Shown here: one piece after another, positions 1 through 64,000 of the stretch
Layout: every line of letters starts with the position of its first letter
Numbering within the stretch: the stretch's first letter is position 1
DNA from: Dehalococcoidia bacterium
GTDB lineage: Bacteria; Chloroflexota; Dehalococcoidia; JAUQQI01
Length of the DNA: 64,000 nt
Reading direction: 5' to 3'
NCBI GenBank assembly: GCA_042408785.1
Contig: JBHOQU010000032.1
Coordinates: forward strand, 26,798 to 90,797
Program-made: the position numbers and the translations under genes
Notes under the pieces: generated by a model
Told to the model about the DNA's origin: nothing
Database searches by the model: none
The model's input: the letters and a program-made list of their open reading frames with translations, nothing else

Positions 1-191
1 AGCTGTTCCCCGATGCCGAATTCCAGCTTTTGATACGGGGGCACTACCTGGCCCTGACAAAGATAGATGACCTTGTCCACCTCTTCCGGCCCGAGCTCCC
101 GGAAGAGCTCGGCCAGAATCTCCACCATCAGGTTCCGGGAAGTGGTCGCCTCCAGCCGGTTAAAGTAGTCGGCCAGCCGCCTGAACAGCAT
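1..191 (-). CDS. ATP-dependent DNA ligase, N-terminal fragment (gene continues past the left edge of the window)
   Basis: Reverse-strand translation from the ATG at complement 189-191 gives MLFRRLADYFNRLEATTSRNLMVEILAELFRELGPEEVDKVIYLCQGQVVPPYQKLEFGIGE. This has the typical N-terminal DNA-binding-domain pattern of ATP-dependent DNA ligases. A GGAGAAAG Shine-Dalgarno-like sequence lies upstream. It is absent from the ORF track because it is truncated. Confidence 0.45.
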   Translation of the reverse strand, partial: MLFRRLADYFNRLEATTSRNLMVEILAELFRELGPEEVDKVIYLCQGQVVPPYQKLEFGIGEQ

Positions 192-263
192 CGCGTCTTT
201 CTCCTGCTGACAGGGTCTCCCCGCGGGATTTTAGCACGGGTATTCGGCACCAGCACGCCCAAG

Positions 264-293
264 TTTTCAACCGGGTTTACCCACTGTTACAAT
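264..293 (+). promoter_or_regulatory. Candidate sigma-A-like promoter for hisH (TTTTCA, 18 nt spacer, TACAAT)
   Basis: Hexamers sit at 264-269 and 288-293, about 15 nt before the hisH ATG. The divergent ligase gene means hisH needs its own promoter here. Confidence 0.25.
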
Positions 294-308
294 GTTTGGG
301 TGGGCCGA

Positions 309-926
309 ATGCTTGCGGTCTTGGACTATGGGGCCGGAAATCTGCGCAGCGTGGTGCGGGCCCTGGAAGTGAACGGCATCCGGCCGGTGGTTTTGGGCGA
401 CCCGGATGCCCTGCTCCGGGCCGATGCCCTGGTCTTTCCCGGGGTTGGGGCCGCCGGATCGGCCATGCGCCGGCTACGGGAGCGGGGCCTGGACGAGGCC
501 GTCCGGGAGTTTTACCGGTCGGGCCGGCCGATTCTGGGCGTCTGTTTGGGCCTGCAGCTGCTCTTTGATTGGAGCGAGGAGGACGGCGGAGCCCCCGGCC
601 TGGGCCTGATACCCGGCGAGGTCCGCCGCTTTCCCGACGGCCTGAAAATCCCCCACATGGGCTGGAACCAGGTCCGCCGCCAAAGAGACCACCCCATCCT
701 GGCCGGTATCCCCGACGGTGCCCATTTCTACTTTGTCCACTCCTACTATGCGGTGCCGGCCGAGCCGGCGGCAGTCGTCGGCACCACCGATTACGGCCGG
801 GACTTTGCCAGCGTGGTTGCCTGGGATAATCTGGTGGCCACCCAGTTCCACCCCGAAAAGAGCGGTCGCTGGGGCCTGGCCGTCTACGGCAACTTTCTGC
901 GGAGGCTGGTGGGCTTAAGGTGCTGA
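309..926 (+). CDS. hisH: Imidazole glycerol phosphate synthase, glutamine amidotransferase subunit HisH
   Basis: Starts MLAVLDYGAGNLRSV; GVCLGLQLL catalytic-Cys motif; HPEKSG near the C-terminus. The ORF-track start at 30 is an upstream extension, so the internal ATG at 309 was chosen. Confidence 0.9.
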   Translation: MLAVLDYGAGNLRSVVRALEVNGIRPVVLGDPDALLRADALVFPGVGAAGSAMRRLRERGLDEAVREFYRSGRPILGVCLGLQLLFDWSEEDGGAPGLGLIPGEVRRFPDGLKIPHMGWNQVRRQRDHPILAGIPDGAHFYFVHSYYAVPAEPAAVVGTTDYGRDFASVVAWDNLVATQFHPEKSGRWGLAVYGNFLRRLVGLRC

Positions 927-1636
927 TCCTGCCGGCCATCGACATCCTGGGCGGCCGCTGCGCCCGCCTTTACCAGGGCCGGTTCGACCGGGTCAGGGTC
1001 TACGCCGACGACCCGGTGGCCGTCGCCCGGGCCTGGGCCGAAGCCGGGGCCTGCTGGGTCCACGTGGTGGACCTGGACGCGGCCCGAACCGGCCAGCCGG
1101 TTAACCTGGGCGTTGTGGCCGCCATCGTCCGGTCGGTGGGGGCGGCCGTTCAGTATGGGGGCGGGGTGCGGAGCCTGGGCCGGGTGGCGGAGCTCCTCGA
1201 CCTGGGGGTGGACCGGGTGGTGGTGGGTACGGCCGCCTTTACCGACCCGGGCTTCCTGGCCGAAGCCTGCCGCCGGTTCGGCGACCGGGTTGCGGCGGCC
1301 CTGGACGTCCGGGACGGGCAGGTGGCCGTTTCAGGCTGGGAGTCGGCCCTGCCCCTCAGCCCCGCTGAGGCTGTGGACCGGCTGGAGGCGGCGGGGGTCC
1401 GGCGGCTGGTGCTGACCGACGTGGGCCGGGACGGCACCCTGGAAGGGGTCAACCTGGACCTGGTCAGGGAGGTCGTTAAGGCGGCGTCGGTGCCGGTCAT
1501 TGTGGGGGGCGGGGTGGGAAGCCTCGGGGACCTCAAGGCCCTCAAGGTCCTGGGGGTGGAGGGAGTGATCCTGGGTCGGGCCCTTTACGAGGGCCGGGTC
1601 GACCTGGGGGCGGCCCTGGCCTGCGGGGCCGATTAG
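920..1636 (+). CDS. hisA: ProFAR isomerase HisA (1-(5-phosphoribosyl)-5-[(5-phosphoribosylamino)methylideneamino]imidazole-4-carboxamide isomerase)
   Basis: [20 protein letters not shown]-terminus and (beta-alpha)8 HisA pattern. The GTG start overlaps the hisH stop. Confidence 0.9.
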
Positions 1637-1644
1637 CTGCCGCC

Positions 1645-2412
1645 ATGCTTACGAAGCGGATAATCCCCTGCCTTGACGTCGATGCCGGCCGGGTGGTTAA
1701 GGGCGTCCGCTTTGCCGGCCTACGGGACGCCGGCGACCCGGTGGAGCTGGCCGCCTACTATGACCGGGAAGGGGCTGACGAGCTGGTCTTTTACGACATA
1801 ACCGCTTCGGCCCAAGGGCGCAAAATCATGGTCGAGGTGGTGGCCCGCACCGCCGACCAGGTCTTTATACCCCTCACCGTCGGTGGGGGCCTGCGCACCG
1901 TCGAGGATATGCGGCTGATGCTCCGGTCCGGCGCTGATAAGGTCTCCATAAACACCGCCGCCATCGAGGACCCGACCCTCATCGCCCGGGGCGCCGACGC
2001 CTTCGGCTCCCAGTGCATCGTCCTCTCCATCGACACCAGGTGGGAGGGGGACCGGCCCCGGGTCTACTCCCACGGCGGCCGCCGGCCCACCGGCCTGGAT
2101 ACGGTGGAGTGGGCCCGGCGGGGGGTGGAGCTGGGGGCCGGCGAAATCGTCCTCAACAGCATCGACACCGACGGTACCCGGGCCGGCTACGACCTGAAGA
2201 TTCTGCGGCTGGTCTCGGAGGCCGTCCCGGTTCCGGTCATCGCCAGCGGCGGGGCCGGAAACCTCGAACACCTCTACCTGGCCATCGCCGAGGGCAGGGC
2301 CGACGCCGTTCTCGCCGCCAGCATCTTTCATTACCGGGAAGTGACCATCGCCGAGGCCAAGCGGTTCCTGGCCGCCCGGGGGATTCCCGTCCGTCTGGAG
2401 GACCTGGGGTGA
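1645..2412 (+). CDS. hisF: Imidazole glycerol phosphate synthase cyclase subunit HisF
   Basis: [23 protein letters not shown]... classic HisF N-terminus and overall pattern. Confidence 0.92.
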
Positions 2413-3290
2413 CCGTCAAGGAAAAATACGGCCGCCTGCCCCCACTGTCCCCGGACATCGAAAGGCGGCTGGCGGCCCTCGCCGAGGTCGTAAGGGGTCA
2501 TCCGGTGGAACTGGTTTACCTGTTCGGCTCGGCGGCCGGAGATGCCGCGGCCGCCCAGGATATCGACCTGGCCGTCCTGCCGGGGGAAGGTTTTTCCCTG
2601 ACCGATTTTTACGCCGACGTATCCCTGGCCCTCGGCACCGACCGGCTGGACATTGTGAACCTGCGGCGGGCCCCGGTCTGGCTCCAGTGGGAATTTGTCA
2701 CCACCGGCCGGCCCATCTTTTCGGGGTCTACGCTCGGCCGCCTGGCCTTCGAACGGTCCGTACGTGCTCGCTATCGGGACGAACGGCCGAGGCTGTTGCG
2801 GGCGGGAATAATCTTTCAGAGGGGGTCGCCGGCGACTTTACGCCGGGAGTTTATCTGGGGCGCCCTTGCCGAACTGCGCCGGGTTGCCGCCGAGCTTGAA
2901 AAATACCGCCACCTTACCCCCGAAGACCTGGGGGCCAACTTGAGCCTGCGCTGGGCCGTCGAGCGGGGACTGCCGGCGGGACTGAGCTTGATTTTCGAAG
3001 TGGCCGACCACATTCTGGTCCGCCACTTCGGGCGGGCCGTCGACACCTACGAAGGGCTCCTGACGGAACTGCGGGCCTGCGGCGTCATCTCCGAGGGCCT
3101 TTACCGTCGGCTGAAAGGGGCCGGCGGCTTTAGAAATATCCTCGTGCACGGGTACCTCCAGGTGGACCTGGGGCGGGTGGCCCGGGCGTTAAAAGAGGCC
3201 CCCGACCTTTTCCGGGCCTTCGAGGATGAGGTCGGCGCCTGGGTAAATTTGCTCCCGGAAGACGGGACAGACGAACCGGGAGGAAGTTAA
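2409..3290 (+). CDS. Fused minimal nucleotidyltransferase (MntA-like) plus HEPN/HepT-like (DUF86) domain protein
   Basis: The N-terminal half carries the Pol-beta NTase motif [19 protein letters not shown] (GS...DxD). The C-terminal half carries FRNILVHGY, the Rx4HxY HEPN RNase motif. The GTG start at 2409 overlaps the hisF TGA (GTGA), and the stop lies 5 nt before the hisIE ATG. The 2013-2408 part of the listed ORF is an out-of-frame overlap with hisF. Confidence 0.7.
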
Positions 3291-3295
3291 AAACT

Positions 3296-3949
3296 ATGGC
3301 CGAGGGTTTAAAGTTTGACCAGGCGGGGCTCATACCGGCCGTCGTCCAAGATGTCGCCAGCGGCCGGGTGCTTATGCTGGGCTACCAGGACCGGGAAGCC
3401 TTTGAGCGGACCCTGGCCAGCGGCCGGGTCTGGTTTTACAGCCGGAGCCGCCAGCGCCTCTGGCAGAAGGGTGAAACCTCCGGCCACGAGCTCCGGGTCC
3501 GGCAGGTGCTGGCCGACTGCGATGGGGATGCTCTGCTCATCCTGGCCGAGCCGGCCGGCCCCACCTGCCATACCGGGTCCGAATCGTGCTTTTTCGAAAA
3601 GGTCGCCGGCCCCGACGAAGGCGACTGGCTGCCCTTAAGCCGGGTTCCCGAGGCCCTTTTTAAAGTTATCCTGGACCGCCAGCAGAATCCGAGGGCCGAA
3701 AGCTACGTGGCGGGGCTCCTGGCCGGCGGGGTCGACCGGGTCGCCCAGAAGCTGGGCGAAGAGGCAGTCGAGGCGGTTATCGCCGCCAAAAACGACGACC
3801 GGGAGGCCCTCGTCCGGGAGCTGGCCGACCTCTGGTTCCACAGCCTGGTGCTAATGGCCGCCCGGGGCCTGCGGCCGGCCGACGTCTGGGCCGAGCTCGC
3901 CCGCCGCCACGCCGCCCGCGCTCGGCCGTCCGGCCAGGAGGGCGTCTAA
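3296..3949 (+). CDS. hisI: Bifunctional phosphoribosyl-AMP cyclohydrolase / phosphoribosyl-ATP pyrophosphatase HisIE
   Basis: The N-terminal PRA-CH domain ([24 protein letters not shown]) is followed by a PRA-PH MazG-like domain ([14 protein letters not shown]). Confidence 0.9.
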
Positions 3950-4663
3950 TTCTAAAAGCTCCTTAAGGTCCCGGATGACCGGCACCCCCGGCGGCGGGTC
4001 CTCCTGCCGGAACTGGTGACTGAGCACCGGCCGAAGGCCGGCCTTTAAGGCCCCGCCCACATCCTCGTAAACCCGGTCGCCCACGAAGACGGCCCGTTCG
4101 GGCCGGACCCCAAGCCGGCTGAGGGCAAACTGGAAGATGGCGGGGTGGGGCTTGCGCCAGCCCACGGCCGACGAGAAGGCCAGCACGTCAAAGTGGCCCT
4201 TAAGGCCGAGTTCCTCCAGGCGGGCTTCCATCAGCTCGGCCGGATACATCGTGTTGGAGACGAGCCCAATCTTAAGCCCACGGCGGCGCAGTTCGGCCAG
4301 GACCGCCGCCCCCGGGGCCGGGCAGGTAGCCGCCAGCTCGGCCCGGGCCATCGCCTCCAGGCACTCCCGGTAAAAGTCCCGGGGCAGGTTTAAACCGAGC
4401 CGGCCGAAGGCCTCGGCAAATAGGGCTTCCGGCGGAAGCTCCCGGTAGCCCCGGGCCTGGAAGTAGGCCAGCCGCCGGCCGAGAATCCGCTCCCAAACCT
4501 CCCGATAAAGGGCCTCGGCCGGGGGGGCCCGGTCGCCGATGAGCCCTTTGAGCCGGCCATGCAGGGCGTTCCACGCCGTCAGCCAGCTATCGGCCGAGAG
4601 CTTTATGTCCCAGACCGTGTGGCCCAGGTCGAGGAGAACGGCCTCAACGGCCCTATCCCCCAC
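3851..4663 (-). CDS. HAD-superfamily hydrolase
   Basis: [10 protein letters not shown] motif I, SNTMYP motif II and [13 protein letters not shown] motif IV. Its 3' end overlaps convergently with the hisIE 3' end. Confidence 0.7.
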
Positions 4664-5438
4664 AGGTAACCTCCAACCGGCCGTCCCGGACCACGAGCCG
4701 CGGAACCTTACGGCTGATATCCACCCGGGCGGCGAATTCCACGTCGGCTCCCAGGCCCAGCTGGGTCAGCCGGTAGCCGTGGGCGCTGGCCCGGAAGGCC
4801 GCCAGGGGGTCCCGGCCGAAGCCGAGGCAGACCTGGCGGGCGGCTACCGCCGAATCGTCCAGCACGAGGCGGTCCGACGGGGTCTGACCGGGAAGGTCGG
4901 CATCGGGGGCCGGCAGGGGTGAAACTTCGGCCCGGCGGGCAAGCTCATCCACCAGGAAGCCGGCGCAGAAGGCGTCGTCCAGGCCGAAGGCCCGGCCGCG
5001 CCCCCGTCCGGCGCAGACCAAAGTCACGTCCCGGCCGGCGGCCAGGATGCGCTCCGCCACCGCCCCCACGTTGGAAAGACAGCCGACCAGCACCTCGGCG
5101 GCCCCCACCGAACGGCGGAGGGCCCGGGTGCCGTTGCTGGTGGCGAAGACCAGGGTCCGGCCGGCCAGATCTGTCCCCAGGTACTCTAGGGGCGAATTGC
5201 CCAGGTCAAAACCCCGGGGCGCCAGGCCCCCGACCTCCCCACCCAGGAGAACGTCGGGCCCCAGTGTCCGGGCGAGCCGCCGGGCAGCCCCGGGCCCCGG
5301 GGCGATGACGGCCCGGGCCAGGCCCCGCTCGAAAGCGGCGACCAGGGTCGTGCTCGCCCGCAGAACGTCGATGACCACGCAGGTCCGGCCGGCCGGATTG
5401 CGCAGCAGTCGGGGCAGAAAGCAGACCTCCACGAACAT
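4653..5438 (-). CDS. 2-phosphosulfolactate phosphatase (ComB) family protein
   Basis: VVIDVLRASTTLVAAF signature of the ComB family. Overlaps the downstream HAD gene by 11 nt. Confidence 0.65.
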   Translation of the reverse strand: MFVEVCFLPRLLRNPAGRTCVVIDVLRASTTLVAAFERGLARAVIAPGPGAARRLARTLGPDVLLGGEVGGLAPRGFDLGNSPLEYLGTDLAGRTLVFATSNGTRALRRSVGAAEVLVGCLSNVGAVAERILAAGRDVTLVCAGRGRGRAFGLDDAFCAGFLVDELARRAEVSPLPAPDADLPGQTPSDRLVLDDSAVAARQVCLGFGRDPLAAFRASAHGYRLTQLGLGADVEFAARVDISRKVPRLVVRDGRLEVTCGG

Positions 5439-5461
5439 ATCGCCGCTATTATACCCGCCGG

Positions 5462-6661
5462 TTACGGGCCCCGTCCGACCAGGGGCATAAACCGCCGGTA
5501 AAAGGGCCCCACCCGAAACTCGACGGCCACCGAAACCGTAATTTCCGGCCGGTTATCCCCCACCAGGTCGACCCGGCCGGTGTAGACGCCGTTGCCGAGG
5601 CCGGCCGGGCTGGCCGTGAGGGTGAGCCGGCCCGGGGTCGTTCCGGAGGCCGGGCTGTAGCCGAGCCAGTCCCCAACCTTGCCCGTCACCCGCCAGCCCA
5701 CCGACCCGCCGGCCGGGTCGGTGACCCCAAGGACGGCCTGGGCGGGGGGCCCGCCCGGCTCGGCGAAGAGCACCAGCCGGTAGGCGCTCAGGGCGATGGC
5801 CCGGGGGTCCGGAATCCAGTCCGGGGCGTTGGTTGGGGTTGTTGTCCCAACCGTCTCCCGGGACGGAAGGACCAGGGGCGGCGAGGGCTTGGGCCAGCGG
5901 CCGTAGGGCGGGTTGTTGGCAAAGCCGTAGACCAGCTCCTGGTAGGGGTAGTTTTTCCAGGGCTGGGACCCGTCGAAGGGGGGGCGGGGCCAGGGATAGG
6001 CCGGGTTATTGGGGTTGTTCAGATAGGTCCACTGGTTGTAGGCCCAGACGGCGAAATACCAGTGCTCGGGCACGGCGGGGTCGTTGCTCCCCACCGCCGG
6101 CGTGAACCGCCACTTGTACCCCAGCATGGTTGCACCCCGGGCGATGTTGTAGGCGTAGTCCCGGGCGATCCGCCGCTGGACATCCACCGGCAGCTCCCCC
6201 TGCCTGGTCATCCCCGAGGTGATCTGCATGATCCCGTAGCCGCAGCCCCCGCTGGGGGTGAGGGGCGGCCCGTAACCTCCCCGGGGTACCGAGTAAACGG
6301 CCTGGTACCAGCTCGACTCGACGACGCCGATGGCTTTCAAAAGGACCGCCGGCACCGTTCCCGGCACCGGGGTTGGGTTCGGCCAGCCCTTGCCCAGGTC
6401 CGGGATGGTGGTGTACTGGTCGAACCTGAGCTGGTTGGCCGCGGCCTGGTCCATCACGGCCGCAACTTCGTCCACACGCGGCTGATAGGCGTCGGTTACG
6501 CCTGTCTGGGCGCAGTCATCGGCCGCCGCCGGCCTGGCCCAGCCGGCCAGAAGCCCCGCCCCCAGGAGCAGGCCGGCCAGCAATCTACGGACCACCACCG
6601 GCCCAGCCCCAAAACTCCGGGTAGCCTTCAAACTCAAGGGGCCGGATGACCCCGGCCGCAT
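5462..6661 (-). CDS. Secreted lytic transglycosylase-like (GH23/lysozyme-like) protein with a C-terminal extension of unknown function
   Basis: Signal-peptide-like VVVRRLLAGLLLGAGLLAGWARPAAA. GH23 motifs ES (VVESSW), GYGIMQIT and AYNIARG. The ORF extends to 6757 but the likely start is the internal Met near 6661. Confidence 0.55.
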   Translation of the reverse strand: MRPGSSGPLSLKATRSFGAGPVVVRRLLAGLLLGAGLLAGWARPAAADDCAQTGVTDAYQPRVDEVAAVMDQAAANQLRFDQYTTIPDLGKGWPNPTPVPGTVPAVLLKAIGVVESSWYQAVYSVPRGGYGPPLTPSGGCGYGIMQITSGMTRQGELPVDVQRRIARDYAYNIARGATMLGYKWRFTPAVGSNDPAVPEHWYFAVWAYNQWTYLNNPNNPAYPWPRPPFDGSQPWKNYPYQELVYGFANNPPYGRWPKPSPPLVLPSRETVGTTTPTNAPDWIPDPRAIALSAYRLVLFAEPGGPPAQAVLGVTDPAGGSVGWRVTGKVGDWLGYSPASGTTPGRLTLTASPAGLGNGVYTGRVDLVGDNRPEITVSVAVEFRVGPFYRRFMPLVGRGP

Positions 6662-7583
6662 CCACAAGGCCGAGCTGTTGGCGACTGCCCCTGACCGTGC
6701 GGATAACCAGGTGCCGTCCCGCCGGGTCCCAGCTGAGGGGCTCGGTCGCCTCCCCAACGACCCCCAACGTCCTCAACCGGCCGTCAGATTCGGCCGTCAG
6801 GCGGCCGCCGGCCAGCCTGGTCCGGCCGGGACCTGGCCCCCAGACCAGGGCCTCCCCGGCTTCGACGCTCACCCGGCCCGAGGCCAGGTCGGCCGTCAGC
6901 AGCCGTGTACCCCCGGGGGCCGTCAGCCGGAGGGCCAGCGTCCGGCCGTCGGGGGCGAGTCGAAAGTCCTGGGGGGAGCCCTCCGGCAGGGGGATGCGGT
7001 TATCCCCCAGCCGCACCTCGTTCGGGGGGCCGATGCTCACCCAGACCAGCCGACCGGCAAAGTCCCAGCCGACCGGAACGGCGGCGGCCAGACCCTGGGC
7101 CGAAACGAGCTCCCGCTCCCGGCCGGCCAGGTCGACCTCCACCAGGCTGAACCGGCGGCCCTCGTAGTCGGCGCGCCTTAAAACTACGGCCCGGCCGTCG
7201 GGCCGCCAGCGGGGAGGCGAGTAGAGGTCGAGGTCCGTTCCCAGCCGCCGGCCGCCCCCGGTGCGCAGGTCCAGGACCCACAGCTCCGCCCCGGTTTCCG
7301 GGCGGTTTCGGCCCGGCCAGACCAGGTAGGCGGCGGTGCGGCCGTCGGGGGCGACCGACCCGTTCAGACCGTAGCCCCGGGGGTCCCGGATTTCCCCGAC
7401 CAGGCGGCGGCTTTGGGGGTCGGCCGCCGGCACCTCCCAGACCCGGGTCCGGTCGGGGAAGTACTCGGCGACCGCCAGGGTCGGACCAGCCGACGCCGCC
7501 CCCGGCAGGCCGGCGGACATCGCCAGGACCAGCCCGGCGATGAGGACCGCGGCGTAAAGGAATGGTCGAACTTTCTGGGCCAA
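6585..7583 (-). CDS. Secreted TolB-like beta-propeller repeat protein
   Basis: N-terminal signal peptide MAQKVRPFLYAAVLIAGLVLAMSAG, then repeated PDGR/WxPDG propeller-type repeats. Confidence 0.55.
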   Translation of the reverse strand: MAQKVRPFLYAAVLIAGLVLAMSAGLPGAASAGPTLAVAEYFPDRTRVWEVPAADPQSRRLVGEIRDPRGYGLNGSVAPDGRTAAYLVWPGRNRPETGAELWVLDLRTGGGRRLGTDLDLYSPPRWRPDGRAVVLRRADYEGRRFSLVEVDLAGRERELVSAQGLAAAVPVGWDFAGRLVWVSIGPPNEVRLGDNRIPLPEGSPQDFRLAPDGRTLALRLTAPGGTRLLTADLASGRVSVEAGEALVWGPGPGRTRLAGGRLTAESDGRLRTLGVVGEATEPLSWDPAGRHLVIRTVRGSRQQLGLVDAAGVIRPLEFEGYPEFWGWAGGGP

Positions 7584-7718
7584 GGGCTTCCCAACCGCCC
7601 GGGGGATGGTGGGCGGCTACCAGCTAGAGTATACACGGCCCGCCGGCCGCACGGTAGGACAGCAGTCCTAAACTGGCGTCGGCCCGGCCGGGGATGGTAA
7701 CATCCCGGCGGGTAACCT

Positions 7719-8576
7719 ATGCTGGACGGCATTCCCCTAATCGACGCCCATATCCACGCCGCCAGGCTCCCAACCGTTAAGGTGCGCTGGGAGCTCTGGG
7801 CCGACCTCTTCGGCAAGGGGGAGGAGGTGCGCCAGCTCTACAACGAGGACGGGACCGTCGACCCGGCCCGCTTTGACGCCTACCTGGAAGGCCAAGGGGT
7901 GGACGTGGCCATTTTGCTGGCCGAATACAGCCCCAGGGTCACCGGCATTCAGCCGGTGGAGGACCTTTTGCCCTTAGTCGAGTACAACCCGAAAAGGTTT
8001 AAGTTTCTGGCCAACGTAAACCCTTACGTGCACCATCCGGTAAAGGCCGAGCTTAAAAGGCAGTTAAGCCTCGGGGCGGTAGGCCTTAAGGTCCACCCGG
8101 TCCACGGGGGTTTTCCGCCCAACGACCGCCGCCTTTACCCCGCCTATGCCCTCTGCGAGGAGCTGGGGGTGCCGGTGGTCTTCCACTGCGGGACCAGCAT
8201 CTTCCCTGGGGCCTCGAACCGCTACGCCGACCCGGCCCTGATTGAGGACGTTTTGCGGGACTTTCCCGAGCTTAAGGTGGCCCTGGCCCACGGGGGCCGG
8301 GGCTGGTGGTACGGGGCGGCGGCCTTTATGGCCCTGATGCGGGAAAACGTCTACATTGAGCTTTCGGGCCTTCCGCCCAGGAAACTTCCCCAGTATTACG
8401 AAGGCTTTGAGGTGGGCCGGCTGGCCAAAAAGTTTATCTTCGGGACCGACTGGCCCGGGGCGCCCGGCATCCGGCAGAACGCCGAGGCCGTCGCAAAGTT
8501 GGGCTTCGACCGCCCGACCCTCGAGCAGATTTTCTATAAAAACGCCCTGGGCTTCTACGCCGGCCTGAGCCTTTAG
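7719..8576 (+). CDS. Amidohydrolase-family (TIM-barrel metal-dependent hydrolase, amidohydrolase_2-like) protein
   Basis: IPLIDAHIHAA metal-binding HxH start and a VFHCGTS / ALAHGG pattern. Confidence 0.65.
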   Translation: MLDGIPLIDAHIHAARLPTVKVRWELWADLFGKGEEVRQLYNEDGTVDPARFDAYLEGQGVDVAILLAEYSPRVTGIQPVEDLLPLVEYNPKRFKFLANVNPYVHHPVKAELKRQLSLGAVGLKVHPVHGGFPPNDRRLYPAYALCEELGVPVVFHCGTSIFPGASNRYADPALIEDVLRDFPELKVALAHGGRGWWYGAAAFMALMRENVYIELSGLPPRKLPQYYEGFEVGRLAKKFIFGTDWPGAPGIRQNAEAVAKLGFDRPTLEQIFYKNALGFYAGLSL

Positions 8577-8669
8577 GGCCCGGGCTTAGGCGCCGCGAGG
8601 CCTTTTCCCGGCACCAACATTACAAGGCTCTGCCTGCTCGCGCCTTCAGGTGTAGGGGTGCGGCGAATT

Positions 8670-8699
8670 TTGACACCCTGCCCCGCCTTGCCCGATACT
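8670..8699 (+). promoter_or_regulatory. Candidate promoter for metG (TTGACA, 18 nt spacer, GATACT)
   Basis: Perfect -35 at 8670-8675 and -10-like GATACT at 8694-8699, 15 nt upstream of the metG ATG. Confidence 0.35.
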
Positions 8700-8714
8700 T
8701 TTATTCGAACACCA

Positions 8715-10244
8715 ATGGGCAAGTTCTTCGTCACTACCCCGATCTATTACGTCAACGACGTGCCCCACATCGGCCACGCCTACACCACCGTCGCGGCCGA
8801 TGTCCTGGCCCGTTTCCACCGCTGGCTGGGGGACGACGTCTTCTTCCTGACGGGCACCGACGAGCACGGGGTCAACATCTACCAGGTCGCCTCGGCCCAG
8901 GGGGTCGACCCCAAGGAGTGGGTGGACCGGGTCGCCGCCGAGTTTAAGCGGGCCTGGGCCGAGCTGCTCATAAGCAACGATTACTTTATCCGGACCACCG
9001 ACCCCCGCCACGAGGCCGGGGTTCGGGCCTTTATGGAGAAGCTTTACGCCAGCGGCGACATTTACCGGGGCCGGTACGAGGGCAAATACTGCGTCAACTG
9101 TGAGCGCTTTTACTCCGAAGACGAGCTCACCGACGGCCTCTGTCCCATCCACCTGCGGCCGCCGGTCTGGTACGCCGAAGATAACTACTTCTTCAGGCTC
9201 TCCAAATACGCCGACCGGCTCATTGCCGCCATCGAAAACCCCGAGGACCCCAACCACTATGAGGTCGAGCCCCCGGCCCGGCGCAACGAGGTGCTGGGGA
9301 AGATCCGGGCGGGCCTGCTGGACATAAGCATCTCCCGGGCAATCCCCTGGGGCATCCCCCTGCCCTTTGACCCGGACCAGACGGTTTACGTCTGGGTTGA
9401 CGCCCTCCTCAACTACATCACGGCCATCGGCTTCCACGACGACCCCGAAACCTTCGCCCGCTACTGGCCGGCGGAGCTGCACCTGATGGCCAAGGACATT
9501 GTGTGGTTCCACGCCGTCATCTGGCCGGCCCTGCTGATGGCGGTGGGCCTCAGGCCGCCCCGGCGGGTCTTCGCCCACGGCTTCTTCACCGTTAACGGCC
9601 AGAAGATGAGCAAGTCCCTGGGCAATGTCATCCGACCCCGGGACCTGGCCGCCCGGTTCGGGGTGGACGCAACCCGTTGGCTCCTGGTAAGCCAATTCCC
9701 CTTCGGCCAGGACGGGGACATCTCCGAGGGCCTGATGGTTCAGCGCTACAATGCCGAGCTGGCCAACGACCTGGGGAACCTGGTCAACCGAACCCTGGCC
9801 ATGATTAACCGCTACTGCGAGGGGGTTGTGCCCGAGCCGGGGCCGGAGGAGGGCCCGGATGCCGAGTTGAAGGCGGCCGCGGCCGGGGCCGGGCAGGCCC
9901 TGCAGACGGCCCTGCTCAGGCTCGATTTTTCGGGAGCGGTGGGGGCTATCAACGCCCTGGCGGCCCGGATTAACCGATACATCGAGGAGACGGCGCCCTG
10001 GAACCTCGCCCGGACGGACCGCCGTCGGCTGGGAACCGTCCTTTACAACCAGGCCGAGGCGCTTCGGGTTGTGGCCCACCTGGTTTCGCCCTTTATGCCC
10101 CAGGCCGCCGAAACCATTTGCCGCTACATTGGCTGGAAACTGGACCTTTCCCGGCCGCCGGCCGAGGTGGTCCGCTGGGGGCAGGTGCCGGCCCGGGTGC
10201 GGGTGGAGGCGAGCCCCAAGCCCCTCTTTCCACGTATCAGTTAA
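8715..10244 (+). CDS. metG: Methionine--tRNA ligase (short form without the C-terminal tRNA-binding domain)
   Basis: PIYYVNDVPHIGHAYTT (HIGH), a CxxC...CP zinc knuckle and KMSKSLGN. Start taken at MGKFFVTT. Confidence 0.93.
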   Translation: MGKFFVTTPIYYVNDVPHIGHAYTTVAADVLARFHRWLGDDVFFLTGTDEHGVNIYQVASAQGVDPKEWVDRVAAEFKRAWAELLISNDYFIRTTDPRHEAGVRAFMEKLYASGDIYRGRYEGKYCVNCERFYSEDELTDGLCPIHLRPPVWYAEDNYFFRLSKYADRLIAAIENPEDPNHYEVEPPARRNEVLGKIRAGLLDISISRAIPWGIPLPFDPDQTVYVWVDALLNYITAIGFHDDPETFARYWPAELHLMAKDIVWFHAVIWPALLMAVGLRPPRRVFAHGFFTVNGQKMSKSLGNVIRPRDLAARFGVDATRWLLVSQFPFGQDGDISEGLMVQRYNAELANDLGNLVNRTLAMINRYCEGVVPEPGPEEGPDAELKAAAAGAGQALQTALLRLDFSGAVGAINALAARINRYIEETAPWNLARTDRRRLGTVLYNQAEALRVVAHLVSPFMPQAAETICRYIGWKLDLSRPPAEVVRWGQVPARVRVEASPKPLFPRIS

Positions 10245-10269
10245 AACCACCCAGGCGAAGGAGGGCGAA

Positions 10270-10758
10270 GTGGCAACCCTTAAGGTCGGGCAGACGGCAC
10301 CGGATTTCAGCCTGCCGACCCTGGACGGAAGGACGGTCCGGCTGAAGGAGCTTCTTAAGGGCGGCCCGGCGGTCCTGGTGTTCTGGAAGGCCGGGTGTCG
10401 CGCCTGTGACCTGGCCTTTCCGTACCTGGACCGGCTGGCCGAGCTGGCGCCCGAGGTGCCCATAATTGCCGTCGGGCAGGAGACGGCCGACTCGGCCCGG
10501 GCCTACGTGGGGCGCCAGGGCCTCCGGCTTCCGGTGGCCCTGGATGGGCCGGACTACGCCGTGTCCCAGCTTTACGACCCGGCCTACACCCCGACCATCT
10601 TGCTGGTGGGCCCCGACGGCAAAATCAGCTTCCAAGCCGAGGGCTTTTCTAAGGCCGACCTTAATGCCCTGGCGGCCCGGGTCGCGGAACTCATCGGCCG
10701 GCCGGTGCCGGAGGTGGCCCCTGCCGAGGACGGGGTGCCGGCCTTTAGCCCCGGCTGA
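10270..10758 (+). CDS. Thioredoxin-fold thiol-disulfide oxidoreductase (redoxin / TlpA-like)
   Basis: GQTAPDFSLPTLDGRTVRL..VLVFWKAGCRAC CxxC motif. GTG start with a GGAGG RBS. The upstream part of the listed ORF overlaps the metG 3' end out of frame. Confidence 0.65.
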   Translation: MATLKVGQTAPDFSLPTLDGRTVRLKELLKGGPAVLVFWKAGCRACDLAFPYLDRLAELAPEVPIIAVGQETADSARAYVGRQGLRLPVALDGPDYAVSQLYDPAYTPTILLVGPDGKISFQAEGFSKADLNALAARVAELIGRPVPEVAPAEDGVPAFSPG

Positions 10759-10802
10759 ATTTCCAGGCATCGGACCCAGGCTAGGGTCCGGGGAAATTAG
10801 GA

Positions 10803-11357
10803 TTGGCCGCAAAGGATAGACCTTCCCGCCAGGCCAAGGTAACCACCCGCACCGGCGACGACGGGTACACAGGCCTGCTGGGGCCGGTTCGGGTGCCCAA
10901 ATACCATCCCCAGCCCGAGACGTACGGGACGGTCGACGAGGCCAGCTCGGCGCTGGGTCTGGCCCGGGCCCTGAGTCGGGACCCGCGGGCCCGGGAGATT
11001 ACCCGCCAGGTCCAAGAGGACTTCTACGTTATGATGGCGGAGCTTGCGGCCACGCCCGAGACCCGGGAGCGGCTTCCCCGCCGGATAACGGCCGAGGACG
11101 TAATTCGGCTGGAGGGCTGGATTGATGAGCTGAAGGGCCGGGTGGAAATCGGACCGAAGTTTATCATTCCGGGCGACTCGGTTTCCGGGGCCGCCTTCGA
11201 CCTGGCCCGCACCATCATTCGCCGGGCCGAGCGGCTGGTCGCCCGGCTTCTTCACGATGGGACGGTGACCAACCCCGAGATTTTAAAATATCTAAACCGG
11301 GCCTCGGACCTGGCCTTTGTCATCGCCCGGCTGGAGGATGCCGTTGCAGGCGGGTAG
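10803..11357 (+). CDS. PduO-type ATP:cob(I)alamin adenosyltransferase
   Basis: TRTGDDGYTGLLG N-terminal signature and overall PduO/MMAB pattern. Confidence 0.8.
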   Translation: MAAKDRPSRQAKVTTRTGDDGYTGLLGPVRVPKYHPQPETYGTVDEASSALGLARALSRDPRAREITRQVQEDFYVMMAELAATPETRERLPRRITAEDVIRLEGWIDELKGRVEIGPKFIIPGDSVSGAAFDLARTIIRRAERLVARLLHDGTVTNPEILKYLNRASDLAFVIARLEDAVAGG

Positions 11358-12072
11358 CGCCTCCCGAAAAGTCATTCCGACCGGGACGGTTGCCGAGAAC
11401 GTGGCGGCCGTTCGGGCCCGGATTGAGGCGGCGGCCCGGCGGGCCGGCCGCCCGCCGGAGCGGGTGCGGATTGTCGCCGTCAGCAAGGGTTTTGGTCCCG
11501 AAAAGATTGCGGAGGCGGTGGCCGCCGGAATAACCGACATCGGGGAGAACCGGCTGCAGGAGGCCCTGCCCAAGGTCGCTTGGCTCAACGAGCGGGGGGT
11601 CAGGGTCACCTGGCACTTTGTCGGCCACCTGCAGACCAACAAGGTCAAGGGGGTTCTGGCCCATTTTGACCTCATCCACTCGGTGGACTCAGTTCGGCTT
11701 GCCCAGGAGATTTCCCGGCGGGCGGACCGGCCGGTGCCGGTGCTCCTACAGGTTAACGTGGCGGCCGAGGCGACCAAAGGCGGCTTTATTCTAGAGCCGG
11801 TCCTGCCCGAACGGGAGCTTTTCTGGGCGGCCTGGGAGGTCATCCGGCGGCTGCCGAACCTGGAGATTCGGGGCCTGATGACCATCGCCCCCCAGGTGGA
11901 CGACCCGGAGGAGGTGCGGCCGGTCTTCCGGAGGCTCCGGGAGCTGGCCGAGAGGTTGGGCCTGCCGGAGCTTTCCATGGGCATGACCGAAGACTACGAG
12001 GTGGCGGTGGAGGAGGGGGCCACCATGGTCCGGCTGGGCCGGGCGGTCTTTGGGGAGCGGCCGGCGCGATGA
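11338..12072 (+). CDS. YggS-family pyridoxal-phosphate homeostasis protein (alanine-racemase-N-like fold)
   Basis: VRIVAVSKGFGPEKIAEAVAAGITDIGENRLQE ... HFVGHLQTNKVK pattern. Start position is uncertain and overlaps the pduO-like 3' end. Confidence 0.8.
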   Translation: MPLQAGSASRKVIPTGTVAENVAAVRARIEAAARRAGRPPERVRIVAVSKGFGPEKIAEAVAAGITDIGENRLQEALPKVAWLNERGVRVTWHFVGHLQTNKVKGVLAHFDLIHSVDSVRLAQEISRRADRPVPVLLQVNVAAEATKGGFILEPVLPERELFWAAWEVIRRLPNLEIRGLMTIAPQVDDPEEVRPVFRRLRELAERLGLPELSMGMTEDYEVAVEEGATMVRLGRAVFGERPAR

Positions 12073-12869
12073 AGCTGGGCATCATTGGGGGCGGGGTGAT
12101 GGGCGAGGCCTTTGTCGTGGGCCTCACCGCCCGGCAGATCGCGGCCCCGTCGCAGATCACCGTAAGCGATATCCGACAGGAGCGGCTTTGGGAGCTGGCC
12201 GAGCGGTATGGGGTTGGGGTCACGGTCAGCAACGCCGAGTGCGTCCGGGGCCGGGATGTGGTGATCCTGGCCGTAAAACCCCAGTCGTTGCCCGAGGTCT
12301 ACGCCGACCTGCACGGCCGGCTGGACCCGGACCAGCTCGTTATATCCATCGTGGCCGGCGCCCGCCTCGCCCAGCTCAGCCTGGGCCTCGGCCACGAGCC
12401 CATCGTTCGGGTGATGCCGAATCTGCCGGCCCAGATCGGGGAGGGAATCAGCGTCTGGACGGCCGCCCCGGCGGTTTCGGCCCAACAGCGGGAGGTGACC
12501 TGCCGGATTCTGGGCGCCCTCGGCCGGGAGGTGTGGGTGCCGGACGAGCTCTATATCGACATGGCCACGGCCGTAAGCGGCAGCGGTCCGGCCTACGTTT
12601 TTCTTTTTATGGAGGCGATGGTGGACGGGGCCGTCCACATCGGCCTGCCCCGGGAGGTCGCCCGGGAGCTGGTCATTCAGTCCTTCATCGGGGCCGCCCT
12701 CTTTGCCCGCCAGAGCGGCCGACACCTGGCCGAGCTAAAAAACATGGTGACCTCACCCGGGGGAACCACCACCGAAGGCCTTTTAATGCTGGAGGATGCG
12801 GCCGTCCGGGCGGCCATCATCCGGGGGATCGCCGCCGCTTACGAGAAATCCCAAAAGCTGGGGCGGTAA
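12069..12869 (+). CDS. proC: Pyrroline-5-carboxylate reductase
   Basis: MKLGIIGGGVMGEA Rossmann motif and TSPGGTTTEGL ProC signature. ATGA overlap with the yggS-like stop. Confidence 0.9.
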   Translation: MKLGIIGGGVMGEAFVVGLTARQIAAPSQITVSDIRQERLWELAERYGVGVTVSNAECVRGRDVVILAVKPQSLPEVYADLHGRLDPDQLVISIVAGARLAQLSLGLGHEPIVRVMPNLPAQIGEGISVWTAAPAVSAQQREVTCRILGALGREVWVPDELYIDMATAVSGSGPAYVFLFMEAMVDGAVHIGLPREVARELVIQSFIGAALFARQSGRHLAELKNMVTSPGGTTTEGLLMLEDAAVRAAIIRGIAAAYEKSQKLGR

Positions 12870-13136
12870 ATGTCCATTCAGGAGCTGTTAATAACCTTTG
12901 TCGCCTATCTCTTTCAGCTGTTGAGCGCCGCCATCTTCATCCGGGCCCTGCTCTCCTGGTTTCCCATCAGCCGGGACAACCCCCTAGTGGTGTTTTTAGA
13001 CCGGGTGACCGAGCCCATCCTGGCGCCCCTGCGCCGGGTGATTCCGCCCATCGGCGGGGTAATGGACATAACCCCCATTGTGGCCATTTTGCTCCTGCAG
13101 TTCCTATCGCAGATCCTGTTCGACGCCCTCCGCTAG
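12870..13136 (+). CDS. YggT-family small membrane protein
   Basis: 88 aa, two TM segments. Its position immediately after proC matches the yggS-proC-yggT (ylmE-ylmG) arrangement. Confidence 0.7.
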   Translation: MSIQELLITFVAYLFQLLSAAIFIRALLSWFPISRDNPLVVFLDRVTEPILAPLRRVIPPIGGVMDITPIVAILLLQFLSQILFDALR

Positions 13137-14258
13137 GTCCCCTTCGGGGCTGACATAGACCCGGGCCACCCGGGGCGTGAGCCGGGTAAGAAGCTCGTAG
13201 GGGATCGTTTCCGCCAGTTCGGCCAGCTCCTCCAGCCGGACCTCCTCATCGCCCTGGCGGCCCACCAGCACCACCTCATCCCCCACCCCTACCTTCGGCA
13301 GGCCGCTTACGTCCACGGTGAGCAGGTCCATAGAAACCCGGCCCACCAGCGGGCAACGCCGACCCCGGATAAGCACAAAGCCCCGGTTGGAAAGGTGACG
13401 GGGGTAGCCGTCGCCGTAGCCGCAGGCCACCAGGGCCACCCGCGTCGGCCGGGCTGCCACCCAGGTCCGGCCGTAGCCGACGCCCTCGCCCGGCCCGACC
13501 TCGTGGACCCGGACGACCCGGCTTTTGAGGGTGAGGGCCGGCCGGAGGGGAACGGTCCGGCCGACGTGCTTTGAGGGGTAGTAACCGTAGATTCCGAGGC
13601 CGGCCCGCACCAGGTCCAGCCGAAGCTCCGGCAGGTCCAGGGCCGCGGCGGTGTTGGCCGCATGCCGGAGGAACACCGGCGGAAGGCCGGCCAGAACCTC
13701 CCGGAGGAGGGCAAGCTGCCGGTAAGCGAAGCTTTTATCGGCCTCATCGGCCGTAGCCAGGTGGGTCCAGACGCCTTCGACCCGGAGTTGCGGGTAGCGG
13801 CTGAGGCACCGGATAAAAGGTCCGACTTCGGCCGGGGAGATACCGTAGCGGTGGAGGCCGGTGTCGACCTTCACGTGGACGGCCACCGGCCCCGACCCCG
13901 CCGCCCGGGCGAGGGCCTCGGCCAGCTCGAGGTGGCAGACGGTCGGGGTGAGCCGGGCCCGGACGACCTCGGGGGCAAGGGAGGGCAAGGTTGGGCCGAG
14001 GATGAGGATCGGGGCGTCGATGCCCTGGGCCCGTAACGCCAGGCCCTCTTCGGGCCGGGCCACGCACAGGCCCGCCGCCCCGTTTTCCAGGGCGGTCCGG
14101 GCCACGGGTTCAGCCCCGAGGCCGTAGCCGTCGGCCTTTACCACCGCAAAGAGGCGGGCGGGGTGGACCAGGCGGGCGAGGTTACGGGTGTTGGCGGCGA
14201 CAGCTTCGAGGTTAACTTCGGCCCAGACCAGGCGCCGGTTCAGGGGACCAGGGTCCAC
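13104..14258 (-). CDS. alr: Alanine racemase
   Basis: AVVKADGYGLG PLP-lysine motif and the overall Alr pattern including the C-terminal beta domain. Confidence 0.9.
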   Translation of the reverse strand: MDPGPLNRRLVWAEVNLEAVAANTRNLARLVHPARLFAVVKADGYGLGAEPVARTALENGAAGLCVARPEEGLALRAQGIDAPILILGPTLPSLAPEVVRARLTPTVCHLELAEALARAAGSGPVAVHVKVDTGLHRYGISPAEVGPFIRCLSRYPQLRVEGVWTHLATADEADKSFAYRQLALLREVLAGLPPVFLRHAANTAAALDLPELRLDLVRAGLGIYGYYPSKHVGRTVPLRPALTLKSRVVRVHEVGPGEGVGYGRTWVAARPTRVALVACGYGDGYPRHLSNRGFVLIRGRRCPLVGRVSMDLLTVDVSGLPKVGVGDEVVLVGRQGDEEVRLEELAELAETIPYELLTRLTPRVARVYVSPEGDLAEGVEQDLR

Positions 14259-14725
14259 TCCACCGGGAGCTGGTAACGGAGCACCCGCCGGACTGAGCCG
14301 TCCTCGGCCCGGACCCGAACCCGGCCGACCCGGCGGATTTCGGCGTAGGTGTTCTGAATCTGGACGATGCGGCGGGCGGTCAGGTTAAACAGAACAACCC
14401 CGGCCCGGGCCGGCCTGAGGCTGACCTCCCGGGTCACCTCGTCGACGACCCGGAAGACGGGCTGCTCCCGGGGGGAACTGCGGGCGAGGGCCTCGTGGAT
14501 CTGGCGGTAGTTGCTTGGGCTATTATGTTCATCGAAGACGGCCAGGCCGGCCTCAACATAATCCCGGAGCCAGGGGTAATACTCGCCGGCGAAGGCGAGG
14601 AACTGCCGGAGGTTATGGGGGTTTCGGGAGCAGGCCGCCACCAGGGCGGGGAGGGCATCACAGGGCGCCACGAAGCTTACGGTGCCGTCTGAATCCACTA
14701 CGGTGAAGCGCATGACGTCGTTCAT
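14240..14725 (-). CDS. Hypothetical protein of 161 aa with no recognisable family, co-oriented with and overlapping alr
   Basis: Clean ATG start (MNDVMRF) and a 19 nt overlap with the alr start. A candidate promoter lies just upstream. Confidence 0.5.
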   Translation of the reverse strand: MNDVMRFTVVDSDGTVSFVAPCDALPALVAACSRNPHNLRQFLAFAGEYYPWLRDYVEAGLAVFDEHNSPSNYRQIHEALARSSPREQPVFRVVDEVTREVSLRPARAGVVLFNLTARRIVQIQNTYAEIRRVGRVRVRAEDGSVRRVLRYQLPVEWTLVP

Positions 14726-14739
14726 ATCCGGCCGATTTC

Positions 14740-14769
14740 AGTCTACCAGCCGTTAATAACCGGTGTCAA
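14740..14769 (-). promoter_or_regulatory. Candidate promoter for the hypothetical-alr operon (TTGACA, 18 nt spacer, TAGACT on the minus strand)
   Basis: Complement of 14764-14769 is TTGACA and complement of 14740-14745 is TAGACT, about 15 nt upstream of the ATG. Confidence 0.3.
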
Positions 14770-14850
14770 AGGCGGGAGGGGACGGCCGGGCTTTTCAGTT
14801 TATTCGCCCAAGTGCTAGCAGTCAGTGGCTGGTTTATTAGTTGTATAGTT

Positions 14851-14864
14851 GCACGACCGTGCGC
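14851..14864. repeat. Palindrome-family copy A (GCACGACCGTGCGC)
   Basis: Imperfect copy of the GCACGGCCGTGC palindrome also present at 14996-15012 and 49401-49420. Confidence 0.5.
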
Positions 14865-14890
14865 TCTTATAGGGGGCCGGCTTCCGCGCC

Positions 14891-14977
14891 CTATTGCCAG
14901 GGCCGGAAAGGCCTGGGGGACCGCCAGGGGTTTGCCGTTTATTGCCGGTCTCATTGCCAGGCGGTGCCTGGCAATAG
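14891..14977. repeat. Cluster of ATTGCCAGG direct and inverted repeats forming alternative hairpins
   Basis: CTATTGCCAGG (14891-14901) and CATTGCCAGGC (14952-14962) are both complementary to GCCTGGCAATAG (14966-14977). A CCAGGGCC-GGAAA-GGCCTGG hairpin lies at 14898-14919 and a TTATTGCC repeat at 14939. Confidence 0.5.
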
Positions 14978-14995
14978 TCAGACGGGCCGTATGGG

Positions 14996-15012
14996 GTCAC
15001 GGCCGTGCGCAC
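14996..15012. repeat. Palindrome-family copy B (GTCACGGCCGTGCGCAC)
   Basis: Core CACGGCCGTG palindrome with GCG extension; related to 49401-49420. Confidence 0.5.
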
Positions 15013-15098
15013 CATAAACCATAAGTGGTAACCTGGTAGTAGCAGTGACAATAACCGGAGCGCGGTTGGCGGGCCGGATTGAGGCGCAGGATGTTGCG

Positions 15099-15172
15099 GC
15101 GCGCCCGGAGGGATTCGAACCCCCGACCCTCTGGTCCGAAGCCAGATGCTCTAGTCCGCTGAGCTACGGGCG
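15099..15172 (-). tRNA. tRNA-Arg (anticodon UCG)
   Basis: Reverse complement folds as a cloverleaf: acceptor GCGCCCG/CGGGCGC, D-arm GCTC..GAGC, anticodon stem TCTGG/CCAGA with loop CTTCGGA, T-arm GGGGG-TTCGAAT-CCCTC. CC but not A of CCA is encoded. Confidence 0.8.
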
Positions 15173-15183
15173 CAGGGGAGCGG

Positions 15184-15256
15184 GGTGGGTGATGGGATTC
15201 GAACCCACAACCTCCTGAGCCACAGTCAGGCGCTCTGCCGTTGAGCTACACCCACC
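15184..15256 (-). tRNA. tRNA-His (anticodon GUG) with encoded G-1 and C73 discriminator
   Basis: Reverse complement is G-GTGGGTG-TA-GCTC..GAGC-G-CCTGA-CTGTGGC-TCAGG-AGGTT-GTGGG-TTCGAAT-CCCAT-CACCCAC-C. Anticodon loop CTGTGGC gives GTG. It sits 11 nt upstream of tRNA-Arg on the same strand. Confidence 0.85.
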
Positions 15257-15284
15257 GTCGGCCCAACAGGGCACGCCCTAGAAA

Positions 15285-15290
15285 ATTATA
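15285..15290 (-). promoter_or_regulatory. Candidate -10 (TATAAT) for the tRNA-His/tRNA-Arg transcript
   Basis: Perfect TATAAT on the minus strand 28 nt upstream of the tRNA-His 5' end; the -35 is weak. Confidence 0.25.
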
Positions 15291-15389
15291 CCGAAAACCC
15301 GGAAGCCCCGCGGCTAATAATCCGGCCCTGGTCTGCCGATAGCTGATCGTGGCATAATGCAACTGCTTGCGGAGTGTTGCTGAGCGAAG

Positions 15390-16226
15390 ATGAGGACCAG
15401 GGCTTACCTGCTTTCTCTCCTAGCCCTCGGCATTCTGGTGCTGAGCAGCCGCACCGGCCAGGCCGAAAACCGGTCCCAGTCCCCAAGACTTTCGGTCCCA
15501 GCCCAGAGGCTCCAGACCCAGGCCGGATTTCGGGTGCTCCTCCCGGCTGTTTTTTACGCCCAGCCGCCGGCCTGCGACCCCATCCCCGGCCAGCAGTACG
15601 AAGCGATACCCATTGAGGGAAAGCCCATCACCAGCCCGCCGGCCGAACAGCATCCGGACATCAACGCCCTGGCCGTGCGCGGGTATGTTTTAACCAACGA
15701 AGCAAAAACCTTAATCGATTACGGCGGCCATACCGACCCGGGCGCGCCCCGGCTGTACAGCCTCTTCCTGGACAATAGGGTGCCCCAGTTTCCCAATGTT
15801 TACAAAGTCTATAACTGGGACTGGGACCGAATGGTCCGCACCACGCCCATCACGACCCCGCCGGTAACCCTCCTGGGCATGGGTACCAGTCGGGGCGAGG
15901 TGCTCCGGCTTCCCTGGCGCAATGCCTCCGACATCTACCAGGGCACATACTGGGCCCTGGTGCTCTACGCCTCAACCGAGCGGATAACCTTGGTTTACAC
16001 CCGCTTCGATACGGTGGCCTGGGGTTACACCATCCACGTCGAGGGTCTCTGCGTCGAGCCCGGCCTCCTCAACCTCTACCAACAGCAGAATGCGGCGGGA
16101 CGGCGGAACCTTCCGGCCCTGAAACAGCAGCAGCCTTTCGGCCGGGCCAACGGGGCCGAAATAAAAGTTGCCATCCGGGATACGGGCTCCTTTATGGACC
16201 CCCGGTCCCGCAAGGACTGGTGGTAG
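15390..16226 (+). CDS. Secreted hypothetical protein (signal peptide, no recognisable domain)
   Basis: MRTRAYLLSLLALGILVLSSRTGQA signal peptide. No known motifs. Confidence 0.5.
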   Translation: MRTRAYLLSLLALGILVLSSRTGQAENRSQSPRLSVPAQRLQTQAGFRVLLPAVFYAQPPACDPIPGQQYEAIPIEGKPITSPPAEQHPDINALAVRGYVLTNEAKTLIDYGGHTDPGAPRLYSLFLDNRVPQFPNVYKVYNWDWDRMVRTTPITTPPVTLLGMGTSRGEVLRLPWRNASDIYQGTYWALVLYASTERITLVYTRFDTVAWGYTIHVEGLCVEPGLLNLYQQQNAAGRRNLPALKQQQPFGRANGAEIKVAIRDTGSFMDPRSRKDWW

Positions 16227-16331
16227 GACGGGCGGGCTTTGCGATTATCAATTGCCGGCAGCTGGCGGCTGGTTTAGGTGTCGGGACCCCCGGTCGTACA
16301 CGGAAGATAGCCGGAAAGCCCTGTCGGCCCC

Positions 16332-17450
16332 TTAAAGGCCGTGGATGGGGAAGATGAGCTGTTTTACCAGTTCGACGCTGGCCTGGGCAAAGGCCCGGAT
16401 GTCGGCCCCCAGCTTTTCGGGGAGCGGATTGGGTACGGGGTCCCGAAGCCGCCGGCCCACCAGCCCGTGGAACTGGGCCGGGACGTCGTCGGGCAGCTCG
16501 ATGCCCCCAAACTCGGCGTAAGCAAGGGCCCAGGCCCGAGGGACGACGCTCAGGTTGTAGCCGCCGCCCCCCAGGGCCACCAGCCGGGGGCAGAAACGGA
16601 TGATGCGTCGGACGGCCTCGATGAAGCCGTAGGTGGTGAGGGCCAGGTGGGTAAGAGGGTCGTCCCGGTGGGTATCCACCCCGAGCTGAGCCACGACCAC
16701 ATCGGGCTTGAAGGCCTCGATAAGGGGGGGCACGACCTGGTCGAAGGCCCAGAGCCAGACCTCGTCGTCGGTGTAGGGGGCCAGGGGGATGTTCACCGAG
16801 TAGCCCCGGCCCTTGCCCGTCCCGATTTCCTGGACGTCGCCGGTGCCGGGGAATAAGAATCGACCCGCCTCGTGGATGGAGATGGTCAGGACCCGGTCGG
16901 TGCCATAAAAAATGTACTGGACACCGTCGCCGTGGTGGGCGTCGATGTCGATGTAGGCCACCCGGTAGCCCCGGTTGACGAGGTGGGCAATTACGATGGC
17001 GGGGTCGTTAAAGATACAAAAGCCCGAGGCCCGGTCGGGCATGGCGTGGTGGAGGCCGCCGGCAATGTTGAAGGCCACCGGGAAGGTGCCCTCCACCACC
17101 AGCTCCATGGCCTTAAGGCTGGCCCCAACCACCAGCTTGGAAGCCTCATACATTCCGGGGAACACCGGGTTGTCGCCCCAGTCGGAAAAGTTGTAGCGGG
17201 CGGGGTTGTACCGGCGCTCGCCCCGGCTGAGGCTTTTCACGGCCTCGATGTATTCGGGGTCGTGGACGAGGCGCAGGTCGTCATCGGTGGCCTCGCCGGG
17301 GGCCACCAGCTCGGTGTTTTCCAGCTTGAAAACCCCGTAGGCTTCTAAAAGCTCATAAGTGTGCCGATATCTGACCGGCTTTAACGGGTGGTCTGGACGG
17401 TAAACGTGCCGGGAGAGGGCGTCATCGTAGACGAAGGCCGCCCGCCTCAT
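16332..17450 (-). CDS. acuC: Histone deacetylase-family protein (acetoin utilisation AcuC-like)
   Basis: HHGDGVQ metal-binding motif, GFCIFND motif and the overall class I HDAC/AcuC pattern. Confidence 0.8.
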   Translation of the reverse strand: MRRAAFVYDDALSRHVYRPDHPLKPVRYRHTYELLEAYGVFKLENTELVAPGEATDDDLRLVHDPEYIEAVKSLSRGERRYNPARYNFSDWGDNPVFPGMYEASKLVVGASLKAMELVVEGTFPVAFNIAGGLHHAMPDRASGFCIFNDPAIVIAHLVNRGYRVAYIDIDAHHGDGVQYIFYGTDRVLTISIHEAGRFLFPGTGDVQEIGTGKGRGYSVNIPLAPYTDDEVWLWAFDQVVPPLIEAFKPDVVVAQLGVDTHRDDPLTHLALTTYGFIEAVRRIIRFCPRLVALGGGGYNLSVVPRAWALAYAEFGGIELPDDVPAQFHGLVGRRLRDPVPNPLPEKLGADIRAFAQASVELVKQLIFPIHGL

Positions 17451-17932
17451 TCCGACCCGACCACGACCGTTTGAAGTTCGGCCCGCATCCGCTCCCAGTG
17501 GGTTCCCGGCCAGTAAACCCGGCCGCAGCTGGGACAGCGCCGGAAGTCCTCCTGGGTGGCGTGGACGTAGGGGGGCACCCGGTGGGCCACCTCAGCCTTG
17601 GCCACCGGGTGCAGGGGCGAGTTGCACGCCAGGCATCGGGAGAACCACCGCTCCGGGTTCGGAAGCTTGAGGGCTTCGACAACCTCCCGGAGCTGGCCGA
17701 GCCGGTCGTTGCTCCGAACAAACACGACCTGGAGACGCCCATCGATAACTTCGCGCCGGCGCAGAAAGGCGGTGTCCTTGGTGACAATGATGCGGCCCTC
17801 CCGCCGGGCGATGGCCAGGAGGTCCTCATCGGCGATGGGGTTGATGAACAGGGTGTCGAACCCGAGGACCCGAAGCCACTTGGCAAGGCGGCCGACGTTG
17901 TTATCGACGATAAATTTAGGGGCCGAATCCAT
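17447..17932 (-). CDS. Mut7-C/DUF82 PIN-like RNase-domain protein with a C-terminal CxxC...CxxC zinc ribbon
   Basis: N-terminal KFIVDNNVGRLAKWLRVLGFDT PIN-like segment, then CLACN...CPSCG zinc ribbon. A 4 nt overlap with the acuC-like start suggests an operon. Confidence 0.55.
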   Translation of the reverse strand: MDSAPKFIVDNNVGRLAKWLRVLGFDTLFINPIADEDLLAIARREGRIIVTKDTAFLRRREVIDGRLQVVFVRSNDRLGQLREVVEALKLPNPERWFSRCLACNSPLHPVAKAEVAHRVPPYVHATQEDFRRCPSCGRVYWPGTHWERMRAELQTVVVGSE

Positions 17933-17938
17933 TGGGGA

Positions 17939-18355
17939 TTAGCGGCCGGTGATCCGGCGCCACCAGCGCCGGATCTTCAGCCAGAGGCTGTCGCCGTACG
18001 GGGAGTAGTCTTCAATATACTGACCCCGCCACCGGGGAGTATAACGGGGCCGCCCGGCCCGAAGGACCGACCAGGTAAAACCGATTAAAAACAAAAGCAG
18101 GCCGAGCATCCCCACGTAGTAGCCAGCCCGGGGAAGCAGCAGCCGCAAGAACCAGGCGCTGAACACCAGGATGACGCTCACCAGGATGAGCTGACCAGGG
18201 TCGGTAAGGAACCCGGGGACCGGAATGGTTACCTGAAAGCCGTTGACGAACCTCCGGAAGCGGCCTTTAAGCCGGGCCCACAGGCTGCGCCTGGGACCCT
18301 GACGCTCCATCCGCTCGAAGATTTCCCGTAACTGCTCCTCAATCGGGTCAGGCAT
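17939..18355 (-). CDS. Small membrane protein (hypothetical, two TM helices)
   Basis: Start taken at MPDPIEEQLREIF (internal ATG at complement 18353-18355). The hydrophobic stretch ILVSVILVFSAWFLRLLL...GMLGLLLFLIGFTW indicates TM helices. The longer ORF to 18592 lacks support. Confidence 0.4.
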   Translation of the reverse strand: MPDPIEEQLREIFERMERQGPRRSLWARLKGRFRRFVNGFQVTIPVPGFLTDPGQLILVSVILVFSAWFLRLLLPRAGYYVGMLGLLLFLIGFTWSVLRAGRPRYTPRWRGQYIEDYSPYGDSLWLKIRRWWRRITGR

Positions 18356-18566
18356 GCCGTAAACAACCCCAATCCTATTGTATGTCACCCAGGGACCTTG
18401 TTCAACCCAATGGGAGGTAAACCAGGGGCCCCGGAGCAGACCGGCTCCCGCGCCTTGACGGCAAAACCGGGAAGCCCGGCTCGGCCCGCTGACTACTTGA
18501 CCACCGGGTGAAGTCTGGTTTATGCTTGGGCTGAAGACCCAATGGAGGGGAAGGGGATAATCGGTT

Positions 18567-19967
18567 ATGGCTTCGGCTAAACCCAGAACCATCGGGGAAC
18601 TCCGTCGGAGCGGCTACAAAGTAATATCGGTCAAAGAGGAGCTACGCAAAAACCTTATCGAAAAGGTTCGCCGGGGCGAGGAGCTGTTCCCCGGCATTAT
18701 TGGTTTTGAGGATACGGTGATTCCCCAGATTGAAAATGCCATCCTTTCGGGGCAGGATATCATCCTCCTGGGCGAGCGGGGGCAGGCCAAGACCCGGCTC
18801 ATCCGGTCGCTGGTTAACCTGCTTGACCCGGAAATTCCCATCATCGCCGGGTGCGAGATAAACGATAACCCGTATGCCCCCATCTGCAAGCGATGCCGGG
18901 ACCTGGTCGCCGAGTTCGGGGACGACGTGGAGGTCGACTGGCTGCCCCGGGAGGCCCGCTATGCCGAGAAGCTGGCCACCCCTGATGTCACCATTGCCGA
19001 CCTTATCGGGGAGGTGGACCCCATTCGGGTGGCGGAGGGCCGCTACCTGGCCGATGAGCTCACTATCCACTACGGCCTTATCCCCCGAGTGAACCGGGGG
19101 ATTTTTGCCATTAACGAGCTTCCCGACCTGGCCGAGCGGATCCAGGTGGGCCTCTTCAACATCATGGAGGAGCGGGACGTTCAGATTCGGGGTTACCGGA
19201 TCCGGCTCCCCCTGGACGTCTACGTGGTGGCGACGGCCAACCCCGAGGATTACACCAACCGGGGTCGGATCATTACCCCGCTGAAGGACCGCTACGGTTC
19301 CCAGATCCGGACCCACTACCCCCGCACCATCGAGGAAGAGATCCGGATCATGGAGCAGGAGCGCACGGCCTTCGAAGATGCCCGGTTCCAGGTAACGGTG
19401 CCCCAGTACATCAAGGAGATTATTGCCGAGGTCTCGGCCCTGGCCCGCAAGAGCCCGGACATCAACCAGCGCTCGGGGGTGAGCGTGCGGGTATCCATTG
19501 CCAACTACGAAAACGTCATATCCAACGCCCTGCGCCGGGCCATCCGCCTCGGCGAAGAGCATGTTGTGCCCCGGATGAGCGACCTTCCGGCTATCATCGC
19601 CTCCACCGCCGGCAAAATCGAGCTCGAATCCGTCGAGGACGGTCGGGAAGAGCAGGTTGTCGAACGGCTCCTGCTCAGCGCCGTCGCCCGCACCTTCAAC
19701 CGCTACTTCGAGGTCCAGCAGTTCGAGCCCCTCATCCAGCGCTTCCGGGGCGGCCTCAAGGTGGACGTGGGGGAGATGATGCCCTCGGGCCACTACGTGC
19801 GGCTGATGCGGGAGCTGGACGGGATGCTGGAGGGGGTCGCCCGGCTGGGGGCCTACGACAGCCCGGCCACCATCGCCAGCGCCGTCGAGTTCATCCTTGA
19901 GGGGCTCCATGTGAACAAGCGGCTTAACAAAGAAAGACTGCCGGGAAAGGTGGTTTACCGGTCTTAA
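18567..19967 (+). CDS. ChlI/BchI-like (Mg-chelatase-family) AAA+ ATPase
   Basis: FPGIIGFEDT (as FPFxxIVGQE in ChlI), Walker A LLGERGQAKT, VNRGIFAINELPDL (Walker B region) and VVATANPEDYTNRGRIITPLKDRYG (sensor/arginine-finger region) are colinear with ChlI. Confidence 0.7.
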   Translation: MASAKPRTIGELRRSGYKVISVKEELRKNLIEKVRRGEELFPGIIGFEDTVIPQIENAILSGQDIILLGERGQAKTRLIRSLVNLLDPEIPIIAGCEINDNPYAPICKRCRDLVAEFGDDVEVDWLPREARYAEKLATPDVTIADLIGEVDPIRVAEGRYLADELTIHYGLIPRVNRGIFAINELPDLAERIQVGLFNIMEERDVQIRGYRIRLPLDVYVVATANPEDYTNRGRIITPLKDRYGSQIRTHYPRTIEEEIRIMEQERTAFEDARFQVTVPQYIKEIIAEVSALARKSPDINQRSGVSVRVSIANYENVISNALRRAIRLGEEHVVPRMSDLPAIIASTAGKIELESVEDGREEQVVERLLLSAVARTFNRYFEVQQFEPLIQRFRGGLKVDVGEMMPSGHYVRLMRELDGMLEGVARLGAYDSPATIASAVEFILEGLHVNKRLNKERLPGKVVYRS

Positions 19968-20015
19968 GGCGGTGCGGCCGGCTCCGGCCGCCAACTTTGG
20001 GAGGGGGCTTTCGGC

Positions 20016-22022
20016 ATGCCGATTTATCGCTACTCCGAGTGGGACGGCACCCAGGATTTTAGCCTCGACCCCGACGAGCTTCTAAAGGCCCTGTCGGACG
20101 ACGTCCTGGCCCACGGGGATATCTCTCAGGCCCTGCGTCAGCTTCTGCGCCGGGGTTTCACGCGTCCGGACGGCACCCGGTTCATGGGCTTGCAGGAGCT
20201 GATGCAGCGGGTCCGCCAGGCCCGTCAGCAGCGGCTCGACCGCTATAACCTGGGGTCGATCCTGGACGACATCCGCAAGAAGCTGGAGCAGGTCGTGCAG
20301 ACCGAGCGGCAGGGGATCGAGCGCCGGCTGGCCGAGGCCCGGGCGCAGGCTCCCCAGGGGGCCGAAGACCCCCTGGTTAAGATGATGGAGAAGGTTGCCC
20401 GGCGCAAGCTTGATTACCTCGATCAGCTTCCCCCCGACCTGGCCGGTCAGGTCAAGGCCCTCAGCGACTACGAGTTTATGGACCCCGAAGCCCAGCGGCT
20501 CTTCCAGGAGCTTATGCAGATGCTCCAGGGCCAGGTGATGGATTCGTTCTTCCAGAGCCTTTACCAGCAGATTCAGAGTTTGACTCCTGAGGACCTGGCC
20601 CGGATCCGGCAGATGGTCCAGGAGCTTAACCGGATGCTGGAACAGCGGATGCGGGGTCAGGAGCCCGACTTCGACCGCTTTATGCGGCAGTTTGGGGACA
20701 TGTTCGGTCCGAACCCGCCCCAAAGCCTGGACGAACTGCTCGAGCAGATGCGCCAGCGGATGGCGATGATGCGGTCCCTCCTGGACTCCCTCTCCCCCCA
20801 GCAGCGGCAGGCCCTCCAGGAGCTTTTAGAGTCGGTCCTCAGGGACGAAGGGCTTCGGCAGGAGCTGGCGGCCCTGGCCGCCAACCTGGAGTACCTGATG
20901 CCCAGCGACGACCTGCGCAACCGCTACCCCTTCCGGGGCGACGAGCCCCTCAGCCTGCAGGAGGCGATGCGGCTCATGGAGGAACTGCAGGCCCTCGACC
21001 GGCTCGAGCAGCAGCTTCGGGCCGCCGAGCAGGGCCGGGGCCTGGACGACGTGGATGCCGAAAAGCTCCGGGAGCTTTTGGGCGAGGAGGCCCACCGGAT
21101 GATGGAGGCGCTCCGGCAGATGGCCCGCCTCCTGGAGGAGGCGGGGTACATCCGGTCCCGGGGCAACCGGTGGGAGCTGACCCCCCGGGCCATGCGGAAG
21201 ATCGGTCAGAAAGCCCTTTATGACATCTTCAACCAGATTAAAAAGGACCGGTTCGGCAAGCACGAAACGGCCTACCGGGGACCCGGCAACGAGCGGGCCG
21301 AGGACACCAAGCCTTACGAGTTCGGCGACCCCTTCCACCTCCACCTGGAAAGGACGCTGATGAACAGCCTGATTCGGGAGGGGCCGAAGGTTCCGGTCAA
21401 GCTTTCGCCCGGTGACTTCGAAGTCTTCCAAACCAGACACACCAGCCAGACGGCCACGGTGATGATGCTGGACTTGAGCTGGTCGATGGGGCTGCGGGGC
21501 AACTTCTTTGCCGCCAAGAAGGTGGCCCTGGCCTTAAGCCAGCTTATCAAAACCCAGTTCCCCCGGGACGTGCTCTACATTGTCGGCTTCTCCAGGTATG
21601 CCCGCCAGCTCACCGAGCAGGAGCTGGCCGAGGCCACCGTCGATGAGTACTCCTATGGCACCAACATCCAGCACGCCTTTATGCTCGCCCAGCGGCTCCT
21701 GGCCAAGCACAACACGGCCAACAAACAGATAATCATGGTCACCGACGGGGAGCCCACCTCCCACATCGAGGGCGGCCGGGCCTTCTTCGCCTACCCGCCC
21801 ACCCTCCGGACCCTCCAGCTTACCCTCCAGGAGGCCCGGAACTGCACCCGCCAGGGGATCATCATTAACACCTTCATGCTGGACCGCAGCTTCTACATGA
21901 TGGAGTTTGTGGAGCAGCTGGCCCGGATAAATAAGGGACGGATCTTTTACACGAGCCCGGAGCGGCTGGGCCAGTACGTGCTGGTGGACTACCTGGCCAA
22001 CAGGCGTCGGCGGATCGCCTAG
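20016..22022 (+). CDS. von Willebrand factor A (vWA) domain protein with a long N-terminal Q/E/R-rich coiled-coil region (ChlD-C-terminal-like)
   Basis: C-terminal MIDAS motif MMLDLSWSM (DxSxS) and downstream VTDGEPT. The N-terminal ~450 aa are low complexity and coiled-coil-like. The gene follows the AAA+ gene after a 48 nt gap. Confidence 0.65.
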   Translation: MPIYRYSEWDGTQDFSLDPDELLKALSDDVLAHGDISQALRQLLRRGFTRPDGTRFMGLQELMQRVRQARQQRLDRYNLGSILDDIRKKLEQVVQTERQGIERRLAEARAQAPQGAEDPLVKMMEKVARRKLDYLDQLPPDLAGQVKALSDYEFMDPEAQRLFQELMQMLQGQVMDSFFQSLYQQIQSLTPEDLARIRQMVQELNRMLEQRMRGQEPDFDRFMRQFGDMFGPNPPQSLDELLEQMRQRMAMMRSLLDSLSPQQRQALQELLESVLRDEGLRQELAALAANLEYLMPSDDLRNRYPFRGDEPLSLQEAMRLMEELQALDRLEQQLRAAEQGRGLDDVDAEKLRELLGEEAHRMMEALRQMARLLEEAGYIRSRGNRWELTPRAMRKIGQKALYDIFNQIKKDRFGKHETAYRGPGNERAEDTKPYEFGDPFHLHLERTLMNSLIREGPKVPVKLSPGDFEVFQTRHTSQTATVMMLDLSWSMGLRGNFFAAKKVALALSQLIKTQFPRDVLYIVGFSRYARQLTEQELAEATVDEYSYGTNIQHAFMLAQRLLAKHNTANKQIIMVTDGEPTSHIEGGRAFFAYPPTLRTLQLTLQEARNCTRQGIIINTFMLDRSFYMMEFVEQLARINKGRIFYTSPERLGQYVLVDYLANRRRRIA

Positions 22023-22795
22023 CGGAACGTAAGCCCCAGGAGCCCTTCCAGGTAAAACCGCAGGGCGGCCAGGCCCATCAGCTCGACCAGGGCCGCCCCC
22101 AGGGCCAGGCTGAGGCCGGGTACGGCATCAACCCAGCCGCCGAAGCTCCGGGCTTTCCCGAGAAGATAGAGGCCCACCACCAGGTTAAAGAGGCCGAGCA
22201 GGACCCAGACGCCCCCGACGCCCACCAGCGAAACCGGGTAAAGCATCAGAGCCGAGCCCGAAGCGGCGGCCCCAAAAAGTACGGCCTGCAGGAGGCCCAC
22301 CGGCGCCAGGTCGGCCCAGCCCACCGCCGGGCCGGGGACCGGCTTGCGCCAGAGGGCGCCCCCGACTACCGGCGCAAAGACCACCCCGATGCTCACCCCG
22401 GCCAGAAGGCCGGTGCCGAGCCGGAGGGTGTTGGCCGGCGGGTATGGGTGGGGCAGGCCCAGGTCGCTCAGAAAGGCGTTGAAGCCGTCGAAGGCCATCG
22501 CCCCAAAGAAGAGGAGCGTGAGGCCGACCAGGCCCAGGGGCGGCAGGCCGGCGGCCCGAAGCCCGCGGCGGACCCAGAGCCAGCCCAGCGTCAGGAAGGC
22601 TCCGCCGTAGATCCCCACCATCCGGGCCTCCAGGGGCGGCTGAGCCGAGCCCAGGAAAAGGGAGTGGGCGGGGCGCTGGGGACAGACCCCGGCGCCGAGA
22701 AAGTGGAGCTTGTCCAAAAGGCTGCCTGGGGTCAGGCCGAAACCGACTGGCAGCAGAAGGATTAGGGCGGCCGGCAAGATGAGGCTTTTTTTCAA
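22019..22795 (-). CDS. Polytopic membrane protein (possibly DUF2085-like)
   Basis: Multiple TM segments and a CPQRPAHSLF motif. A 4 nt overlap with the upstream transglutaminase-like gene suggests an operon. Confidence 0.45.
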   Translation of the reverse strand: MKKSLILPAALILLLPVGFGLTPGSLLDKLHFLGAGVCPQRPAHSLFLGSAQPPLEARMVGIYGGAFLTLGWLWVRRGLRAAGLPPLGLVGLTLLFFGAMAFDGFNAFLSDLGLPHPYPPANTLRLGTGLLAGVSIGVVFAPVVGGALWRKPVPGPAVGWADLAPVGLLQAVLFGAAASGSALMLYPVSLVGVGGVWVLLGLFNLVVGLYLLGKARSFGGWVDAVPGLSLALGAALVELMGLAALRFYLEGLLGLTFR

Positions 22796-25344
22796 CGCCT
22801 GGTTAAGATCCGCCGGATGATCCGGCCCCGAAGCCGGGTCCAGGCCGCCGAAACCTGAGCCTGCTCGGTGGGGTTAAGCTGGCGTCGGCCGAAGCGGACC
22901 TTTACGAAGGCCCCCACAACTGTCTCGATGTCGGCGCCCGTATCGGCCAGTTCCGCCCGGAGCCGTTCGGCAAACTCCAGCGGGGTCTGCCAGGGGTAGG
23001 GTTTGAGGCCCGCGAGCTGGGCCAGAACGACCGCCTTTTCGTAGGTCTGGCTTACGAGGTCCAGGGGGGCGAACCGGCGCCGCCACCAGACCAGGCCGCC
23101 GACCCCCAGCCCCAGCAGGGCTCCCACCGGCACTACGGCCAGCCCAAGGAGTCCCCGGCCGAAGTCGGAGTCGGATTGCTCGCCGAGGAATTCACCCCCG
23201 TAGAACCCCTCGTCGGGCAGCATCTCCCCGGGCCCCACACCACCCGGCCCCTCCCGGAGGACGTCGGCCCCGGAAGCCTCGCCGCCGGTCTCCTCGAGGC
23301 TTTCTACCCGGGGTACCCCTGCCCCCGCCCGGGGCGACGGCTCGAAGTCGACCCAGCCGTACTCCGGAAAGTAAACCTGGGGCCACGAGTGGGCGTCGGA
23401 CTCCCGAACCTCGTAGGCGCCGACGTCCGGGTTATAAGTGCCGCTCATGTAGCCCACGGCCACCCGGGCGGGTATCCCGATGGAGCGGAGCATCACCGCC
23501 ATGGCGGAGGCAAAGTAGTCGCAGTAGCCCCGCTTGAGGTCGAAAAGAAACCACTCGACCCCATCCCGGCCGGCCGGAGGCTGGGGGATATTGGTGTCGT
23601 AGGGGAACTGCTGGAGGTAGGCCTCAATGGCCTTGGCTTTATCGTAGCTGTTGTTAAGACCCCGGGTAAGCTCCTGGGCCAGCTGGCGGACCCGGGGCGG
23701 AAAGTTCGGGGGAAGCTGCAGGTAGCGGTCGACGATGTGCTGGGGGTAGCTTGTGCCGGCCCGGCGCAGCTCCTGACCGGTGGCGGTGGAGATCGACGCC
23801 CTGACCGAGTACTGCTGGCCGAACCGGATACCCCCGACCGGCCGGACGGCCGCCAAGTCCATATAGTTCGGCCGCCGCAGGTTCACCATGAAGCTGGCGA
23901 CCCGCCCGCCGATGATGGTGGGGCCGTAAGCCGTGTATTCGGCCGGAAGGAGCCGCTGGATAAGGCCCATCTGTTCCCTTTCGCCCAGGTCGGCCTGTTC
24001 CGAAAGGGCCTGCCGAATGTTGTTAACGGCCGCCCGCAGGTCTTCCGGGAGCTGAAAGTCTCGGGTCCGGTCCCGCAGGTCGACCAGCATGGGGGCCGGC
24101 GGGTCGTACTCGACGACCACCGGAACGTTAAACTGCATCCCCTGACCCCCCAGAAAGACCAGGCCGCTGGAGACCGCATTCAGGCGGATGACCTCGACAA
24201 TCTCCTCCCGGCCCTTGTACGCCGCGGTGGTCGTCAGGACCGTGCCGGGCGAGAGCTGAACGGTCCGGCGCTCCCCCGAAAGCCAGCCCTGCCCCGTATA
24301 CGTGTCGTAGGTGAGGCCCAGCCAGTAGTAGCGCCGGGGGCTGAAAACGTAAAGCACCACGCGGTTGCCCAGGGTGATGCTCCCCTTAAGGGCGAGGGTG
24401 CGGCCGAAATAGGCGGTATCCGTTCCCTCCTTGGCCGTAAGGGAGGCAAAGAGGCGGTTAAACTCCGACTGGGCGTCCTGGACCGGGGTGTTTATTCGGT
24501 TCCAGATGTCGGCAATGAAGTTCTGTTCCGTGGAGGCCGGCATGATGGCGGCCGCCGCCAGAATCCCGACGACTACCACGGCGACATTGGGCAGGACGGT
24601 AAGGCCCATCTCCCGGGAGTAGCGGATGCCGAAGAGGTCCCAGCGCCGCTGGAAGGCGTAGAAGTTAAGCCGCATCGCCAAAAGCAGGGCGGCAAACAGG
24701 TATATAAAGAAATAAATGGTCAGGTGGGATGGGGCATAGCGCAGGTTAAACAGCAGGGCGATGCCGACTGGGAGCATCGCACCGACGGCCGAGCGCCGCC
24801 GGAAAACAAACCAGGCGGCGCTGTAGGCCAGAAACCAGGCCAGGCCGGTGACCATAAACACAAAGGGCAGGCTGTCGTTGTTGATGCCGCCTGTCCGGGC
24901 GGCGTAGGCCCAGTAGTTAAGCCTGAGGATGAGGTCGACCAGGCGCTCCGGCCAGGTGGGCAACCGGATCACGCTCTGGACACCCCAGACAGTGATGACC
25001 AGCCCGTAAAGGGCGGCTACCGGGTGGGTTAGGTAGCCGGGTAGCCTCGTCTTGGCCAGGAGGGTTCCGAAAAGGAGCCCCCCGATGGCGATTTCGGCTA
25101 GGGGCGGCAGGTCCTCGACCCACCGGGCCCCCTGGACGGCCCAGACGGCGCTCAGGAGGGCAAAGACCAGGATTGCCAGGGTGACGAAGCCCTCCCTGGG
25201 GTAGAGCCGCTCGAGGCTGACTTCCCGACCGACCCGCCTCAGCAGGCCCGCCGGGCCTGGGGGTTCGGGTTGGGGTTCCGGGGGGCGGAGGATAACGTTT
25301 AAGTCTGCCACCGCTGCTCCTCCCTCCAATGTTAGGCGGCGCAA
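22792..25344 (-). CDS. Transglutaminase-like domain membrane protein (N-terminal polytopic region plus TGase core)
   Basis: GYCDYFASAMAVMLRSIGIPARVAVGY contains the catalytic Cys of the transglutaminase-like fold. The N-terminal ~300 aa hold several TM helices, giving an 850 aa YebA-like architecture. Confidence 0.75.
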   Translation of the reverse strand: MRRLTLEGGAAVADLNVILRPPEPQPEPPGPAGLLRRVGREVSLERLYPREGFVTLAILVFALLSAVWAVQGARWVEDLPPLAEIAIGGLLFGTLLAKTRLPGYLTHPVAALYGLVITVWGVQSVIRLPTWPERLVDLILRLNYWAYAARTGGINNDSLPFVFMVTGLAWFLAYSAAWFVFRRRSAVGAMLPVGIALLFNLRYAPSHLTIYFFIYLFAALLLAMRLNFYAFQRRWDLFGIRYSREMGLTVLPNVAVVVVGILAAAAIMPASTEQNFIADIWNRINTPVQDAQSEFNRLFASLTAKEGTDTAYFGRTLALKGSITLGNRVVLYVFSPRRYYWLGLTYDTYTGQGWLSGERRTVQLSPGTVLTTTAAYKGREEIVEVIRLNAVSSGLVFLGGQGMQFNVPVVVEYDPPAPMLVDLRDRTRDFQLPEDLRAAVNNIRQALSEQADLGEREQMGLIQRLLPAEYTAYGPTIIGGRVASFMVNLRRPNYMDLAAVRPVGGIRFGQQYSVRASISTATGQELRRAGTSYPQHIVDRYLQLPPNFPPRVRQLAQELTRGLNNSYDKAKAIEAYLQQFPYDTNIPQPPAGRDGVEWFLFDLKRGYCDYFASAMAVMLRSIGIPARVAVGYMSGTYNPDVGAYEVRESDAHSWPQVYFPEYGWVDFEPSPRAGAGVPRVESLEETGGEASGADVLREGPGGVGPGEMLPDEGFYGGEFLGEQSDSDFGRGLLGLAVVPVGALLGLGVGGLVWWRRRFAPLDLVSQTYEKAVVLAQLAGLKPYPWQTPLEFAERLRAELADTGADIETVVGAFVKVRFGRRQLNPTEQAQVSAAWTRLRGRIIRRILTRR

Positions 25345-25414
25345 CCCAAAGTGTCAAACGCGGCCCGGCGAAAGTTTGTCGGCGGCCGCGGTTTTGGGCC
25401 ATAATCAGAAGAGC

Positions 25415-26380
25415 ATGGCCGCCGTCAGATGCCGTCTGATCGTCAACCCCTCGGCCGGCGTTATGCTACCGCCCGCTCCCTCACCCGAACGCATCGTGCA
25501 GACCCTTAGTGAGGCCGGCTGGCAGGTGGACCTCGCCTTCAGTAGCGGGCCCGGCTGCGTGCCCCGGCTTGCCCGGGAGGCCGCCGACCAGGGCTACGAC
25601 GTGGTTATCGCCGGGGGTGGAGACGGAACGGTAAACGAGGCCCTGCAGGGGGTTGTCCACACCCCCACGGCCCTGGGAGTTATCCCCCTGGGGACGGCCA
25701 ACGTCTTTGCTCGGGAAGTGGGAATCCCCCTCGACCCGATCCGCGCCGCCGAGCTTCTGACCCGGTGCGAGGTCCGCCGCCTGGACGTGGGTCTCACCAG
25801 CACCGGCCGGTATTTCCTGCTCTGGAGCGGCATCGGCTTCGACGCCGAGGTGGCCAAGCAGGCCGAGCTTCGATTCAAGCGCCAGCTCGGCATCCTTGCC
25901 TACGTGGCCGCCGCCGTGCGCACCTTCTTCTGGTTTGAGGGAACCCGGGCCCACATCGAGCTGGACGGCCGGAGGTTCCGCCGCCGGGTTCTGCTGATGG
26001 TGGTGGCCAACACCCGCCTCTACGCCCTATTCCCCCTCTCGGCCCACACACGGCCGGACGACGGCCTCTTCGACGTGGTGCTTTTTGGCGGGCGGGGCTT
26101 CTTTACGAAGCTCCGGCACGTGTTCGGCTTCTTCTCCGGCCGGCACCTGCAACTGCCCAAGGTGCTCAGGTTCACCGCCCGAACGGTGTCCATCAGGAGC
26201 ACCCGGCCCCTGCCGGTCCAGGTGGATGGCGAGCTGATCGGCACGACCCCGATGAGCTTTTCCATCCAGCCGGGCGCCCTCCGCATCCTCCTGCCCCCCA
26301 CCGCCCCCTACGGCTACCCCGACGGCCGGTTGAGTCCCGGGGCCAGGGCGGCAACGGCCCCGGACCGCTCCCCGCCGTGA
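25415..26380 (+). CDS. Diacylglycerol kinase-family lipid kinase (YegS/BmrU-like)
   Basis: CRLIVNPSAG and GGDGTVNE catalytic-domain motifs. The ORF-track start at 25376 is an alternative. Confidence 0.7.
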   Translation: MAAVRCRLIVNPSAGVMLPPAPSPERIVQTLSEAGWQVDLAFSSGPGCVPRLAREAADQGYDVVIAGGGDGTVNEALQGVVHTPTALGVIPLGTANVFAREVGIPLDPIRAAELLTRCEVRRLDVGLTSTGRYFLLWSGIGFDAEVAKQAELRFKRQLGILAYVAAAVRTFFWFEGTRAHIELDGRRFRRRVLLMVVANTRLYALFPLSAHTRPDDGLFDVVLFGGRGFFTKLRHVFGFFSGRHLQLPKVLRFTARTVSIRSTRPLPVQVDGELIGTTPMSFSIQPGALRILLPPTAPYGYPDGRLSPGARAATAPDRSPP

Positions 26381-27522
26381 TTCCCCGGGAGGAGTTTTAC
26401 CGGCGGCAAGAGTCGGCCCGGAAACTGGCAGCCGAGGCCGGCTTTGCCGGGCTTCTGGCCGTGGGCCGCTCTTTTTACGACCGGCCTGGGCCCCTGGCCT
26501 ATCTGACCAATCATTTCCCCGCCTTTCCGGCAACGGCCTTCGCCCCGGGGATGCGGGGTCTGGGCCACGGGGTTTTCATCCTGCCGGTGGCGGGCGACCC
26601 GGTCCTCTGCATTGACCTTCGCAGTTACCGGAAGGAGCTGGTGGCCGTCGACGACGTCCGCCAGGCCGGCGACCTGGTAAGGCTGGTGGCGGAGGTTCTG
26701 CGGGAAAAGGGCCTGGCCGGGGGCCGGCTGGGCTTGGCCGGATGGGATATCCTGCCCCTGGCGTTCTACCGGGACCTCGTCAACCTTCTGCCCGAGCTGA
26801 GGCTGGAGCCGGCCGATGACCTGCTGAACCGGCTGCGGCGGGTGAAGTCCGAGGCCGAGGTGGGCCTCCTGCGTCAGGCCGCCCGGATTGCCGGGGCGGG
26901 GCTGGAGGGTGCCCTCAAGGCCATCAGGCCGGGGGTTACCGAGGCGGAGGTGTGCGCGGCCGGCACCGCCGCCGCCCTCCGGGCCGGGGCGGACTTTGTC
27001 CGCTACCTGCGGGTGCATTCCGGCCCGTGGTCGGCGGCCGGTTCCCGCTGGCCCCAGGCCACCGACCGGCGCCTGGAGGCCGGCGACCTGGTGGCCCTGG
27101 ATATCATCGGGGCCTTTCGGGGCTATCAGTTTGACGTCAACCGGAGCACCGTGGTCGGCGAGGCCGACCGCCGGGCCCGGCAGCTTCTGGAGGCCGTCTA
27201 CCTGGCAAGCCGACTGATGGTGGAGCACTGCTACCCCGGCGTGCCGGCGGCCGAGCTGGTTCGGGTTGCCCGGCGCGGCCTGGAGGAGCTGGGATTCGGG
27301 GCCTACGCCGCGGCGATGATGGGCCACGGCATCGGCCTTGAAACCGTCGAACCGCCCTACATTACGGCCGACGCCGACGACGTCCTGGAGCCGGGAATGG
27401 TCCTGGCGGTGGAGCCCGGGGTCTTTATCCCGGGCTGGGGCGGGGCCAACATCGAAGAGATTGTGGTGGTCCGCGACGGCCCCCCGGAGACCCTCACCCT
27501 CATTCCGGCCCGGCTTTGGTGA
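26377..27522 (+). CDS. M24-family metallopeptidase (Xaa-Pro aminopeptidase/creatinase-like)
   Basis: Creatinase_N-like N-terminus and a pita-bread fold with metal ligands (DIIGAFRGYQFD, HGIGLE, EPG...EE pattern). Confidence 0.75.
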   Translation: MIPREEFYRRQESARKLAAEAGFAGLLAVGRSFYDRPGPLAYLTNHFPAFPATAFAPGMRGLGHGVFILPVAGDPVLCIDLRSYRKELVAVDDVRQAGDLVRLVAEVLREKGLAGGRLGLAGWDILPLAFYRDLVNLLPELRLEPADDLLNRLRRVKSEAEVGLLRQAARIAGAGLEGALKAIRPGVTEAEVCAAGTAAALRAGADFVRYLRVHSGPWSAAGSRWPQATDRRLEAGDLVALDIIGAFRGYQFDVNRSTVVGEADRRARQLLEAVYLASRLMVEHCYPGVPAAELVRVARRGLEELGFGAYAAAMMGHGIGLETVEPPYITADADDVLEPGMVLAVEPGVFIPGWGGANIEEIVVVRDGPPETLTLIPARLW

Positions 27523-28714
27523 GCAGGTTGAAGGCCGTCGCCAGGTAAACCTTTAGCTGGGTGACCAGCGAATCCACCAGCACGTGCTCGTCGGGGCCGT
27601 GGGCGTGGAAGCCCACCGGGCCGAACACCACTGTATCGATGCCGGCCTGCCGGTAAAGCCGGCCGTCGGTGGCCCCCGCCCAGTTGACGAAGAATTCCGG
27701 CTCCTTTCCGGTGACCTGCCGGTAGGCGGCCTGGATGGTCCGGACGAGCCGGCTGTTCGGGTCGGTCATGTTGGCGGGCATAAAGGGTATCTGCCCCTCC
27801 TCCGCCCGGGTCAGAATTTCGTAGCTTCCTGCCCCGAACTCGGCCACTACCCGGTCCAGGGTCTCCCGGACCTCCGCCAGCACCGACTCCATCGTCTCGC
27901 CCGGCACTGTCCGCCGGTCGATAGTGATGACCGCCTCGGCGGGCACCTGGTTGGGCGTCTGGCCGCCGTGGAACATGTTCACGCTGATGACCGGATAGCC
28001 CACGGCCGGGTGGAACCGGTCGATGTGCCGGTCCAGGGCCACCACGGCCCGGGCGGCCAGGGCCACTGCGTTAACCCCCTCGGCCCGGGCGTAGGCCGTG
28101 TGGGTGGCCTTGCCCGTAAAGCGGACCTTGAACTGGAAGACGCCCCGCTCGGCGATGCGGAGCTTTAAATCGCTCTTCTCCCCCACCAGGACGGCGTCGG
28201 GCCGGGGCAGGGCGCCCGCCTGAATCTGCTCGATTAAAAACCCGGTGCCGAAGTTGCCGCCCCGCTCCTCGTCCGAAACCAGCTGGAGCTGGACCTGCCC
28301 GGGGAGGTCCGGGCAGTGGCGCTTGAACAGGATGAGGGCGTAGGTCATGGCCGCGCAGGAGCCCTTCATGTCCGAGGCCCCCCGGCCGTAAAGTTTGCCG
28401 TCGACGAGCTCGCCCGAGAAGGGCCCCACCGACCAGGCCCAGGGGTCCGGCACCGGGACGGTATCCAGGTGGCCGTTGAACGCGACGATGGGCCCGCCCC
28501 CGGCCCCCACCCACCCGACGACGTTGGGGCGGGCCGGGTCCCGGGCCAGGACCCGGGCGGCGATGCCGTGGTCGGCCAGAAGCCTCCGGGCAAACTCCAT
28601 CACGGCGGCCTCCTCGCCGCTTGGGCTTGGGATCCGGATAAATTCCCGGGCGATTTCTACCAGCTCGTTCGGGTCAACGGCCCCGATAAGCCTTTCAAGG
28701 CTGGTCTCCGGCAT
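27500..28714 (-). CDS. M20-family peptidase (ArgE/DapE/acetylornithine deacetylase-like)
   Basis: GHLDTVP metal-binding motif, GASDMKG and the SDEE pattern typical of M20. Confidence 0.75.
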   Translation of the reverse strand: MPETSLERLIGAVDPNELVEIAREFIRIPSPSGEEAAVMEFARRLLADHGIAARVLARDPARPNVVGWVGAGGGPIVAFNGHLDTVPVPDPWAWSVGPFSGELVDGKLYGRGASDMKGSCAAMTYALILFKRHCPDLPGQVQLQLVSDEERGGNFGTGFLIEQIQAGALPRPDAVLVGEKSDLKLRIAERGVFQFKVRFTGKATHTAYARAEGVNAVALAARAVVALDRHIDRFHPAVGYPVISVNMFHGGQTPNQVPAEAVITIDRRTVPGETMESVLAEVRETLDRVVAEFGAGSYEILTRAEEGQIPFMPANMTDPNSRLVRTIQAAYRQVTGKEPEFFVNWAGATDGRLYRQAGIDTVVFGPVGFHAHGPDEHVLVDSLVTQLKVYLATAFNLLTKAGPE

Positions 28715-29279
28715 TGGTCCCTCCTGTTGGGGTAGTAAGTCCCAGCTCCTCGGCGGTGAAAAGGGGCTCGAAGTCGTAGCCGGCCCGGCGGAGCCGCTCC
28801 CCGCCCCCCTCCTGCCGGTCGACGACGGCCAGCACCTTTATAACCTCAGCCCCGGCGGCCTCGGCTGCCGCAATGGCATTTAAGAGGGTCTCCCCCGTCG
28901 TCACCGTATCCTCAACGATGACCGCCCGCATCCCCGGCGTAAGGGGCCCCTCCACCTGGCGGCCGGTCCCGTGGGCCTTCGGCTCCTTCCGAACCAGGAA
29001 TCCGGCCAGGTTCCGGCCCCGCTGGTAGGCCAGCAGGCAGAGGCCCGCCACCAGCGGGTCGGCCCCGATGGTCGGACCCCCAACCGCTTCAAACTCCAGG
29101 TCCCTAACCCTATCCCAGAGAAGCTCGGCCGTTAAGGCCAGGCCGTCCCCCGAGAGGGAGACCATTCGGGCGTCGATGTAGTAGTGGCTTTTGCGCCCGG
29201 ACGAAAGGACCACCTCCCGGAAGCTTACGGCCCGCTCCAGGAGCATGAGCTTGAGCCGTTCCCGCAGAAGCTCCGACAT
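28695..29279 (-). CDS. pyrE: Orotate phosphoribosyltransferase
   Basis: Type I PRTase PRPP motif AVIVEDTVTTGETL. Start taken at MSELLRERL. Confidence 0.7.
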   Translation of the reverse strand: MSELLRERLKLMLLERAVSFREVVLSSGRKSHYYIDARMVSLSGDGLALTAELLWDRVRDLEFEAVGGPTIGADPLVAGLCLLAYQRGRNLAGFLVRKEPKAHGTGRQVEGPLTPGMRAVIVEDTVTTGETLLNAIAAAEAAGAEVIKVLAVVDRQEGGGERLRRAGYDFEPLFTAEELGLTTPTGGTNAGDQP

Positions 29280-29280
29280 C

Positions 29281-30291
29281 TCAATCGGCCTGCCAGACGT
29301 AGTTGCGGGCAAACTCAACCACCGCCCGCAGGTTCTCGGGCCGGGTGGTCGTCGGTATGGAGCAGTCCGGCCCCAGGATGAACCGAACCCCGCCCGTCTC
29401 CGCCACGGCCCGGCGAGCCTCGGCCAGGGCCGCCTCGGGGTCCGGAGCCGTCAGGGCCCGGTGGCTTACGCCCCCGATCAGGACCTTTTGGCCCAGGCGG
29501 GCCCGGGCCTCGCCCAGGGAGGGGTTGGTGGGGGAGGTGACCGCCCAGTTGACGGCCGGCACCGGGTAGTCGGCCAGGAGGTAGAGCATGCTGTTTTCCT
29601 GGCAGACGTGGAGGATGTTAAACCAGGCCGATTGGACGGCCTCAAGGACCCGCAGGTCGTAGGGCCGGCCGAACCGGACATACTCCTCCTCGGTCAGGAG
29701 GTTGCGGGTTGCCAGGGTTGTGGTGGCAAAGAAGATGCCGTCGGCCCCGGCTTCCAGGCAGGCCCGGGCGAAGGGGACAAAGGTCCGGGTTATAGCCTCG
29801 AGGGCCGCCTCCACCGCCGCCGGATGCTCCCGGAGCCACCGCGCCAGGGTAGGGTCCGAGCCCACCAGGTCGGCCGCCACCGAAAGGGGGTTAAAGATAG
29901 TGGCCACCATGGGCACCTCCGGACCCAGCTCCCGGCGGATGAGCCGCAGGGCTTCCAGCTGTTCCCCCAGGGCCCCGGCATCGGGGGGCGCCGGCCGGAT
30001 GGCCCCCAGCTCCTCGGGGGTGCGCACCGGGAACGTCACCTGGCGGGGCCGGTCGTGGGGCCCGCCGGGGTATTCGAACCGGGCACCCCACGGCTCGACG
30101 TGGTACTGGGCCCGAGGGTTGACTTTCAGGAAGTCGAAGTCGTACTCCCGCTGCCAGGCCACCATCGCCCGGGCCAGGTCCCGGGCCGAGGACTCCTGGT
30201 CGTAGAAATGCCGCCAGAAGGCGTAGGGCGGTCGGTCCGGCCGCTCCCCGGCCAGAACCCGCCGAAGCCGTTCCCGGTGGGTGAGGCTCAT
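29281..30291 (-). CDS. Uroporphyrinogen-decarboxylase (URO-D) family protein (MtaA/CmuA-like methyltransferase family)
   Basis: URO-D-like fold pattern (FWRHFY..., ATIFNPLSVAADLVG). Start at the internal Met, which shares one nucleotide (TGATG) with the upstream stop. Confidence 0.55.
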   Translation of the reverse strand: MSLTHRERLRRVLAGERPDRPPYAFWRHFYDQESSARDLARAMVAWQREYDFDFLKVNPRAQYHVEPWGARFEYPGGPHDRPRQVTFPVRTPEELGAIRPAPPDAGALGEQLEALRLIRRELGPEVPMVATIFNPLSVAADLVGSDPTLARWLREHPAAVEAALEAITRTFVPFARACLEAGADGIFFATTTLATRNLLTEEEYVRFGRPYDLRVLEAVQSAWFNILHVCQENSMLYLLADYPVPAVNWAVTSPTNPSLGEARARLGQKVLIGGVSHRALTAPDPEAALAEARRAVAETGGVRFILGPDCSIPTTTRPENLRAVVEFARNYVWQAD

Positions 30292-31049
30292 CAGGCCCGA
30301 ACCTCCTCGAGGAATCTCTTGAGGGCCGGAACCAGCACCCGGGTGACCCCGCCGCAGAAGTACTGGACGCCCCGCTCCCGCCAGTAGCGGGTCCACTCGG
30401 GGTCGATGGCCAGGGTTCCGGCGACCCGGCCGGCAGCCCGGATCTGCCGGACCGCGTCCTCGATGGCGGCCATCACCTCGGGGTGGCGGGGGTTGCCGGG
30501 GTGCCCCAGGGAAGATGATATGTCGGTGGGCCCGAGGAAGAAGACGTCAACCCCGTCAACCCGGAGCATTTCAGGCAGGTTGTCCAGCGCCTGCCGGTTC
30601 TCCACGTGGGTAATGAGCAGAAGCTCCCGGTTGGCCGCCGCCACATACTCGGCCAGGGGCGTAAGGCCGTAATCGGCGGCCCGGACGCTGGCCAGACCCC
30701 GGCGGCCCAGGGGCGGATACCGAACAGACTGGGCGGCCAGGCGGGCATCCTCGGCGGTGTTGATCATGGGCAGGTGAACCCCCAGGGCCCCGATATCCAG
30801 GTAGCGCAGGATCACCTGCTGGGCGTTCTGGGCCACCCGGATTATCGGGGTTATGCCGGAAAGCTCGGCCGCCCGGACCATCTCCAGGCACTGGGTAAGC
30901 TCGAGGGGCCCGTGCTCGGCATCGAAGATCATGAAGTCAAACCCTAGCCGGCCGGTTATCTCGACGATATTCGGGGCGTAAAAGTCGATGAAAAGGCCGT
31001 AGACGCACTCGCCGGCTGAAAGCTTGGCCTTGACGGGGTTGGGGCGCAC
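30291..31049 (-). CDS. HpcH/HpaI-family aldolase (2-keto-3-deoxy-sugar-acid aldolase-like)
   Basis: KAKLSAGECVYGLF...MIFDAEHGP N-terminus typical of the HpcH/HpaI/KDR aldolase family, and a PTDISSSLG motif. Confidence 0.7.
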   Translation of the reverse strand: MRPNPVKAKLSAGECVYGLFIDFYAPNIVEITGRLGFDFMIFDAEHGPLELTQCLEMVRAAELSGITPIIRVAQNAQQVILRYLDIGALGVHLPMINTAEDARLAAQSVRYPPLGRRGLASVRAADYGLTPLAEYVAAANRELLLITHVENRQALDNLPEMLRVDGVDVFFLGPTDISSSLGHPGNPRHPEVMAAIEDAVRQIRAAGRVAGTLAIDPEWTRYWRERGVQYFCGGVTRVLVPALKRFLEEVRA

Positions 31050-31106
31050 GTTCTCCTCCGCTTAACGAAGCTTTCGGCCAAGAGGATAACCCACCTGGGC
31101 CTGGAA

Positions 31107-31784
31107 TTACAAGGCCAGGTCGGCCAGACTGTGGACCACCGGCAGGTCCTCGGGCAGGTCGGCCGCCGGCGGGCGGACGATGAGAAAGCCGTGAAGGCCG
31201 GCCTCCCGGGCGGCCCGGACGTGCCTGGGCAGGTCGTCGACGAAAAGGGTTTCCTCCGGCCGAAGCCCGAGCCTGGCCAGCCCCAGGCCGAAAATCGCCG
31301 GGTCCGGCTTGGCCAGCCCCACCTCGGCCGAGATGATTATGGTGTCGAAATAGGCCGTAAGGCCCAGCCGGTCAATGGCCTCCCGGAAGGAGGGGACGGC
31401 GTTGGAGACGATGCCGAGCCGCAGGCCCCGCCGCCGCCAGGCCTCCAGGGCCGGAACGGTATCCGGGAAAAGCTCCAGAAAGTTTAGATAATCCGTCGCC
31501 TCGGCCAGACGGCGGACCAGCCCGGGGCTGGTGGGGAGCTTCAGGGCCGAGAGGACCCGCCGGCAGTAGGCCCGCCAGAGCCTCTGCTCTTCGGCCCGGG
31601 TCCGGGCGTTGGGCTCGGGCCAGTTGAATTCCAGGTCGGCCGCCAGGATTGCCCGCTCCAGGGCCTCGGGGTCCGGGGCGAAGCCGGCCTCCCGCAGGAA
31701 GCGGCCGAACCGGTCGGCCCGGGTGTATTTGACCTGGAAGAGGGTGCCCCCAGCGTCCAGGAGGCCCCCCTTAAAGTTGGACAC
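31107..31784 (-). CDS. HAD-superfamily hydrolase
   Basis: LLDAGGTLF motif I, IVSNA motif II and LFVDDLPRHVRAAREAG motif IV. The start was moved to an internal site to avoid a 98 nt overlap with the upstream peptidase. Confidence 0.6.
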   Translation of the reverse strand: MSNFKGGLLDAGGTLFQVKYTRADRFGRFLREAGFAPDPEALERAILAADLEFNWPEPNARTRAEEQRLWRAYCRRVLSALKLPTSPGLVRRLAEATDYLNFLELFPDTVPALEAWRRRGLRLGIVSNAVPSFREAIDRLGLTAYFDTIIISAEVGLAKPDPAIFGLGLARLGLRPEETLFVDDLPRHVRAAREAGLHGFLIVRPPAADLPEDLPVVHSLADLAL

Positions 31785-33639
31785 CGGGCACGTGCCTCCG
31801 CAGAAAGTCCACGACCCGCCGGAAGGCGTCGATGCGGTTCTCCCGCCGACTGAAGCCGTGGCCCTCATTTTCGTAGATTTTAACCTCCACCACCCCGCCG
31901 GCCGACCGGACGGCCTCGGCGACCTGGCGGGTTTCCTGCACGGGACAGCGGATGTCGTTGGCCCCGGCCAGCAGGAGCAGGGGAGCCTTGATCCGGTCGG
32001 CGAAGAAGATGGGGGAGCGGTCCCGCCACAGCTCGGCGTCGGCCACCGGGTCGCCCATCATCACCCGGTCGTAGGCCTGGAGGGTAGGGTCCTCGTTTTC
32101 GAATTCGGTGAACCAGTTGGCAAAGGGCACAACGGCCACCCCGGCCGCCCAAAGGTCGGGATATTTGGCCAGGGCCATCAGGGTGAGGTAGCCCCCGTAG
32201 GAAGCGCCCATAACGGCGACGGCCCTCGGGTTAACGTAGCCGGACGCCCTGAGAAAATCCAGGGCGGCCACCAGGTCCCGGAGGTCCCCCTCGCCCAGGT
32301 CCTTGCGGTTGGCCTCCTGGAAGGGCCGCCCGAACCCGGTGGAGCCCCGAAAGTTCGGGGCGATGACGATAAACCCGTGGGAGACCAGGAACTGGATGTC
32401 GGGGAACCAGCCGTTCTGGTGCTGCCAGGTGGGGCCGCCGTGGGCGTAGACAACGGCCGGGCGGGACCCGTCCGGCCGGATGTTCGGGGGAACGTAAACG
32501 AAGGCGGCAATAGGGGTGCCGTCGAAGGAGGGGTAAACCACAAGCTGCGGCCGGACGAAGTTTCGCCGGGTCAGGCCCCCCACCAGGCTCCGGGTGAGCC
32601 GGTAAAGGCGGCCGGTCGGCCGGTCCAGTCGCCAGGCCTCCGGCGGGGAATCGGCCGAGGCGTAAAGGAGCAGGAGACGCCGGCCGGAAGGGTCAAACTC
32701 GGCCGAAAGGTAGACCCCTTCGGGAAGGGGAATGGGGGTTTCGAGGCCGTCCGGAGTTCGGATAAAGGCCCGGTGGCTTCCGGCCACGTTGCGGACGTAG
32801 ACGAACTCGGGGCCCCTCCGGGAGACGGCCAGGGCATAGCTTTCCCACTCGCCTAGGGTGAGCCAGTCCAACCGGCCGGTTACCGTATCCAGCAGGCCGA
32901 CGGCCTCTAAGTCGGCCCCGTTGGCGTTGGAGTTTATGACCAGGTGCCGGCCGTCGGGCAGCCAGTCGACGGCGGCGGTGATGTGCTCCCCGTCCACCGG
33001 GATGAGAACCTTCTCCTGGCGGGTATCCAGGTCAAGGAGGGTAACCCCCGAATGGAGAAAGTCGTGGGTTCTGGTCAGGGCCAGCCGGCGGCCGTCGGGA
33101 CTCCAGCGGAGGCCGGCGCACTGGCCGTGTTCGGTCCCGGCGACCCGGGTAATCTCGGCCGTTACGGTGTCGGCCAGGTAAACGGAGTACTGGCCCGGCC
33201 TATCCCGCTCGGCGGCGAAGGCGACCAGGCGGCCGTCGGGCGACCAGCGGATGCTCCGGTAGCCGACGCCCTCGGTTCGGGTAAGGTTGCGGGGCCGGCC
33301 GCCGGCGGCCGGAAGCAGAAAGATGTTCGGCTTCTCGTTTCCGGCCCGGTCCTGGGTGTAAAGGAGCCAGCGGCCGTCGGGGGAGGGCCCTTCAAGGCGG
33401 GTGCGCTCGTCGGAGACGGTGAGCTGTTCGGGCCAGCCCCCGCCGGCCGGCATCCGCCAGATGTTGAAGCGGCCGGTGATGTTGGCCTCCAGGTAGATAA
33501 GCCGGCCGTCGGCCGACCAGCGGGCGGCCGCCAGCTGGTGGGCATGGTAGAGGGCCTCCAGGTCCAGGGGGCCGTAGCCGGGACGCTGGGGGCTTTTAAT
33601 CGGTTCGGTTTTAAGGCTCGCCGCTGGGGTTGGAATCAC
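31771..33639 (-). CDS. S9-family serine peptidase (prolyl oligopeptidase/acylaminoacyl-peptidase-like: beta-propeller plus alpha/beta hydrolase)
   Basis: N-terminal WSPDGR propeller repeats; C-terminal GASYGGY nucleophile elbow and downstream Asp/His region. Confidence 0.8.
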   Translation of the reverse strand: MIPTPAASLKTEPIKSPQRPGYGPLDLEALYHAHQLAAARWSADGRLIYLEANITGRFNIWRMPAGGGWPEQLTVSDERTRLEGPSPDGRWLLYTQDRAGNEKPNIFLLPAAGGRPRNLTRTEGVGYRSIRWSPDGRLVAFAAERDRPGQYSVYLADTVTAEITRVAGTEHGQCAGLRWSPDGRRLALTRTHDFLHSGVTLLDLDTRQEKVLIPVDGEHITAAVDWLPDGRHLVINSNANGADLEAVGLLDTVTGRLDWLTLGEWESYALAVSRRGPEFVYVRNVAGSHRAFIRTPDGLETPIPLPEGVYLSAEFDPSGRRLLLLYASADSPPEAWRLDRPTGRLYRLTRSLVGGLTRRNFVRPQLVVYPSFDGTPIAAFVYVPPNIRPDGSRPAVVYAHGGPTWQHQNGWFPDIQFLVSHGFIVIAPNFRGSTGFGRPFQEANRKDLGEGDLRDLVAALDFLRASGYVNPRAVAVMGASYGGYLTLMALAKYPDLWAAGVAVVPFANWFTEFENEDPTLQAYDRVMMGDPVADAELWRDRSPIFFADRIKAPLLLLAGANDIRCPVQETRQVAEAVRSAGGVVEVKIYENEGHGFSRRENRIDAFRRVVDFLRRHVPGVQL

Positions 33640-33862
33640 GGCTGTTATCTCCCGGGCAGGGTTTACGGGCCGGCGGGTACTTCCCCAAACTACGTTTTAA
33701 AACAGCCGGGGTCCCGGGGGCAAACCCTACAGGCGGCCCGTTAGGGAAACGCCCGGCCGTATATGCCACAAGCTGGGGCATCGTCCCTCTGGGCCGGCCC
33801 CGATGGGCTATAATAAAAGGTGAATGACTGTCCGGCGTAGCCTGAAGCTCCCGAGGTGGTAG

Positions 33863-34153
33863 GTGGCCATGCCAACGTACGAGTACCTCTGTGACAGCTG
33901 CGGTTTTCGGTTCGAAAGGTTCCAGCGCATTACCGAAGACCCCATCTCCCACTGCCCCCGCTGCCAGGGGGCAGTCCACCGGGTCTTCTACCCGGTAAGC
34001 ATCATGTTTAAAGGTCGAGGTTTCTACAGCACCGACTACGGCCGCGGTGGTGCCGCCTCCGGGAACGGCAAGGTCGAGGACTCCGCCAAAACCCAAGCCG
34101 AACGGGCTGAGGCCGGTACGGAAAGCAAGTCCTCGGATAAGTCCACAACCTAA
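33863..34153 (+). CDS. FmdB-family zinc-ribbon protein
   Basis: MPTYEYLCDSCGFRFE...CPRCQG CxxC...CxxC pattern typical of the FmdB putative regulatory family. Confidence 0.75.
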   Translation: MAMPTYEYLCDSCGFRFERFQRITEDPISHCPRCQGAVHRVFYPVSIMFKGRGFYSTDYGRGGAASGNGKVEDSAKTQAERAEAGTESKSSDKSTT

Positions 34154-34591
34154 TTGCGGGCCGTCGTCCAGCGGGTCAGCCGGGGCGCCGTCCGGGTCGG
34201 GGACGAGCTGGTGGCCGAGATCGGACGGGGCCTCGTCGTTCTGGTGGGAGTGGGCCGGGATGATTCGGAGGCCAGTGCCCGCCGGCTGGCCGAAAAGGTT
34301 GCCTATCTGCGCATCTTCCCCGACGAGGCCGACCGGATGAATCGGTCGGTTCTGGACATTGGGGGTGAGGTGCTGGTGGTAAGCCAGTTCACCCTTTTGG
34401 CCGACACCAGCCGGGGCCGGCGGCCCTCTTTCGTCAATGCGGCCCCGCCCGAGCAGGCCGAACCCCTTGTGAGCCTCTTTGCCGTGACGCTGCGGGAACT
34501 GGGTTTAACGGTGAAGACCGGCCGCTTCGGGGCCCACATGCTGGTGGAGGTCTTCAACGACGGCCCCGTAACCATCATCCTGGAGACGTAG
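34154..34591 (+). CDS. dtd: D-aminoacyl-tRNA deacylase
   Basis: [12 protein letters not shown]... SQFTL...NDGPVT Dtd signature. TTG start immediately after the fmdB-like stop. Confidence 0.85.
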
Positions 34592-34600
34592 TCCAACCCC

Positions 34601-35533
34601 CTACCGGAGCTTGCCGATAAACTCGGCCAGCCCCTCCCGCCCGTCGACCCTGACCCGGGGCAGGGTGAGCCGCTCTTCAAGCCGCAGGATGTTCCCGGGA
34701 CGGGTGGTCACCGCCGTCCGGTAGCCGGCCGCCTCCACCAGGCCCACCGCCGCCGGGTTATAGCGGCCGGCCGGGTAAGCGAAGTCGGCCACGGCTACCC
34801 CCAGCCGCTCCTCCAGCCGCTGTTTGCTTAAGAAGATTTCCCGGCGGGCCCGGTCGGGGGCTGCCGTGGTAAGGTCCACGTGGGTGAGGGTGTGGGAACC
34901 GACGGCAACCAGTCCCTCCGAAACCAGGGTTGAAAGCATCTCCCAGGTTAGGTAGGCCGGCCGGTCCAGAAAATCCACGATGACGTAGACGGTGGCCCGA
35001 AAGCCCCGGGCCTTCAGGACCGGGTAGGCCGCCGTGAAGAAGTCCCGGTAGCCGTCGTCGAAGGTTAAAACCACGGGCCTGGGGGGCAGGGGAGCGCCGG
35101 CGGTCCAGGCCGCGTAAACGTCTTCTAAGGTCACCGGGGTAAATCCCGCCTCGGCCAGGTAGGCCATCTGTCGGCCGAAGAGGTCGGGGTTCACCGAAAG
35201 CCCCGCCCCGATCCGGTCGACCGGGTTGGGGTTAATCCGGATGTAGTGATACATAAGGATGGGGACCCGAAGGGTCCGCCCGGGTGCCGCCGGGGCTGGA
35301 GGTGCCGGGCCGGGGGCCTCGGGCTGATGGCTGGCCGGGATGGCCACGGGGGGTGGGGTGGGCTCGGGCGGGGCTGAACGGGTCGGCTGGCCGTATTCTT
35401 CCGGCGGAATCGGTACCGAGTGCCCGGAGGATACTTCCGCCGGGATTTTCGCCCGGTTCTCAACGGGCGGACTGGTTGCCGCCAGTATAAGCAGGCAGAG
35501 CAGGGCTACCGGCAGGATTCGGCTTCGATGCAC
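34601..35533 (-). CDS. Polysaccharide deacetylase (NodB homology, CE4) with signal peptide and Pro-rich linker
   Basis: Signal peptide, then a PEPTPPP linker, then TFDDGY NodB motif and PAGRYN. Confidence 0.8.
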   Translation of the reverse strand: MHRSRILPVALLCLLILAATSPPVENRAKIPAEVSSGHSVPIPPEEYGQPTRSAPPEPTPPPVAIPASHQPEAPGPAPPAPAAPGRTLRVPILMYHYIRINPNPVDRIGAGLSVNPDLFGRQMAYLAEAGFTPVTLEDVYAAWTAGAPLPPRPVVLTFDDGYRDFFTAAYPVLKARGFRATVYVIVDFLDRPAYLTWEMLSTLVSEGLVAVGSHTLTHVDLTTAAPDRARREIFLSKQRLEERLGVAVADFAYPAGRYNPAAVGLVEAAGYRTAVTTRPGNILRLEERLTLPRVRVDGREGLAEFIGKLR

Positions 35534-35548
35534 CAGTTTGATATCTCA

Positions 35549-37612
35549 CTAAGGTCGTTCGGTGTCGTTGGGCTCAGGTAGCTGCTGCTTGGGAGCCTCC
35601 AGGGCCGGGTACTCGGTCCGGGGGTGGTAGATTCCCCGCAGGCCTTCTTTGAGGGCCTGCTTGATCCGTTCGATATCCCCCAGGGTGAGGTCGCACTCAT
35701 CCAGCTGGCCCTCGGCGATGCGCAGGGCCACCATCCGGTCGACGATGGCATCCAGATCCTCGGGGGTGTGGGAGCGGGCGCTCCGGGCGGTAGCCTCGAC
35801 GGTGTCGGCCAGCATCAGGATAGCCGCCTCTTTCGAGCGGGGTTTCGGGCCGGGGTAACGAAACTCCTCGGGGGAAACGTTCAACCCCAGCTCCTTGGCC
35901 CGGTGGTAAAAGTACTGAATCAGGGTGGTCCCGTGGTGCTCGGCAATGAGGTCCCGAACCCGGCCCGGGAGCCGGTGGCGCCGGGCCAGCTCGAGGCCGT
36001 CGGTTACGTGGGCGCGGATGAGCTCGACGCTAACCCGGGGGTCAAGCCGGTCGTGGATATTTTCCCCGGGGGCCTGGTTTTCGGTGTAGAAGCCGGGCCG
36101 CACAAGCTTGCCGATGTCGTGGTAGTAGGCCCCAACCCTGACCAGCAACTTGTCGGCCTTTACGGCCTCGGCCGCCCGCTCGGCCAGGTTTCCCACAATC
36201 AGCGAGTGGTAGTAAGTTCCGGGAGCCTCGACCAGCAGCCGCCGCAGCAGGGGCTGGTTGGGGTCGGCAAGCTCCAGCAGGTGCGAGCCCGTAGTTATCC
36301 CGAAAATGTAGCCCAGAACGGCCAGCGACCCCACCGTCAGGGCGGCGGACAGCAACCCGTTCACCAGGCACAGGAAGGCGAGGAGGGGCAGGCTCATGGG
36401 CTCCAGGTCCCGAACCATCAGCCGGAAGCCTAAGGTCGCCGCCAGGCCGGTCAGGGCGACGCCGACCCCGGCCAGGAAGAAGTGGTGGGTGCGGGCGGTG
36501 GGCTGGGCGGCCAGCAGGCCCGCCAGGCCCGTTGCCAGGCCGTAAACCGCCAGCTGGGGCGTGCCAGACCCCACCAGCATCAAGAGCCCGACCAGGGTAA
36601 CCAGGCCGGCCAGCCCCACCCCGGGGCCTAAGAGGGCCCCGGCCAGCATCGGGACGGCCGCCGCTGGGAAGGCCAGCTCGTAGTAGGGCCGGCCCGGAAT
36701 GGTCAGCCGGGCCACCAGGACCGCGCCCACAATGAGCACGGCGATAAGCCCGAACCTGCGGATTGAGAGGATGGTCCGGGGTTCGAAGACTGCCAGATAG
36801 CCGGCCAGGGCCGCGGCGAGGCCCGCCGCAATCAGGCCCACCGACCCGAGCTGGTAAAGGTCGATGCCGCCGCTGGCGAGGCCGGTGGCGGCCAGCTTCT
36901 CCAGGGCCAGGACGGTGGCCACTTCCCCGTCCCGCAGGATGACTTCCCCGGCCTCGACCGTTACCACCACCGGTTCCACCCGCCGGCGGGCCGCCTCCCG
37001 GGCCGCCTCGGTCTGGGCCGCATCCACCGTAAGGTTGGGAACGATGTGGGCCCGGGCCAGCTCGACGGCAACCCGGGCCTGGAGGGGGTTCAAATCGGGG
37101 CTAAGCTGGGCCGGGAGCTGGTCCCGAACCGCGCCGACCTGTTCGGCGGTGATGCGGTTGCGCATCGCCTCCGACACCAGCCGGACGGCCTCATTCCTGA
37201 CCTGATTCCACTCGGCTTCGGAGAGGCGTAGGACGGCCAGGATTCCTTCCGGGGACAGCCCGGACTCCGAAAGGCGGCTGAGCTGGGTCCGCTTTTCGTC
37301 GTCGGTGAGGTTAGTCGACTGCCTGATGGCCGTGATCTGGTCGCCGAGGTTGCGTAGCCGCTGGACTTGCTGCCCGGCCAGGGCCGGGTCGTAGGCATAG
37401 ATATCGGCGATCCGGGCGGCAGCCTCTTCCCGGGCCTGGTTGGTGAGGAACTGGCTTACGAACTGGACCCGGCGGGGGGATTTTATGGTCTGGCGGGCAA
37501 CGTCACCTTCCCGGAGCTGAAACTGACCCGGCAGAAACTGGATCCCGAGGGTTAAGGTCAGGCTTACCGAGAGGACGGCCCAGAAGAGAAGGGCCCTGAC
37601 AGGGAGCCGCAT
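35549..37612 (-). CDS. pgpH: 7TM receptor with intracellular HD hydrolase domain (PgpH-like cyclic-di-AMP phosphodiesterase)
   Basis: N-terminal extracellular domain, 7 TM helices and a C-terminal HD domain (YYHSLIVGN..., YYHDIGK, AEHHGT). Same domain architecture as the YqfF/PgpH family. Confidence 0.8.
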   Translation of the reverse strand: MRLPVRALLFWAVLSVSLTLTLGIQFLPGQFQLREGDVARQTIKSPRRVQFVSQFLTNQAREEAAARIADIYAYDPALAGQQVQRLRNLGDQITAIRQSTNLTDDEKRTQLSRLSESGLSPEGILAVLRLSEAEWNQVRNEAVRLVSEAMRNRITAEQVGAVRDQLPAQLSPDLNPLQARVAVELARAHIVPNLTVDAAQTEAAREAARRRVEPVVVTVEAGEVILRDGEVATVLALEKLAATGLASGGIDLYQLGSVGLIAAGLAAALAGYLAVFEPRTILSIRRFGLIAVLIVGAVLVARLTIPGRPYYELAFPAAAVPMLAGALLGPGVGLAGLVTLVGLLMLVGSGTPQLAVYGLATGLAGLLAAQPTARTHHFFLAGVGVALTGLAATLGFRLMVRDLEPMSLPLLAFLCLVNGLLSAALTVGSLAVLGYIFGITTGSHLLELADPNQPLLRRLLVEAPGTYYHSLIVGNLAERAAEAVKADKLLVRVGAYYHDIGKLVRPGFYTENQAPGENIHDRLDPRVSVELIRAHVTDGLELARRHRLPGRVRDLIAEHHGTTLIQYFYHRAKELGLNVSPEEFRYPGPKPRSKEAAILMLADTVEATARSARSHTPEDLDAIVDRMVALRIAEGQLDECDLTLGDIERIKQALKEGLRGIYHPRTEYPALEAPKQQLPEPNDTERP

Positions 37613-37617
37613 CTGGG

Positions 37618-38088
37618 TCAGCGGGCTTCCCCGGCCAGCAGCTCCTGGACCACCTCGCTCACCAGCCGGCCCTCGGCCCGCCCCCTCACCCTGGGCATCA
37701 GGCGGGCCATCACCTTGCCCACGTCGCGGGGTCCGCTGGCCCCCACCTCGGCGATCACCTGCCGGGCAAGTTCGGCGACCTCGTCCCGGCTGAGCTGGGC
37801 CGGCAGGTAACGCTCCAAGATTTCCAGTTCGGACCGCTCTTTAGCCGCCAGGTCGGACCGGCCGCCCTTTTCGAACTCGGCGATGCTCTCCCGGCGCTGG
37901 CGGATCTGGCGGGCAATAACCTCGTAGACCTCAGCCTCTTCAAGGGGACGGCCTCGCTCCACCTCGGCGTAGCGGATGGCCGAGCGGAGCAGGCGGAGGG
38001 TTTCGCGGGTTATAACGTCTTGGCGTCGGGTCGCGTCGAGAAGGTCAGCCTGAATGCGGTCCAGAAGTCGCTGACCACTTTCACTCAT
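37618..38088 (-). CDS. GatB/YqeY-domain protein
   Basis: YqeY pattern (AIRYAEVERG...). Sits immediately downstream of rpsU as in many Firmicutes. Confidence 0.75.
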   Translation of the reverse strand: MSESGQRLLDRIQADLLDATRRQDVITRETLRLLRSAIRYAEVERGRPLEEAEVYEVIARQIRQRRESIAEFEKGGRSDLAAKERSELEILERYLPAQLSRDEVAELARQVIAEVGASGPRDVGKVMARLMPRVRGRAEGRLVSEVVQELLAGEAR

Positions 38089-38115
38089 CAAGGTTAGCCC
38101 TGGGGGCCGCCGCAC

Positions 38116-38301
38116 CTAGCCGCTGTTTCGCAAACTTTTGCGCCGCTTCACCGCGGCCTTCTTCTTGCGCTTAACGCTGGGGGGTTCGTAGTGGGCGCGC
38201 CGGCGCGCCTCAGCCAGGATACCCTCCTGCTGGACCTTCTTAGTGAAGCGCTTAAGGGCCTGGTCGAAACTCTCGTGTTCGCTGACGATTACTTCGGTCA
38301 C
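38116..38301 (-). CDS. rpsU: 30S ribosomal protein S21
   Basis: VTEVIVSEHESFDQALKRFTKKVQQEGILAEARRRAHYEPPSVKRKKK is the S21 signature. GTG start with an AGGAGG RBS. Confidence 0.9.
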   Translation of the reverse strand: MTEVIVSEHESFDQALKRFTKKVQQEGILAEARRRAHYEPPSVKRKKKAAVKRRKSLRNSG

Positions 38302-38342
38302 TTGACCTCCTTGTCGGGCTCGAGGGGCCTTTCCTCAATCGC

Positions 38343-38373
38343 ATTATATTACAGGCCTTGACTCCCCTGTCAA
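38343..38373 (-). promoter_or_regulatory. Candidate rpsU promoter (TTGACA ... TATAAT on the minus strand)
   Basis: Complement of 38368-38373 is TTGACA and complement of 38343-38348 is TATAAT (17-19 nt spacer, overlapping TGTAATATAAT). An AGGAGG RBS precedes the GTG. Confidence 0.45.
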
Positions 38374-38487
38374 ACCGGGCCACCGGAAAACCCACCGCCC
38401 GGTGCCCGACCCTTCCGGGGTCGACTTGACAGGGGAGGGCGGGTCTGCTATACGTCAAGCAGACTTCAGGAGGCGGCGAGCGGGGCT

Positions 38488-39237
38488 GTGGACAGCGCCT
38501 TTGCGGCCGAAGTCAGGCGGCGGCTCGAAGAGGTTCTCGACCCCGAACTGGATGAGTCCATCGTAAGCCTCGGTTTCGTCAGGGGCCTTGACCTTAAAGA
38601 TGGTGTCCTGACCGTAACCTTAAAGCTTCCCACCTTCTGGTGCGCCCCGAACTTTGCGTTCATTATGGCCGACGACGTCCGTCGGACCCTTCTAGCCCTC
38701 GATGGGGTTCGGGAGGTCCGGGTCGCCCTCGAAGACCACTTCGCCGCCGAGCAGGTCTGCGCCGGGGTAAACCTGGGCAAATCCTTCCCCGAAACTTTCC
38801 CCGGTGAAGCCGAATCGGACCTGGACACCCTTCGGGACCTTTTCCGGCGCAAGGGGTTTATACGCCGCCAGGAGGAGGCCGTGCGCACCCTAGCCGAGGC
38901 CGGCCTCAGCCCCGGTCGGATCTGTGCCCTCCGCCTGGCCGACCTGCGGCCAGCCGGTGACCGGTTTATCGTCGGCGGCGAGGGGGGACCCGTGTCTGTT
39001 CCGGCCGAGCCCATCAGCCGCTACCTTGAGCGCCGGCGGGAGCTTGGGCTCAATGCCTCCCTGGAAAGCCCCCTCTTCGTCGACCTTTCGGGCCGGCCTT
39101 TCACCCCCGAAGGGCTGGCCGCTTACCTGCGCCGGGCGCGCCTGGTTCGAACGTCCCTGGAGGCCAACGCCTTCATCTGCCGGGCCCTGCTTGCGGCCCG
39201 CAACGCCGGAGGAGGTCAAAATGTACCGCACGGCTGA
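38488..39237 (+). CDS. MIP18/DUF59 (Fe-S assembly-associated) domain protein with a C-terminal extension of unknown function
   Basis: N-terminal VRRRLEEVLDPELDESIVSLGFVRGLDLKDGVLTVTL DUF59 signature. The C-terminal 140 aa have no recognisable family. GTG start; 17 nt overlap with the next gene. Confidence 0.55.
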   Translation: MDSAFAAEVRRRLEEVLDPELDESIVSLGFVRGLDLKDGVLTVTLKLPTFWCAPNFAFIMADDVRRTLLALDGVREVRVALEDHFAAEQVCAGVNLGKSFPETFPGEAESDLDTLRDLFRRKGFIRRQEEAVRTLAEAGLSPGRICALRLADLRPAGDRFIVGGEGGPVSVPAEPISRYLERRRELGLNASLESPLFVDLSGRPFTPEGLAAYLRRARLVRTSLEANAFICRALLAARNAGGGQNVPHG

Positions 39238-40249
39238 CGGGCAGGAGATTTTCGTCATCGACGGCCACATCCACTTCTGGGATGCCAGCCCCGAAAACTG
39301 GCGCAACCAGTACGGCGAGGGTTGGATCCGGTGCTTTTACGATTACCACACCGCCCTGAGCCCCGCCGAATATATCTGGCCCTTCGAAAAATACTGCAAA
39401 TACACCGAAGAAGACCTCATCAAGGACCTTTTTATCGAGGGCTACGTCGACATCGGCATCTTTAACTCGACATACCTTACGGAGTTTTTCAGGAACGGCT
39501 TTAATACCCACGTCCAGAACAACGTCCTCAAACAGAAATACCCCGACCGGTTCATCCTCTGCGGGACGTTTGACCCCCGCTGGGGTGAGGCTGGCCTGGA
39601 CGAATTCCGCCGGATGGTGGCCGAGTATCCCATTCAGGGCCTCAAACTTTACACCGCCGAGTGGCGCAACGGATCCCGGGGCTGGAAGCTCACCGACCCG
39701 ATGGCTTACCGCTACTTGGAGCTCTGTCGGGAGCTGGGGATAAAGAACATCCACGTCCATAAAGGTCCCACCATTTACCCCCTGAACAAAGACGCCTTCG
39801 ACGTTCACGACGTCGACCAGGCCGCCACCGATTTTCCGGACCTTAACTTCATCGTGGAGCACGTCGGCCTGCCCCGGCTCGAGGATTTCTGCTGGATCGC
39901 CACCCAGGACAAGAACATCTACGCCGGCCTGGCCGTGGCCAGTGCCTTCATCCGCCGGCGGCCCCGCTATTTCGGGGAGATTATGGCCAACCTTTTGAGC
40001 TGGCTCGGCCCCGACCGGATCCTCTTCGGTAGCGACTACGCCATCTGGTCGCCCAGATGGATTATCGAGGACTTCATGGCCTACGAGCTGCCCGCGGACA
40101 TCAAGCAGGAGTATGGGGTCGACCTTACCCTGGATATTAAACGCAAAATTCTGGGGGAAAACGCCGCCCGTCTTTACGGCATCGACATCGAGGCCCACAG
40201 GCAGCGGCTCAGGGTCGACCCCATCGGCCGCCTCCAGGCCGCGGCCTAA
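39221..40249 (+). CDS. Amidohydrolase_2-family TIM-barrel hydrolase
   Basis: Start MYRTADGQEIFVIDGHIHFWD (HxH metal site) with a GGAGGAGG RBS. NIHVHKGP and FGSDYAIW motifs. The listed ORF from 38924 is an out-of-frame N-terminal extension. Confidence 0.7.
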   Translation: MYRTADGQEIFVIDGHIHFWDASPENWRNQYGEGWIRCFYDYHTALSPAEYIWPFEKYCKYTEEDLIKDLFIEGYVDIGIFNSTYLTEFFRNGFNTHVQNNVLKQKYPDRFILCGTFDPRWGEAGLDEFRRMVAEYPIQGLKLYTAEWRNGSRGWKLTDPMAYRYLELCRELGIKNIHVHKGPTIYPLNKDAFDVHDVDQAATDFPDLNFIVEHVGLPRLEDFCWIATQDKNIYAGLAVASAFIRRRPRYFGEIMANLLSWLGPDRILFGSDYAIWSPRWIIEDFMAYELPADIKQEYGVDLTLDIKRKILGENAARLYGIDIEAHRQRLRVDPIGRLQAAA

Positions 40250-40275
40250 CCAGACCTTCTGACGGGAGGACCGGG

Positions 40276-42290
<2,015 letters not shown>

Positions 42291-42390
42291 CTAGCCCGCC
42301 GCGGGCCCGGCCGCCAACCGCCCCCGGACCGAGAAGGAGGAGGTGCTCCGACTGGCCGGCCGCTACCGAATGTTATACTAGGGGGCGGAG

Positions 42391-43896
42391 GTGGGTGCCT
42401 TGACCGAAGAAAATACGCGGAAACTGAAGATTTTATTTTGCAGCGCCGAAGTCACCCCGTTCGCCAAGACCGGGGGGCTGGCCGACGTGGCCGGCTCCCT
42501 TCCGAAGGCCATCGCCCGGCTGGGCCACGACATCCGGGTCATAACCCCCCGTTACGGCCGGGTCGACCCGGCCCGCTTCGGCCTCCGGCCGATACTGACG
42601 GACCTGCGGGTCCCGATGGACGATGCTTCCGAGCCGGTCGCGATCTATGAGGGGAGTCTTGGGGGGCTGGTCCCCGTCTACTTCGTCGATTCCCAGAAGT
42701 ACTTCCTGCGGGAGGGCATCTACGGCTATCCCGACGACGGCGAGCGGTTTATCCTTTTCAGCCGGGCCGCCCTCGAATTCGTAAAGCAGGTCGGCTGGGC
42801 GCCCGACATCATCCACTGCAATGACTGGCACACGGCCATTGTACCCAACTGGCTTAAGACTATCTACGCCGAGGACCCGTTTTTCGAGAAGACCGCCACT
42901 GTTTACACCATCCACAACCTGGCCTACCAGGGAATCTTCGGCTGGCGCATCCTGGAGATTGCGGGCATCGACGAGTACGGCTTTCTGTATCCCGAGATCC
43001 CCGAGCTGGCCAACGTGGTGGACCTGATGGCCCGGGGGATCCTCTTTGCCGACGTCATAACCACCGTGAGCGAGCGCTATGCTCAGGAAATTCTCACCCC
43101 CGAGTACGGCGAAAAGCTCGACCCCGTCCTTCGGGACCGCAAGGACCGGCTCTTCGGCATCTTAAACGGCATCGACACCGAGGAGCTGAACCCGGCCACC
43201 GACCGCCACCTGGCCGCAAACTTCGACATTAACTCCCTCGACCGCCGGGTCGAAAACAAGCTGGACCTTCAGCGCCAGGCGAACATGCCGGCCAACCCGG
43301 ATGTTCCCCTCCTGGGCATGATCTCGCGTCTGACCGACCAGAAGGGTTTCGACCTGGTGGGCCAGGTGATCGACCCGTTGCTCCGGCTCTTTGACGTCCA
43401 GTTTGTCCTCCTGGGCACCGGCGACCCCCACTACCACGCCATGTTCCGGCGGGTTGCCGAGCAATATCCGGAGAAGACCGGCATCTTTTTAACCTTCAAC
43501 GCCGAGCTGGCCCAGAAGATCTACGGCGGCTCGGACATGTTCTTAATGCCCTCCCGGTTTGAGCCGTGCGGCCTCGGCCAGATGATCGCCATGCGCTACG
43601 GCAGTGTGCCGGTGGTTCGGGAGACGGGTGGCCTGGCCGATACGGTTAAAGATTTCGACCCCCGAACCGGGGAGGGCAACGGCTTTACGTTTAAGCAGTA
43701 TGACCCCTGGGCCTTCTTTGGGGCGATAATCCGGGCCGTGGAGACCTGGAAGCACCGGGAAGTCTGGCGTAAACTGCAGATTCGGGGAATGACCCAGGAC
43801 TTTTCGTGGGACCGCTCGGCCCGGAAATACATCGAAGTTTATCTTAAGGCCCTGGAGTTCCGGGCCGCCGAAGTCTTTCAGGATGGGCCGCGGTGA
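42391..43896 (+). CDS. glgA: Glycogen (starch) synthase
   Basis: KILFCSAEVTPFAKTGGLADV N-terminal signature and a C-terminal GT-B fold with E..GL motif. The start may be TTG at 42400. Confidence 0.88.
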   Translation: MGALTEENTRKLKILFCSAEVTPFAKTGGLADVAGSLPKAIARLGHDIRVITPRYGRVDPARFGLRPILTDLRVPMDDASEPVAIYEGSLGGLVPVYFVDSQKYFLREGIYGYPDDGERFILFSRAALEFVKQVGWAPDIIHCNDWHTAIVPNWLKTIYAEDPFFEKTATVYTIHNLAYQGIFGWRILEIAGIDEYGFLYPEIPELANVVDLMARGILFADVITTVSERYAQEILTPEYGEKLDPVLRDRKDRLFGILNGIDTEELNPATDRHLAANFDINSLDRRVENKLDLQRQANMPANPDVPLLGMISRLTDQKGFDLVGQVIDPLLRLFDVQFVLLGTGDPHYHAMFRRVAEQYPEKTGIFLTFNAELAQKIYGGSDMFLMPSRFEPCGLGQMIAMRYGSVPVVRETGGLADTVKDFDPRTGEGNGFTFKQYDPWAFFGAIIRAVETWKHREVWRKLQIRGMTQDFSWDRSARKYIEVYLKALEFRAAEVFQDGPR

Positions 43897-44969
43897 ACCG
43901 GTCTATTATTGAGCTGCCCGAGGTTGTCGCCGGCCTGCCGGAGGCCGAGCGCCGCCTCTTCGACCGGCTCTTTCGGGTCACGGTGGCGGTGGGGCGGCTC
44001 AGGCCCCCCCCCGAAATGGAGCCGTGGATTGTTAAGACCTTCGGGGCCCTGGAGCCGGTTCTTTCCCAGCGGGTCGTCAAGGTAACAAACCTCATTACCC
44101 TGGAGACGACCCTTTACAACGACCTGCGGGCCCGCCGGCCCATGGAGGCCCGGGTCTCGGCGGATGTCCTGGCCGAAATCGAAAAAAACGCCGGGGACCC
44201 CCTCTGCACGCCCCTGACCGGGACCCCCGAGGATGTCTTCGGCCGGATTGAGGGCAGATTCAGCGTTTCGGCCAGCAACGTGGCCAAATACGACGAGTTC
44301 AGCGGCCTGGTCGTTTTTAAGGAGCACAACCCCCTGGCCATCGAGGCCGAGAAGGTCGTCGACTATCTTAACGTGGCCTGGGGCTGGCTCGAGGCCGCCC
44401 ACCGCCTGGAGCCTCCGGCCCGCTTCCCCTTTATCCTCTGGAACTGCCTCTGGAAGTCAGGGGCTTCCCTCATCCACGGCCACCTGCAGATGGTGCTTAC
44501 CCGGGAGCTTCCCTACGGCAAGGTGGAGGCCCTGCGGCGGGCCCTGGCGGATTACCGGACCCGGTTTGAAGCTGACCTTCTGGCCGACCTGTACGCCGTC
44601 CACGAGGCCCTGGGCCTGAGCCTGCCCGCCCGCAACGGCGTGCGGGGCTTCGTTTACCTTACGCCCCTTAAGGAGCGGGAGGTTTTCCTCTGGGCCGACC
44701 GCCCGGGCGAGGCCCTCTGGTTCGGCCTGGGCCGGGTCCTTGAGGTCTATGTGGGGGAGCTGGGGGTTCAGGCGTTCAACGTCGGCCTTTACCTGCCGCC
44801 CTTCGGCGACCGGGAGGGCTGGGAGGGCTTCCCGGCCCTGGCCAGGGTCGTGGACCGGGGCGACCCGGCCAACCGGACGGCCGACTTTGCCGGCATGGAG
44901 CTTTACGCCGCCAGCGTGGTGGCCTCCGACCCCTTCGAGGTGAGCCGGAGGTTGCGGGAACGGTGGTGA
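43893..44969 (+). CDS. GalT/HIT-superfamily-like nucleotidyltransferase or sugar-nucleotide phosphorylase (HxHxQ motif), translationally coupled to glgA
   Basis: SLIHGHLQMV carries the HxHxQ active-site motif of the GalT/Ap4A-phosphorylase/ADP-glucose-phosphorylase branch. The GTG start overlaps the glgA TGA (GTGA). Confidence 0.45.
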   Translation: MNRSIIELPEVVAGLPEAERRLFDRLFRVTVAVGRLRPPPEMEPWIVKTFGALEPVLSQRVVKVTNLITLETTLYNDLRARRPMEARVSADVLAEIEKNAGDPLCTPLTGTPEDVFGRIEGRFSVSASNVAKYDEFSGLVVFKEHNPLAIEAEKVVDYLNVAWGWLEAAHRLEPPARFPFILWNCLWKSGASLIHGHLQMVLTRELPYGKVEALRRALADYRTRFEADLLADLYAVHEALGLSLPARNGVRGFVYLTPLKEREVFLWADRPGEALWFGLGRVLEVYVGELGVQAFNVGLYLPPFGDREGWEGFPALARVVDRGDPANRTADFAGMELYAASVVASDPFEVSRRLRERW

Positions 44970-44979
44970 GGCTGTCAAG

Positions 44980-45759
44980 GTGGTCCTGCCCAAGCGGTCG
45001 GTAACGGTCGACATTGTGGTTCCCGTTTACAACGAGGAACGGGTCCTGCGCCGCAACGTTGAAGCTTTAAGGTCCTTTCTTCTGGAGACGAATTTCCCCT
45101 ACCGGTGGCAGGTGGTTATCGCCGACAACGCCTCCCGGGACCGGACCCTGGAGGTGGCCCGGGAGCTGGCCGCCGATTACCCGGAGGTCCGGGTCCTGCA
45201 CCTGGAACAGAAGGGCCGGGGCCGGGCCCTGCGGGCCGCCTGGCTTGGGAGCGAGGCCGACGTGGTCTGCTATATGGACGTGGACCTCTCCACCAACCTG
45301 CGGGCATTGGAGCCCCTCATCCGGGCCGTGGCCGAGGAGGGCTATGACCTGGCCATTGGCTCCCGGCTGATGCCGGCCTCCCGCACGACCCGCTCCCTGA
45401 AGCGGGAGGTGATCTCCCGGGCCTATAACTTGCTCATTAAGCTGATGTTCTTTAACCGGTTCAGCGACGCCCAATGCGGGTTTAAGGCCCTCTCCCGCCG
45501 GGCCGTTCAGGCCCTGGTGCCCCTGGTGCGGGACCAGTCGTGGTTTTTCGACTCGGAGCTGCTTTTGCTGGCGGAGCATTTCGGGTATAAGATTAAAGAG
45601 ATTCCGGTGGAGTGGGTCGAGGACCTGGACTCGCGGGTGAACATCCTAAAGACGGCCTGGGAGGACGTCCTGGGCCTCATCCGGGTCCGCTGGACCTTAA
45701 GCCCCTTCGGCCGCCTTAAAATCGGCCCGGCGGCCTCGGAACACCGGCCCACCCTATAA
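44980..45759 (+). CDS. Family 2 glycosyltransferase (polyprenyl-phosphate sugar synthase, Dpm1/GtrB-like)
   Basis: VDIVVPVYNEE, ADNAS.DRT and YMDVDLS (DxD) motifs, soluble GT-A fold. Confidence 0.75.
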   Translation: MVLPKRSVTVDIVVPVYNEERVLRRNVEALRSFLLETNFPYRWQVVIADNASRDRTLEVARELAADYPEVRVLHLEQKGRGRALRAAWLGSEADVVCYMDVDLSTNLRALEPLIRAVAEEGYDLAIGSRLMPASRTTRSLKREVISRAYNLLIKLMFFNRFSDAQCGFKALSRRAVQALVPLVRDQSWFFDSELLLLAEHFGYKIKEIPVEWVEDLDSRVNILKTAWEDVLGLIRVRWTLSPFGRLKIGPAASEHRPTL

Positions 45760-45770
45760 CCCTTTTAACC

Positions 45771-46790
45771 ATGTCCGTTCTTGACCGCCTCTATGCCCGC
45801 TACGGCCCTGCCCTCGAGGCCGAGCTCCGGTCGGCCGTGCCAGACGACGGGACCCTGCTTTCGCGGATGGTGGCCTACCACCTGGGCTGGGTCGACGCCG
45901 AGGGCCGGCCGGCCGCCGCCGACCCCGGCAAGCGCATCCGACCCCTCCTGATGCTGCTGGCCTGCGAGGGGGTTGGGGGCGACTGGCGGGCGGCCCTGCC
46001 CGGGGCCGCCGCCCTGGAGCTGGTGCATAACTTCACCCTGATTCACGACGACATTCAGGACCGTTCCCCCGAGCGGCGTCACCGGCCGGCCGTTTGGGTC
46101 CGCTGGGGGGAAAGCCAGGCCATCAACGCCGGGGACGGCCTTTTCGCCCTGGCCTTTCGGAAGCTGGCCGACCTGGCCGGCAGGGTTGGCTCGGAAACGG
46201 CCCTGGAATGCGCCCGGATGCTGGCGGAGACCTGCTGGGTGGTCTGTCAGGGGCAGGTGGCCGACTTGGAGCTGGCGGCCCGCCCGGTGGCGACCCTGGA
46301 AGAGTACTTCGGGATGGTCCGGCGCAAGACCGGGGCCCTGATCGGGGCGGCGGTGGGGATGGGGGTGCTGGTGGGGGGGTGGCCGGGGGCGGTGGCCGCC
46401 GCCCGGGAGTTCGGCGAGGCCCTGGGGGTGGCCTTCCAGGCCTGGGACGACTACCTGGGCATCTGGGGGCGGCGGGAGGTCACCGGCAAGCCGGCCGGGG
46501 ATGACCTGCGGGAGCGCAAGAAGACCTTGCCGGTCGTCTGGGCCCTTGAGGCAGGGCCCCCTGAGCTCCGGCGCCGCCTGGCCGAGGCGTACGCCGCCGA
46601 AATCGGACCAGATGCCGCGGCCGAGCTGGCCGACCGGCTGGCCGAGGCCGGGGCCGAGGCCTTCACCCGCCGAACGGCCGCCGAATGGGCCGAGCGGGCC
46701 GGCCGGCTTCTGGGCAACTTCCCCTTCCGGCCGGAAATTCGGGCCGATTTTGCCGACCTTATCGAGTTTATTTTTAGCCGGGAATTCTAG
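45771..46790 (+). CDS. trans-Isoprenyl diphosphate (polyprenyl) synthase family protein
   Basis: First Asp-rich motif LIHDDIQD is canonical. The second motif reads FQAWDDYLG (DDxxG rather than DDxxD). Confidence 0.7.
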   Translation: MSVLDRLYARYGPALEAELRSAVPDDGTLLSRMVAYHLGWVDAEGRPAAADPGKRIRPLLMLLACEGVGGDWRAALPGAAALELVHNFTLIHDDIQDRSPERRHRPAVWVRWGESQAINAGDGLFALAFRKLADLAGRVGSETALECARMLAETCWVVCQGQVADLELAARPVATLEEYFGMVRRKTGALIGAAVGMGVLVGGWPGAVAAAREFGEALGVAFQAWDDYLGIWGRREVTGKPAGDDLRERKKTLPVVWALEAGPPELRRRLAEAYAAEIGPDAAAELADRLAEAGAEAFTRRTAAEWAERAGRLLGNFPFRPEIRADFADLIEFIFSREF

Positions 46791-46795
46791 CCGCG

Positions 46796-47590
46796 ATGAC
46801 CCTGCGCGTCCTGGTAACCAACGACGACGGCATCTACGCCCCCGGCCTCTGGGCCCTGGCCCAGGAGCTGGTCAGGGACTTCCGGGTCTACGTGGTCGCC
46901 CCCGACCGGGAGCAGAGCGCCATCGGGGCGGCCATAAGCCTTAACCACCCCATCCGGGTGAACCGCCTGCCGGCCATCATGAGCGGGGACCTGGAAGCCT
47001 ACTCGGTGGAGGGGACGCCGGGCGACTGCGTCATAATGGCCATCAACAGCCTGTTTAAAGACGGCATCGACTGCGTGGTTTCGGGCCTGAACGAGGGCTC
47101 CAACCTTGGCAACGACGTCCTCATCTCGGGAACAGTTGGGGCCGCCCTCCACGGCTACTTCCTCGGCCGGCCGGCCTTTGCCCTCTCGATAAACAGCCTC
47201 CGGCCCGAAAACGTCGAGCCTGGCGCCCGGCTGGCTCGCCTCCTCGTCCGGCTGGTGGCCCAGGGCCAGCTGCCCGAAAAGATTCTGCTCAACATAAACC
47301 TTCCAGACCTGCCCCTGGGGGCGATCCGGGGAATCGAGGTCACCTACCTGGCCCGGCGCAGCTACACCGACATTATCGAAGAGCACGTGGACCGCAAGGG
47401 CCGGAGCCTTTACTGGATAACCCGGGGCAAGCCCGTCTGGGAAGAGGAGGAGGGCAGCGACATCTGGGCCATCCGCCAGTCAAAGGTCTCCATAACCCCC
47501 CTCGAGGCCGATGTGGCCAGCCGGGAACACATCGACCTGCTGCGCCGGCTGGTCCCCGACCTCTTTTCGGGCCTGCTTAACCTGGACTGA
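46796..47590 (+). CDS. surE: 5'/3'-nucleotidase SurE
   Basis: MTLRVLVTNDDGIYAPGL N-terminal SurE signature. Confidence 0.9.
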   Translation: MTLRVLVTNDDGIYAPGLWALAQELVRDFRVYVVAPDREQSAIGAAISLNHPIRVNRLPAIMSGDLEAYSVEGTPGDCVIMAINSLFKDGIDCVVSGLNEGSNLGNDVLISGTVGAALHGYFLGRPAFALSINSLRPENVEPGARLARLLVRLVAQGQLPEKILLNINLPDLPLGAIRGIEVTYLARRSYTDIIEEHVDRKGRSLYWITRGKPVWEEEEGSDIWAIRQSKVSITPLEADVASREHIDLLRRLVPDLFSGLLNLD

Positions 47591-47596
47591 CCGGCG

Positions 47597-48355
47597 TCAG
47601 TCCAGGTCGCCGAAGTGGGCTAGGACGAGGGTGAGGGCGACGATGGCCGCCGTCTCGGCCCGGAGAATCCGGGGCCCAAGGCCCACCGGGATGATGTTGT
47701 GGCGGCGGGCAAGCTCCACCTCTTCCGGGGTAAAGCCGCCTTCGGGTCCGATAAAGAGGGCCACCGAATAGGGCCGGCGCACGCCGGCCCCCGGCCCGGT
47801 GGCCTCCGCCAGGGCGGCCCGCAGGGGCCGGACATCTCGCCCCTCGTAGGGGATAAAGGCCAGCTCGTGGACGGACCGGCAGGCCTCCTCGAAGGTAACA
47901 GGCTCGTGGATTTTCGGCACCTTTCCCCGGCGGGACTGCTCGGCGGCCTCGGTTACGATCCGCTGCCAGCGCTCAAACTTGCCCCGGGCCGTCGGGTCCG
48001 GCGGCTCGGCCACGCAGCGGGCCGTCACCATCGGCACAAACCCCACCGCCCCCACCTCGGTGCCCTTCTGCAGCAGCCAGTCGAAACGGTTGCCCTTAAG
48101 GAGGGCCTGGAAGAGGGTGACTTTAACCTTTGGCTCGGTCTCAACCAGCCGGCGGCGCTCCACCCGCCCGGCGGCCCCGTGCCGGTCGAGCCGCTCCAGG
48201 ACCACGTCGAATTCCCAGCCCGAATTGTCGAAGACCACCACCGAGTCACCCGCCGAGAGGCGCAGCACGTCCCGGAGCTGGTGGGCCTGGGTCGGGTCGA
48301 ACTCCACCAGGCGGCCCTTAATGCGCCCGGGCGGGACGAAGAACCGGTGGGTCAC
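47597..48355 (-). CDS. rsmE: 16S rRNA (uracil1498-N3)-methyltransferase RsmE
   Basis: THRFFVPPG start pattern and IGPEGGFTPEE SPOUT motif. Start moved to the GTG at V17 so it does not overlap prmA. Confidence 0.75.
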   Translation of the reverse strand: MTHRFFVPPGRIKGRLVEFDPTQAHQLRDVLRLSAGDSVVVFDNSGWEFDVVLERLDRHGAAGRVERRRLVETEPKVKVTLFQALLKGNRFDWLLQKGTEVGAVGFVPMVTARCVAEPPDPTARGKFERWQRIVTEAAEQSRRGKVPKIHEPVTFEEACRSVHELAFIPYEGRDVRPLRAALAEATGPGAGVRRPYSVALFIGPEGGFTPEEVELARRHNIIPVGLGPRILRAETAAIVALTLVLAHFGDLD

Positions 48356-48363
48356 CGCTTGCC

Positions 48364-49272
48364 TTAAGCCTCCCCGGGCCGGGTGAGCGCCAGCGCCGTC
48401 CATTCCCCGGCCGTCCGCCGGTCCAGGGGATGGAGGCCCAGGCCGGCGTAAAGGTCGGTCAGCTCGTCGGCCCGCCCGACCAGCAGGCCGGACATCACCA
48501 GCCGGCCGCCGGGGCCCACGGAGGGGGCCAGGGCCGGGGCCAGCTCCCGGAGAACCGGGGCGCTCAAGTTGGCCAGGATCAGGTCGAAGGGCCCGGCCGG
48601 GCCCTTGAGGGTGCCCCGGACGACCCTCACCCGGCCCGAAAGCCGGTTGAGGCGCACATTCGACCGGGCCGCCTTGACGGCCAGGGGGTCGATATCCAGG
48701 GCCAGGACGGAGCGGGCCCCGAGCCGGGCGGCGGCGATGGCCAGAATCCCGGAGCCGGTGCCCAGGTCCAGAACCGCCTCGCCGGGGCGGAGGAGTTCGG
48801 CCGCAAGGTGCAGGCAGAGCTGGGTGGTGGGGTGCAGGCCGGTCCCGAAGGCCAGGCCCGGGTCGATGAGCAGGAGGAGGCCGTCGGCCGGGACCGGGGC
48901 CTCGGCCCAGGGGGGTGCGATGATGAAGGGCCCGACCCGGTGGGGCTTAAAGTGCGCCTTCCAGGCGTGGGCCCAGTCCGCCTCGGCCAGGGTCCGAACT
49001 TCAGGCTCGGGAAATTGGGCCACCTGGCGCAGGTGCCAGAGGGCCCGGATAAGCCGGCCCAGGCGGCGCCGGCCAAGGGCGTTTTCGGGCAGATAAGCCC
49101 TGACCACCACCGGGGCGGTGGGGTCTATCTGATAGCCGTCGCCCTCGGGGTCGGGGCGGATGGGCTCCTCGATGGCCACCCCGCCGTGGCCGTAGCGGCC
49201 CATGACCTCGGCGATGGCGTCGGCGGCCTCCCGGCCGGCCGCCACGGAGACTTCCAGCCAGTTTGCGGTCAT
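48364..49272 (-). CDS. prmA: Ribosomal protein L11 methyltransferase
   Basis: Start at MTANWLEVSV; DLGTGSGILAIAAARLGA SAM-binding motif. The N-terminal extension to 49446 in the listed ORF is unsupported. Confidence 0.85.
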   Translation of the reverse strand: MTANWLEVSVAAGREAADAIAEVMGRYGHGGVAIEEPIRPDPEGDGYQIDPTAPVVVRAYLPENALGRRRLGRLIRALWHLRQVAQFPEPEVRTLAEADWAHAWKAHFKPHRVGPFIIAPPWAEAPVPADGLLLLIDPGLAFGTGLHPTTQLCLHLAAELLRPGEAVLDLGTGSGILAIAAARLGARSVLALDIDPLAVKAARSNVRLNRLSGRVRVVRGTLKGPAGPFDLILANLSAPVLRELAPALAPSVGPGGRLVMSGLLVGRADELTDLYAGLGLHPLDRRTAGEWTALALTRPGEA

Positions 49273-49400
49273 TTCAAGCGGGTTCCCAACAACTATTTTG
49301 GGGCGTCGCGGCCGGCCAGAACAAGCCCCCCGTTTGGCGGCCCCGCAGCCTTCGAGTTGTCCACTGAACTGCTGGCAGACAGTGGCCCATTTAGTCGCAT

Positions 49401-49420
49401 GGGCGCACGGCCGTGCGCCC
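49401..49420. repeat. Perfect 20 nt palindrome GGGCGCACGGCCGTGCGCCC (palindrome-family copy C) in the prmA/aspS divergent intergenic region
   Basis: Self-complementary over 20 nt. The core GCACGGCCGTGC recurs at 14851-14864 and 14996-15012. Confidence 0.55.
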
Positions 49421-49557
49421 CTACAGACTACCTGATCGCCCCCCAATAACCCTTAGGCCATAAAACTGGAAAGCCCTGCGTAAAGACCGTGGGCTTTCGG
49501 CTGATACGCAAGGATGCTAAGCTTAATATTGACACCCGTGGTAGGAGACGGAGGTCG

Positions 49558-51375
49558 ATGCTCAAATCCCACAGTTGCGGCGAGCTTCGCCCGGCCCACG
49601 TCGGCCAGGAGGTGACCCTGGCCGGCTGGGTCCACCGGCGCCGGGACCACGGCGGCCTCATCTTTATCGACCTGCGGGACCGCTCCGGCCTGGTCCAGGT
49701 GGTGGCCAACCCCCAGGTCGCCCCGGACGCCCACCGGACGGCCGACCTCTGCCGGGCCGAGTACGTGATTCTGGTGGGCGGCACGGTAAGCCGCCGGCCG
49801 CCGGGGACGGAAAACCCCAACCTGCCCACGGGCGAGGTAGAGGTGGTGGCCCGGACGCTCCGGATCCTTTCGGCGGCCCGGACCCCGCCCTTCCCCATCG
49901 CCGACGAGCAGTCCGTTGACGAGTACGTGCGGCTCAAATACCGCTACCTGGACCTGCGCCGGCCGAAGATGCAGGCCAACCTCCTGCTCCGCCACCGGGT
50001 CATCCAGTTCATCCGGGACTACCTGGACGCCCGGGGCTTCTTGGAGGTCGAGACGCCGATCCTGACTAAAAGCACCCCGGAGGGGGCGCGGGACTACCTG
50101 GTGCCCAGCCGGGTCCATCCCGGCAAGTTTTACGCCCTGCCCCAGTCGCCCCAGCAGCTCAAGCAGCTGCTCATGGTGGCCGGCTTTGAAAAGTACTTCC
50201 AGATCGCCCGCTGCTTCCGGGACGAGGACCTGCGGGCGGACCGCCAGCCCGAGTTCACCCAGCTCGACCTGGAGATGAGCTTCGTTGACCAGGACGACAT
50301 CTTAAACCTCATTGAAGCTTTAATCACCGAGCTGGTTCGGACCGTAACCCCCGAGTTTAAAATCCGGGTCCCGTTCCCCCGGCTCACCTTTCAGGAGGTT
50401 ATGGACCGCTACGGCACCGACCATGCCGACCTGCGCTTCGGCCTCGAGCTGGTGGATGTGACCGACATCCTGGCCGAGACCCAGTTCCAGGTCTTCCGCC
50501 AGGCCGTGGCCGCCGGCGGCCGGATAAAGGGGATCCGGGTGCCTGGTCAGGCCGGCATCAGCCGGCGGGAGGTGGAGGAGCTGGCCGCCTACGTCCGACC
50601 GTTCGGCCTTGGGGGTCTGGTAAGCGTGGCCGTGGAGCCCTTTACCGGCCGGGAAGGGCAGATCCGGGTTGGGGAGCTCGGCGTCCGGTCGCCGGTGGGC
50701 CGCCACCTCACCGAGGCCGAGTTTGCGGGCCTCATCGGCCGGTTCGGGGCCGAGGCCGGGGACCTGATCCTGCTGGGGGCCGGGCCTTACCCGGTAGTCT
50801 CCCGGGGCCTTGCCGAGCTGCGGGAGGAGCTGGGTCGCCGGCTGGGCCTGGCCGACCCGAACCTGCTGGTCTTCGCCTGGGTGGTGGACTTCCCGGCCTT
50901 TGAGTTTAAAGAGCAGGAGAACCGCTGGGATGCGGTCCACCACCCCTTCACCGCCCCCAGGGACGAAGACCTGCCCTACCTGCTCACCGACCCCGGCCGG
51001 GTCCGGGCCAAGCAGTACGACCTCATCTGCAACGGCCACGAGCTCGGGGGCGGAAGCATCCGCATCACCGACCCGGAGGTCCAGCGGCAGGTCTTCCAGG
51101 TGATGGGACATACCCGCGAGAGCATCGAGCGCCAGTTCGGCCACCTGCTCACCGCCTTTGAGTACGGCGTGCCGCCCCACGGCGGGATCGCCATTGGGCT
51201 GGACCGCCTGGTTGCCCTCCTGGCCCGGGAACCCACCATCCGGGAGGTTATCGCCTTCCCGAAGACCAAGGATGCGGTGGACCTGCTTTTCGGGGCCCCC
51301 TCGGAGGTGAGCCCGGAGCAACTCAAGGAGCTACACATCAAGGTGTGTCTGGAGGACTCAGGGCAACCACGATAA
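49558..51375 (+). CDS. aspS: Aspartate--tRNA ligase
   Basis: MLKSHSCGELRPAHVGQEVTLAGWVHRRRDHGGLIFIDLRD N-terminal OB fold; class II motifs FRDEDLRADRQPEFTQLD and GLDRLVAL; bacterial GAD insertion. ATG at 49558 with a GGAGG RBS. Confidence 0.93.
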   Translation: MLKSHSCGELRPAHVGQEVTLAGWVHRRRDHGGLIFIDLRDRSGLVQVVANPQVAPDAHRTADLCRAEYVILVGGTVSRRPPGTENPNLPTGEVEVVARTLRILSAARTPPFPIADEQSVDEYVRLKYRYLDLRRPKMQANLLLRHRVIQFIRDYLDARGFLEVETPILTKSTPEGARDYLVPSRVHPGKFYALPQSPQQLKQLLMVAGFEKYFQIARCFRDEDLRADRQPEFTQLDLEMSFVDQDDILNLIEALITELVRTVTPEFKIRVPFPRLTFQEVMDRYGTDHADLRFGLELVDVTDILAETQFQVFRQAVAAGGRIKGIRVPGQAGISRREVEELAAYVRPFGLGGLVSVAVEPFTGREGQIRVGELGVRSPVGRHLTEAEFAGLIGRFGAEAGDLILLGAGPYPVVSRGLAELREELGRRLGLADPNLLVFAWVVDFPAFEFKEQENRWDAVHHPFTAPRDEDLPYLLTDPGRVRAKQYDLICNGHELGGGSIRITDPEVQRQVFQVMGHTRESIERQFGHLLTAFEYGVPPHGGIAIGLDRLVALLAREPTIREVIAFPKTKDAVDLLFGAPSEVSPEQLKELHIKVCLEDSGQPR

Positions 51376-52849
51376 GATCGTCCCCCCCGAGGCGGCGGGC
51401 GTAGGCCGTCCGGATTTCAAAGACCACCGGCAGGTCCGGCCGCCCAACCAGGTTCGGATACCAGGCCGGGAAGAACACCAGGTAGTCGGCGCCCCGCCGG
51501 CGCAGCTCGGCTACCAGCCGGTCCGGGTCCCGAACGGAGTGTATAAGTTCCGGGTTGAGAAGGCCGGCCGTGTCGATTAAGGTTCGGCCGCCGAAATAGC
51601 CCAGGGCCCCCACGTCGTGGGAGGCGATGACCGCCCCGGGTGGGATCTCCGTCCGGACCCAGCGGGCAACCCCCAGGTGCTCGTCGTTGATCCAGCGCAC
51701 CTCGAGGCCGTAGTTTCGGGCCGCGGCCAGGTCAAAGAGGGCCATCGCAAAGAAGACAATCTGGGGAAACCAGCGGCGGACGATTTTCAGCCCAAGGCCG
51801 GCAAGGGCGTGCTCAACGCCCAGCAGGCCGCCCACCAGCAGGGGCGGCAGGGCCGGCTGAAGGTAGCGGCCGTGGTGGAAGGTGGCCGGAACCACCTGGG
51901 ATAAAACGACCAGGAGGACCGGGGGCCAGAGGATTAGGGGCACGGTTTCGGGCCGGCGGCCGAAGCGGGCGGCCGCCACCAGAAAGCCGGGGCCGACCAG
52001 CAAAAGCGGCCCCCGGATAAGTTCCGTCAGGGCCGTCGGTAAGAAGAAGCCGAGGCTGGCAAGCCCCCGACCCCCGCCGTACCCCACGTACTTGGCCAAA
52101 AAGGTGCTGGGGAGCGGACTGCCGGTCACCTGCCAGTTCCAGAGGCCCACCGGCCCCACCAGCAGGGCCCAGACCAGGGCGGCCGCGGCCGCCCGGAGGG
52201 CCAGAGGTCCAGGGCCGTCCGCCCGGGCACCGTCGGCGGCAGCCCGGGCCAGGCCCACTAGGCCGGCCAGCAGCCCCAGCTCGGGCCGGAGCAGGGTGCC
52301 CACGGCGGCCGCGGCCCCGAAGAAGGCCCAGCCCCGCAGGTTCTGGGGTCCGGAGAGGCCCCAGGTGAGGAGCACCAGCACCACCCAGACGGCGGCCGCC
52401 GTCTCCATTCCCGAAAGCCCGGACCAGAGGATGTGCGCCTCCCCGGCCACCAGCAGCCCCGCCCGGCCGGCCCAGGCCGAGTTGGGGGCCAGCCGGCGGG
52501 CCAGTCGGGCCGCCTGATAGCCGGCCAACCCCACGAAGGCCAGCCCCCATCCCAGGGCCCACCCGACCGGGTCGACCCCGAGCAGGTGGCCCACGGCCAT
52601 CAGCCAGGTCCAGAGGGGGGCGGTGGAGGCGGCCACCGGCCGCCCCTCGGCGTAGTACATTCCCCCCAGGGCGAAAAAGTTCCGGGCGATGGTCTGGTGG
52701 ATCCAGGGGTCGTCCAGGGGAAAACCGTAGCCGGTGCCGGCGTAAATCCGGACGCTCAGCAGACAGATCAGGCCGAGGCCGGCGGCAAGCCCGAAGGGGG
52801 CAAGCTCCGCCCAGAGTCGACCGGTCACCGGACCTTCTTCAGCGGCCAT
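51338..52849 (-). CDS. GT-C-fold polytopic membrane glycosyltransferase (ArnT/PMT-like, GT39/GT83-type), paralog 1
   Basis: Over 10 predicted TM helices. The first-loop motif FPLDDPWIHQTIARNF resembles the DE/DD motif of GT-C enzymes. The ORF extends to 52918; an internal Met start was chosen. Confidence 0.55.
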   Translation of the reverse strand: MAAEEGPVTGRLWAELAPFGLAAGLGLICLLSVRIYAGTGYGFPLDDPWIHQTIARNFFALGGMYYAEGRPVAASTAPLWTWLMAVGHLLGVDPVGWALGWGLAFVGLAGYQAARLARRLAPNSAWAGRAGLLVAGEAHILWSGLSGMETAAAVWVVLVLLTWGLSGPQNLRGWAFFGAAAAVGTLLRPELGLLAGLVGLARAAADGARADGPGPLALRAAAAALVWALLVGPVGLWNWQVTGSPLPSTFLAKYVGYGGGRGLASLGFFLPTALTELIRGPLLLVGPGFLVAAARFGRRPETVPLILWPPVLLVVLSQVVPATFHHGRYLQPALPPLLVGGLLGVEHALAGLGLKIVRRWFPQIVFFAMALFDLAAARNYGLEVRWINDEHLGVARWVRTEIPPGAVIASHDVGALGYFGGRTLIDTAGLLNPELIHSVRDPDRLVAELRRRGADYLVFFPAWYPNLVGRPDLPVVFEIRTAYARRLGGDDLIVVALSPPDTP

Positions 52850-54015
52850 AAGGCCTGACGGTGGACTTCGGCCAGCGCCGCCCCGGCCACCAGCGCCGGG
52901 TAGACGGCCCAGACCCACCAGCCGTCAGCTCGGAGGCCGATGACCAGGACGGCCGGGAACCAGACGAGCCCGAGCCAGAGGATAAGGCCGGGGGCCGATC
53001 CGGCCCAGCCGCTCAGGAGCCAGCCGAGGGGAATCAGGAGGGCGACCAGGTCGAAAATCCCCACGTGGGGGGTGAGGAGCAGGTTCAGCAGGAGCGCCCC
53101 GACCAGGCCGGCCCAGGGGAAGTCGTCGGACCGGATGATTTCGCCGGCCGACCGAACCAGAAGCCACCCCGCCCCCAATAGGCCCAGGACGGCCGGGAAG
53201 GTAAAGGCGTAGGCCGGCTTCCAGGTTACGAAGCTCGGGCCGACGTTAACCTCGTACCGGGCAATGGCCGCAAGAAAATCGCCCACCCACCACCCGGCCG
53301 GCAGGGAGGTCAGCAGGGTAAGTCCGGTCAGGCAGGTCCCAAGCCCGGCCGCAACCCCGAACCGCCGGCGGGCCGCGGCCCAGCCGAGGACGAACAATAC
53401 AGTCAGAAACGAAACCGAGGGCTTCACGGCTGCCAGGGCCAGGACGGCCCCGGCCGGCACATCCCGGCCGGCGCGTAACAGGCCCCAGGCGAGAGCCCCC
53501 AGGCCGACGACCGCCAGGCCGTACTGGCCCACGACTACACTGAGGACGGCCGGCCAGAAAAGGGCCAGGCTGAAAAAGACTACCCCGAGGCTAAGGGGCG
53601 GCGGCCGGGGCCAGGCCGCCCAGGCGACCGTAAGGCTCAGGGCCAGCAGAAGGGCAAGGTTGACGCCGCCCCAGACCCGGACGGCCGCCTCCAGGGGGAG
53701 GGGCAGCAGGGGCCCGACCAGGGCCACGATATATGCCGGGTAGTAAAAGCCGAACTGGGGCTCTTCCGGCAGCCGGGATCGGCCGTAGACCGTCTGGTGG
53801 ATTTCGGCCTCAACCTCGGGACCGTAGGGGTTCTGGCCCCGCAGGAGGGCCCGTCCCCCAACCCACCGGGGATAGAGGTCCACCCCGAAAGGCCAGAAGA
53901 TTACCCGCCCGGTCCCCACGTCGACCCGAGTGGCCCGCTCGGGCAGACTATCCCCCAGCTGCCAGGCTGCCGGCAGGCCTGCCCCCAGGGCCACCAGGAA
54001 GCCCAGCAGGGGCAT
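52825..54015 (-). CDS. Polytopic membrane protein, possible glycosyltransferase (DUF2029/GT87-like)
   Basis: Start taken at MPLLGFLVALGAG, followed by many TM helices. The N-terminal part of the listed ORF overlaps the upstream gene and was trimmed. Confidence 0.45.
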   Translation of the reverse strand: MPLLGFLVALGAGLPAAWQLGDSLPERATRVDVGTGRVIFWPFGVDLYPRWVGGRALLRGQNPYGPEVEAEIHQTVYGRSRLPEEPQFGFYYPAYIVALVGPLLPLPLEAAVRVWGGVNLALLLALSLTVAWAAWPRPPPLSLGVVFFSLALFWPAVLSVVVGQYGLAVVGLGALAWGLLRAGRDVPAGAVLALAAVKPSVSFLTVLFVLGWAAARRRFGVAAGLGTCLTGLTLLTSLPAGWWVGDFLAAIARYEVNVGPSFVTWKPAYAFTFPAVLGLLGAGWLLVRSAGEIIRSDDFPWAGLVGALLLNLLLTPHVGIFDLVALLIPLGWLLSGWAGSAPGLILWLGLVWFPAVLVIGLRADGWWVWAVYPALVAGAALAEVHRQALWPLKKVR

Positions 54016-54107
54016 AAGCCAGACCCGGTCCGATAAGGTTCGGAACCCGGCCACCGGCTCGGCAGTCTCCCGGCCGGGGACGTCAGACGGCCTGCGCCTC
54101 CGAATGC

Positions 54108-55688
54108 CTACTCCTCCACCCGAAAGATCTTTATCTTGCCCACCTGTCCGGCAAGCCGGAACCGCGGGCTGGCCTGCGGGTCCTGCCAGAGGGGAAGCCA
54201 GGGCTCGGGGAAGGCCGGCTCCAGGATAAGGTATTTTGCCCCGTAGCGGCGGCAGACCTCCCAGGTGGTCTCCAGGTCGTTGTTGGCCACCACCACGGCC
54301 GGGATGCCGCTCGAGTAATAATAGGCGGGCGGGTCCACAATCATCACCGGGTCGGCAACCCCCTGCTGGCGGAACCAGGCGGCCACCGCCTCGTAGGCCC
54401 AGAACCGGAGGTCCCACTCGCCGGCGGCCCGGATGCCGAGGCCCACGCTGGCCGCCACGAAGCCGCCGACAAAGATCAGCCCGACGTTCCGGACGGCCCG
54501 CTCCGGCTCCCAGCGGGGCCGGTGCCGGGCGACCCAGCGGATGGCCTCCTCGAGGCCCCGGGCGGCGGCCACCCCGAAGAAGGGCAGCCCCACCACCCCG
54601 CTGTGAAACAGCGTGCCCCGGGATGACGGGAACGTAAAGACCAGGGTGAGCACGACGAAGAGGGCGGCCACATAGGCCCAGGCCAGGAGAAAAGCGGGGT
54701 CTCGGCGCAGCCGCCAGATGCCGAGGAGGCCGAACGGCAGCAACAGGATTAAAGAAACACTCAGAAAGAAATTGAGGTTCTTAAAGGCCGCATTAATTTT
54801 AGAATTTACAATCGAATCAAAGCCCCAGGCCAGATAATAGTTGGGCCCGAGCTCGAGACCGTAGCTGAAAACCTCGTTGTAGTCCCGCAGCCAGGCAACC
54901 TTTAACCCGCCGCCCGGCAGGGGCGTTCCGAAAGTCAGCAGGTTTCGGGCCCACCAGGGCCCGGCCGCCAGGCAGAAGCCCAGCACCGCCAGGGCCGCCA
55001 GCCCCAGCCGCCGGCTCAGGGCGGCCTTGAACCCCGGCCGTAGGACCCAGCCGGCGACCACGGCCAGCAGGAGAGGCCCGTCGGGCCGGGTCAGGTAGCC
55101 GAGGCCGCTCAAAACCCCGGCCCCGACCGCCCCCCAGCCCCCCGACAGCGGCAGGTTCCGGGCCAGGTAAAGGGCCAGCGCCCCGGCCAGGCCGAACAGG
55201 GCGAAGTTGTCGGTTCCGTGCCAGTAGATAAAGTAGCTTCCGCCGGCCCCGGTGATTGCCGCCGCCCAGAGGCGTGGCCACGCCGCCGGTGCCGGCCAGA
55301 CCCGTCCGGCCAGGTGGTAGGCAAACACCGGCAGGGCGGCCGAGGCCGCCAGGCTGGGCAGCTGGGCCGCCCGGAAGGACTCCCCCAGGAGGCCGAAGGC
55401 CCCGGCGATGAGGATTGAGGTAAGGGGCATCCAGTAGTCGTTGCTCGGGTGGGTTATGGTCGGGGGCGGATTCAGCCAGTTCCAGATAATGTCTTCAACG
55501 AAGCCCCGGCCTAAGTAAAGGTTGCGGCCGACGTGATAGTAGTAAAACGCGTCCATGTAGCCCGGTTGGGAGACCAGCCGGGCCCCAAGGAGCCGCAGTC
55601 CCAGGAAAACCGCAAAAATAAGCAGGTAAGGCCGGCTCACCGCAGCCGGTAAAGGCCGTACTCGGGCCGGTCTGGGGTGCCGCCCCAC
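54108..55688 (-). CDS. GT-C-fold polytopic membrane glycosyltransferase (ArnT/PMT-like), paralog 2
   Basis: Loop-1 motif GYMDAFYYYHVGRNLYLG (D-x-x-Y-x-H-x-x-RN), multiple TM helices and a large C-terminal periplasmic-type domain. Confidence 0.55.
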   Translation of the reverse strand: MGRHPRPARVRPLPAAVSRPYLLIFAVFLGLRLLGARLVSQPGYMDAFYYYHVGRNLYLGRGFVEDIIWNWLNPPPTITHPSNDYWMPLTSILIAGAFGLLGESFRAAQLPSLAASAALPVFAYHLAGRVWPAPAAWPRLWAAAITGAGGSYFIYWHGTDNFALFGLAGALALYLARNLPLSGGWGAVGAGVLSGLGYLTRPDGPLLLAVVAGWVLRPGFKAALSRRLGLAALAVLGFCLAAGPWWARNLLTFGTPLPGGGLKVAWLRDYNEVFSYGLELGPNYYLAWGFDSIVNSKINAAFKNLNFFLSVSLILLLPFGLLGIWRLRRDPAFLLAWAYVAALFVVLTLVFTFPSSRGTLFHSGVVGLPFFGVAAARGLEEAIRWVARHRPRWEPERAVRNVGLIFVGGFVAASVGLGIRAAGEWDLRFWAYEAVAAWFRQQGVADPVMIVDPPAYYYSSGIPAVVVANNDLETTWEVCRRYGAKYLILEPAFPEPWLPLWQDPQASPRFRLAGQVGKIKIFRVEE

Positions 55689-57667
55689 TCCCCCAGTACG
55701 GGCAGGCCCTTCAGCTCGGCCCGGATGCGGGCCGCCTCCTCCGGAGACGGGCTTCCCCAGACTCGAACCGCGTACTCAAAGCCCCGCCAGCTCACCAGGA
55801 CCGTCCGGTAGCCCGAGGCGGCCCAGGCGGCCACCGGGTCCGGGCCCGAGGTTCGCCACCGGTCCAGCAGGTCATCGGGCCGGCAGCCGGGCAGGCAGAA
55901 ATAGGCCCGCGGCTCCCAGAGCAGGAGGGCCGGTGCCGCCTCGGGGGCGGAGGCCGCCAAAACGGCCCGGTAGTAGCTTCCCAGGGCGCGGTCATAAAAG
56001 TCGGCCGCAGAGCTTAGTCCCAGGCCGCCGGCCGGCAGGGGGCCGCTCAGAACCCCGCCCCAGAGGCTTATCAGGTTAACGGCCGCCACGACCGCCACCG
56101 CTCCCTGGAGGAAAAACCGGAACTCCGAAATCCCGATGGCCCGGGCCCACAGGACGGCGGCCACCGGCAGCAGCGGCAGAAGAAAGCGCCCCTGCATCAG
56201 GTTGGCCGAAAAGAGCCCGAGGCCGACCCAGTAGGCAAAACCGCCGGCGACGAAACGGCCCAGGGCCCGCGCCCCGTCGGGCCCGGCCTGGTGCCGGGCG
56301 AGGATTGCCGGAAAGGTCGCCAGCCACACCGGTCCCAGGGTGAAATCGTAGCTTAGGGTGCCTGCCGTGGCAAGGGCCGAAAGTTCTAAAGGGGACGCGG
56401 CCAGCCGCAGCAGGCGGGGCAGGTCCGGCCCGCCACCCCACCAGGCCGCCCGCTCCGGACTCCAGCCGACGCCCCCCAAAACAAACGGGTAAACCGGGTT
56501 GCCCGTTCGCACCCAGGTGTCCAGGTACCAGGGGAAAGCCGCCAGCCCGGCGATGGGGAGCGCCCGGGGGCCGGCCGGCAGGTAAAGGAGGGCCAGAACC
56601 AGCACGAAGCCGACGGCCGTAAGCTTGGTGGCCAGGGCCGCTCCCAGCCAGAGGCCGAAGCCGGTCCGGTCCCCCGCCACGAGGGCTGCAGCGGCCAGCA
56701 GGAGCCAGAGGCCCAGCCAGTAGTCGGTGTAGGCCCAGGGCACAAGCTCCAAGGCCGAAGGCACCGCCGCCAGCAGGCCGAAAACAAGGGCCACCGGTGC
56801 CCCCACCTTGGCGGCCAATCGGCCGGCCGCCCAGCAGACCAGGCCGGCCACGGCGAGGGCGAGCACCCTGGGGGCCCGTTCCCCGCCCAGGGCCATGGCC
56901 CAGCCGTAGACGGTCTCGGCCAGCTTTGGGAAATAAAAATGGGGCGCGCCGGGCAGGTCCGGATACCGGCCGGTTTCCAGCATCACCCTGGGTACCGTCA
57001 GGTGGTAGACAAGGGCGTCCCACTCGAAGGGCGGCGCCGCGGCGACGGCCCCCAAAGGCACCCCGAAGGCCAGGCCGGCGGCTATCAACCCTAATCCGGG
57101 TCGAATCTCCGGCCGGCCGGGCTTTAAAAGCCTTTGCCGGCCGGCCAGAAGTCCCACCAGCCCGATCAGCCCGAGAGCGGCCGCACCGAGTCGCAGGTTT
57201 TCGGCCCGGGCCAGGCCGACCGAGGCCAGCCCGAGGCCCAGACCGCCCAGGATGATGAACCCGGCCCCCGCCCACTCGGGAACCGACCACCGGTCCCGCC
57301 GCAGAAGGACGCCGGCCAGGCGCCCGAGCAGAACTGCCAGGACCAGGGTGGCGGCCGCCCCCGCCCACCCGGCCGCCACCGCCGGCGCGTCGGACCAGGT
57401 CGAACCGGCCGCCGCGAGGTTGGCGGCCACCCCGGCGGGAAAGTCGGCGGGAAGGGGCTTGTGAACGGCAAAGTAGGGCACGTAAACGGCGGCGGCCCAG
57501 AGGGCGAGCAGGCCGAGCCGGACGGCCCGGTCGGGGCTGTTGGGTGCGGGTTTAATCGCCTTCGCCGTAGTAGGCCTGGAGGGCGCGGTCGAGTTTAACG
57601 CCCGTAAGCACCGTGCCCAGGATGCGGGCATTGACTTTCTCCAGGGCGGCCTTGGCCCGGCGGGCAA
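55637..57667 (-). CDS. GT-C-fold polytopic membrane glycosyltransferase (ArnT/PMT-like), paralog 3
   Basis: Loop motif FEWDALVYHLTVPRVMLETG, more than 12 TM helices and a C-terminal soluble domain. The start is uncertain: it overlaps the upstream kinase gene by 80-116 nt and no alternative start codon exists downstream. Confidence 0.5.
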   Translation of the reverse strand: MPAGPRPPWRKSMPASWARCLRALNSTAPSRPTTAKAIKPAPNSPDRAVRLGLLALWAAAVYVPYFAVHKPLPADFPAGVAANLAAAGSTWSDAPAVAAGWAGAAATLVLAVLLGRLAGVLLRRDRWSVPEWAGAGFIILGGLGLGLASVGLARAENLRLGAAALGLIGLVGLLAGRQRLLKPGRPEIRPGLGLIAAGLAFGVPLGAVAAAPPFEWDALVYHLTVPRVMLETGRYPDLPGAPHFYFPKLAETVYGWAMALGGERAPRVLALAVAGLVCWAAGRLAAKVGAPVALVFGLLAAVPSALELVPWAYTDYWLGLWLLLAAAALVAGDRTGFGLWLGAALATKLTAVGFVLVLALLYLPAGPRALPIAGLAAFPWYLDTWVRTGNPVYPFVLGGVGWSPERAAWWGGGPDLPRLLRLAASPLELSALATAGTLSYDFTLGPVWLATFPAILARHQAGPDGARALGRFVAGGFAYWVGLGLFSANLMQGRFLLPLLPVAAVLWARAIGISEFRFFLQGAVAVVAAVNLISLWGGVLSGPLPAGGLGLSSAADFYDRALGSYYRAVLAASAPEAAPALLLWEPRAYFCLPGCRPDDLLDRWRTSGPDPVAAWAASGYRTVLVSWRGFEYAVRVWGSPSPEEAARIRAELKGLPVLGEWGGTPDRPEYGLYRLR

Positions 57668-58910
57668 ACTCCCGCCGGGTCTTCCCCGCCTGGAGGACCA
57701 GCAGCACCCCGTCGACCCGGCTGGCTAAAAGGAGGGCGTCGGTGACGGCCAGAACGGGCGGTGAATCGTAAAGGACATAATCGGCCGTCTCGGCCAGCCT
57801 GGCCATCACCTCGGCCATCCGGCGGGAAGCCAGAAGCTCGGCGGGGTTGGGGGGAAGGGGGCCGCTGGGCAGGAGCCAGAGGTTCTCAACGCCCGTCTCG
57901 AAAAGGGGCGGCTCCTGGTCGGGCTCGCCAACGACCAAGCTGGTAAGTCCCACCTGATTTTTAAGGGCGAAAAGCTTGTGGAGGCCGGGCCGGCGCAGGT
58001 CAGCATCCACCATAATAACCCGGCTCCCGGCCTGGGCGAAGGCGATGGCCAGGTTGGCCAGGGTGGTCGTCTTGCCTTCCTCCGGGCCCGTCGACGTAAC
58101 CAGGATGGTCCGGACCGGCCGGTCCGGGCTGGCAAACTGGATGCTGGTGCGCAGCTGGCGGAAGGCCTCGGCCACCGGCGAGCGGGGGTCAAGCTTGGTG
58201 ATCAGGGCTTTTTCCATCTCCACGGAATACCCTCCGGAAATGCGGCCGGCCGGGACGGGGAGCCTGGGAACGACCCCGAGGACCGCCTGACCCAGCAACC
58301 TTTCGGACTCCTCGGCCGACTTGACGGTGTCGTCCAGAAACTCCAGAAGAAACGCCGCCAGTACCCCGATTACCAGCCCCAGCACCGCCCCCGCCAGGAC
58401 GTTGGACCGGGTCCGGGGCCAGGCCAGCACCGGGGGCGACGGGTCGTCGTAGCGCTCCACGTCGACCCGGTCCCGCTTGTCCACATCCTTCATCCGGAGC
58501 TGTTGCTGCTCCCGGAAGGCCTCGGCCAGGGCCAGGACGATCCGCCGGGCCATCTCCGGGTTCGGGTCATCGGCCTCGACCAGAATCGCCTGGGCGTCGG
58601 CGGCCTCGCTCACCCGGACCCTTCGGCGAAACTCCTCCGGCGAAAGGTCGAGCTGGAGCTGGCTGTTTACCCGCTTGATGATGGCGTCGGTGGTCAGGAG
58701 CTGGCTGTACTGGCGGATGGTCTCCCGAACCACCAGGGTGACGCCGTAGTCCGGCCGCCACGGGATGACGAAGAGCCTGATGGAGGACCGGTAGAAGGGC
58801 TGTTGAAGCTTGCTGTAAACGTAGGCAGAACCGGCGGCCAGCACCACCAGGGCCGCAATCAACCACCACCTTCGGCCCAGGACCCGCCAGTAATCTTTCA
58901 GCCCCATCAA
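57552..58910 (-). CDS. Polysaccharide co-polymerase / bacterial tyrosine autokinase fusion (Wzz-like N-terminus plus CpsD/CapB-like P-loop ATPase)
   Basis: N-terminal TM region and Wzz-like domain; C-terminal Walker A VTSTGPEEGKTTT and Walker B VIMVDADLRRP; C-terminal ...QAYYGEGD. Confidence 0.75.
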   Translation of the reverse strand: MMGLKDYWRVLGRRWWLIAALVVLAAGSAYVYSKLQQPFYRSSIRLFVIPWRPDYGVTLVVRETIRQYSQLLTTDAIIKRVNSQLQLDLSPEEFRRRVRVSEAADAQAILVEADDPNPEMARRIVLALAEAFREQQQLRMKDVDKRDRVDVERYDDPSPPVLAWPRTRSNVLAGAVLGLVIGVLAAFLLEFLDDTVKSAEESERLLGQAVLGVVPRLPVPAGRISGGYSVEMEKALITKLDPRSPVAEAFRQLRTSIQFASPDRPVRTILVTSTGPEEGKTTTLANLAIAFAQAGSRVIMVDADLRRPGLHKLFALKNQVGLTSLVVGEPDQEPPLFETGVENLWLLPSGPLPPNPAELLASRRMAEVMARLAETADYVLYDSPPVLAVTDALLLASRVDGVLLVLQAGKTRREFARRAKAALEKVNARILGTVLTGVKLDRALQAYYGEGD

Positions 58911-58977
58911 CGGCCATTTTATAACTCATTCACCCGGCCTTGTCAACGGCCGACCGTGACGTTAGACTTTTGGGGAT

Positions 58978-60390
58978 ATGGGCCTTAACAGGATCCCGGT
59001 TATCGGCGCGGCCAAGGCCCTGCGGAACACGGCCCGGCTCCTGCGCCTGGGCGGGGGTACGGCCCTTCCCGGCCTGGTTGTGGAGGCCGTCGCCCCCAAC
59101 TACCTGGACGAGTGGACCCAGCAGCTCACCGGCGGGATCATCCTCGTAAGCGGCACCAACGGCAAGACCACCACCGTTCGGATGACGGCCGAGATTCTGC
59201 TGCGGGCTGGCTACGAGCCGGTCTCCAACCGGGCCGGGTCGAACCTGCTCCGGGGCATCCTGAGCGCCCTGGTGGAGCGCTCCGACTGGCAGGGCCGCCT
59301 TGTGCTGGGGGGGCGCGGGGTGGGCCTTTTCGAGGTGGATGAGGGCACCCTCCCCCAGATGCTGGGCCGGCTCCGGCCCCACGTGGTGGTTTTGACCAAC
59401 CTTTTCCGGGACCAGCTCGACCGCTACGGGGAGGTCGAGGCCCTGGCCCGGGCCTGGCGGCGGGTGCTGGCGGAAACGCCGCCGGAGGTCCTAATCGCAA
59501 ACGCCGACGACCCGAACCTGGCCGCCCTGGCCGAGGAGTTTCCCAAAGATGTGGTCCTTTTCGGCCTGGAAAGTTCCCCCTTTGCCCGGGACCAGCTTCC
59601 CCACGCCGCCGACGCCCGCTTCTGCCCCCGGTGTAACGGCCCACTTAAATACGAGGTGGTCTATTACAGCCACCTGGGCAAATACCGGTGTCCCGACTGC
59701 GGCTGGGAAAGGCCAGTGCCCGACATCGTCGGGGAAATCGTCCGAACCCAGGGGGTCGAAAGCCTCGGACTCTTGGTCCAATTTGGGGGCGAGCCCTTCG
59801 AGGTTGACCTGCCGGTCGGGGGCACGTATAATGCCTACAACGCCCTGGCCGCCACGGCCGTGGCCTACGCCTACCGGGTTCCGGCCAGGCTGGTCCGGCA
59901 GGGGCTGGGGGCGTTCCAGCCGGCCTTCGGCCGCCAGCAGGTGGTGGTCTTTAACCGCCGCCGGCTTGTAACAATCCTGGTTAAAAACCCGGCCGGCTTT
60001 AACGAGGCCATAAACCTGATCCTTTCGGACGGCCGGGACGAGCCTAAAAACTTGTTAATCATCCTCAACGACCGGGTAAACGACGGGAGGGATATCTCCT
60101 GGGTCTGGGACGTGGATTTCGACCTGCTCCGGGGGCGGGTGGGCCTGGTGGTTGCTTCGGGCCTTCGGGCTGCCGAGATGGCCCTCCGGCTTAAATACGC
60201 CGAAGTTGCCGGCACCGCCGACTCTCCCGAGCCCATCGTCGAACCCGACATCCGCCGGGCCCTGGACATCGCCGTTGAGAAGACCCGGCCCGGCTCGACC
60301 CTTTACATCTTGCCGACTTATACGGCCCTGCTCGACCTGCAGCGAATTCTGGCCCGCCGCGGGCTTACCCGGCCTTACTGGGAGGCCTGA
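58978..60390 (+). CDS. murT: Lipid II isoglutaminyl synthase, Mur-ligase-family subunit MurT
   Basis: Mur ligase P-loop ILVSGTNGKTTT, Cys4 ribbon CPRC...CPDC and a C-terminal DUF1727-like domain. Followed directly by gatD. Confidence 0.85.
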   Translation: MGLNRIPVIGAAKALRNTARLLRLGGGTALPGLVVEAVAPNYLDEWTQQLTGGIILVSGTNGKTTTVRMTAEILLRAGYEPVSNRAGSNLLRGILSALVERSDWQGRLVLGGRGVGLFEVDEGTLPQMLGRLRPHVVVLTNLFRDQLDRYGEVEALARAWRRVLAETPPEVLIANADDPNLAALAEEFPKDVVLFGLESSPFARDQLPHAADARFCPRCNGPLKYEVVYYSHLGKYRCPDCGWERPVPDIVGEIVRTQGVESLGLLVQFGGEPFEVDLPVGGTYNAYNALAATAVAYAYRVPARLVRQGLGAFQPAFGRQQVVVFNRRRLVTILVKNPAGFNEAINLILSDGRDEPKNLLIILNDRVNDGRDISWVWDVDFDLLRGRVGLVVASGLRAAEMALRLKYAEVAGTADSPEPIVEPDIRRALDIAVEKTRPGSTLYILPTYTALLDLQRILARRGLTRPYWEA

Positions 60391-61124
60391 TGGAGCTGCG
60401 CATCGGCTATTTTTACCCCGACGAGCTCAACCTCTACGCCGACCGGGGCAACGTCATCTGCCTGGTCCAGCGCTGCCGGTGGCGGGGAATCGACGTCCGG
60501 GTGGTGCCGGTGGAGCTTAGGGAGCAGTTCAACCCCGACGACTTCGACCTCCTGATGCTGGGTGGGGGACAGGATCGAGACCAGCGGATCGTGGCCGAGG
60601 ACCTGGTAGGGGTGAAGGGTGAGGCCCTGCGGGCGGCGGTGGAGTCGGGGGTGGTGGTGCTGGCGGCCTGCGCCGCTTACCAGCTTCTGGGCCACTATTA
60701 CCAGCCGGCCGAGGGCGAGCCGATCCGGGGGCTGGGCATCTTTGATGCCTACACCATCCACCCCGGTCCCAGCGAGCCGCGGTGCATCGGCAACATCGTC
60801 GTGGAATGGCAGGGCCGGACCCTGGTGGGGTTTGAAAACCACGGCGGCCGGACGGTCCTCGGCCCGGGGGCCGCCCCCCTGGGGCGGGTGGTGGTCGGCT
60901 TCGGGAACAACGGCCAGGACGGCACCGAAGGGGCGGTCTATAGATCCGCCTTCGGCACCTACATGCACGGGTCCCTCCTGCCTAAAAACCCCCATTTCGC
61001 CGACCACCTCATCTGGCTCGCCCTAAAGCGCCGCTACACCGACGTGACCCTAGCCCCCCTGGACGACCGGCTGGAGCTGGCGGCCCATCAGGCGGCAATC
61101 CAGCGGGCCAAGGCGGGGGATTAG
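60390..61124 (+). CDS. gatD: Lipid II isoglutaminyl synthase, glutaminase subunit GatD (CobB/CobQ-like GATase)
   Basis: GATase1-like with the catalytic Cys in VVLAACAAYQLLG and a conserved His near YMHGSLL. Start overlaps the murT stop. Confidence 0.8.
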   Translation: MELRIGYFYPDELNLYADRGNVICLVQRCRWRGIDVRVVPVELREQFNPDDFDLLMLGGGQDRDQRIVAEDLVGVKGEALRAAVESGVVVLAACAAYQLLGHYYQPAEGEPIRGLGIFDAYTIHPGPSEPRCIGNIVVEWQGRTLVGFENHGGRTVLGPGAAPLGRVVVGFGNNGQDGTEGAVYRSAFGTYMHGSLLPKNPHFADHLIWLALKRRYTDVTLAPLDDRLELAAHQAAIQRAKAGD

Positions 61125-61128
61125 GCCC

Positions 61129-61872
61129 GTGTCGGCCCTGACCGCGGCCGTGGTCGCCCTGGGCGTCTTTTTCGGGGGCTTTGTCAAGGCCACCCTCGGC
61201 CTCGGCTTTGGGGTAGCCTCAACCCCTATATTGAGCTTGGTGCTCAACCCCCGACTGGCCATCACCATCCTGAGCATCCCCAGTTTCGTCTCCAGCCTCT
61301 GGGTGGCGGCCCAGGCCGCCCGGAACTGGCAGGCCCTCCGACCCCTCGGGCCCCTGGTGCTGGGCCTCTGGCCCGGGGTGATTTTGGGAGCCTGGGCCCT
61401 CAAGATTCTGCCCATCCGGTGGGTCCAGCTGATGGTTGGCGTTCTGGTGGTCTCTTACGTGGCGACCACCGTTTTTAACCCCGAGTTTCGACTCCCGGCC
61501 GGCCTGGTAAAGCCCGTGGGGTTCATCGTGGGCCTGGTCACCGGGGTTCTGGTGTCGTTAGGCAATATCGCCGGGCCCATCTTGGCCATCTACCTCCGGA
61601 GCATCGGCTACGTGAAGTTAGATTTCGTCTTCGGGGTGGGGGCCATCCTGACCATTTCCACGGGCGGCCAGGTGGTAAGCTACGTCGTCACGGGTCTGCT
61701 TGGTCCCACCGAGGCCCTTTACGGTCTGCTCGCCTGCATTCCCCTGGCCGCCGGGATGGTGCTGGGCTTCGCCTTCCAGGCCCGGCTTTCGGTTCAGGCA
61801 TACAACCGGGTGTTGCTGACGGCCCTTTTTCTGCTGGGCCTGAACCTGATTGTTACGGGCCTCGTGGGCTAG
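61129..61872 (+). CDS. TauE/SafE (TSUP) family membrane transporter
   Basis: 247 aa, 7-8 TM helices with the internal repeat pattern typical of sulfite-exporter TauE/SafE proteins. Confidence 0.7.
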   Translation: MSALTAAVVALGVFFGGFVKATLGLGFGVASTPILSLVLNPRLAITILSIPSFVSSLWVAAQAARNWQALRPLGPLVLGLWPGVILGAWALKILPIRWVQLMVGVLVVSYVATTVFNPEFRLPAGLVKPVGFIVGLVTGVLVSLGNIAGPILAIYLRSIGYVKLDFVFGVGAILTISTGGQVVSYVVTGLLGPTEALYGLLACIPLAAGMVLGFAFQARLSVQAYNRVLLTALFLLGLNLIVTGLVG

Positions 61873-61884
61873 GCCGAATTTGCC

Positions 61885-61917
61885 CAAAAACTGGGGCAGG
61901 CTTTAAGCCTGCCCCAG
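61885..61917 (-). terminator. Rho-independent terminator hairpin (bidirectional-capable) between convergent tauE-like and nrdJ
   Basis: Perfect 11 bp inverted repeat CTGGGGCAGGC-TTTAA-GCCTGCCCCAG at 61891-61917. A CAAAAA run at 61885-61890 gives a U-run after the hairpin on the minus strand. Confidence 0.6.
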
Positions 61918-61938
61918 AGTCCTTCCCGAAGGGCCTGA

Positions 61939-62061
61939 TCAGGGGCGTCGGGACCGGCGCCGGAGCCAGGCCTGCGGCCTGACGACAAACCGACGCCCGT
62001 CGGTGCAGCGCAGGACGGCTGGCTGGCGCTGCCCCTTAAGCCACCGGTAAACCAGCGACAT
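61939..62061 (-). CDS. Possible small basic ORF of 40 aa between nrdJ and the terminator; may be non-coding 3' UTR
   Basis: MSLVYRWLKGQRQPAVLRCTDGRRFVVRPQAWLRRRSRRP. No homology recognised; lies immediately upstream of the terminator. Confidence 0.15.
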   Translation of the reverse strand: MSLVYRWLKGQRQPAVLRCTDGRRFVVRPQAWLRRRSRRP

Positions 62062-62168
62062 GCGGCCGGGGGCTACAATGACGGTGAGCCAGGCCTTCCG
62101 GGCGGCCAGGCGGTTGCGGTGCAGGTGGCCGGGGCTGCTGGCCCGCCCCCTCACCCGGCGGCCCGGCT

Positions 62169-64000
62169 TCAGCACTCGCTGTAGCCGCACGAAAGGCATT
62201 TGGCACATCCTTCCTCGTAAACCAGTGTTGCCTGGCCGCATTCAGGGCACAGGTCGGCGGTCTTGCCGGCAGGGCCGGCCTCCACCTCGGCGGTCTGGCC
62301 CCGGACGGCTGGCGCGGTCTCCGGTGCCATCCGGGGCCGGGCCTCGCCGACCTCTTCGGCCAGCACGTGGGCGATGGCGTCGGGCAGAGACCTTACCCGC
62401 GTCGGGCCGAAGCCCAAGGGCCGGGCGCCCCCGATGTCCTTGAGCTGTTCCACCACCTGCCTGACCCGCTCCGTGGGGGTCATCGGGGAGGGCAGCCTCA
62501 ACACCAGGGATATGAGCCTTCCGATGGCCTCGGCCACGGCCTGGACGTCGGACCCTGCCTTGCCCACGTTGATAAAGACCTCGAAGGGCTCGCCCGTCCC
62601 GTTCCGGTTAACGGTGATGAAGGCGGTGCCTAAGGGCGTCTCCTGCCGGTAGGTGCGGCCCTCCACCACGTGGGGCCTCGGTTTAACCTGCAGGGCTGGG
62701 GCCGCCGGGGGCGCTTCGGCCGCGGCGGGCCGAACTTCAAGGGTCAGCTTCGGCTTTGCCCCCAGGTGGAGCACCTGCTGGCCCTTGGAGCCGTGCCGGA
62801 AAACCGTGATCCCCAGGCAGCCCAGCTCCCACGCAAGCATATACGCCCGGGAAACGTCCTCCCGGGTGGCCTCGTGGCGCAGGTTTATCGTCTTCGATAC
62901 CCCGTTGTCGGTGTGCTTCTGGAAGGCCGCCTGCATCCGGACGTGCCATTCCGGGTCGATTTCGTGGGCGGTGACGAACACCCGCCGGATGTCCGCCGGT
63001 ATCGCCTCGATGCCCTCTAAAGTCCCCTGCTCGATGACCCGCTCCATTATATCGGGCCGGTAGATTCCCCGCCGGCGGGCGGTCTCCTCGAAGATGGGGT
63101 TGACGAACGTAAGGTGCCGCTCGCCCACAATGTGGGAGTAGGCGATGGCAAAGAGGGGCTCGATGCCCGAGGAGCAGCCGGCGATGATGGAGATGGTCCC
63201 GGTGGGGGCAATGGTGGTGACGGTGGCGTTTCTTAGGGGCCGTCCGTTCCGGTAGATGCTGTGGGGCCAGTTGGGGAAGGGTCCCCGCTCGACGGCCAGC
63301 CGGGCCGACTCGTCGTGGCCGACCTCCCGGATGAACCCCATCACCTTCTCGGCCAGGTTTACCGCCTCTTCGGAGTCGTAGGGGATGCCCAGCAGTAAAA
63401 GCATGTCCGCCCAGCCCATCACCCCGAGGCCGATGCGGCGGTTCGCCTTTACCTCGGCGTCGATCTCCTTCAGCGGGTACGGGTTCACCTCGATGACATC
63501 GTCCAGGAATCGGACGGCAAGGCGCACCGTCCGCTCCAGGCCCGCCCAGTCGATGCGGGCCTCGGCCTCCTTAAGGTCCTTGACCCATTCGCCGGGCTTT
63601 ACGAACTTGGCCAGGTTTATCGACCCGAGGTTGCAGGCGTCGTTGGGGGCCAGGGGCTGCTCACCGCAGGGGTTGGTGGCCTCGATGGTTTCCAGGTCGG
63701 GGACGGGGTTGGCCCGGGAGCGGTTTATACGGTCGATGAAGACCAGCCCCGGGTCGCCGGTGCGCCAGGCGGCGTCCACGATCTTGTCCCAGACGTCCCG
63801 GGCCCGGAGCTTCCCCACCACCTCCCCGGTGTGGGGGGCAATGAGCTCATACTCTTCGTCCTTCTCCAGGGCCGCCATGAACCGGTCAGTGATGGCCACG
63901 GAGATATTGAAGTTGGTTATCCCCCCGTCCAGCTTGCAGGTTATGAACTCCAGGATATCCGGGTGGTCTACCCGGAGGATGCCCATGTTGGCCCCCCGGC
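62169..64000 (-). CDS. nrdJ: Class II (adenosylcobalamin-dependent) ribonucleotide reductase, C-terminal ~610 aa; N-terminus lies beyond the window
   Basis: RNR barrel motifs (NPCGEQPL, thiyl-radical Cys region, GCSSGIEPLFAIAY) and a C-terminal zinc ribbon CPECG...CAKCLSCGYSEC typical of NrdJ. Confidence 0.85.
   Translation of the reverse strand, partial: RGANMGILRVDHPDILEFITCKLDGGITNFNISVAITDRFMAALEKDEEYELIAPHTGEVVGKLRARDVWDKIVDAAWRTGDPGLVFIDRINRSRANPVPDLETIEATNPCGEQPLAPNDACNLGSINLAKFVKPGEWVKDLKEAEARIDWAGLERTVRLAVRFLDDVIEVNPYPLKEIDAEVKANRRIGLGVMGWADMLLLLGIPYDSEEAVNLAEKVMGFIREVGHDESARLAVERGPFPNWPHSIYRNGRPLRNATVTTIAPTGTISIIAGCSSGIEPLFAIAYSHIVGERHLTFVNPIFEETARRRGIYRPDIMERVIEQGTLEGIEAIPADIRRVFVTAHEIDPEWHVRMQAAFQKHTDNGVSKTINLRHEATREDVSRAYMLAWELGCLGITVFRHGSKGQQVLHLGAKPKLTLEVRPAAAEAPPAAPALQVKPRPHVVEGRTYRQETPLGTAFITVNRNGTGEPFEVFINVGKAGSDVQAVAEAIGRLISLVLRLPSPMTPTERVRQVVEQLKDIGGARPLGFGPTRVRSLPDAIAHVLAEEVGEARPRMAPETAPAVRGQTAEVEAGPAGKTADLCPECGQATLVYEEGCAKCLSCGYSEC

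What the first reader, a model, noticed from the sequence alone, without database searches (positions are those of the whole stretch)
2409..3290. Single-polypeptide MntA-HepT-like (nucleotidyltransferase plus HEPN RNase) fusion embedded in, and translationally coupled within, the hisH-hisA-hisF-hisIE operon
- HisF and HisIE are normally adjacent; here a 293 aa gene sits between them.
- Its GTG start overlaps the hisF stop (GTGA) and its stop lies 5 nt before the hisIE ATG, so it must be co-transcribed and probably co-translated with the histidine enzymes.
- The protein combines an intact Pol-beta nucleotidyltransferase motif (GS...DID) with an intact HEPN Rx4HxY motif (RNILVHGY). In two-gene HepT/MntA toxin-antitoxin modules these are separate proteins, and MntA AMPylates HepT.
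- A covalent fusion wired into an amino-acid biosynthesis operon suggests a cis-autoregulated RNase linked to histidine starvation, or a selfish module using an essential operon as an addiction anchor.
Basis: partly seen in the sequence, partly recalled or inferred. Interest (0 to 1): 0.72.

Follow-up and report, generated by a model that had tools for sequence, protein, structure and literature searches.

The report
Fused MntA-HepT gene inside his operon
A single gene that joins a toxin-type RNase (HepT) to its own neutralising enzyme (MntA) really is wedged between two histidine-biosynthesis genes, but such fusions are already known, and comparison with other genomes suggests a hitch-hiking insertion in one small bacterial lineage rather than a histidine-linked device.

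Summary
ORF 2409..3290 (+) encodes 293 aa. Its GTG overlaps the hisF stop (GTGA) and its TAA lies 5 nt before the hisIE ATG. The N-terminal half is a minimal nucleotidyltransferase (GS-x9-DxD). The C-terminal half is a HepT-type HEPN domain (R242-x4-H247-x-Y249). Pfam, NCBIfam, a profile search of PDB sequences and a fold search all match the solved HepT/MntA complexes.

The fusion is not new. Fused MNT-HEPN proteins were noted in 2013 and characterised in 2026 as FhepTA, which AMPylates itself. This protein belongs to a fused clade found in at least 26 GTDB species and about 46 clusters at 50% identity. Closely related two-gene forms also exist.

The his-operon position occurs only in the window and four close relatives. 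About 10 other homologue contexts are unrelated to histidine, and none of 79 more distant hisF loci carries the gene. The intact copies diverged together with the his genes under purifying selection (dN/dS about 0.25). One relative has a decayed copy that lost both active sites through five in-frame deletions but keeps an open frame into hisIE.

Best reading: a FhepTA-like single-chain type VII toxin-antitoxin gene expressed passively from the his promoter. I call it a new member of a known kind, of modest interest.

The parts
264..293 (+). Only sigma-70-like promoter match in 1..4800 (TTTTCA-18-TACAAT), just upstream of hisH. It is a candidate operon promoter.
   Evidence: This is a consensus match only, not evidence of function.
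309..926 (+). hisH (glutamine amidotransferase subunit), 205 aa
   Evidence: for the ORF. The start was set by comparison with the 205-aa gene calls in L001 and L009 (GATase Pfam).
920..1636 (+). hisA, 238 aa; overlaps hisH by 7 nt
   Evidence: PF00977, E 2.4e-75
1645..2412 (+). hisF, 255 aa; its TGA stop overlaps the GTG start of the fusion gene
   Evidence: PF00977, E 8.9e-82
2397..2401 (+). GGAGG Shine-Dalgarno for the fusion gene, 7 nt before the GTG and inside the hisF 3' end. It is invariant in all five relatives.
   Evidence: invariant columns 17-24, TGGAGGAC
2409..3290 (+). Fused MNT-HEPN (MntA-HepT, FhepTA-like) gene, 293 aa
2490..2789 (+). MNT (minimal nucleotidyltransferase, MntA-like) domain, about aa 28-127. 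It contains GS-x9-DxD (G40, S41, D51, D53; nt 2526-2567) and the acidic residue D81.
   Evidence: the fold matches MntA chains 7bxo_A and 6m6u_A, TM 0.73
2790..2846 (+). Poorly conserved inter-domain linker, about aa 128-146 (pLDDT below 50 at aa 137-142). The codon for A142 (GCG) sits where 20 of 26 homologues have Met, which is the position where stand-alone HepT proteins begin.
2847..3251 (+). HepT-type HEPN RNase domain, about aa 147-281, with R242-x4-H247-x-Y249 (nt 3132-3155). Y249 aligns with the AMPylated Tyr104 of Shewanella HepT.
   Evidence: the fold matches 7ae2_A, 7ae8 and 7ae6, TM 0.86-0.92
3279..3283 (+). GGAGG-like Shine-Dalgarno for hisIE, embedded in the last codons of the fusion gene
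3296..3949 (+). hisIE (PRA-CH plus PRA-PH), 217 aa; starts 5 nt after the fusion gene's stop
   Evidence: PF01502 5.8e-32, PF01503 2.5e-19

Best explanation
The gene encodes a single-chain type VII toxin-antitoxin-like protein of the FhepTA kind.

**Shown here.**
- An N-terminal MntA-type nucleotidyltransferase is joined by a short variable linker to a C-terminal HepT-type HEPN RNase.
- All catalytic residues and the acceptor Tyr are conserved across the family.

**Inferred by analogy with the solved HepT/MntA systems and with FhepTA.**
- The MNT domain uses ATP to (oligo)AMPylate Tyr249, next to the R-x4-H RNase motif, within the same chain.
- Because it is covalently attached, it also hinders the HEPN dimerisation that RNase activity needs.
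- Loss of ATP, removal of AMP, or proteolysis of the N-terminal domain would free a HEPN dimer that cuts RNA and arrests growth.

**Genomic reading.**
- In the ancestor of one small Chloroflexota clade (annotated Dehalococcoidia), this promoter-less gene landed at the hisF-hisIE junction. It has since been inherited vertically.
- It is transcribed from the his promoter as part of a hisHAF-X-IE mRNA. It is translationally chained to hisF (GTGA overlap) and to hisIE (stop 5 nt before the ATG, with the SD inside the gene).
- It is an accessory passenger of the operon, not a histidine-pathway component.
For: **Domains and motifs.**
- Both domains are detected.
- The family profile hits both chains of the solved HepT-MntA complexes 5yep/7aer/7bxo and 7ae2/7ae9.
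- The AF2 model (pLDDT 81.8) matches HEPN toxin chains at TM 0.86-0.92 and MntA chains at TM 0.73.
- G40, S41, D51, D53, H247 and Y249 are invariant. R242 is present in 24 of 26 homologues.

**Precedent.** FhepTA (276 aa, same domain order) self-tri-AMPylates the equivalent Tyr intramolecularly. The full-length protein is non-toxic, while its HEPN domain alone is toxic (PMC13000451).

**Relation to two-gene modules.** Split relatives break exactly at the linker.

**Passenger reading.**
- The his context occurs only in the window and in L001/L015, L009, L010 and L095.
- The other homologue contexts are unrelated to histidine.
- None of the other 79 hisF loci holds the gene.

**Vertical inheritance under selection.** dS is the same as for hisA, hisF and hisIE (0.53-0.65 for window versus L010). 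dN/dS is 0.22-0.32, similar to hisA.

**Dispensability.** L095 carries a copy that has lost DxD, the H201 helix and R242.

**Co-transcription and coupling.**
- The 4-nt overlap and the SD are conserved in all five loci.
- The only promoter-like site lies upstream of hisH, and terminator-like hits are not above the shuffled expectation.
- In the decayed copy, all five internal deletions are in frame, and the terminal frameshift still ends the ORF 16 nt inside hisIE.
Against: - No biochemical or expression data exist for this protein. AMPylation, RNase activity, toxicity and the transcript structure are all inferred.
- The AF2 inter-domain geometry is uncertain (pTM 0.50). The R-x4-H-x-Y loop has pLDDT below 50, so proximity of D51/D53 to Y249 in cis could not be checked.
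- The family does not behave like a typical mobile TA module:
  - There are no hits in 72,556 plasmids, 50,697 phage records or 2.9 million viral contigs.
  - It holds stable, lineage-specific positions among housekeeping genes.
- The NCBIfam MntA model scores just below its cut-off (53.4 versus 60).
- The FhepTA redox cysteines are absent. This protein has one Cys, C225.
Confidence: 0.62

Rival explanations
1. Domesticated housekeeping RNase. The fused protein is no longer a conflict or toxin module. It is a self-regulated, ATP-sensing RNA-processing or RNA-decay enzyme kept as an ordinary chromosomal gene, and the his location is incidental operon packing.
For: - No relatives occur on plasmids, phages or viral contigs.
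- Positions are conserved within lineages among housekeeping genes: ABC permease then gene then DHODH in two Armatimonadota species, and trpA then gene then DPRP in another group.
- The gene is often 3-15 nt from a same-strand neighbour.
- Selection is purifying and comparable to hisA.
Against: - Distribution is patchy, with about 50-59% identity across unrelated phyla and archaea, which suggests horizontal transfer.
- Each lineage has a different locus.
- A distant member lies in a TA island with RES, MazE and Uma2.
- Close two-gene TA-style relatives exist.
- The gene was lost by decay in L095.
Confidence: 0.18
2. Histidine-linked regulator. In this clade the module has been co-opted so that RNase activity responds to histidine or ATP-PRPP status, for example by cleaving his mRNA, tRNA or bulk mRNA during histidine starvation.
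For: - The gene is co-expressed with his enzymes by construction.
- It has been retained under purifying selection at this site since the clade diverged, over dS of about 0.55.
- The MNT domain uses ATP, which is also the substrate of the pathway's first step. This point is general knowledge, not tested here.
Against: - There is no his association outside this clade: 0 of the other 79 hisF loci and 0 of about 10 other family contexts.
- A relative with 98% identical HisF has an inactivated copy and intact hisF and hisIE.
- No his-related regulatory RNA was found in the window.
Confidence: 0.08
3. A two-domain nucleotidyltransferase enzyme, like the aminoglycoside nucleotidyltransferases (ANT/KNTase) or GlnE. 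The HEPN-like domain would be only a substrate-binding module, and the target would be a small molecule or another macromolecule.
For: - Weak full-length structural similarity to AadA and AAD(9): TM about 0.3, rmsd about 10 A.
- Anantharaman et al. 2013 state that HEPN domains fused to MNT typically lack the RNase residues.
Against: - Here the R-x4-H-x-Y motif is kept: H and Y in 26 of 26 homologues, R in 24 of 26.
- The best sequence and fold matches are HepT toxins and MntA antitoxins, not ANT enzymes.
- The NCBIfam HepT_toxin equivalog model is passed.
Confidence: 0.07

Closest known systems
FhepTA (SO_1440, prophage CP4So of Shewanella oneidensis): fused MNT-HEPN type VII toxin-antitoxin (Yao et al., Nucleic Acids Res 2026, PMC13000451)
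   Same: - A single polypeptide of similar size (276 versus 293 aa).
- MNT is N-terminal and HEPN is C-terminal, joined by a short linker.
- The GS-x(9-10)-DxD motif, the R-x4-H motif and the adjacent acceptor Tyr are all present.
- Close two-gene homologues exist.
   Different: - FhepTA sits on prophages and genomic islands with its own promoter. This gene sits inside a biosynthetic operon, and its family gives no hits on plasmids, phages or viral contigs.
- FhepTA has four Cys, and C163 and C270 form a redox switch. This protein has one Cys (C225), which is not conserved in the family.
- The spacer between GS and DxD is one residue shorter.
Two-gene HepT/MntA type VII TA systems (S. oneidensis SO_3166/SO_3165, PDB 5yep/7aer/7bxo; Aphanizomenon flos-aquae HEPN/MNT, PDB 7ae2-7ae9)
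   Same: - Both halves are homologous: profile E 2.6e-15 for MntA and 1.5e-12 for HepT, with folds at TM 0.73-0.92.
- The order is the same, MNT first.
- The catalytic residues and the AMPylated Tyr align.
   Different: - One gene instead of two, so stoichiometry is fixed at 1:1.
- There is no separate antitoxin to turn over.
- The NCBIfam MntA equivalog model scores just under its cut-off.
HEPN-M / DUF86 (PF01934) family, 'occasionally fused to MNT' (Anantharaman et al., Biol Direct 2013, PMC3710099); YutE of Bacillus subtilis (PDB 1ylm)
   Same: - The Pfam family is the same.
- The fusion architecture was already catalogued.
- 1ylm is hit by both the sequence profile and the fold search.
   Different: That survey stated that MNT-fused HEPN domains typically lack the catalytic residues. 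This family keeps them.
Other fused single-gene toxin-antitoxins (CapRel SJ46; fused HicAB)
   Same: The antitoxin and toxin domains are on one chain, with autoinhibition in cis (as discussed in PMC13000451).
   Different: The folds and the chemistry are unrelated. No trigger is known for this protein.

Membership tests
HepT/MntA type VII toxin-antitoxin (HEPN/MNT) | MNT domain with the Pol-beta nucleotidyltransferase motif GS-x(9-10)-DxD plus a third acidic residue | tested here: met
   - G40, S41, D51 and D53 are invariant in 26 of 26 homologues, and D/E81 is conserved.
- Pfam PF18765 E 3.6e-10.
- Profile hit to 5yep_A at 2.6e-15.
HepT/MntA type VII toxin-antitoxin (HEPN/MNT) | HEPN domain of the HepT/DUF86 type with the R-x4-H RNase motif | tested here: met
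   - R242-NILV-H247 is present. H is invariant and R is present in 24 of 26.
- PF01934 E 2.4e-14.
- NCBIfam HepT_toxin 66.8 bits, above the cut-off of 60.
- Fold TM 0.86-0.92 to 7ae2, 7ae6 and 7ae8.
HepT/MntA type VII toxin-antitoxin (HEPN/MNT) | Acceptor Tyr two residues after the catalytic His (R-x4-H-x-Y) | tested here: met
   Y249 is invariant. It aligns with the Tyr of 'RNIAVHDY' in S. oneidensis HepT.
HepT/MntA type VII toxin-antitoxin (HEPN/MNT) | Two adjacent genes, mntA upstream of hepT | tested here: not met
   There is one continuous ORF. The domain order is preserved. Split relatives exist elsewhere.
HepT/MntA type VII toxin-antitoxin (HEPN/MNT) | NCBIfam MntA_antitoxin equivalog score above its cut-off | tested here: not met
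   53.4 bits against a cut-off of 60. This is a near miss, and the model was built on stand-alone proteins.
HepT/MntA type VII toxin-antitoxin (HEPN/MNT) | HEPN is toxic through RNA cleavage and is neutralised by oligoAMPylation | not testable with these tools
   This needs expression, mass spectrometry and RNase assays.
FhepTA (fused MNT-HEPN TA) | Single polypeptide of about 280 aa, MNT at the N-terminus, HEPN at the C-terminus, short linker | tested here: met
   293 aa, with domains at aa 28-127 and 147-281 and a low-confidence linker at aa 137-142.
FhepTA (fused MNT-HEPN TA) | Carried by prophages or mobile genetic islands | tested here: not met
   - The gene lies between hisF and hisIE.
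- There are no plasmid, phage or viral-contig relatives.
- No mobile-element genes appear in the called neighbourhoods of the close relatives.
FhepTA (fused MNT-HEPN TA) | Redox-switch cysteines in the HEPN domain (C163 and C270 in SO_1440) | tested here: not met
   The protein has a single Cys (C225), which is not conserved across the family (the feature is described).
FhepTA (fused MNT-HEPN TA) | Intramolecular self-oligoAMPylation; the MNT domain blocks HEPN dimerisation | not testable with these tools
   Biochemistry is required. The AF2 inter-domain geometry is unreliable (pTM 0.50).
FhepTA (fused MNT-HEPN TA) | Direct sequence relatedness to SO_1440, or descent from the same fusion event | not tested
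   The SO_1440 sequence is not retrievable here. No supplement text is held, and the afdb50 library is unavailable.
Histidine biosynthesis operon component | Conserved co-occurrence with his genes across lineages | tested here: not met
   The gene is absent from the other 79 hisF loci. his neighbours occur only in the one clade.

The most novel reading that the evidence does not exclude
Two readings remain open.

- **Regulator of histidine supply.** In this Chloroflexota clade the fused HepT-MntA has been co-opted as an ATP- or metabolite-sensing RNase. Its dosage tracks his-operon expression, and it shapes the response to histidine starvation.
- **'Translation-locked' passenger (more modest).** Because hisIE initiation depends on ribosomes that finish the insert, the host cannot cleanly delete the gene. 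Even a dead copy must stay an open reading frame. This would be a way for a selfish gene to persist through operon architecture rather than through toxin addiction.
Probability: 0.1. Interest if true: 0.7.

Novelty: new member of a known kind. Interest (0 to 1): 0.34.

Why it matters
If the mechanism holds, this is a natural case of a FhepTA-type single-chain toxin-antitoxin that sits in a core biosynthetic operon rather than on a mobile element and is expressed from that operon's promoter. That widens the known settings of type VII systems. It also gives a family of at least 26 species, many of them MAGs from hot-spring metagenomes (judged from sample and isolate names, not tested), with active-looking fused HEPN domains. 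This runs against the earlier generalisation that MNT-fused HEPN domains are inactive.

The decayed but still in-frame copy in a sister lineage is a small natural experiment. It suggests that translational coupling to the downstream hisIE constrains how such an insert can be lost.

None of this changes what is known about how HepT/MntA works, and no link to histidine metabolism is supported.

Tried and rejected
- **Histidine-pathway role: rejected.** No his linkage exists outside one clade, and a relative carries an inactivated copy.
- **Aminoglycoside-NTase-like enzyme: rejected as the main reading.** The ANT matches are poor (TM about 0.3), and the RNase motif is conserved.
- **Mobile-element carriage: searched three ways with no hits.** These were tblastn against plasmids and phages and a profile-pattern scan of IMG/VR.
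- **Close relatives without the insert: none found.** The HisF metagenome scan gave one relative at 98% and then nothing above 70%, so the pre-insertion state could not be seen directly.
- **Home-made greedy ORF caller for neighbour analysis of 80 genome loci: unreliable.** Antisense ORFs win at high GC. I relied instead on the precomputed gene calls from 12 contig look-ups.
- **AFDB fold search for named fused homologues, including SO_1440:** the library is not installed.
- **FhepTA supplementary sequences:** not held.
- **Other copies and regulatory RNAs in the window.** There is no second MNT or HEPN copy. Rfam found only two tRNAs and no his leader or T-box.
- **PADLOC:** only two weak hits, E 0.002-0.006, to PDC-S09. 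These were not pursued.
Full report
**1. What is in the sequence**

ORF 2409..3290 (+) encodes 293 aa.
- Its GTG (2409-2411) overlaps the hisF stop (TGA 2410-2412).
- A GGAGG lies 7 nt upstream, at 2397-2401.
- Its TAA (3288-3290) is followed after 5 nt by the hisIE ATG (3296). The GGAGG-like hisIE ribosome-binding site (3279-3283) lies inside the last codons of the ORF.
- The frame is open back to 2013. Twenty-four of 26 homologues start with M-x-V-[KR]-E-K-Y at the position of 2409, and gene calls in three relatives use the same 4-nt overlap, so the proposed start is sound.

The neighbours are hisH (309..926), hisA (920..1636), hisF (1645..2412) and hisIE (3296..3949). The only sigma-70-like match in 1..4800 is at 264-293, just upstream of hisH. 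Terminator-like matches are not above the shuffled expectation.

**2. What the protein is**

Sequence-family matches:

| Library | Model | Region | Score |
|---|---|---|---|
| Pfam | Polbeta nucleotidyltransferase PF18765 | aa 28-105 | E 3.6e-10 |
| Pfam | HepT-like PF01934 | aa 159-270 | E 2.4e-14 |
| NCBIfam | HepT_toxin equivalog | aa 153-271 | 66.8 bits, cut-off 60: passes |
| NCBIfam | MntA_antitoxin equivalog | aa 31-127 | 53.4 bits, cut-off 60: narrowly misses |

- A profile of 26 homologues hits both chains of the solved S. oneidensis complex: MntA 5yep_A at 2.6e-15 and HepT 5yep_B at 1.5e-12. It also hits the Aphanizomenon HEPN/MNT structures.
- An AlphaFold2 model has mean pLDDT 81.8 and pTM 0.50. 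It is low in the linker (aa 137-142) and in the R-x4-H-x-Y loop (aa 242-250).
- The model matches HEPN toxin chains at TM 0.86-0.92 and MntA chains at about 0.73.
- In the family alignment G40, S41, D51, D53, H247 and Y249 are invariant, and R242 is present in 24 of 26. Y249 aligns with the Tyr that MntA AMPylates in Shewanella HepT.
- Both halves therefore look catalytically competent, and the acceptor site is kept.

**3. The fusion is a known architecture**

- Anantharaman et al. (2013, PMC3710099) list the DUF86/HEPN-M family as 'occasionally fused to MNT'.
- Yao et al. (2026, PMC13000451) characterised a fused MNT-HEPN, FhepTA (SO_1440, 276 aa):
  - it tri-AMPylates the equivalent Tyr within a monomer;
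  - the full-length protein is non-toxic, while its HEPN domain alone is toxic;
  - the MNT domain blocks HEPN dimerisation;
  - two extra cysteines add a redox switch.
- The window protein has the same layout. It has one non-conserved Cys (C225) and a one-residue shorter GS...DxD spacer.

**4. How large the family is**

- The 5.8-billion-protein search found 26 full-length fused homologues at 38-92% identity.
- An exhaustive profile search of 1.84 billion cluster representatives gave 10,992 clusters at E of 1e-3 or better, 2,037 at 1e-10 or better and 69 at 1e-30 or better.
- Of the best 150 clusters, about 46 are full-length fusions. About 100 are proteins of 126-157 aa that match either profile positions 1-135 or 142-282 from their first residue.
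- One of these, P0050 (144 aa, MntA-like), is followed with a 4-nt overlap by a 143-aa HepT-like gene in a Thermotogaceae MAG.
- Among the best 80 GTDB species loci:

| Pattern | Loci |
|---|---|
| One full-length match (fused) | 26 |
| MNT and HEPN matches, in different frames in all but one locus (two genes) | 36 |
| HEPN only | 14 |
| MNT only | 4 |

- The fused members come from Chloroflexota (Thermoflexus, Anaerolineae, Ardenticatenaceae), Armatimonadota, Acidobacteriota, Tectomicrobia and a methanogenic archaeon. Most are MAGs whose names point to hot-spring samples.
- Identities of about 50% across phyla suggest horizontal spread.

**5. Is the his location general?**

No.
- Only the window and its four closest relatives have his neighbours. 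These are L009 (92% protein identity), L001/L015 (88%; 'Dehalococcoidia bacterium H24_334'), L010 (79%) and L095.
- Homologues at 59% identity or less lie in other settings:
  - alone between transporter genes;
  - 3 nt after smpB in Thermoflexus japonica;
  - 15 nt after an ABC permease in two Armatimonadota species;
  - between trpA and a DPRP gene;
  - beside a 2-oxoacid dehydrogenase operon;
  - for a 39% member, in an island with RES, MazE and Uma2 genes.
- A HisF-based scan of metagenomes returned 80 loci, and none outside the clade carries the gene.
- Of 53 loci with hisI(E) downstream, 42 have hisF and hisI(E) adjacent and 11 have some insert. One of the 11 is L095 itself, and three hold a HAD-type hydrolase.
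- After the 98% relative, the next HisF is 70% identical or less. The insert-free ancestral junction therefore could not be observed.

**6. Evolution inside the clade**

Nei-Gojobori estimates among the four intact copies:

| Gene | dN/dS | dS, window vs L010 |
|---|---|---|
| Fusion gene | 0.22-0.32 (0.56 for the closest pair, few changes) | 0.53 |
| hisA | 0.26-0.33 | 0.53 |
| hisF | 0.02-0.12 | 0.65 |
| hisIE | 0.12-0.20 | 0.58 |

- dS is essentially the same for all four genes. The insertion therefore predates the clade, and the gene is kept by selection.
- GC content is slightly lower than the neighbours (0.64-0.67 against 0.67-0.76).

**7. A decayed copy**

L095 (identical to protein P0008) has HisF 98% and HisIE 93% identical to the window. 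Its copy of the insert is 234 aa.
- Five internal deletions of 9, 33, 21, 42 and 69 nt remove the DxD motif, the strand after D78, the linker and the HEPN helix that carries the invariant H201.
- The RNase motif reads GAFGDILVHGY, so the Arg is lost.
- dN/dS against the nearest intact copy rises to 0.49.
- The deletion ends show short direct repeats (read), as expected of real slippage events.
- All five internal deletions are multiples of three, which has a probability of about 0.004 if frame were irrelevant (my arithmetic).
- A sixth deletion, 22 nt near the 3' end, shifts the frame so that the ORF stops 16 nt inside hisIE.
- Two inferences follow. The protein's activities are dispensable. 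Keeping ribosomes on this stretch may matter for hisIE expression through coupling or avoidance of polarity. The second is a hypothesis, not a result.

**8. Mechanism proposed**

- Shown: the domain identities, the conserved catalytic and acceptor residues, the operon packing and the lineage restriction.
- Inferred from HepT/MntA and FhepTA:
  - cis (oligo)AMPylation of Y249 by the MNT domain using ATP;
  - steric prevention of HEPN dimerisation;
  - RNase release on ATP depletion, de-AMPylation or N-terminal proteolysis.
- Inferred from anatomy: expression from the his promoter, and translational chaining hisF to X to hisIE.
- I put about 0.6 on this overall reading and about 0.9 on co-transcription.
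- I put about 0.08 on a genuine histidine-linked function.

**9. Novelty and interest**

- The architecture and its likely chemistry are known.
- New here is a well-populated fused clade with intact RNase motifs, which appears not to be carried on plasmids or phages.
- One lineage of that clade has the gene wired into a his operon, and a sister lineage has an in-frame relic.
- This is a new member of a known kind with an unusual address. It is worth a note for TA specialists but does not open a new question.

Noticed in passing
L095:1614-2318 (= P0008); equivalent to window 2409-3290: A sister lineage (HisF 98% identical) carries a decayed copy. Five in-frame deletions (9, 33, 21, 42 and 69 nt) remove DxD, the linker and the H201 helix, and R242 is changed to Gly. 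A 22-nt terminal deletion makes the ORF end 16 nt inside hisIE. The frame stays open although both activities are lost.
   Followed up: yes
window 2832-2834 (codon A142); alignment A1 column of residue 142: At the MNT/HEPN boundary, 20 of 26 fused homologues keep a Met exactly where stand-alone HepT proteins start. Several have a G-rich SD-like run 6-9 nt upstream (L002 GGAGG, L011 GGGGGG, L003 GGGGG). In L009, L001 and L010 the codon is GTG with GGGGG 6 nt upstream. In the window it is GCG. This may be a vestigial or still-used internal start for free HepT.
   Followed up: partly
window 3851-3949: hisIE (+, ends 3949) and a HAD-family hydrolase (-, ORF 3851..4663) overlap convergently by 99 nt. 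The same overlap is called in relatives L001 and L009, and it is 105 nt in L010.
   Followed up: no
L096:1106-1822, L107:3780-4511, L109:3806-4507: In more distant lineages (HisF 61-68%) the hisF-hisIE junction holds a HAD-type hydrolase of about 235 aa, possibly a histidinol-phosphatase. The junction therefore accepts inserts elsewhere. The window's own HAD gene is only weakly similar (24-38% over parts).
   Followed up: partly
L003:3571-5864 (Candidatus Thermoflexus japonica BEHY01000023): The fused homologue starts 3 nt after smpB. A separate two-gene NTase (PF01909) plus HEPN (PF05168) pair lies immediately upstream of smpB. FhepTA of Shewanella sits in a prophage integrated in the tmRNA gene, so a shared tmRNA/SmpB neighbourhood may be coincidence or an island hot-spot.
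   Followed up: no
L180-L182 (soil metagenome contigs around P0026): The most distant fused homologue (39% identity) lies in a toxin-antitoxin-rich island with RES-domain, MazE-like and Uma2 genes. The members at 48-59% identity sit among housekeeping genes instead.
   Followed up: no
window 15100-15255 (-): Two adjacent tRNA genes are the only Rfam matches at gathering threshold in the 64-kb window. No his leader, T-box or riboswitch was detected upstream of hisH.
   Followed up: no
window 1-308 and L001, L009, L010 upstream regions: The operon here contains only hisH-hisA-hisF-X-hisIE and diverges from an ATP-dependent DNA ligase gene on the opposite strand (seen in the relatives). hisG, hisD, hisC and hisB are not adjacent.
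   Followed up: no

Follow-up and report, generated by a model that had tools for sequence, protein, structure and literature searches.

In the window, by which we mean the whole 64,000-nt stretch of Dehalococcoidia DNA analysed here, a perfect 20-nt palindrome between two divergent genes and two closely related palindromes in a distant intergenic region raise the question of what such a family of inverted repeats represents. Two answers had been offered in the first-pass annotation, namely the operator of an uncharacterised dimeric regulator acting on translation-related genes, or a small REP-like repeated element. The second of these is supported by the present analysis: a 28-nt hairpin with GTAG/CTAC feet recurs in many genomes and is linked to RAYT-like genes. 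Comparison of sequences suggests that the window palindromes are very probably copies of this GTAG-tagged, double-foot REP, of which the one between prmA and aspS (copy C) would be nearly intact and the other two (copies A and B) decayed relics. Because the hairpin is of a known type and is found in many other phyla as well, we regard it as an ordinary repeat and not as a new gene-control site.

Sequence and gene context of the palindromes

On direct re-reading of the window, the sequences and coordinates claimed for the three palindromes were found to be exact. GGGCGCACGGCCGTGCGCCC at 49401-49420 (copy C) is self-complementary over all its 20 nt, while the hairpin cores of copies A and B are TTGCACGACCGTGCGCTC (14849-14866) and GTCACGGCCGTGCGCAC (14996-15012), respectively. 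The flanks said to be common to copies B and C, ATGGG on the left and CC..TA on the right, are also real, and the sequence common to all three copies can be written as TA-N6-CACGG|YCGTGC. The 10-mer CACGRCCGTG has seven strand matches in the window against 0.38 expected, a number reached in none of 100 shuffles, and a looser 12-mer with up to two mismatches is not enriched there (11 matches vs 9.1 expected). Perfect 20-nt palindromes are not very rare in the window (67% G+C), with two seen against 0.37 expected, and perfect stems of at least 10 bp were observed eight times against 1.6 expected; the signal of the window is therefore carried by the recurrence of the core together with the family matches, not by the palindrome alone. 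The motif had been described as confined to two promoter regions. Copies A, B and C are indeed all intergenic, but a fourth core, CACGGCCGTG, is present at 59853 within a 470-aa MurT-like ORF; it has no flanks in common with the three copies and is treated as a chance occurrence.

Other hairpins were noticed in the window in passing. A 13-bp perfect stem at 61891-61917, CTGGGGCAGGCTT-T-AAGCCTGCCCCAG, is accompanied on the minus strand by a T-run and is likely a terminator, and a perfect hairpin with a 12-bp stem lies at 47580-47607 between the convergent ORFs 46796-47590 and 47597-48403.

The gene context of copy C is as originally claimed. PrmA (48367-49272, minus strand), with an RsmE-type methyltransferase after it, and AspS (plus strand, starting at 49558) are divergent, and copy C is situated in the region between them. 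Two blocks at the edges of this region are nearly unchanged in those relatives (87-95%) that cover them, one adjoining prmA at 49273-49345 (GGGGGGCTTGT.C.GGCCGGCCGCGAC.C.CCAAAATAGTTG.TGGGAACC) and one adjoining aspS at 49520-49557 (AAGCTTAATATTGACACC..TGGTAGGAGACG), and they are probably the real control regions of the two genes. The upstream region of aspS gave no T-box.

Copies A and B lie 146 nt apart in the 372-nt spacer that separates tRNA-Arg and tRNA-His (15098-15255, minus strand) from the gene of a 161-aa hypothetical protein overlapping alr, copy B being about 80-110 nt past the 3' end of tRNA-Arg. Both had been placed in the leader upstream of this hypothetical-alr operon, next to the tRNA genes. 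The neighbouring genes were correctly named, but the copies are not in the leader, because a strong promoter-like site belonging to the operon, TTGACA-18-TAGACT, is located at 14769-14740, and this predicted promoter is downstream of both. Hairpins A and C are found about 77-97 nt upstream of the predicted -35 of the hypothetical-alr operon and of a tentative prmA -35; the latter, with its -10, was read by eye from the conserved block, agrees with the consensus at 7 of 12 positions and belongs to a site that the promoter scan did not report.

The 161-aa protein itself (14240-14725, minus strand) falls into no Pfam family and has more than 1000 homologues (E <= 1e-10), and all those carrying a source name are from Chloroflexota. 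The end of its gene overlaps alr in the window; in more distant relatives the gene comes after a Zincin_2 gene and before an Orn/DAP decarboxylase-type gene, with no tRNAs upstream, and in a 90% relative the contig covers just 48 nt upstream of it. Repeats of another kind were seen between copies A and B. The spacer (14893-14975) contains a second small repeat, ATTGCCAGG, three times (at 14895, at 14953 and inverted at 14967), as well as a perfect 10-bp hairpin, ATTGCCAGGC-GGT-GCCTGGCAAT, at 14953-14975. Motifs resembling TTTATTGCCGG and TTTATTCGCC are present at 14937 and 14799, and the spacer on the whole looks like a mosaic of short repeats.

A 28-nt hairpin family in many genomes

A scan with TANGRGSKCACGGYCGTGC over one genome per species, covering 185,579 species, yielded at least 118 loci. 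At many of them the pattern matched on both strands with an offset of 7 nt and must therefore belong to a longer palindrome, the consensus of which is GTAG-GGGCGCACGG-CCGTGCGCCC-CTAC. The perfect 28-mer, GTAGGGGCGCACGGCCGTGCGCCCCTAC, is present in at least 52 copies at no fewer than 50 of the 118 loci listed, against a chance expectation far below 1. Its edges are sharp: of 53 cases among the matches listed, 52 have G...C as the bases just outside the 26-nt core, and the flanks of the listed 28-mers are unrelated to each other, with complementarity at 3.17 of 12 positions compared with 3.0 by chance. We also considered insertion of the 28-mer into pre-existing palindromes and rejected it, as the stem is extended in 3 of 52 listed copies, which is the chance level overall. 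Slightly more than half of the listed perfect 28-mers (52%) are outside any ORF of at least 100 aa, vs 10% for random positions drawn from those loci. Near listed 28-mer copies, variants were observed in which the feet are unchanged and the stem differs. The remaining matches to the pattern, mostly in Actinobacteria, are without the second arm and look like chance in G+C-rich coding sequence.

The hosts among the matches listed are mostly Chloroflexota (Anaerolineae, Dehalococcoidia, Chloroflexia and Caldilineae), so that the phylum with the most listed matches is that of the source genome, whose PrmA has homologues at 88% identity that are named as Chloroflexota. At least eight other phyla are represented as well, including Acidobacteriota, Omnitrophota, Nitrospinota, Gemmatimonadota, Thermotogae, Deltaproteobacteria, Tectomicrobia and Cyanobacteria. 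Single metagenome-assembled genomes (MAGs) can hold several copies, for instance at five or more loci of OY762444.1 and on at least seven contigs of Chloroflexia Co_metawrap_852. Of 2.9 million viral contigs, one carries the 28-mer. Neither the exact 28-mer nor its core sequence was found in the searchable literature.

Certain copies deserve separate mention. Perfect 28-mers are contained in long ORFs with real Pfam domains at L023:5928-5955 (NACHT/TPR), L093:5041-5068 (TPR) and L014:779-806 (TIR plus FGE-sulfatase); these look like in-frame REP insertions into genuine genes. REP dimers were seen at L048:3411-3490, L073 and L078, from Acidobacteriota and an unclassified MAG, where a GTAG-footed and a CTAC-footed hairpin are about 29-33 nt apart. 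The second unit of these dimers is the one-base variant GGGCGCACAGCCGTGCGCCC, and the arrangement resembles a REPIN.

Association with RAYT-like transposase genes

When the ORFs within 2.5 kb of the hairpin were clustered across 80 loci among the matches listed, one family alone recurred in more than four of them, namely Y1_Tnp (PF01797). The best NCBIfam match of these neighbours is NF047646, the REP-associated tyrosine transposase, at E values of about 1e-16 to 1e-19, a match that is under the equivalog cutoff and split over two stretches. The RAYT-like proteins carry both the HUH motif, as MPNH(F/L/I)HGI, and the tyrosine motif, as WQRNY(Y/W)E.

In four RAYT-like ORFs from different phyla the 28-mer lies within the gene itself (L062:1617-1644, L077:5899-5926, L037:262-289 and L074:2101-2128). 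It is read in one and the same frame in all four, GTA GGG GCG CAC GGC CGT GCG CCC CTA, giving the peptide VGAHGRAPL, and the segment occupies codons 99-116, between the HUH and tyrosine motifs. The 28-mer is 100% identical in the four genes, as against 35-55% identity of the surrounding gene DNA. In L062, three hairpin-coded segments (VGATGQSPL, EASGRSPL and VGAHGRAPL) follow each other in tandem. At L038 the hairpins adjoin a RAYT fragment; most dispersed copies have flanks without similarity to RAYT genes and are solo hairpins, not remnants of the gene. A tblastn search of the 64-kb window gave no RAYT-like gene. A cognate RAYT is presumably encoded in the source genome, or was so in the past.

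How such a unit could move is suggested by published work on TnpA_REP of E. coli, as cited in PMC6006769 and PMC3479197. By analogy with that system, the hairpin would form on single-stranded DNA, and the RAYT, an HUH-Y1 tyrosine transposase, would bind the stem, read the GTAG foot and cut and rejoin the strand, whereby the 28-nt unit could be spread or removed. Mobilisation of the window copies is inferred from this E. coli model. Going one step further, a "universal" REP can be envisaged, in which GTAGGGGCGCACGGCCGTGCGCCCCTAC is kept base-identical in at least nine phyla by an in-frame master copy in its own RAYT gene. Transposase and substrate would then be passed on horizontally as a pair, with the copy inside the gene as the source of the dispersed ones. 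We offer this extension tentatively and consider it rather unlikely.

The window copies as probable members of the family

Copy C, taken as the 28-nt unit 49397-49424 on the minus strand, reads GTAG-GGGCGCACGG|CCGTGCGCCC-ATGC, with 26 of its 28 positions as in the family consensus GTAGGGGCGCACGGCCGTGCGCCCCTAC; 24 of these are contiguous and include GTAG on the minus strand. One foot is thus intact, with GTAG directly before GGGCGCACGG (the plus strand ends in CTAC), and the other is mutated to GCAT. Its 10-bp stem at 49401-49420, which is the perfect 20-nt palindrome initially reported, has three G-C pairs at the bottom, and the hairpin formed by GGGCGCACGG and CCGTGCGCCC folds at -20.2 kcal/mol (z = -3.2). 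Copy A (14843-14870, minus strand) matches the consensus at 20 of 28 positions, has the foot GTAT/TTAT and folds at -5.1 kcal/mol (z = -0.9), no more stably than shuffled sequence. Copy B (14989-15016, no strand assigned) matches at 21 of 28, has the foot GTAT, is homologous in its hairpin part only and likewise folds no better than shuffled sequence (z = -0.2). Because only 20-21 of 28 consensus positions match, copies A and B are assigned to the family by similarity alone, as decayed members. A single long hairpin of the MITE or REPIN kind made of A and B together was examined and rejected; the two are 146 nt apart, and the 291-nt region folds at z = -1.3, like shuffled sequence.

The orthologous prmA-aspS region of relatives is informative about the history of copy C. 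The relative with 95% PrmA identity (L195) has copy C at the same position; there GCCG stands in place of GTAG, and a single base of the stem is altered without compensation. Four relatives with 87-88% PrmA identity (L184, L185, L186 and L196) have neither hairpin C nor the 17-nt motif beside it (see below), while the roughly 70 nt next to prmA are nearly unchanged in all four and the roughly 35 nt next to aspS are kept in L184-L186, the contig of L196 ending before that block. The middle of the spacer is not alignable across relatives, and the edge of the insertion on the aspS side is not cleanly definable. Presence in some relatives and absence from others at an orthologous site is the insertional behaviour known of REPs, and, judged from these alignments, the pattern is that of an inserted, neutrally decaying repeat and not of a conserved operator. 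Some 170 kb of sequence, taken from relatives and from contigs of the same strain, contained no further copies, and a high copy number in this lineage is thus not supported.

It can be presumed from the above that the window copies would be passengers in non-conserved intergenic spacer, drifting neutrally and exerting no operator action. Copy C would occupy such a place between the promoter-proximal blocks of the divergent prmA and aspS, and copies A and B between the tRNA-Arg gene and the hypothetical-alr promoter.

A 17-nt motif beside copies A and C

The plain REP model does not account for one feature, a 17-nt motif that is present beside both A and C. It reads GCCACTGTCTGCCAGCA at 49370-49386 (minus strand), 14 nt from hairpin C, and GCCACTGACTGCTAGCA at 14813-14829 (minus strand), next to copy A, the two sites being paralogous. 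The shared motif, GCCACTGNCTGCYAGCA, stands 14-22 nt from hairpins A and C in the same orientation; in extended form the two sites match at 17 of 20 positions (p ~0.0005), and they are the only two exact sites in the window. Because this motif is shared besides the hairpin, A and C are, in this lineage, paralogous over segments of about 70-90 nt, which may stem from a local composite repeat or from co-option by the host (see below). A common element of about 70 nt in all three copies was tried and given up, since a shuffle test left tail similarity between A and C only, with B sharing the hairpin only. The distance to the predicted hypothetical-alr -35 downstream is 43 nt for motif A, and that to the weak, tentative prmA -35 is 45 nt for motif C. 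Hairpin C and the motif are absent as one unit from the 87-88% relatives; between the window and L195, the motif differs at 1 of 37 positions, compared with about five changes in the hairpin part.

Elsewhere the motif does not go along with the 28-mer, one real case (L014) being seen among 166 flanks vs a null rate of 1.2%. Searched for in metagenomes, the composite CACGGYCGTGC-N15-30-CCACTGNCTGC had 63 matches, all without the second arm and by eye like chance in G+C-rich sequence, so that further composite copies did not emerge. Reading TGGCAG-N-TGGC in the tail as a sigma-54 site was rejected by eye, the GG/GC spacing being off by one in C and the GG missing in A. Two lesser observations concern the same surroundings. 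GGGCTTTYCAGTTTWT occurs near copy A (14788-14803, plus strand) and near copy C (49461-49476, minus strand), on opposite sides of the hairpins and in opposite orientation, and its pattern with up to three mismatches has four matches vs 0.92 expected. A weak profile match (E = 0.07-0.4) to the tail of the element (…CTAAACCAGCCGCCAGCTGCCGG…) at 16243-16300 on the minus strand, in the spacer that separates a 278-aa ORF from a convergent gene of the histone-deacetylase family, is probably chance.

Alternative readings

The perfect 20-nt palindrome, the position of the copies in two intergenic regions near gene starts and the enrichment of the core 10-mer in the window would all suit the operator of an uncharacterised dimeric transcription factor co-regulating translation-related genes, as had been suggested. 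However, such a site is not conserved at the orthologous prmA-aspS locus, being absent from the 87-88% relatives, and its changes in L195 are uncompensated; dyad symmetry is lost in copies A and B, no regulator gene is adjacent, and the distance of about 77-97 nt from the -35s puts the site well upstream of the predicted promoter hexamers and not over the promoter. Moreover, the identical 28-mer is found across at least nine phyla in surroundings unrelated to each other, in some cases within coding regions, with the transposase as the sole recurrent neighbour among the matches listed. The operator is not supported by these observations, and we hold it to be very improbable. We give hardly any credence to a structured RNA, whether as a leader, as a small RNA or, after tRNA-Arg, as a hairpin for termination or processing. 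Copy C would form a stable hairpin as RNA, copy B does follow a tRNA gene, and many REPs elsewhere are transcribed as 3' stabilisers (PMC3733652). Nevertheless, the 15 release of Rfam at its gathering threshold returned only the two tRNAs from both regions and nothing credible at E up to 10, none of the three hairpins is followed by a T-run, and the folds of A and B resemble those of shuffled sequence, as does the whole A-B region (z = -1.3). Copy C, in addition, lies between divergent genes and upstream of both conserved promoter-proximal blocks, and the changes in L195 break pairs without compensation.

A further reading accepts the REP origin and supposes that the host has recruited the composite of hairpin and GCCACTGNCTGCYAGCA (the GCCACTG motif) as an upstream module of the hypothetical-alr and prmA promoters, with a nucleoid-associated protein, gyrase or an activator as candidate binders. 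It draws on the motif that A and C share at 17 of 20 positions (p ~0.0005), on the like orientation and like distances of motif (43 and 45 nt) and hairpins (about 77-97 nt) from the predicted or tentative -35s, and on the contrast between a nearly unchanged motif and a changing hairpin in the 95% relative; E. coli REP/BIME elements, moreover, bind IHF and gyrase according to work cited in PMC3733652 and PMC6006769. Yet the whole composite is missing from the 87-88% relatives, in which the genes and the promoter-proximal sequence are kept, the prmA -35/-10 is a weak consensus match that the promoter scan left unreported, and the motif shows no linkage to the hairpin elsewhere beyond the single L014 case in 166 flanks. 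With two instances to compare, the agreement in spacing within short spacers could be coincidence. Co-option by the host therefore appears improbable to us, and the preferred reading is still that of decayed REP copies.

Implications and comparison with known REP systems

In the annotation of the window, REP-like repeat is the label that the palindromes should carry; no new regulon or operator emerges, and the outcome is to that extent mainly negative. As a by-product, a concrete consensus is obtained for a REP of RAYT group 4, or TnpA_REP subclass 2.4, which does not vary between Chloroflexota, Acidobacteriota, Nitrospinota, Omnitrophota, Cyanobacteria and other phyla and is found in frame in its own transposase gene. 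This consensus could be used to mask spurious short ORFs (peptides of the VGAHGRAPL type), to flag REP insertions in real genes, and to probe the co-evolution and inter-phylum spread of REP and RAYT specificity. A REP that is identical across phyla and in frame in its own transposase is the only part that might merit follow-up.

The closest known system is TnpA_REP subclass 2.4 of Quentin 2018 (PMC6006769), equivalent to RAYT group 4, with double-foot REPs that have 5' GT[AG]G and 3' C[TC]AC feet, three G-C pairs at the bottom of the stem, and copies in frame in tnpA_REP between HuH and Y, a phenomenon thus already known in general terms. The patchy spread of this subclass over several phyla was attributed to horizontal transfer (PMC6006769). 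According to Bertels 2017 (PMC5581495), Cyanobacteria, Chlorobia and Caldilineae often carry RAYT group 4, and its associated 16-mers are of low copy number, with only about 14 occurrences. The 28-mer family resembles this type in its 5' GTAG and 3' CTAC feet, in its long G+C-rich stem with the three bottom G-C pairs, in its patchy multi-phylum spread including Chloroflexota, and in its low to moderate copy number. Because the feet, the stem bottom, the in-frame RAYT copies and the spread all match the description of Quentin 2018, the 28-mer can be assigned to the subclass 2.4 REP type. Unlike typical members, the window copies are partly decayed, C having one intact foot and A and B having GTAT feet and broken stems; copies A and C also carry the extra, lineage-specific 17-nt motif, and the window is without a RAYT gene.

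The GTAG-tagged REPs defined by Di Nocera 2013 (PMC3733652), some of them from Chloroflexi, are alike in their terminal GTAG at the foot of a 20-40 nt palindrome, in their extragenic location, and in occasional opposite-orientation dimers and occasional intragenic copies, the latter being noted in that study too. In most of those families GTAG is unpaired and at one end only, whereas the consensus of the present family is tagged at both ends. Between divergent genes, where copy C sits, is the least usual REP position (PMC3733652). GTAG-23 of Thermomicrobium roseum (Chloroflexi), compared here by its description, forms large blocks, in contrast to the single or loosely paired (146 nt) copies of the window. 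With E. coli REP/BIME (TnpA_REP, RayT) and Pseudomonas REPINs, the family shares a hairpin with a GTAG guide, an HUH-Y1 enzyme, and a non-autonomous, intergenic way of life. Those E. coli and Pseudomonas REPs are lineage-specific, number in the hundreds of copies and usually lie downstream of genes, whereas the 28-mer is identical across phyla.

What the first reader, a model, noticed from the sequence alone, without database searches (positions are those of the whole stretch)
51338..58910. Operon of a Wzc-like tyrosine autokinase followed by three paralogous GT-C membrane glycosyltransferases and a fourth polytopic membrane protein, with no Wzx/Wzy/Wza genes
- Five consecutive minus-strand genes overlap one another by tens of nucleotides.
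- Three of the large (526-676 aa) polytopic proteins share a first-loop motif D-[DEA]-x-x-[YWI]-H-x-x-x-[AG]-R-N (DDPWIHQTIARN, DAFYYYHVGRN, FEWDALVYHLTVPRVML). This resembles the DE/DD loop of ArnT/PMT-type GT-C enzymes, which use polyprenyl-phosphate sugar donors.
- A Dpm1-like GT2 and a polyprenyl diphosphate synthase sit 6 kb away at 44980-46790.
- The Wzz-domain/BY-kinase fusion at the operon head is normally found in Wzy-dependent capsule loci, but no flippase, polymerase, initiating transferase or Wza is present.
- This combination suggests an atypical cell-envelope glycan or protein/S-layer O-glycosylation pathway built from GT-C enzymes and controlled by a tyrosine kinase.
Basis: partly seen in the sequence, partly recalled or inferred. 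Interest (0 to 1): 0.6.

Follow-up and report, generated by a model that had tools for sequence, protein, structure and literature searches.

The report
Tyrosine kinase plus four GT-C glycosyltransferases
An uncultured Chloroflexota bacterium carries one operon with a capsule-type tyrosine kinase and four membrane sugar-transferases of the kind that build mycobacterial cell walls; the four-enzyme set recurs across the phylum and probably builds an undescribed cell-envelope glycan, but the kinase link is recent and unproven.

Summary
The five minus-strand genes are real, and all four polytopic proteins, not three, are GT-C-fold glycosyltransferases.

- **P3 and P4:** ArnT/PMT-like deep paralogs of P1 (profile-profile probability 96-99.6%; no BLASTP similarity).
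- **P2:** CAZy family GT87, PimE-like.
- **Gene head:** a Wzz/BY-kinase fusion with only two C-terminal tyrosines.
- **Absences:** no Wzx, Wzy, Wza or initiating transferase anywhere in the 64 kb window.

- True overlaps are 4 nt (GTGA) at two junctions, not tens of nucleotides.
- The nearby polyprenyl synthase is a trans-type GGPPS-like enzyme, not a carrier-lipid synthase.
- The kinase's nearest orthologs (52-55% identity) stand alone among housekeeping genes. The kinase-GT-C adjacency is therefore lineage-specific, although it recurs independently in two other Chloroflexota lineages.

The more robust finding is that the four GT-C families form a conserved module (usually P2-P4-P3-P1, often with a Dpm1-like GT2) across Chloroflexota classes. 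I read it as a new variant of extracytoplasmic, polyprenyl-phosphate-sugar-dependent glycan assembly.

The parts
58918..58946 (-). Promoter-like element TTGACA-17 nt-TATAAA. It ends 10 nt upstream of the kinase ATG, implying a near-leaderless mRNA. It lies in the 70-bp divergent region shared with murT.
   Evidence: Read directly from the sequence. The automatic scan missed it because it requires T at position 6 of the -10 hexamer. Function is inferred only.
57552..58907 (-). K: a 451-aa fused polysaccharide co-polymerase (Wzz, 2 TM, roughly 135-aa outer loop) and BY-type tyrosine autokinase. Walker A is GPEEGKTT, Walker A' is VDADLRRP, Walker B is LYDSPP. The C-terminal tail AYYGEGD has only two Tyr.
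   Evidence: TIGR01007 1.7e-57 (194 bits, cutoff 108); Wzz PF02706 30.2 bits (cutoff 25.5). TM segments. Motifs and tail from alignment A6.
55637..57631 (-). P4: an ArnT/PMT-like GT-C enzyme with about 165 extra N-terminal residues (4-5 TM, conserved HKP motif) and a C-terminal alpha/beta domain. Conserved D217, Y221, H222, D315, K348, GNPxYP and R494. The start is uncertain; ATG 57631 with a GGAG Shine-Dalgarno sequence lies 80 nt inside K.
   Evidence: The family profile hits ArnT 5ezm (4.9e-6) and Pmt2 6p25 (2.9e-4). The AF2 model (pTM 0.76) hits ArnT 1.6e-4, then AftA, ALG12 and ALG9. Homologs at 30% identity carry PF02366, PF13231 and PF26626.
54108..55640 (-). P3: a GT-C enzyme and deep paralog of P1 and P4. 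Conserved D46, D160, R201, R357/G358/H362. The start is probably GTG 55640 (GTGA overlap with the P4 stop); the maximal ORF starts at 55688.
   Evidence: hhalign gives P1-P3 99.6% (E 1e-23, 457 columns) and P3-P4 98.6%. The PMT_2 hit is only 18.1 bits against a cutoff of 26.1. There is no direct PDB sequence hit. The ortholog in L001 is called at 510 aa with a 4-nt overlap.
52825..54054 (-). P2: a GT87-family (PimE-like) GT-C enzyme of about 409 aa. Its first loop has invariant Asp and Trp (D61, W66 in A4 numbering).
   Evidence: PF09594 GT87 scores 25.1 bits (cutoff 25) on the trimmed protein, and 21 of 22 family members match. The family profile hits PimE 9dm5 at 1.3e-3. It is not related to P1, P3 or P4 by hhalign.
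51338..52828 (-). P1: an AftB-like GT-C enzyme of 496 aa with no Pfam family. It has a DD motif (D39, D40), E142, R181 and R321, and a C-terminal alpha/beta domain with invariant H404, D405 and G407. The start is GTG 52828 (GTGA overlap with the P2 stop).
44980..45759 (+). Candidate donor synthase: a Dpm1/ArnC/GtrB-type GT2 (polyprenyl-phosphate sugar synthase type). It lies 6 kb away in a separate operon. Its membership of the system is inferred, not shown.
   Evidence: PF00535. PDB hits are Pyrococcus DPMS 2e-14, ArnC 3e-10 and GtrB 4e-6. NCBIfam best hits are PgfS, Dol-P-hexose transferase and ArnC, all below cutoffs. Homologs of this GT2 sit within 10 kb of the P4 homolog in 15 of 79 Chloroflexota loci and directly inside the GT-C cluster in several, e.g. 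L011 and L026.

Best explanation
The locus encodes an extracytoplasmic glycan-assembly module made of four GT-C-fold glycosyltransferases: one AftB-like (P1), two ArnT/PMT-like (P3, P4) and one GT87/PimE-like (P2).

**Proposed mechanism.** Each enzyme would take a single sugar from a polyprenyl-phosphate-linked donor. A Dpm1-type GT2 makes that donor on the cytoplasmic face, and it is then flipped across the membrane. The sugar is added on the outer face of the membrane to a growing envelope glycan. The product would be a lipoglycan or wall-linked polysaccharide, by analogy with mycobacterial LM/LAM and arabinogalactan assembly.

**Role of the kinase.** In this lineage the module is co-transcribed behind a PCP-2b-like Wzz/BY-kinase. 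The kinase may couple chain length or assembly activity to tyrosine autophosphorylation.

**Shown**
- The GT-C fold and family assignment of all four proteins.
- Conservation of the catalytic-type residues.
- Conservation of the four-gene module across Chloroflexota.
- The identity of the kinase.
- Absence of Wzx/Wzy/Wza from the window.

**Inferred**
- The nature of the donors.
- The acceptor and the product.
- Co-transcription of the five genes.
- Any regulatory role of the kinase.
For: **P1**
- The family profile hits AftB at 2.5e-9.
- AftB's essential D62, E172, R221 and R372 (PMC12041299) align to P1-family invariant D40, E142, R181 and R321.

**P3 and P4**
- Both are homologous to P1 over about 450 columns.
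- P4 keeps all four equivalent positions (D217, D315, K348, R494). P3 keeps three that align (D46, D160, R201) plus an invariant Arg (R357) in the fourth loop that does not align exactly.
- The P4 family profile hits ArnT and Pmt2.

**P2**
- GT87 family membership and a PimE profile hit.

**Module conservation**
- Of 79 non-redundant P4 loci (nearly all Chloroflexota), P2-like genes occur in 40, P3 in 22, P1 in 14 and the GT2 in 15.
- The full set, ordered P2-P4-(x)-P3-P1, is present in at least 7 distant loci (Anaerolineae, Caldilineaceae and others), besides the window lineage.

**Operon**
- GTGA overlaps at two junctions, no internal terminators above chance, and one promoter-like site upstream of K.

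**Kinase**
- Intact Walker motifs.
- BY-kinase/PCP genes head GT-C arrays independently in L084 and L058.
Against: - No biochemical data exist for any member. Donor and acceptor are unknown.
- No flippase or lipid-anchor priming enzyme was identified in the window.
- The GT2 is 6 kb away in a different operon.
- The kinase's nearest orthologs (52-55% identity) are stand-alone genes with no GT-C neighbours, and about 95% of P4 loci have no kinase within 10 kb. Dedicated regulation is therefore not conserved.
- K has only two C-terminal tyrosines, and no cognate phosphatase is nearby.
- 13 of 35 long loci carry P4 alone, so the module is not obligatory.
- The P4 model is of only moderate confidence (pLDDT 70.5).
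Confidence: 0.6

Rival explanations
1. The kinase is a general, orphan BY-kinase/PCP that regulates other targets or another polysaccharide. It landed next to the GT-C module by rearrangement. The two may be co-transcribed but are not functionally dedicated to each other.
For: - The three closest non-lineage orthologs (P0160-P0162, 52-55% identity, same length) sit alone between upp and an Opp ABC operon, near ATP synthase, an EPSP-synthase-fold gene and mreB. No GT-C or EPS genes are within 10 kb.
- Most P4 loci lack any kinase.
- K sits beside murT/gatD here, another cell-wall context.
Against: - PCP/BY-kinase genes lie directly upstream of GT-C arrays in two unrelated Chloroflexota lineages: L084 (GT4-Wzz-Wzz-BYK-PMT_2-P4-like) and L058 (BYK-like-unknown-YfhO-P4-like-PMT_2-P3-like).
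- In the window lineage, K and P4 are separated by fewer than 40 nt or overlap. P4 has no independent canonical start in three relatives, which suggests translational coupling.
Confidence: 0.35
2. The GT-C enzymes glycosylate proteins (PMT-like O-mannosylation or OST-like transfer onto S-layer or envelope proteins) rather than building a glycan polymer.
For: - P3 and P4 relatives hit the PMT and PMT_2 models.
- P1 has an invariant x-H-D-x-G just after the last TM helix, where OSTs carry WWDYG (the WWDYG position is from my own knowledge).
Against: - The best sequence-level relative of P1 is AftB, with all four donor and catalytic residues conserved.
- P2 is GT87, whose characterised members act on lipoglycans (established knowledge).
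- There are no MIR domains and no WWDYG motif.
- Four different GT-C enzymes in a conserved array suggests sequential glycan building.
- The C-terminal alpha/beta domain is also shared with ArnT-type enzymes.
Confidence: 0.2
3. The module only decorates (adds side-chain sugars to) a polymer synthesised elsewhere in the genome by a Wzx/Wzy or ABC pathway, as in three-component GtrB/GtrA/GT-C systems. On this reading K belongs to that distant pathway.
For: - Three-component systems (GT2 polyprenyl-P-sugar synthase + flippase + GT-C) are the commonest bacterial use of GT-C enzymes (PMC11127046).
- A Dpm1-type GT2 frequently accompanies the module.
- The window covers only 64 kb, so a Wzx/Wzy locus elsewhere cannot be excluded.
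Against: - Decoration systems usually have one GT-C per donor. Here four distinct and anciently diverged GT-C families are kept together across classes. That pattern is more like the multi-GT-C assembly lines of Corynebacteriales.
- No GtrA, MATE or SMR flippase was seen next to the genes in the window.
Confidence: 0.3

Closest known systems
Mycobacterial/corynebacterial GT-C assembly of LM/LAM and arabinogalactan (PimE and other GT87 enzymes, AftA-D, EmbA-C)
   Same: - Several different GT-C enzymes act sequentially on the outer face of the membrane, using polyprenyl-phosphate monosaccharide donors made by a Ppm1/Dpm1-type GT2 or the DPA pathway.
- P1 shares AftB's DD motif and the E172/R221/R372 equivalents.
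- P2 is GT87 like PimE.
   Different: - A different phylum, Chloroflexota, with no mycolate outer membrane known.
- The genes are clustered in one operon.
- P1 is shorter than AftB (496 against 669 aa) and has a small alpha/beta C-terminal domain instead of AftB's larger periplasmic domain.
- No DPA-synthesis genes (UbiA-type PPPRS, DprE1/2) were seen in the window.
- A BY-kinase heads the operon. I know of no such arrangement for the actinobacterial pathways (my own knowledge).
Three-component extracytoplasmic glycosylation systems (GtrB/GtrA/Gtr*, CsbB/GtcA/YfhO, the GT136 pentofuranose systems; PMC11127046)
   Same: - A Dpm1/GtrB-type GT2 plus polytopic GT-C enzymes that use lipid-phosphate sugars outside the membrane.
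- In L058 a YfhO-type GT-C sits in the same array.
   Different: - Four GT-C enzymes of four ancient families instead of one.
- No flippase gene was identified.
- In the window the GT2 is not adjacent.
Wzx/Wzy-dependent capsule/EPS loci with PCP-2 BY-kinases (Wzc; CapA/CapB, CpsC/CpsD)
   Same: - The head gene has the Wzz domain with 2 TM, the BY-kinase Walker A/A'/B motifs and a C-terminal Tyr tail.
- It is a fused version of the short-loop Firmicute-type PCP-2b.
   Different: - No Wzx, Wzy, initiating phosphoglycosyltransferase, Wza or cognate phosphatase in 64 kb.
- Only two tail tyrosines.
- The downstream genes are GT-C enzymes rather than cytoplasmic GT-A/GT-B transferases.
ArnT (GT83) and PMT (GT39) families
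   Same: - The GT-C_A architecture, the EL1 Asp, and a Lys/Arg that in ArnT/AftB contacts the lipid phosphate.
- The P4 family profile hits ArnT and Pmt2.
   Different: - Window P3 and P4 do not reach the Pfam PMT or PMT_2 gathering thresholds.
- There is no lipid A in Chloroflexota (PMC13319060) and no MIR domain.
- P4 has an extra N-terminal 4-5-TM extension.

Membership tests
GT-C glycosyltransferase superfamily (fold level) | A polytopic N-terminal TM domain with the GT-C helix arrangement; structural matches restricted to GT-C enzymes | tested here: met
   - P4: ArnT, AftA, ALG12 and ALG9 are top, from a moderate-quality model.
- P3: only by profile-profile homology to P1 and P4.
- P2: via Pfam GT87 and a PimE profile hit.
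GT-C glycosyltransferase superfamily (fold level) | A conserved catalytic Asp at the tip of the first extracytoplasmic loop (JM helix 1) | tested here: met
   - P1 D39/D40 are invariant in 67 of 67 sequences.
- P3 D46 is at >=90%.
- P4 D217 is invariant.
- P2-family D61 is invariant.
- P1 D40 aligns to AftB catalytic D62.
- Catalytic function itself was not tested.
AftB-type arabinofuranosyltransferase (P1) | Sequence homology to AftB, with the DD motif plus E172, R221 and R372 equivalents | tested here: met
   The P1 family profile hits AftB 9dlf at E 2.5e-9 over profile positions 41-367. D40, E142, R181 and R321 are invariant and aligned.
AftB-type arabinofuranosyltransferase (P1) | Use of decaprenyl-phosphoryl-arabinofuranose as donor, an arabinan acceptor, and an AftB-type periplasmic domain | not testable with these tools
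   - No DPA-pathway genes are in the window.
- The P1 C-terminal domain is about 100 aa, much smaller than AftB's.
- Donor and acceptor are unknown.
- P1 should be called AftB-like, not AftB.
GT87 (PF09594; PimE-type) | A Pfam GT87 match at the gathering threshold | tested here: met
   The trimmed P2 scores 25.1 bits against a cutoff of 25, which is borderline. 21 of 22 orthologs match, with a best E of 8.9e-17. The family profile hits PimE 9dm5 at E 1.3e-3.
GT39/GT83 (PMT PF02366, PMT_2 PF13231) | A Pfam match at the gathering threshold | tested here: not met
   - P3 scores 18.1 bits on PMT_2 against a cutoff of 26.1. P1 and P4 have no Pfam hit.
- Distant P4 homologs (30% identity) do carry PF02366 and PF13231.
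- These proteins are ArnT/PMT-like relatives, not members by the curated criterion.
BY-kinase / PCP-2 family | The BY-kinase catalytic domain with Walker A, A' and B | tested here: met
   TIGR01007 194.3 bits against a cutoff of 108. The motifs GPEEGKTT, VDADLRRP and LYDSPP are in the sequence.
BY-kinase / PCP-2 family | An N-terminal Wzz/PCP domain flanked by two TM helices | tested here: met
   PF02706 30.2 bits against a cutoff of 25.5. Hydrophobic segments lie at about 15-35 and 171-189.
BY-kinase / PCP-2 family | A C-terminal tyrosine cluster that is autophosphorylated | tested here: inconclusive
   The tail AYYGEGD has only two Tyr, and the closest relatives end in NYYAD. More distant relatives have GYGYYGYY-type clusters. 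Phosphorylation was not tested.
Wzx/Wzy-dependent polysaccharide locus | Presence of a Wzx flippase, a Wzy polymerase, an initiating phosphoglycosyltransferase (and an OPX/Wza in diderms) | tested here: not met
   None was found among the ORFs of the 64-kb window by Pfam. The ORFs without a Pfam hit are not polytopic. The rest of the genome was not available.
Three-component extracytoplasmic glycosylation system | A polyprenyl-phosphate sugar synthase (GT2), a flippase and a GT-C transferase | tested here: inconclusive
   The GT2 is present 6 kb away and the GT-C enzymes are present. No GtrA, MATE or SMR flippase was identified in the window. Small ORFs were not exhaustively scanned.

The most novel reading that the evidence does not exclude
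The P2-P4-P3-P1 module is a Chloroflexota-wide, so far undescribed assembly line for an arabinan/mannan-like lipoglycan or wall polysaccharide. Its product forms part of the enigmatic outer layers of the Chloroflexota envelope. In some lineages a PCP/BY-kinase acts directly on GT-C transferases as co-polymerase and regulator. That would be the first case of tyrosine-kinase/PCP control of a GT-C, Wzy-independent pathway.
Probability: 0.2. Interest if true: 0.8.

Novelty: new variant of a known kind. Interest (0 to 1): 0.55.

Why it matters
- **An open question.** The composition of the Chloroflexota cell envelope is unresolved. Layers of 'polysaccharide or protein' are invoked, and some members look diderm-like without LPS or BAM genes (PMC13319060).
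- **A concrete candidate.** A conserved cluster of four ancient GT-C families, one carrying the complete AftB catalytic constellation, gives a testable genetic candidate for a major envelope glycan in a phylum that is abundant in soils, sediments and wastewater.
- **Multi-GT-C assembly beyond Actinobacteria.** Such assembly lines have so far been described essentially for Corynebacteriales (my own knowledge). This would extend them to another phylum.
- **Dark matter in annotation.** The P1 family has about 3,200 50%-identity clusters at E<=1e-30, is almost entirely annotated 'hypothetical' and has no Pfam model.
- **A possible new pairing.** The recurrent but sporadic PCP/BY-kinase association raises the possibility that PCP proteins can partner with GT-C transferases other than Wzy.

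Tried and rejected
- **BLASTP among P1-P4** found no significant similarity. 'Recent paralogs' is rejected, and profile-profile comparison was needed.
- **Direct Pfam and NCBIfam scans** of P1, P3 and P4 gave nothing above threshold.
- **The P3 family profile against PDB sequences** gave no hit. P3 rests on hhalign only.
- **The source contig** could not be recovered through the 100%-identical P0026, which is not on record. Cluster names gave only 'Chloroflexota bacterium, hypothetical protein'.
- **The 'K' hit in L011** turned out to be ParA-like, not a BY-kinase.
- **Programmed +1 frameshifting fusing K to P4.** The P4 frame is K+1, and three relatives have no canonical start. I rejected it as unlikely because there is no slippery sequence at the K stop (GAU-UAA-A; GAG-UAG-G).
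- **The polyprenyl synthase as carrier-lipid supplier** is rejected. It is a trans-IPPS, GGPPS-like.
- **The 358-aa ORF upstream of the GT2 as a membrane partner** is rejected. It is soluble and has an HGHLQ GalT/HIT-type motif.
- **Terminator scan:** not above chance.
- **Literature searches** for Chloroflexi + GT-C, AftB + Chloroflexi, and BY-kinase + GT-C found no prior description. The library is limited to open-access papers.

Full report
**Setting**

The window has about 67% G+C. Its closest relatives are uncultured Chloroflexota MAGs, labelled 'Dehalococcoidia bacterium' or 'Chloroflexota bacterium'. The region 51338-58910 holds five consecutive minus-strand ORFs. It is bounded by a convergent aspartyl-tRNA synthetase (49489-51375) and a divergent murT/gatD pair (58978-61124). 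The same five genes with the same flanks occur in relatives at 65-83% identity: L001, L007 and L009.

**Gene boundaries**

- A 100%-identical database protein (P0026, 496 aa) places the P1 start at GTG 52828, a GTGA overlap with the P2 stop.
- The L001 gene calls (451, 564, 510, 414 and 490 aa) show 4-nt overlaps or short gaps.
- In the window the likely starts are K ATG 58907, P3 GTG 55640 (GTGA overlap), P2 GTG 54054 (53-nt gap) and P1 GTG 52828.
- A TTGACA-17-TATAAA element ends 10 nt before the K start.
- Terminator-like hairpins are no more frequent than in shuffled sequence.

A single transcription unit with translational coupling is therefore plausible, but it is inferred.

**The kinase**

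K is a fused Wzz/PCP + BY-kinase.

- TIGR01007 scores 194 bits against a cutoff of 108, and PF02706 scores 30.2 against 25.5.
- It has two TM segments and intact Walker A, A' and B motifs.
- The tail AYYGEGD carries only two tyrosines.

**The four membrane proteins**

BLASTP finds no similarity among them. Family profiles built from orthologs tell a different story.

- P1-P3 score 99.6% (E 1e-23, 457 columns), P3-P4 98.6% and P1-P4 96.4%. P2 is unrelated at this level. P1, P3 and P4 are therefore ancient paralogs.
- The motif is conserved in orthologs.

*P1.* It has no Pfam family, and 119 of its 120 listed homologs have none either.

- Its family profile hits mycobacterial AftB (9dlf) at 2.5e-9.
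- Transporter hits are insignificant.
- The AftB structure paper identifies D62 (the DD motif, nucleophile), E172, R221 and R372 as essential (PMC12041299). In the alignment these fall on P1-family invariant D40, E142, R181 and R321.

*P3 and P4.* Equivalent residues are conserved in P4 (D217, D315, K348, R494). They are largely conserved in P3 (D46, D160, R201; R357 lies in the same loop but is not exactly aligned).

- The P4 family profile hits ArnT (4.9e-6) and Pmt2 (2.9e-4).
- A moderate P4 model (pTM 0.76) puts ArnT, AftA, ALG12 and ALG9 on top.

*P2.* It reaches the GT87 gathering score when trimmed (25.1 against 25). 21 of 22 orthologs match GT87, and the family profile hits PimE.

**Context in the window**

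- Pfam scans of every sizeable ORF found housekeeping genes only. They found no Wzx, Wzy, Wza, phosphoglycosyltransferase or polysaccharide ABC exporter.
- ORFs without a Pfam hit are not polytopic.
- The GT2 at 44980-45759 is of the polyprenyl-phosphate sugar synthase type: Pyrococcus DPMS 2e-14, ArnC 3e-10, GtrB 4e-6.
- It lies in a plus-strand operon of glgA, a soluble HxHxQ protein, the GT2, a trans-IPPS and surE.
- The 'polyprenyl diphosphate synthase' is GGPPS-like, not a cis-prenyltransferase.

**Conservation elsewhere**

A genome scan with the P4 family found at least 495 relatives. Almost all of the 80 best are in Chloroflexota, mainly Anaerolineae.

| Family | Loci (of 79 non-redundant) with it within 10 kb of the P4 homolog |
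|---|---|
| P2-like (GT87) | 40 |
| P3 | 22 |
| P1 | 14 |
| Dpm1-like GT2 | 15 |

- Many contigs are short, so these counts are lower bounds.
- The complete set in the order P2-P4-(x)-P3-P1 occurs in at least seven distant loci (L022, L038, L048, L052, L065, L073, L083), often with extra P1-like or GT87 paralogs.
- The P1-type profile finds 3,222 50%-identity clusters at E<=1e-30.

The four-GT-C module is therefore an old, widespread Chloroflexota feature. This is the most robust new result.

**Is the kinase part of it?**

Against:

- The three closest K orthologs outside the lineage (52-55% identity, same length) are stand-alone genes. They lie between upp and an Opp operon, near ATP synthase and mreB, with no GT-C nearby.
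- Most P4 loci have no kinase.

For:

- L084 (Promineifilaceae) has GT4-Wzz-Wzz-BY-kinase-PMT_2-P4-like-NTP-transferase on one strand.
- L058 (a Baikal 'Dehalococcoidia' MAG) has a BY-kinase-like gene with a degenerate Walker A, followed by an unknown gene, YfhO, a P4-like gene, PMT_2 and a P3-like gene.
- In the window lineage K and P4 are nearly contiguous.

I rate dedicated regulation at roughly one in three.

**Mechanism proposed**

A Dpm1-type GT2 charges polyprenyl phosphate with a sugar. After flipping, the four GT-C enzymes add sugars sequentially to an envelope glycan or lipoglycan outside the membrane. In each enzyme the EL1 Asp would act as base or nucleophile, and the conserved Arg/Lys residues would hold the lipid phosphate, as in AftB and ArnT. 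K's Wzz domain might act as co-polymerase or scaffold, with its kinase domain cycling.

The fold, residue conservation and synteny are shown. The donor, acceptor, product and kinase role are inferred. Rival readings are an unrelated orphan kinase, protein glycosylation, and decoration only of a polymer made elsewhere.

**Comparison with known systems**

- The closest analogues are the multi-GT-C LM/LAM/arabinogalactan pathways of Corynebacteriales and the three-component Gtr/YfhO/GT136 systems (PMC11127046).
- The kinase belongs to the PCP-2/BY-kinase family of Wzy-dependent loci, but none of the other Wzy-pathway parts is present.
- Literature searches found no description of this module or of a BY-kinase heading GT-C genes.
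- The make-up of the Chloroflexota envelope remains an open question (PMC13319060).

**Verdict**

The kinase-control idea remains a hypothesis. I classify the locus as a new variant of a known kind, of moderate interest.

Noticed in passing
window 57440-57667 (K/P4 junction); L001 9710-10000; L008 815-1090; L009 10061-10330: - The first TM helix of P4 and its HKPLPADF motif are conserved at protein level in all four close relatives. Third-codon-position substitutions dominate, which indicates coding constraint.
- Three of the four relatives have no ATG, GTG or TTG between the upstream in-frame stop and that helix.
- The window has ATG 57631 with a GGAG Shine-Dalgarno sequence, 80 nt inside the kinase gene. 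The relatives have ACG at that position.
- This suggests non-canonical initiation or termination-reinitiation coupling to K. The P4 frame is K+1, but no slippery site is evident.
   Followed up: partly
[not shown]
- Overall, P1 aligns over the most residues with AglB (434).
- An invariant x-H-D-x-G (H404, D405, G407) sits just after the last TM helix, where OSTs carry WWDYG (motif position from my own knowledge).
- P3 and P4 have the same domain with different signatures, for example WEPRxY…C..C.PD..LD.W in P4.
   Followed up: partly
L087, L088, L089 (loci of the kinase's nearest orthologs); window 58978-61124: - The orphan orthologs of K sit a few genes from an EPSP-synthase-fold (MurA-like) gene and mreB.
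- In the window lineage K is divergent from murT/gatD (peptidoglycan amidation).
- The kinase therefore repeatedly neighbours cell-wall or morphogenesis genes, which may hint at a broader envelope role.
   Followed up: no
L058 774-1418: The BY-kinase-like gene heading the YfhO/P4-like/PMT_2/P3-like array has lost the Walker A GK[ST] (AEGSEAST) and has no tyrosine tail. It is a likely pseudokinase retained next to GT-C genes.
   Followed up: partly
L004/L005 13402-15717 and 7862-9991: In Anaerolineales GT-C clusters, three further genes sit between the GT2 and the GT-C genes. They are a 771-aa spermine-synthase-domain protein, an FrhB/FdhB-like protein and a methyltransferase. They may be additional, uncharacterised parts of the pathway.
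   Followed up: no
window 42391-47590: A tight plus-strand operon runs glycogen synthase GlgA, a soluble 358-aa protein with an HGHLQ (GalT/HIT-type) motif and no Pfam hit, the Dpm1-like GT2, a GGPPS-like trans-prenyl synthase (best NCBIfam hit: encapsulin cargo polyprenyl transferase, below cutoff) and SurE.
   Followed up: partly
L001 1785-5177 versus window 62169-63986: The ribonucleotide reductase of the 83%-identical relative carries an intein with a LAGLIDADG endonuclease (1130 aa). The window's copy runs off the window end, so its intein status is unknown.
   Followed up: no
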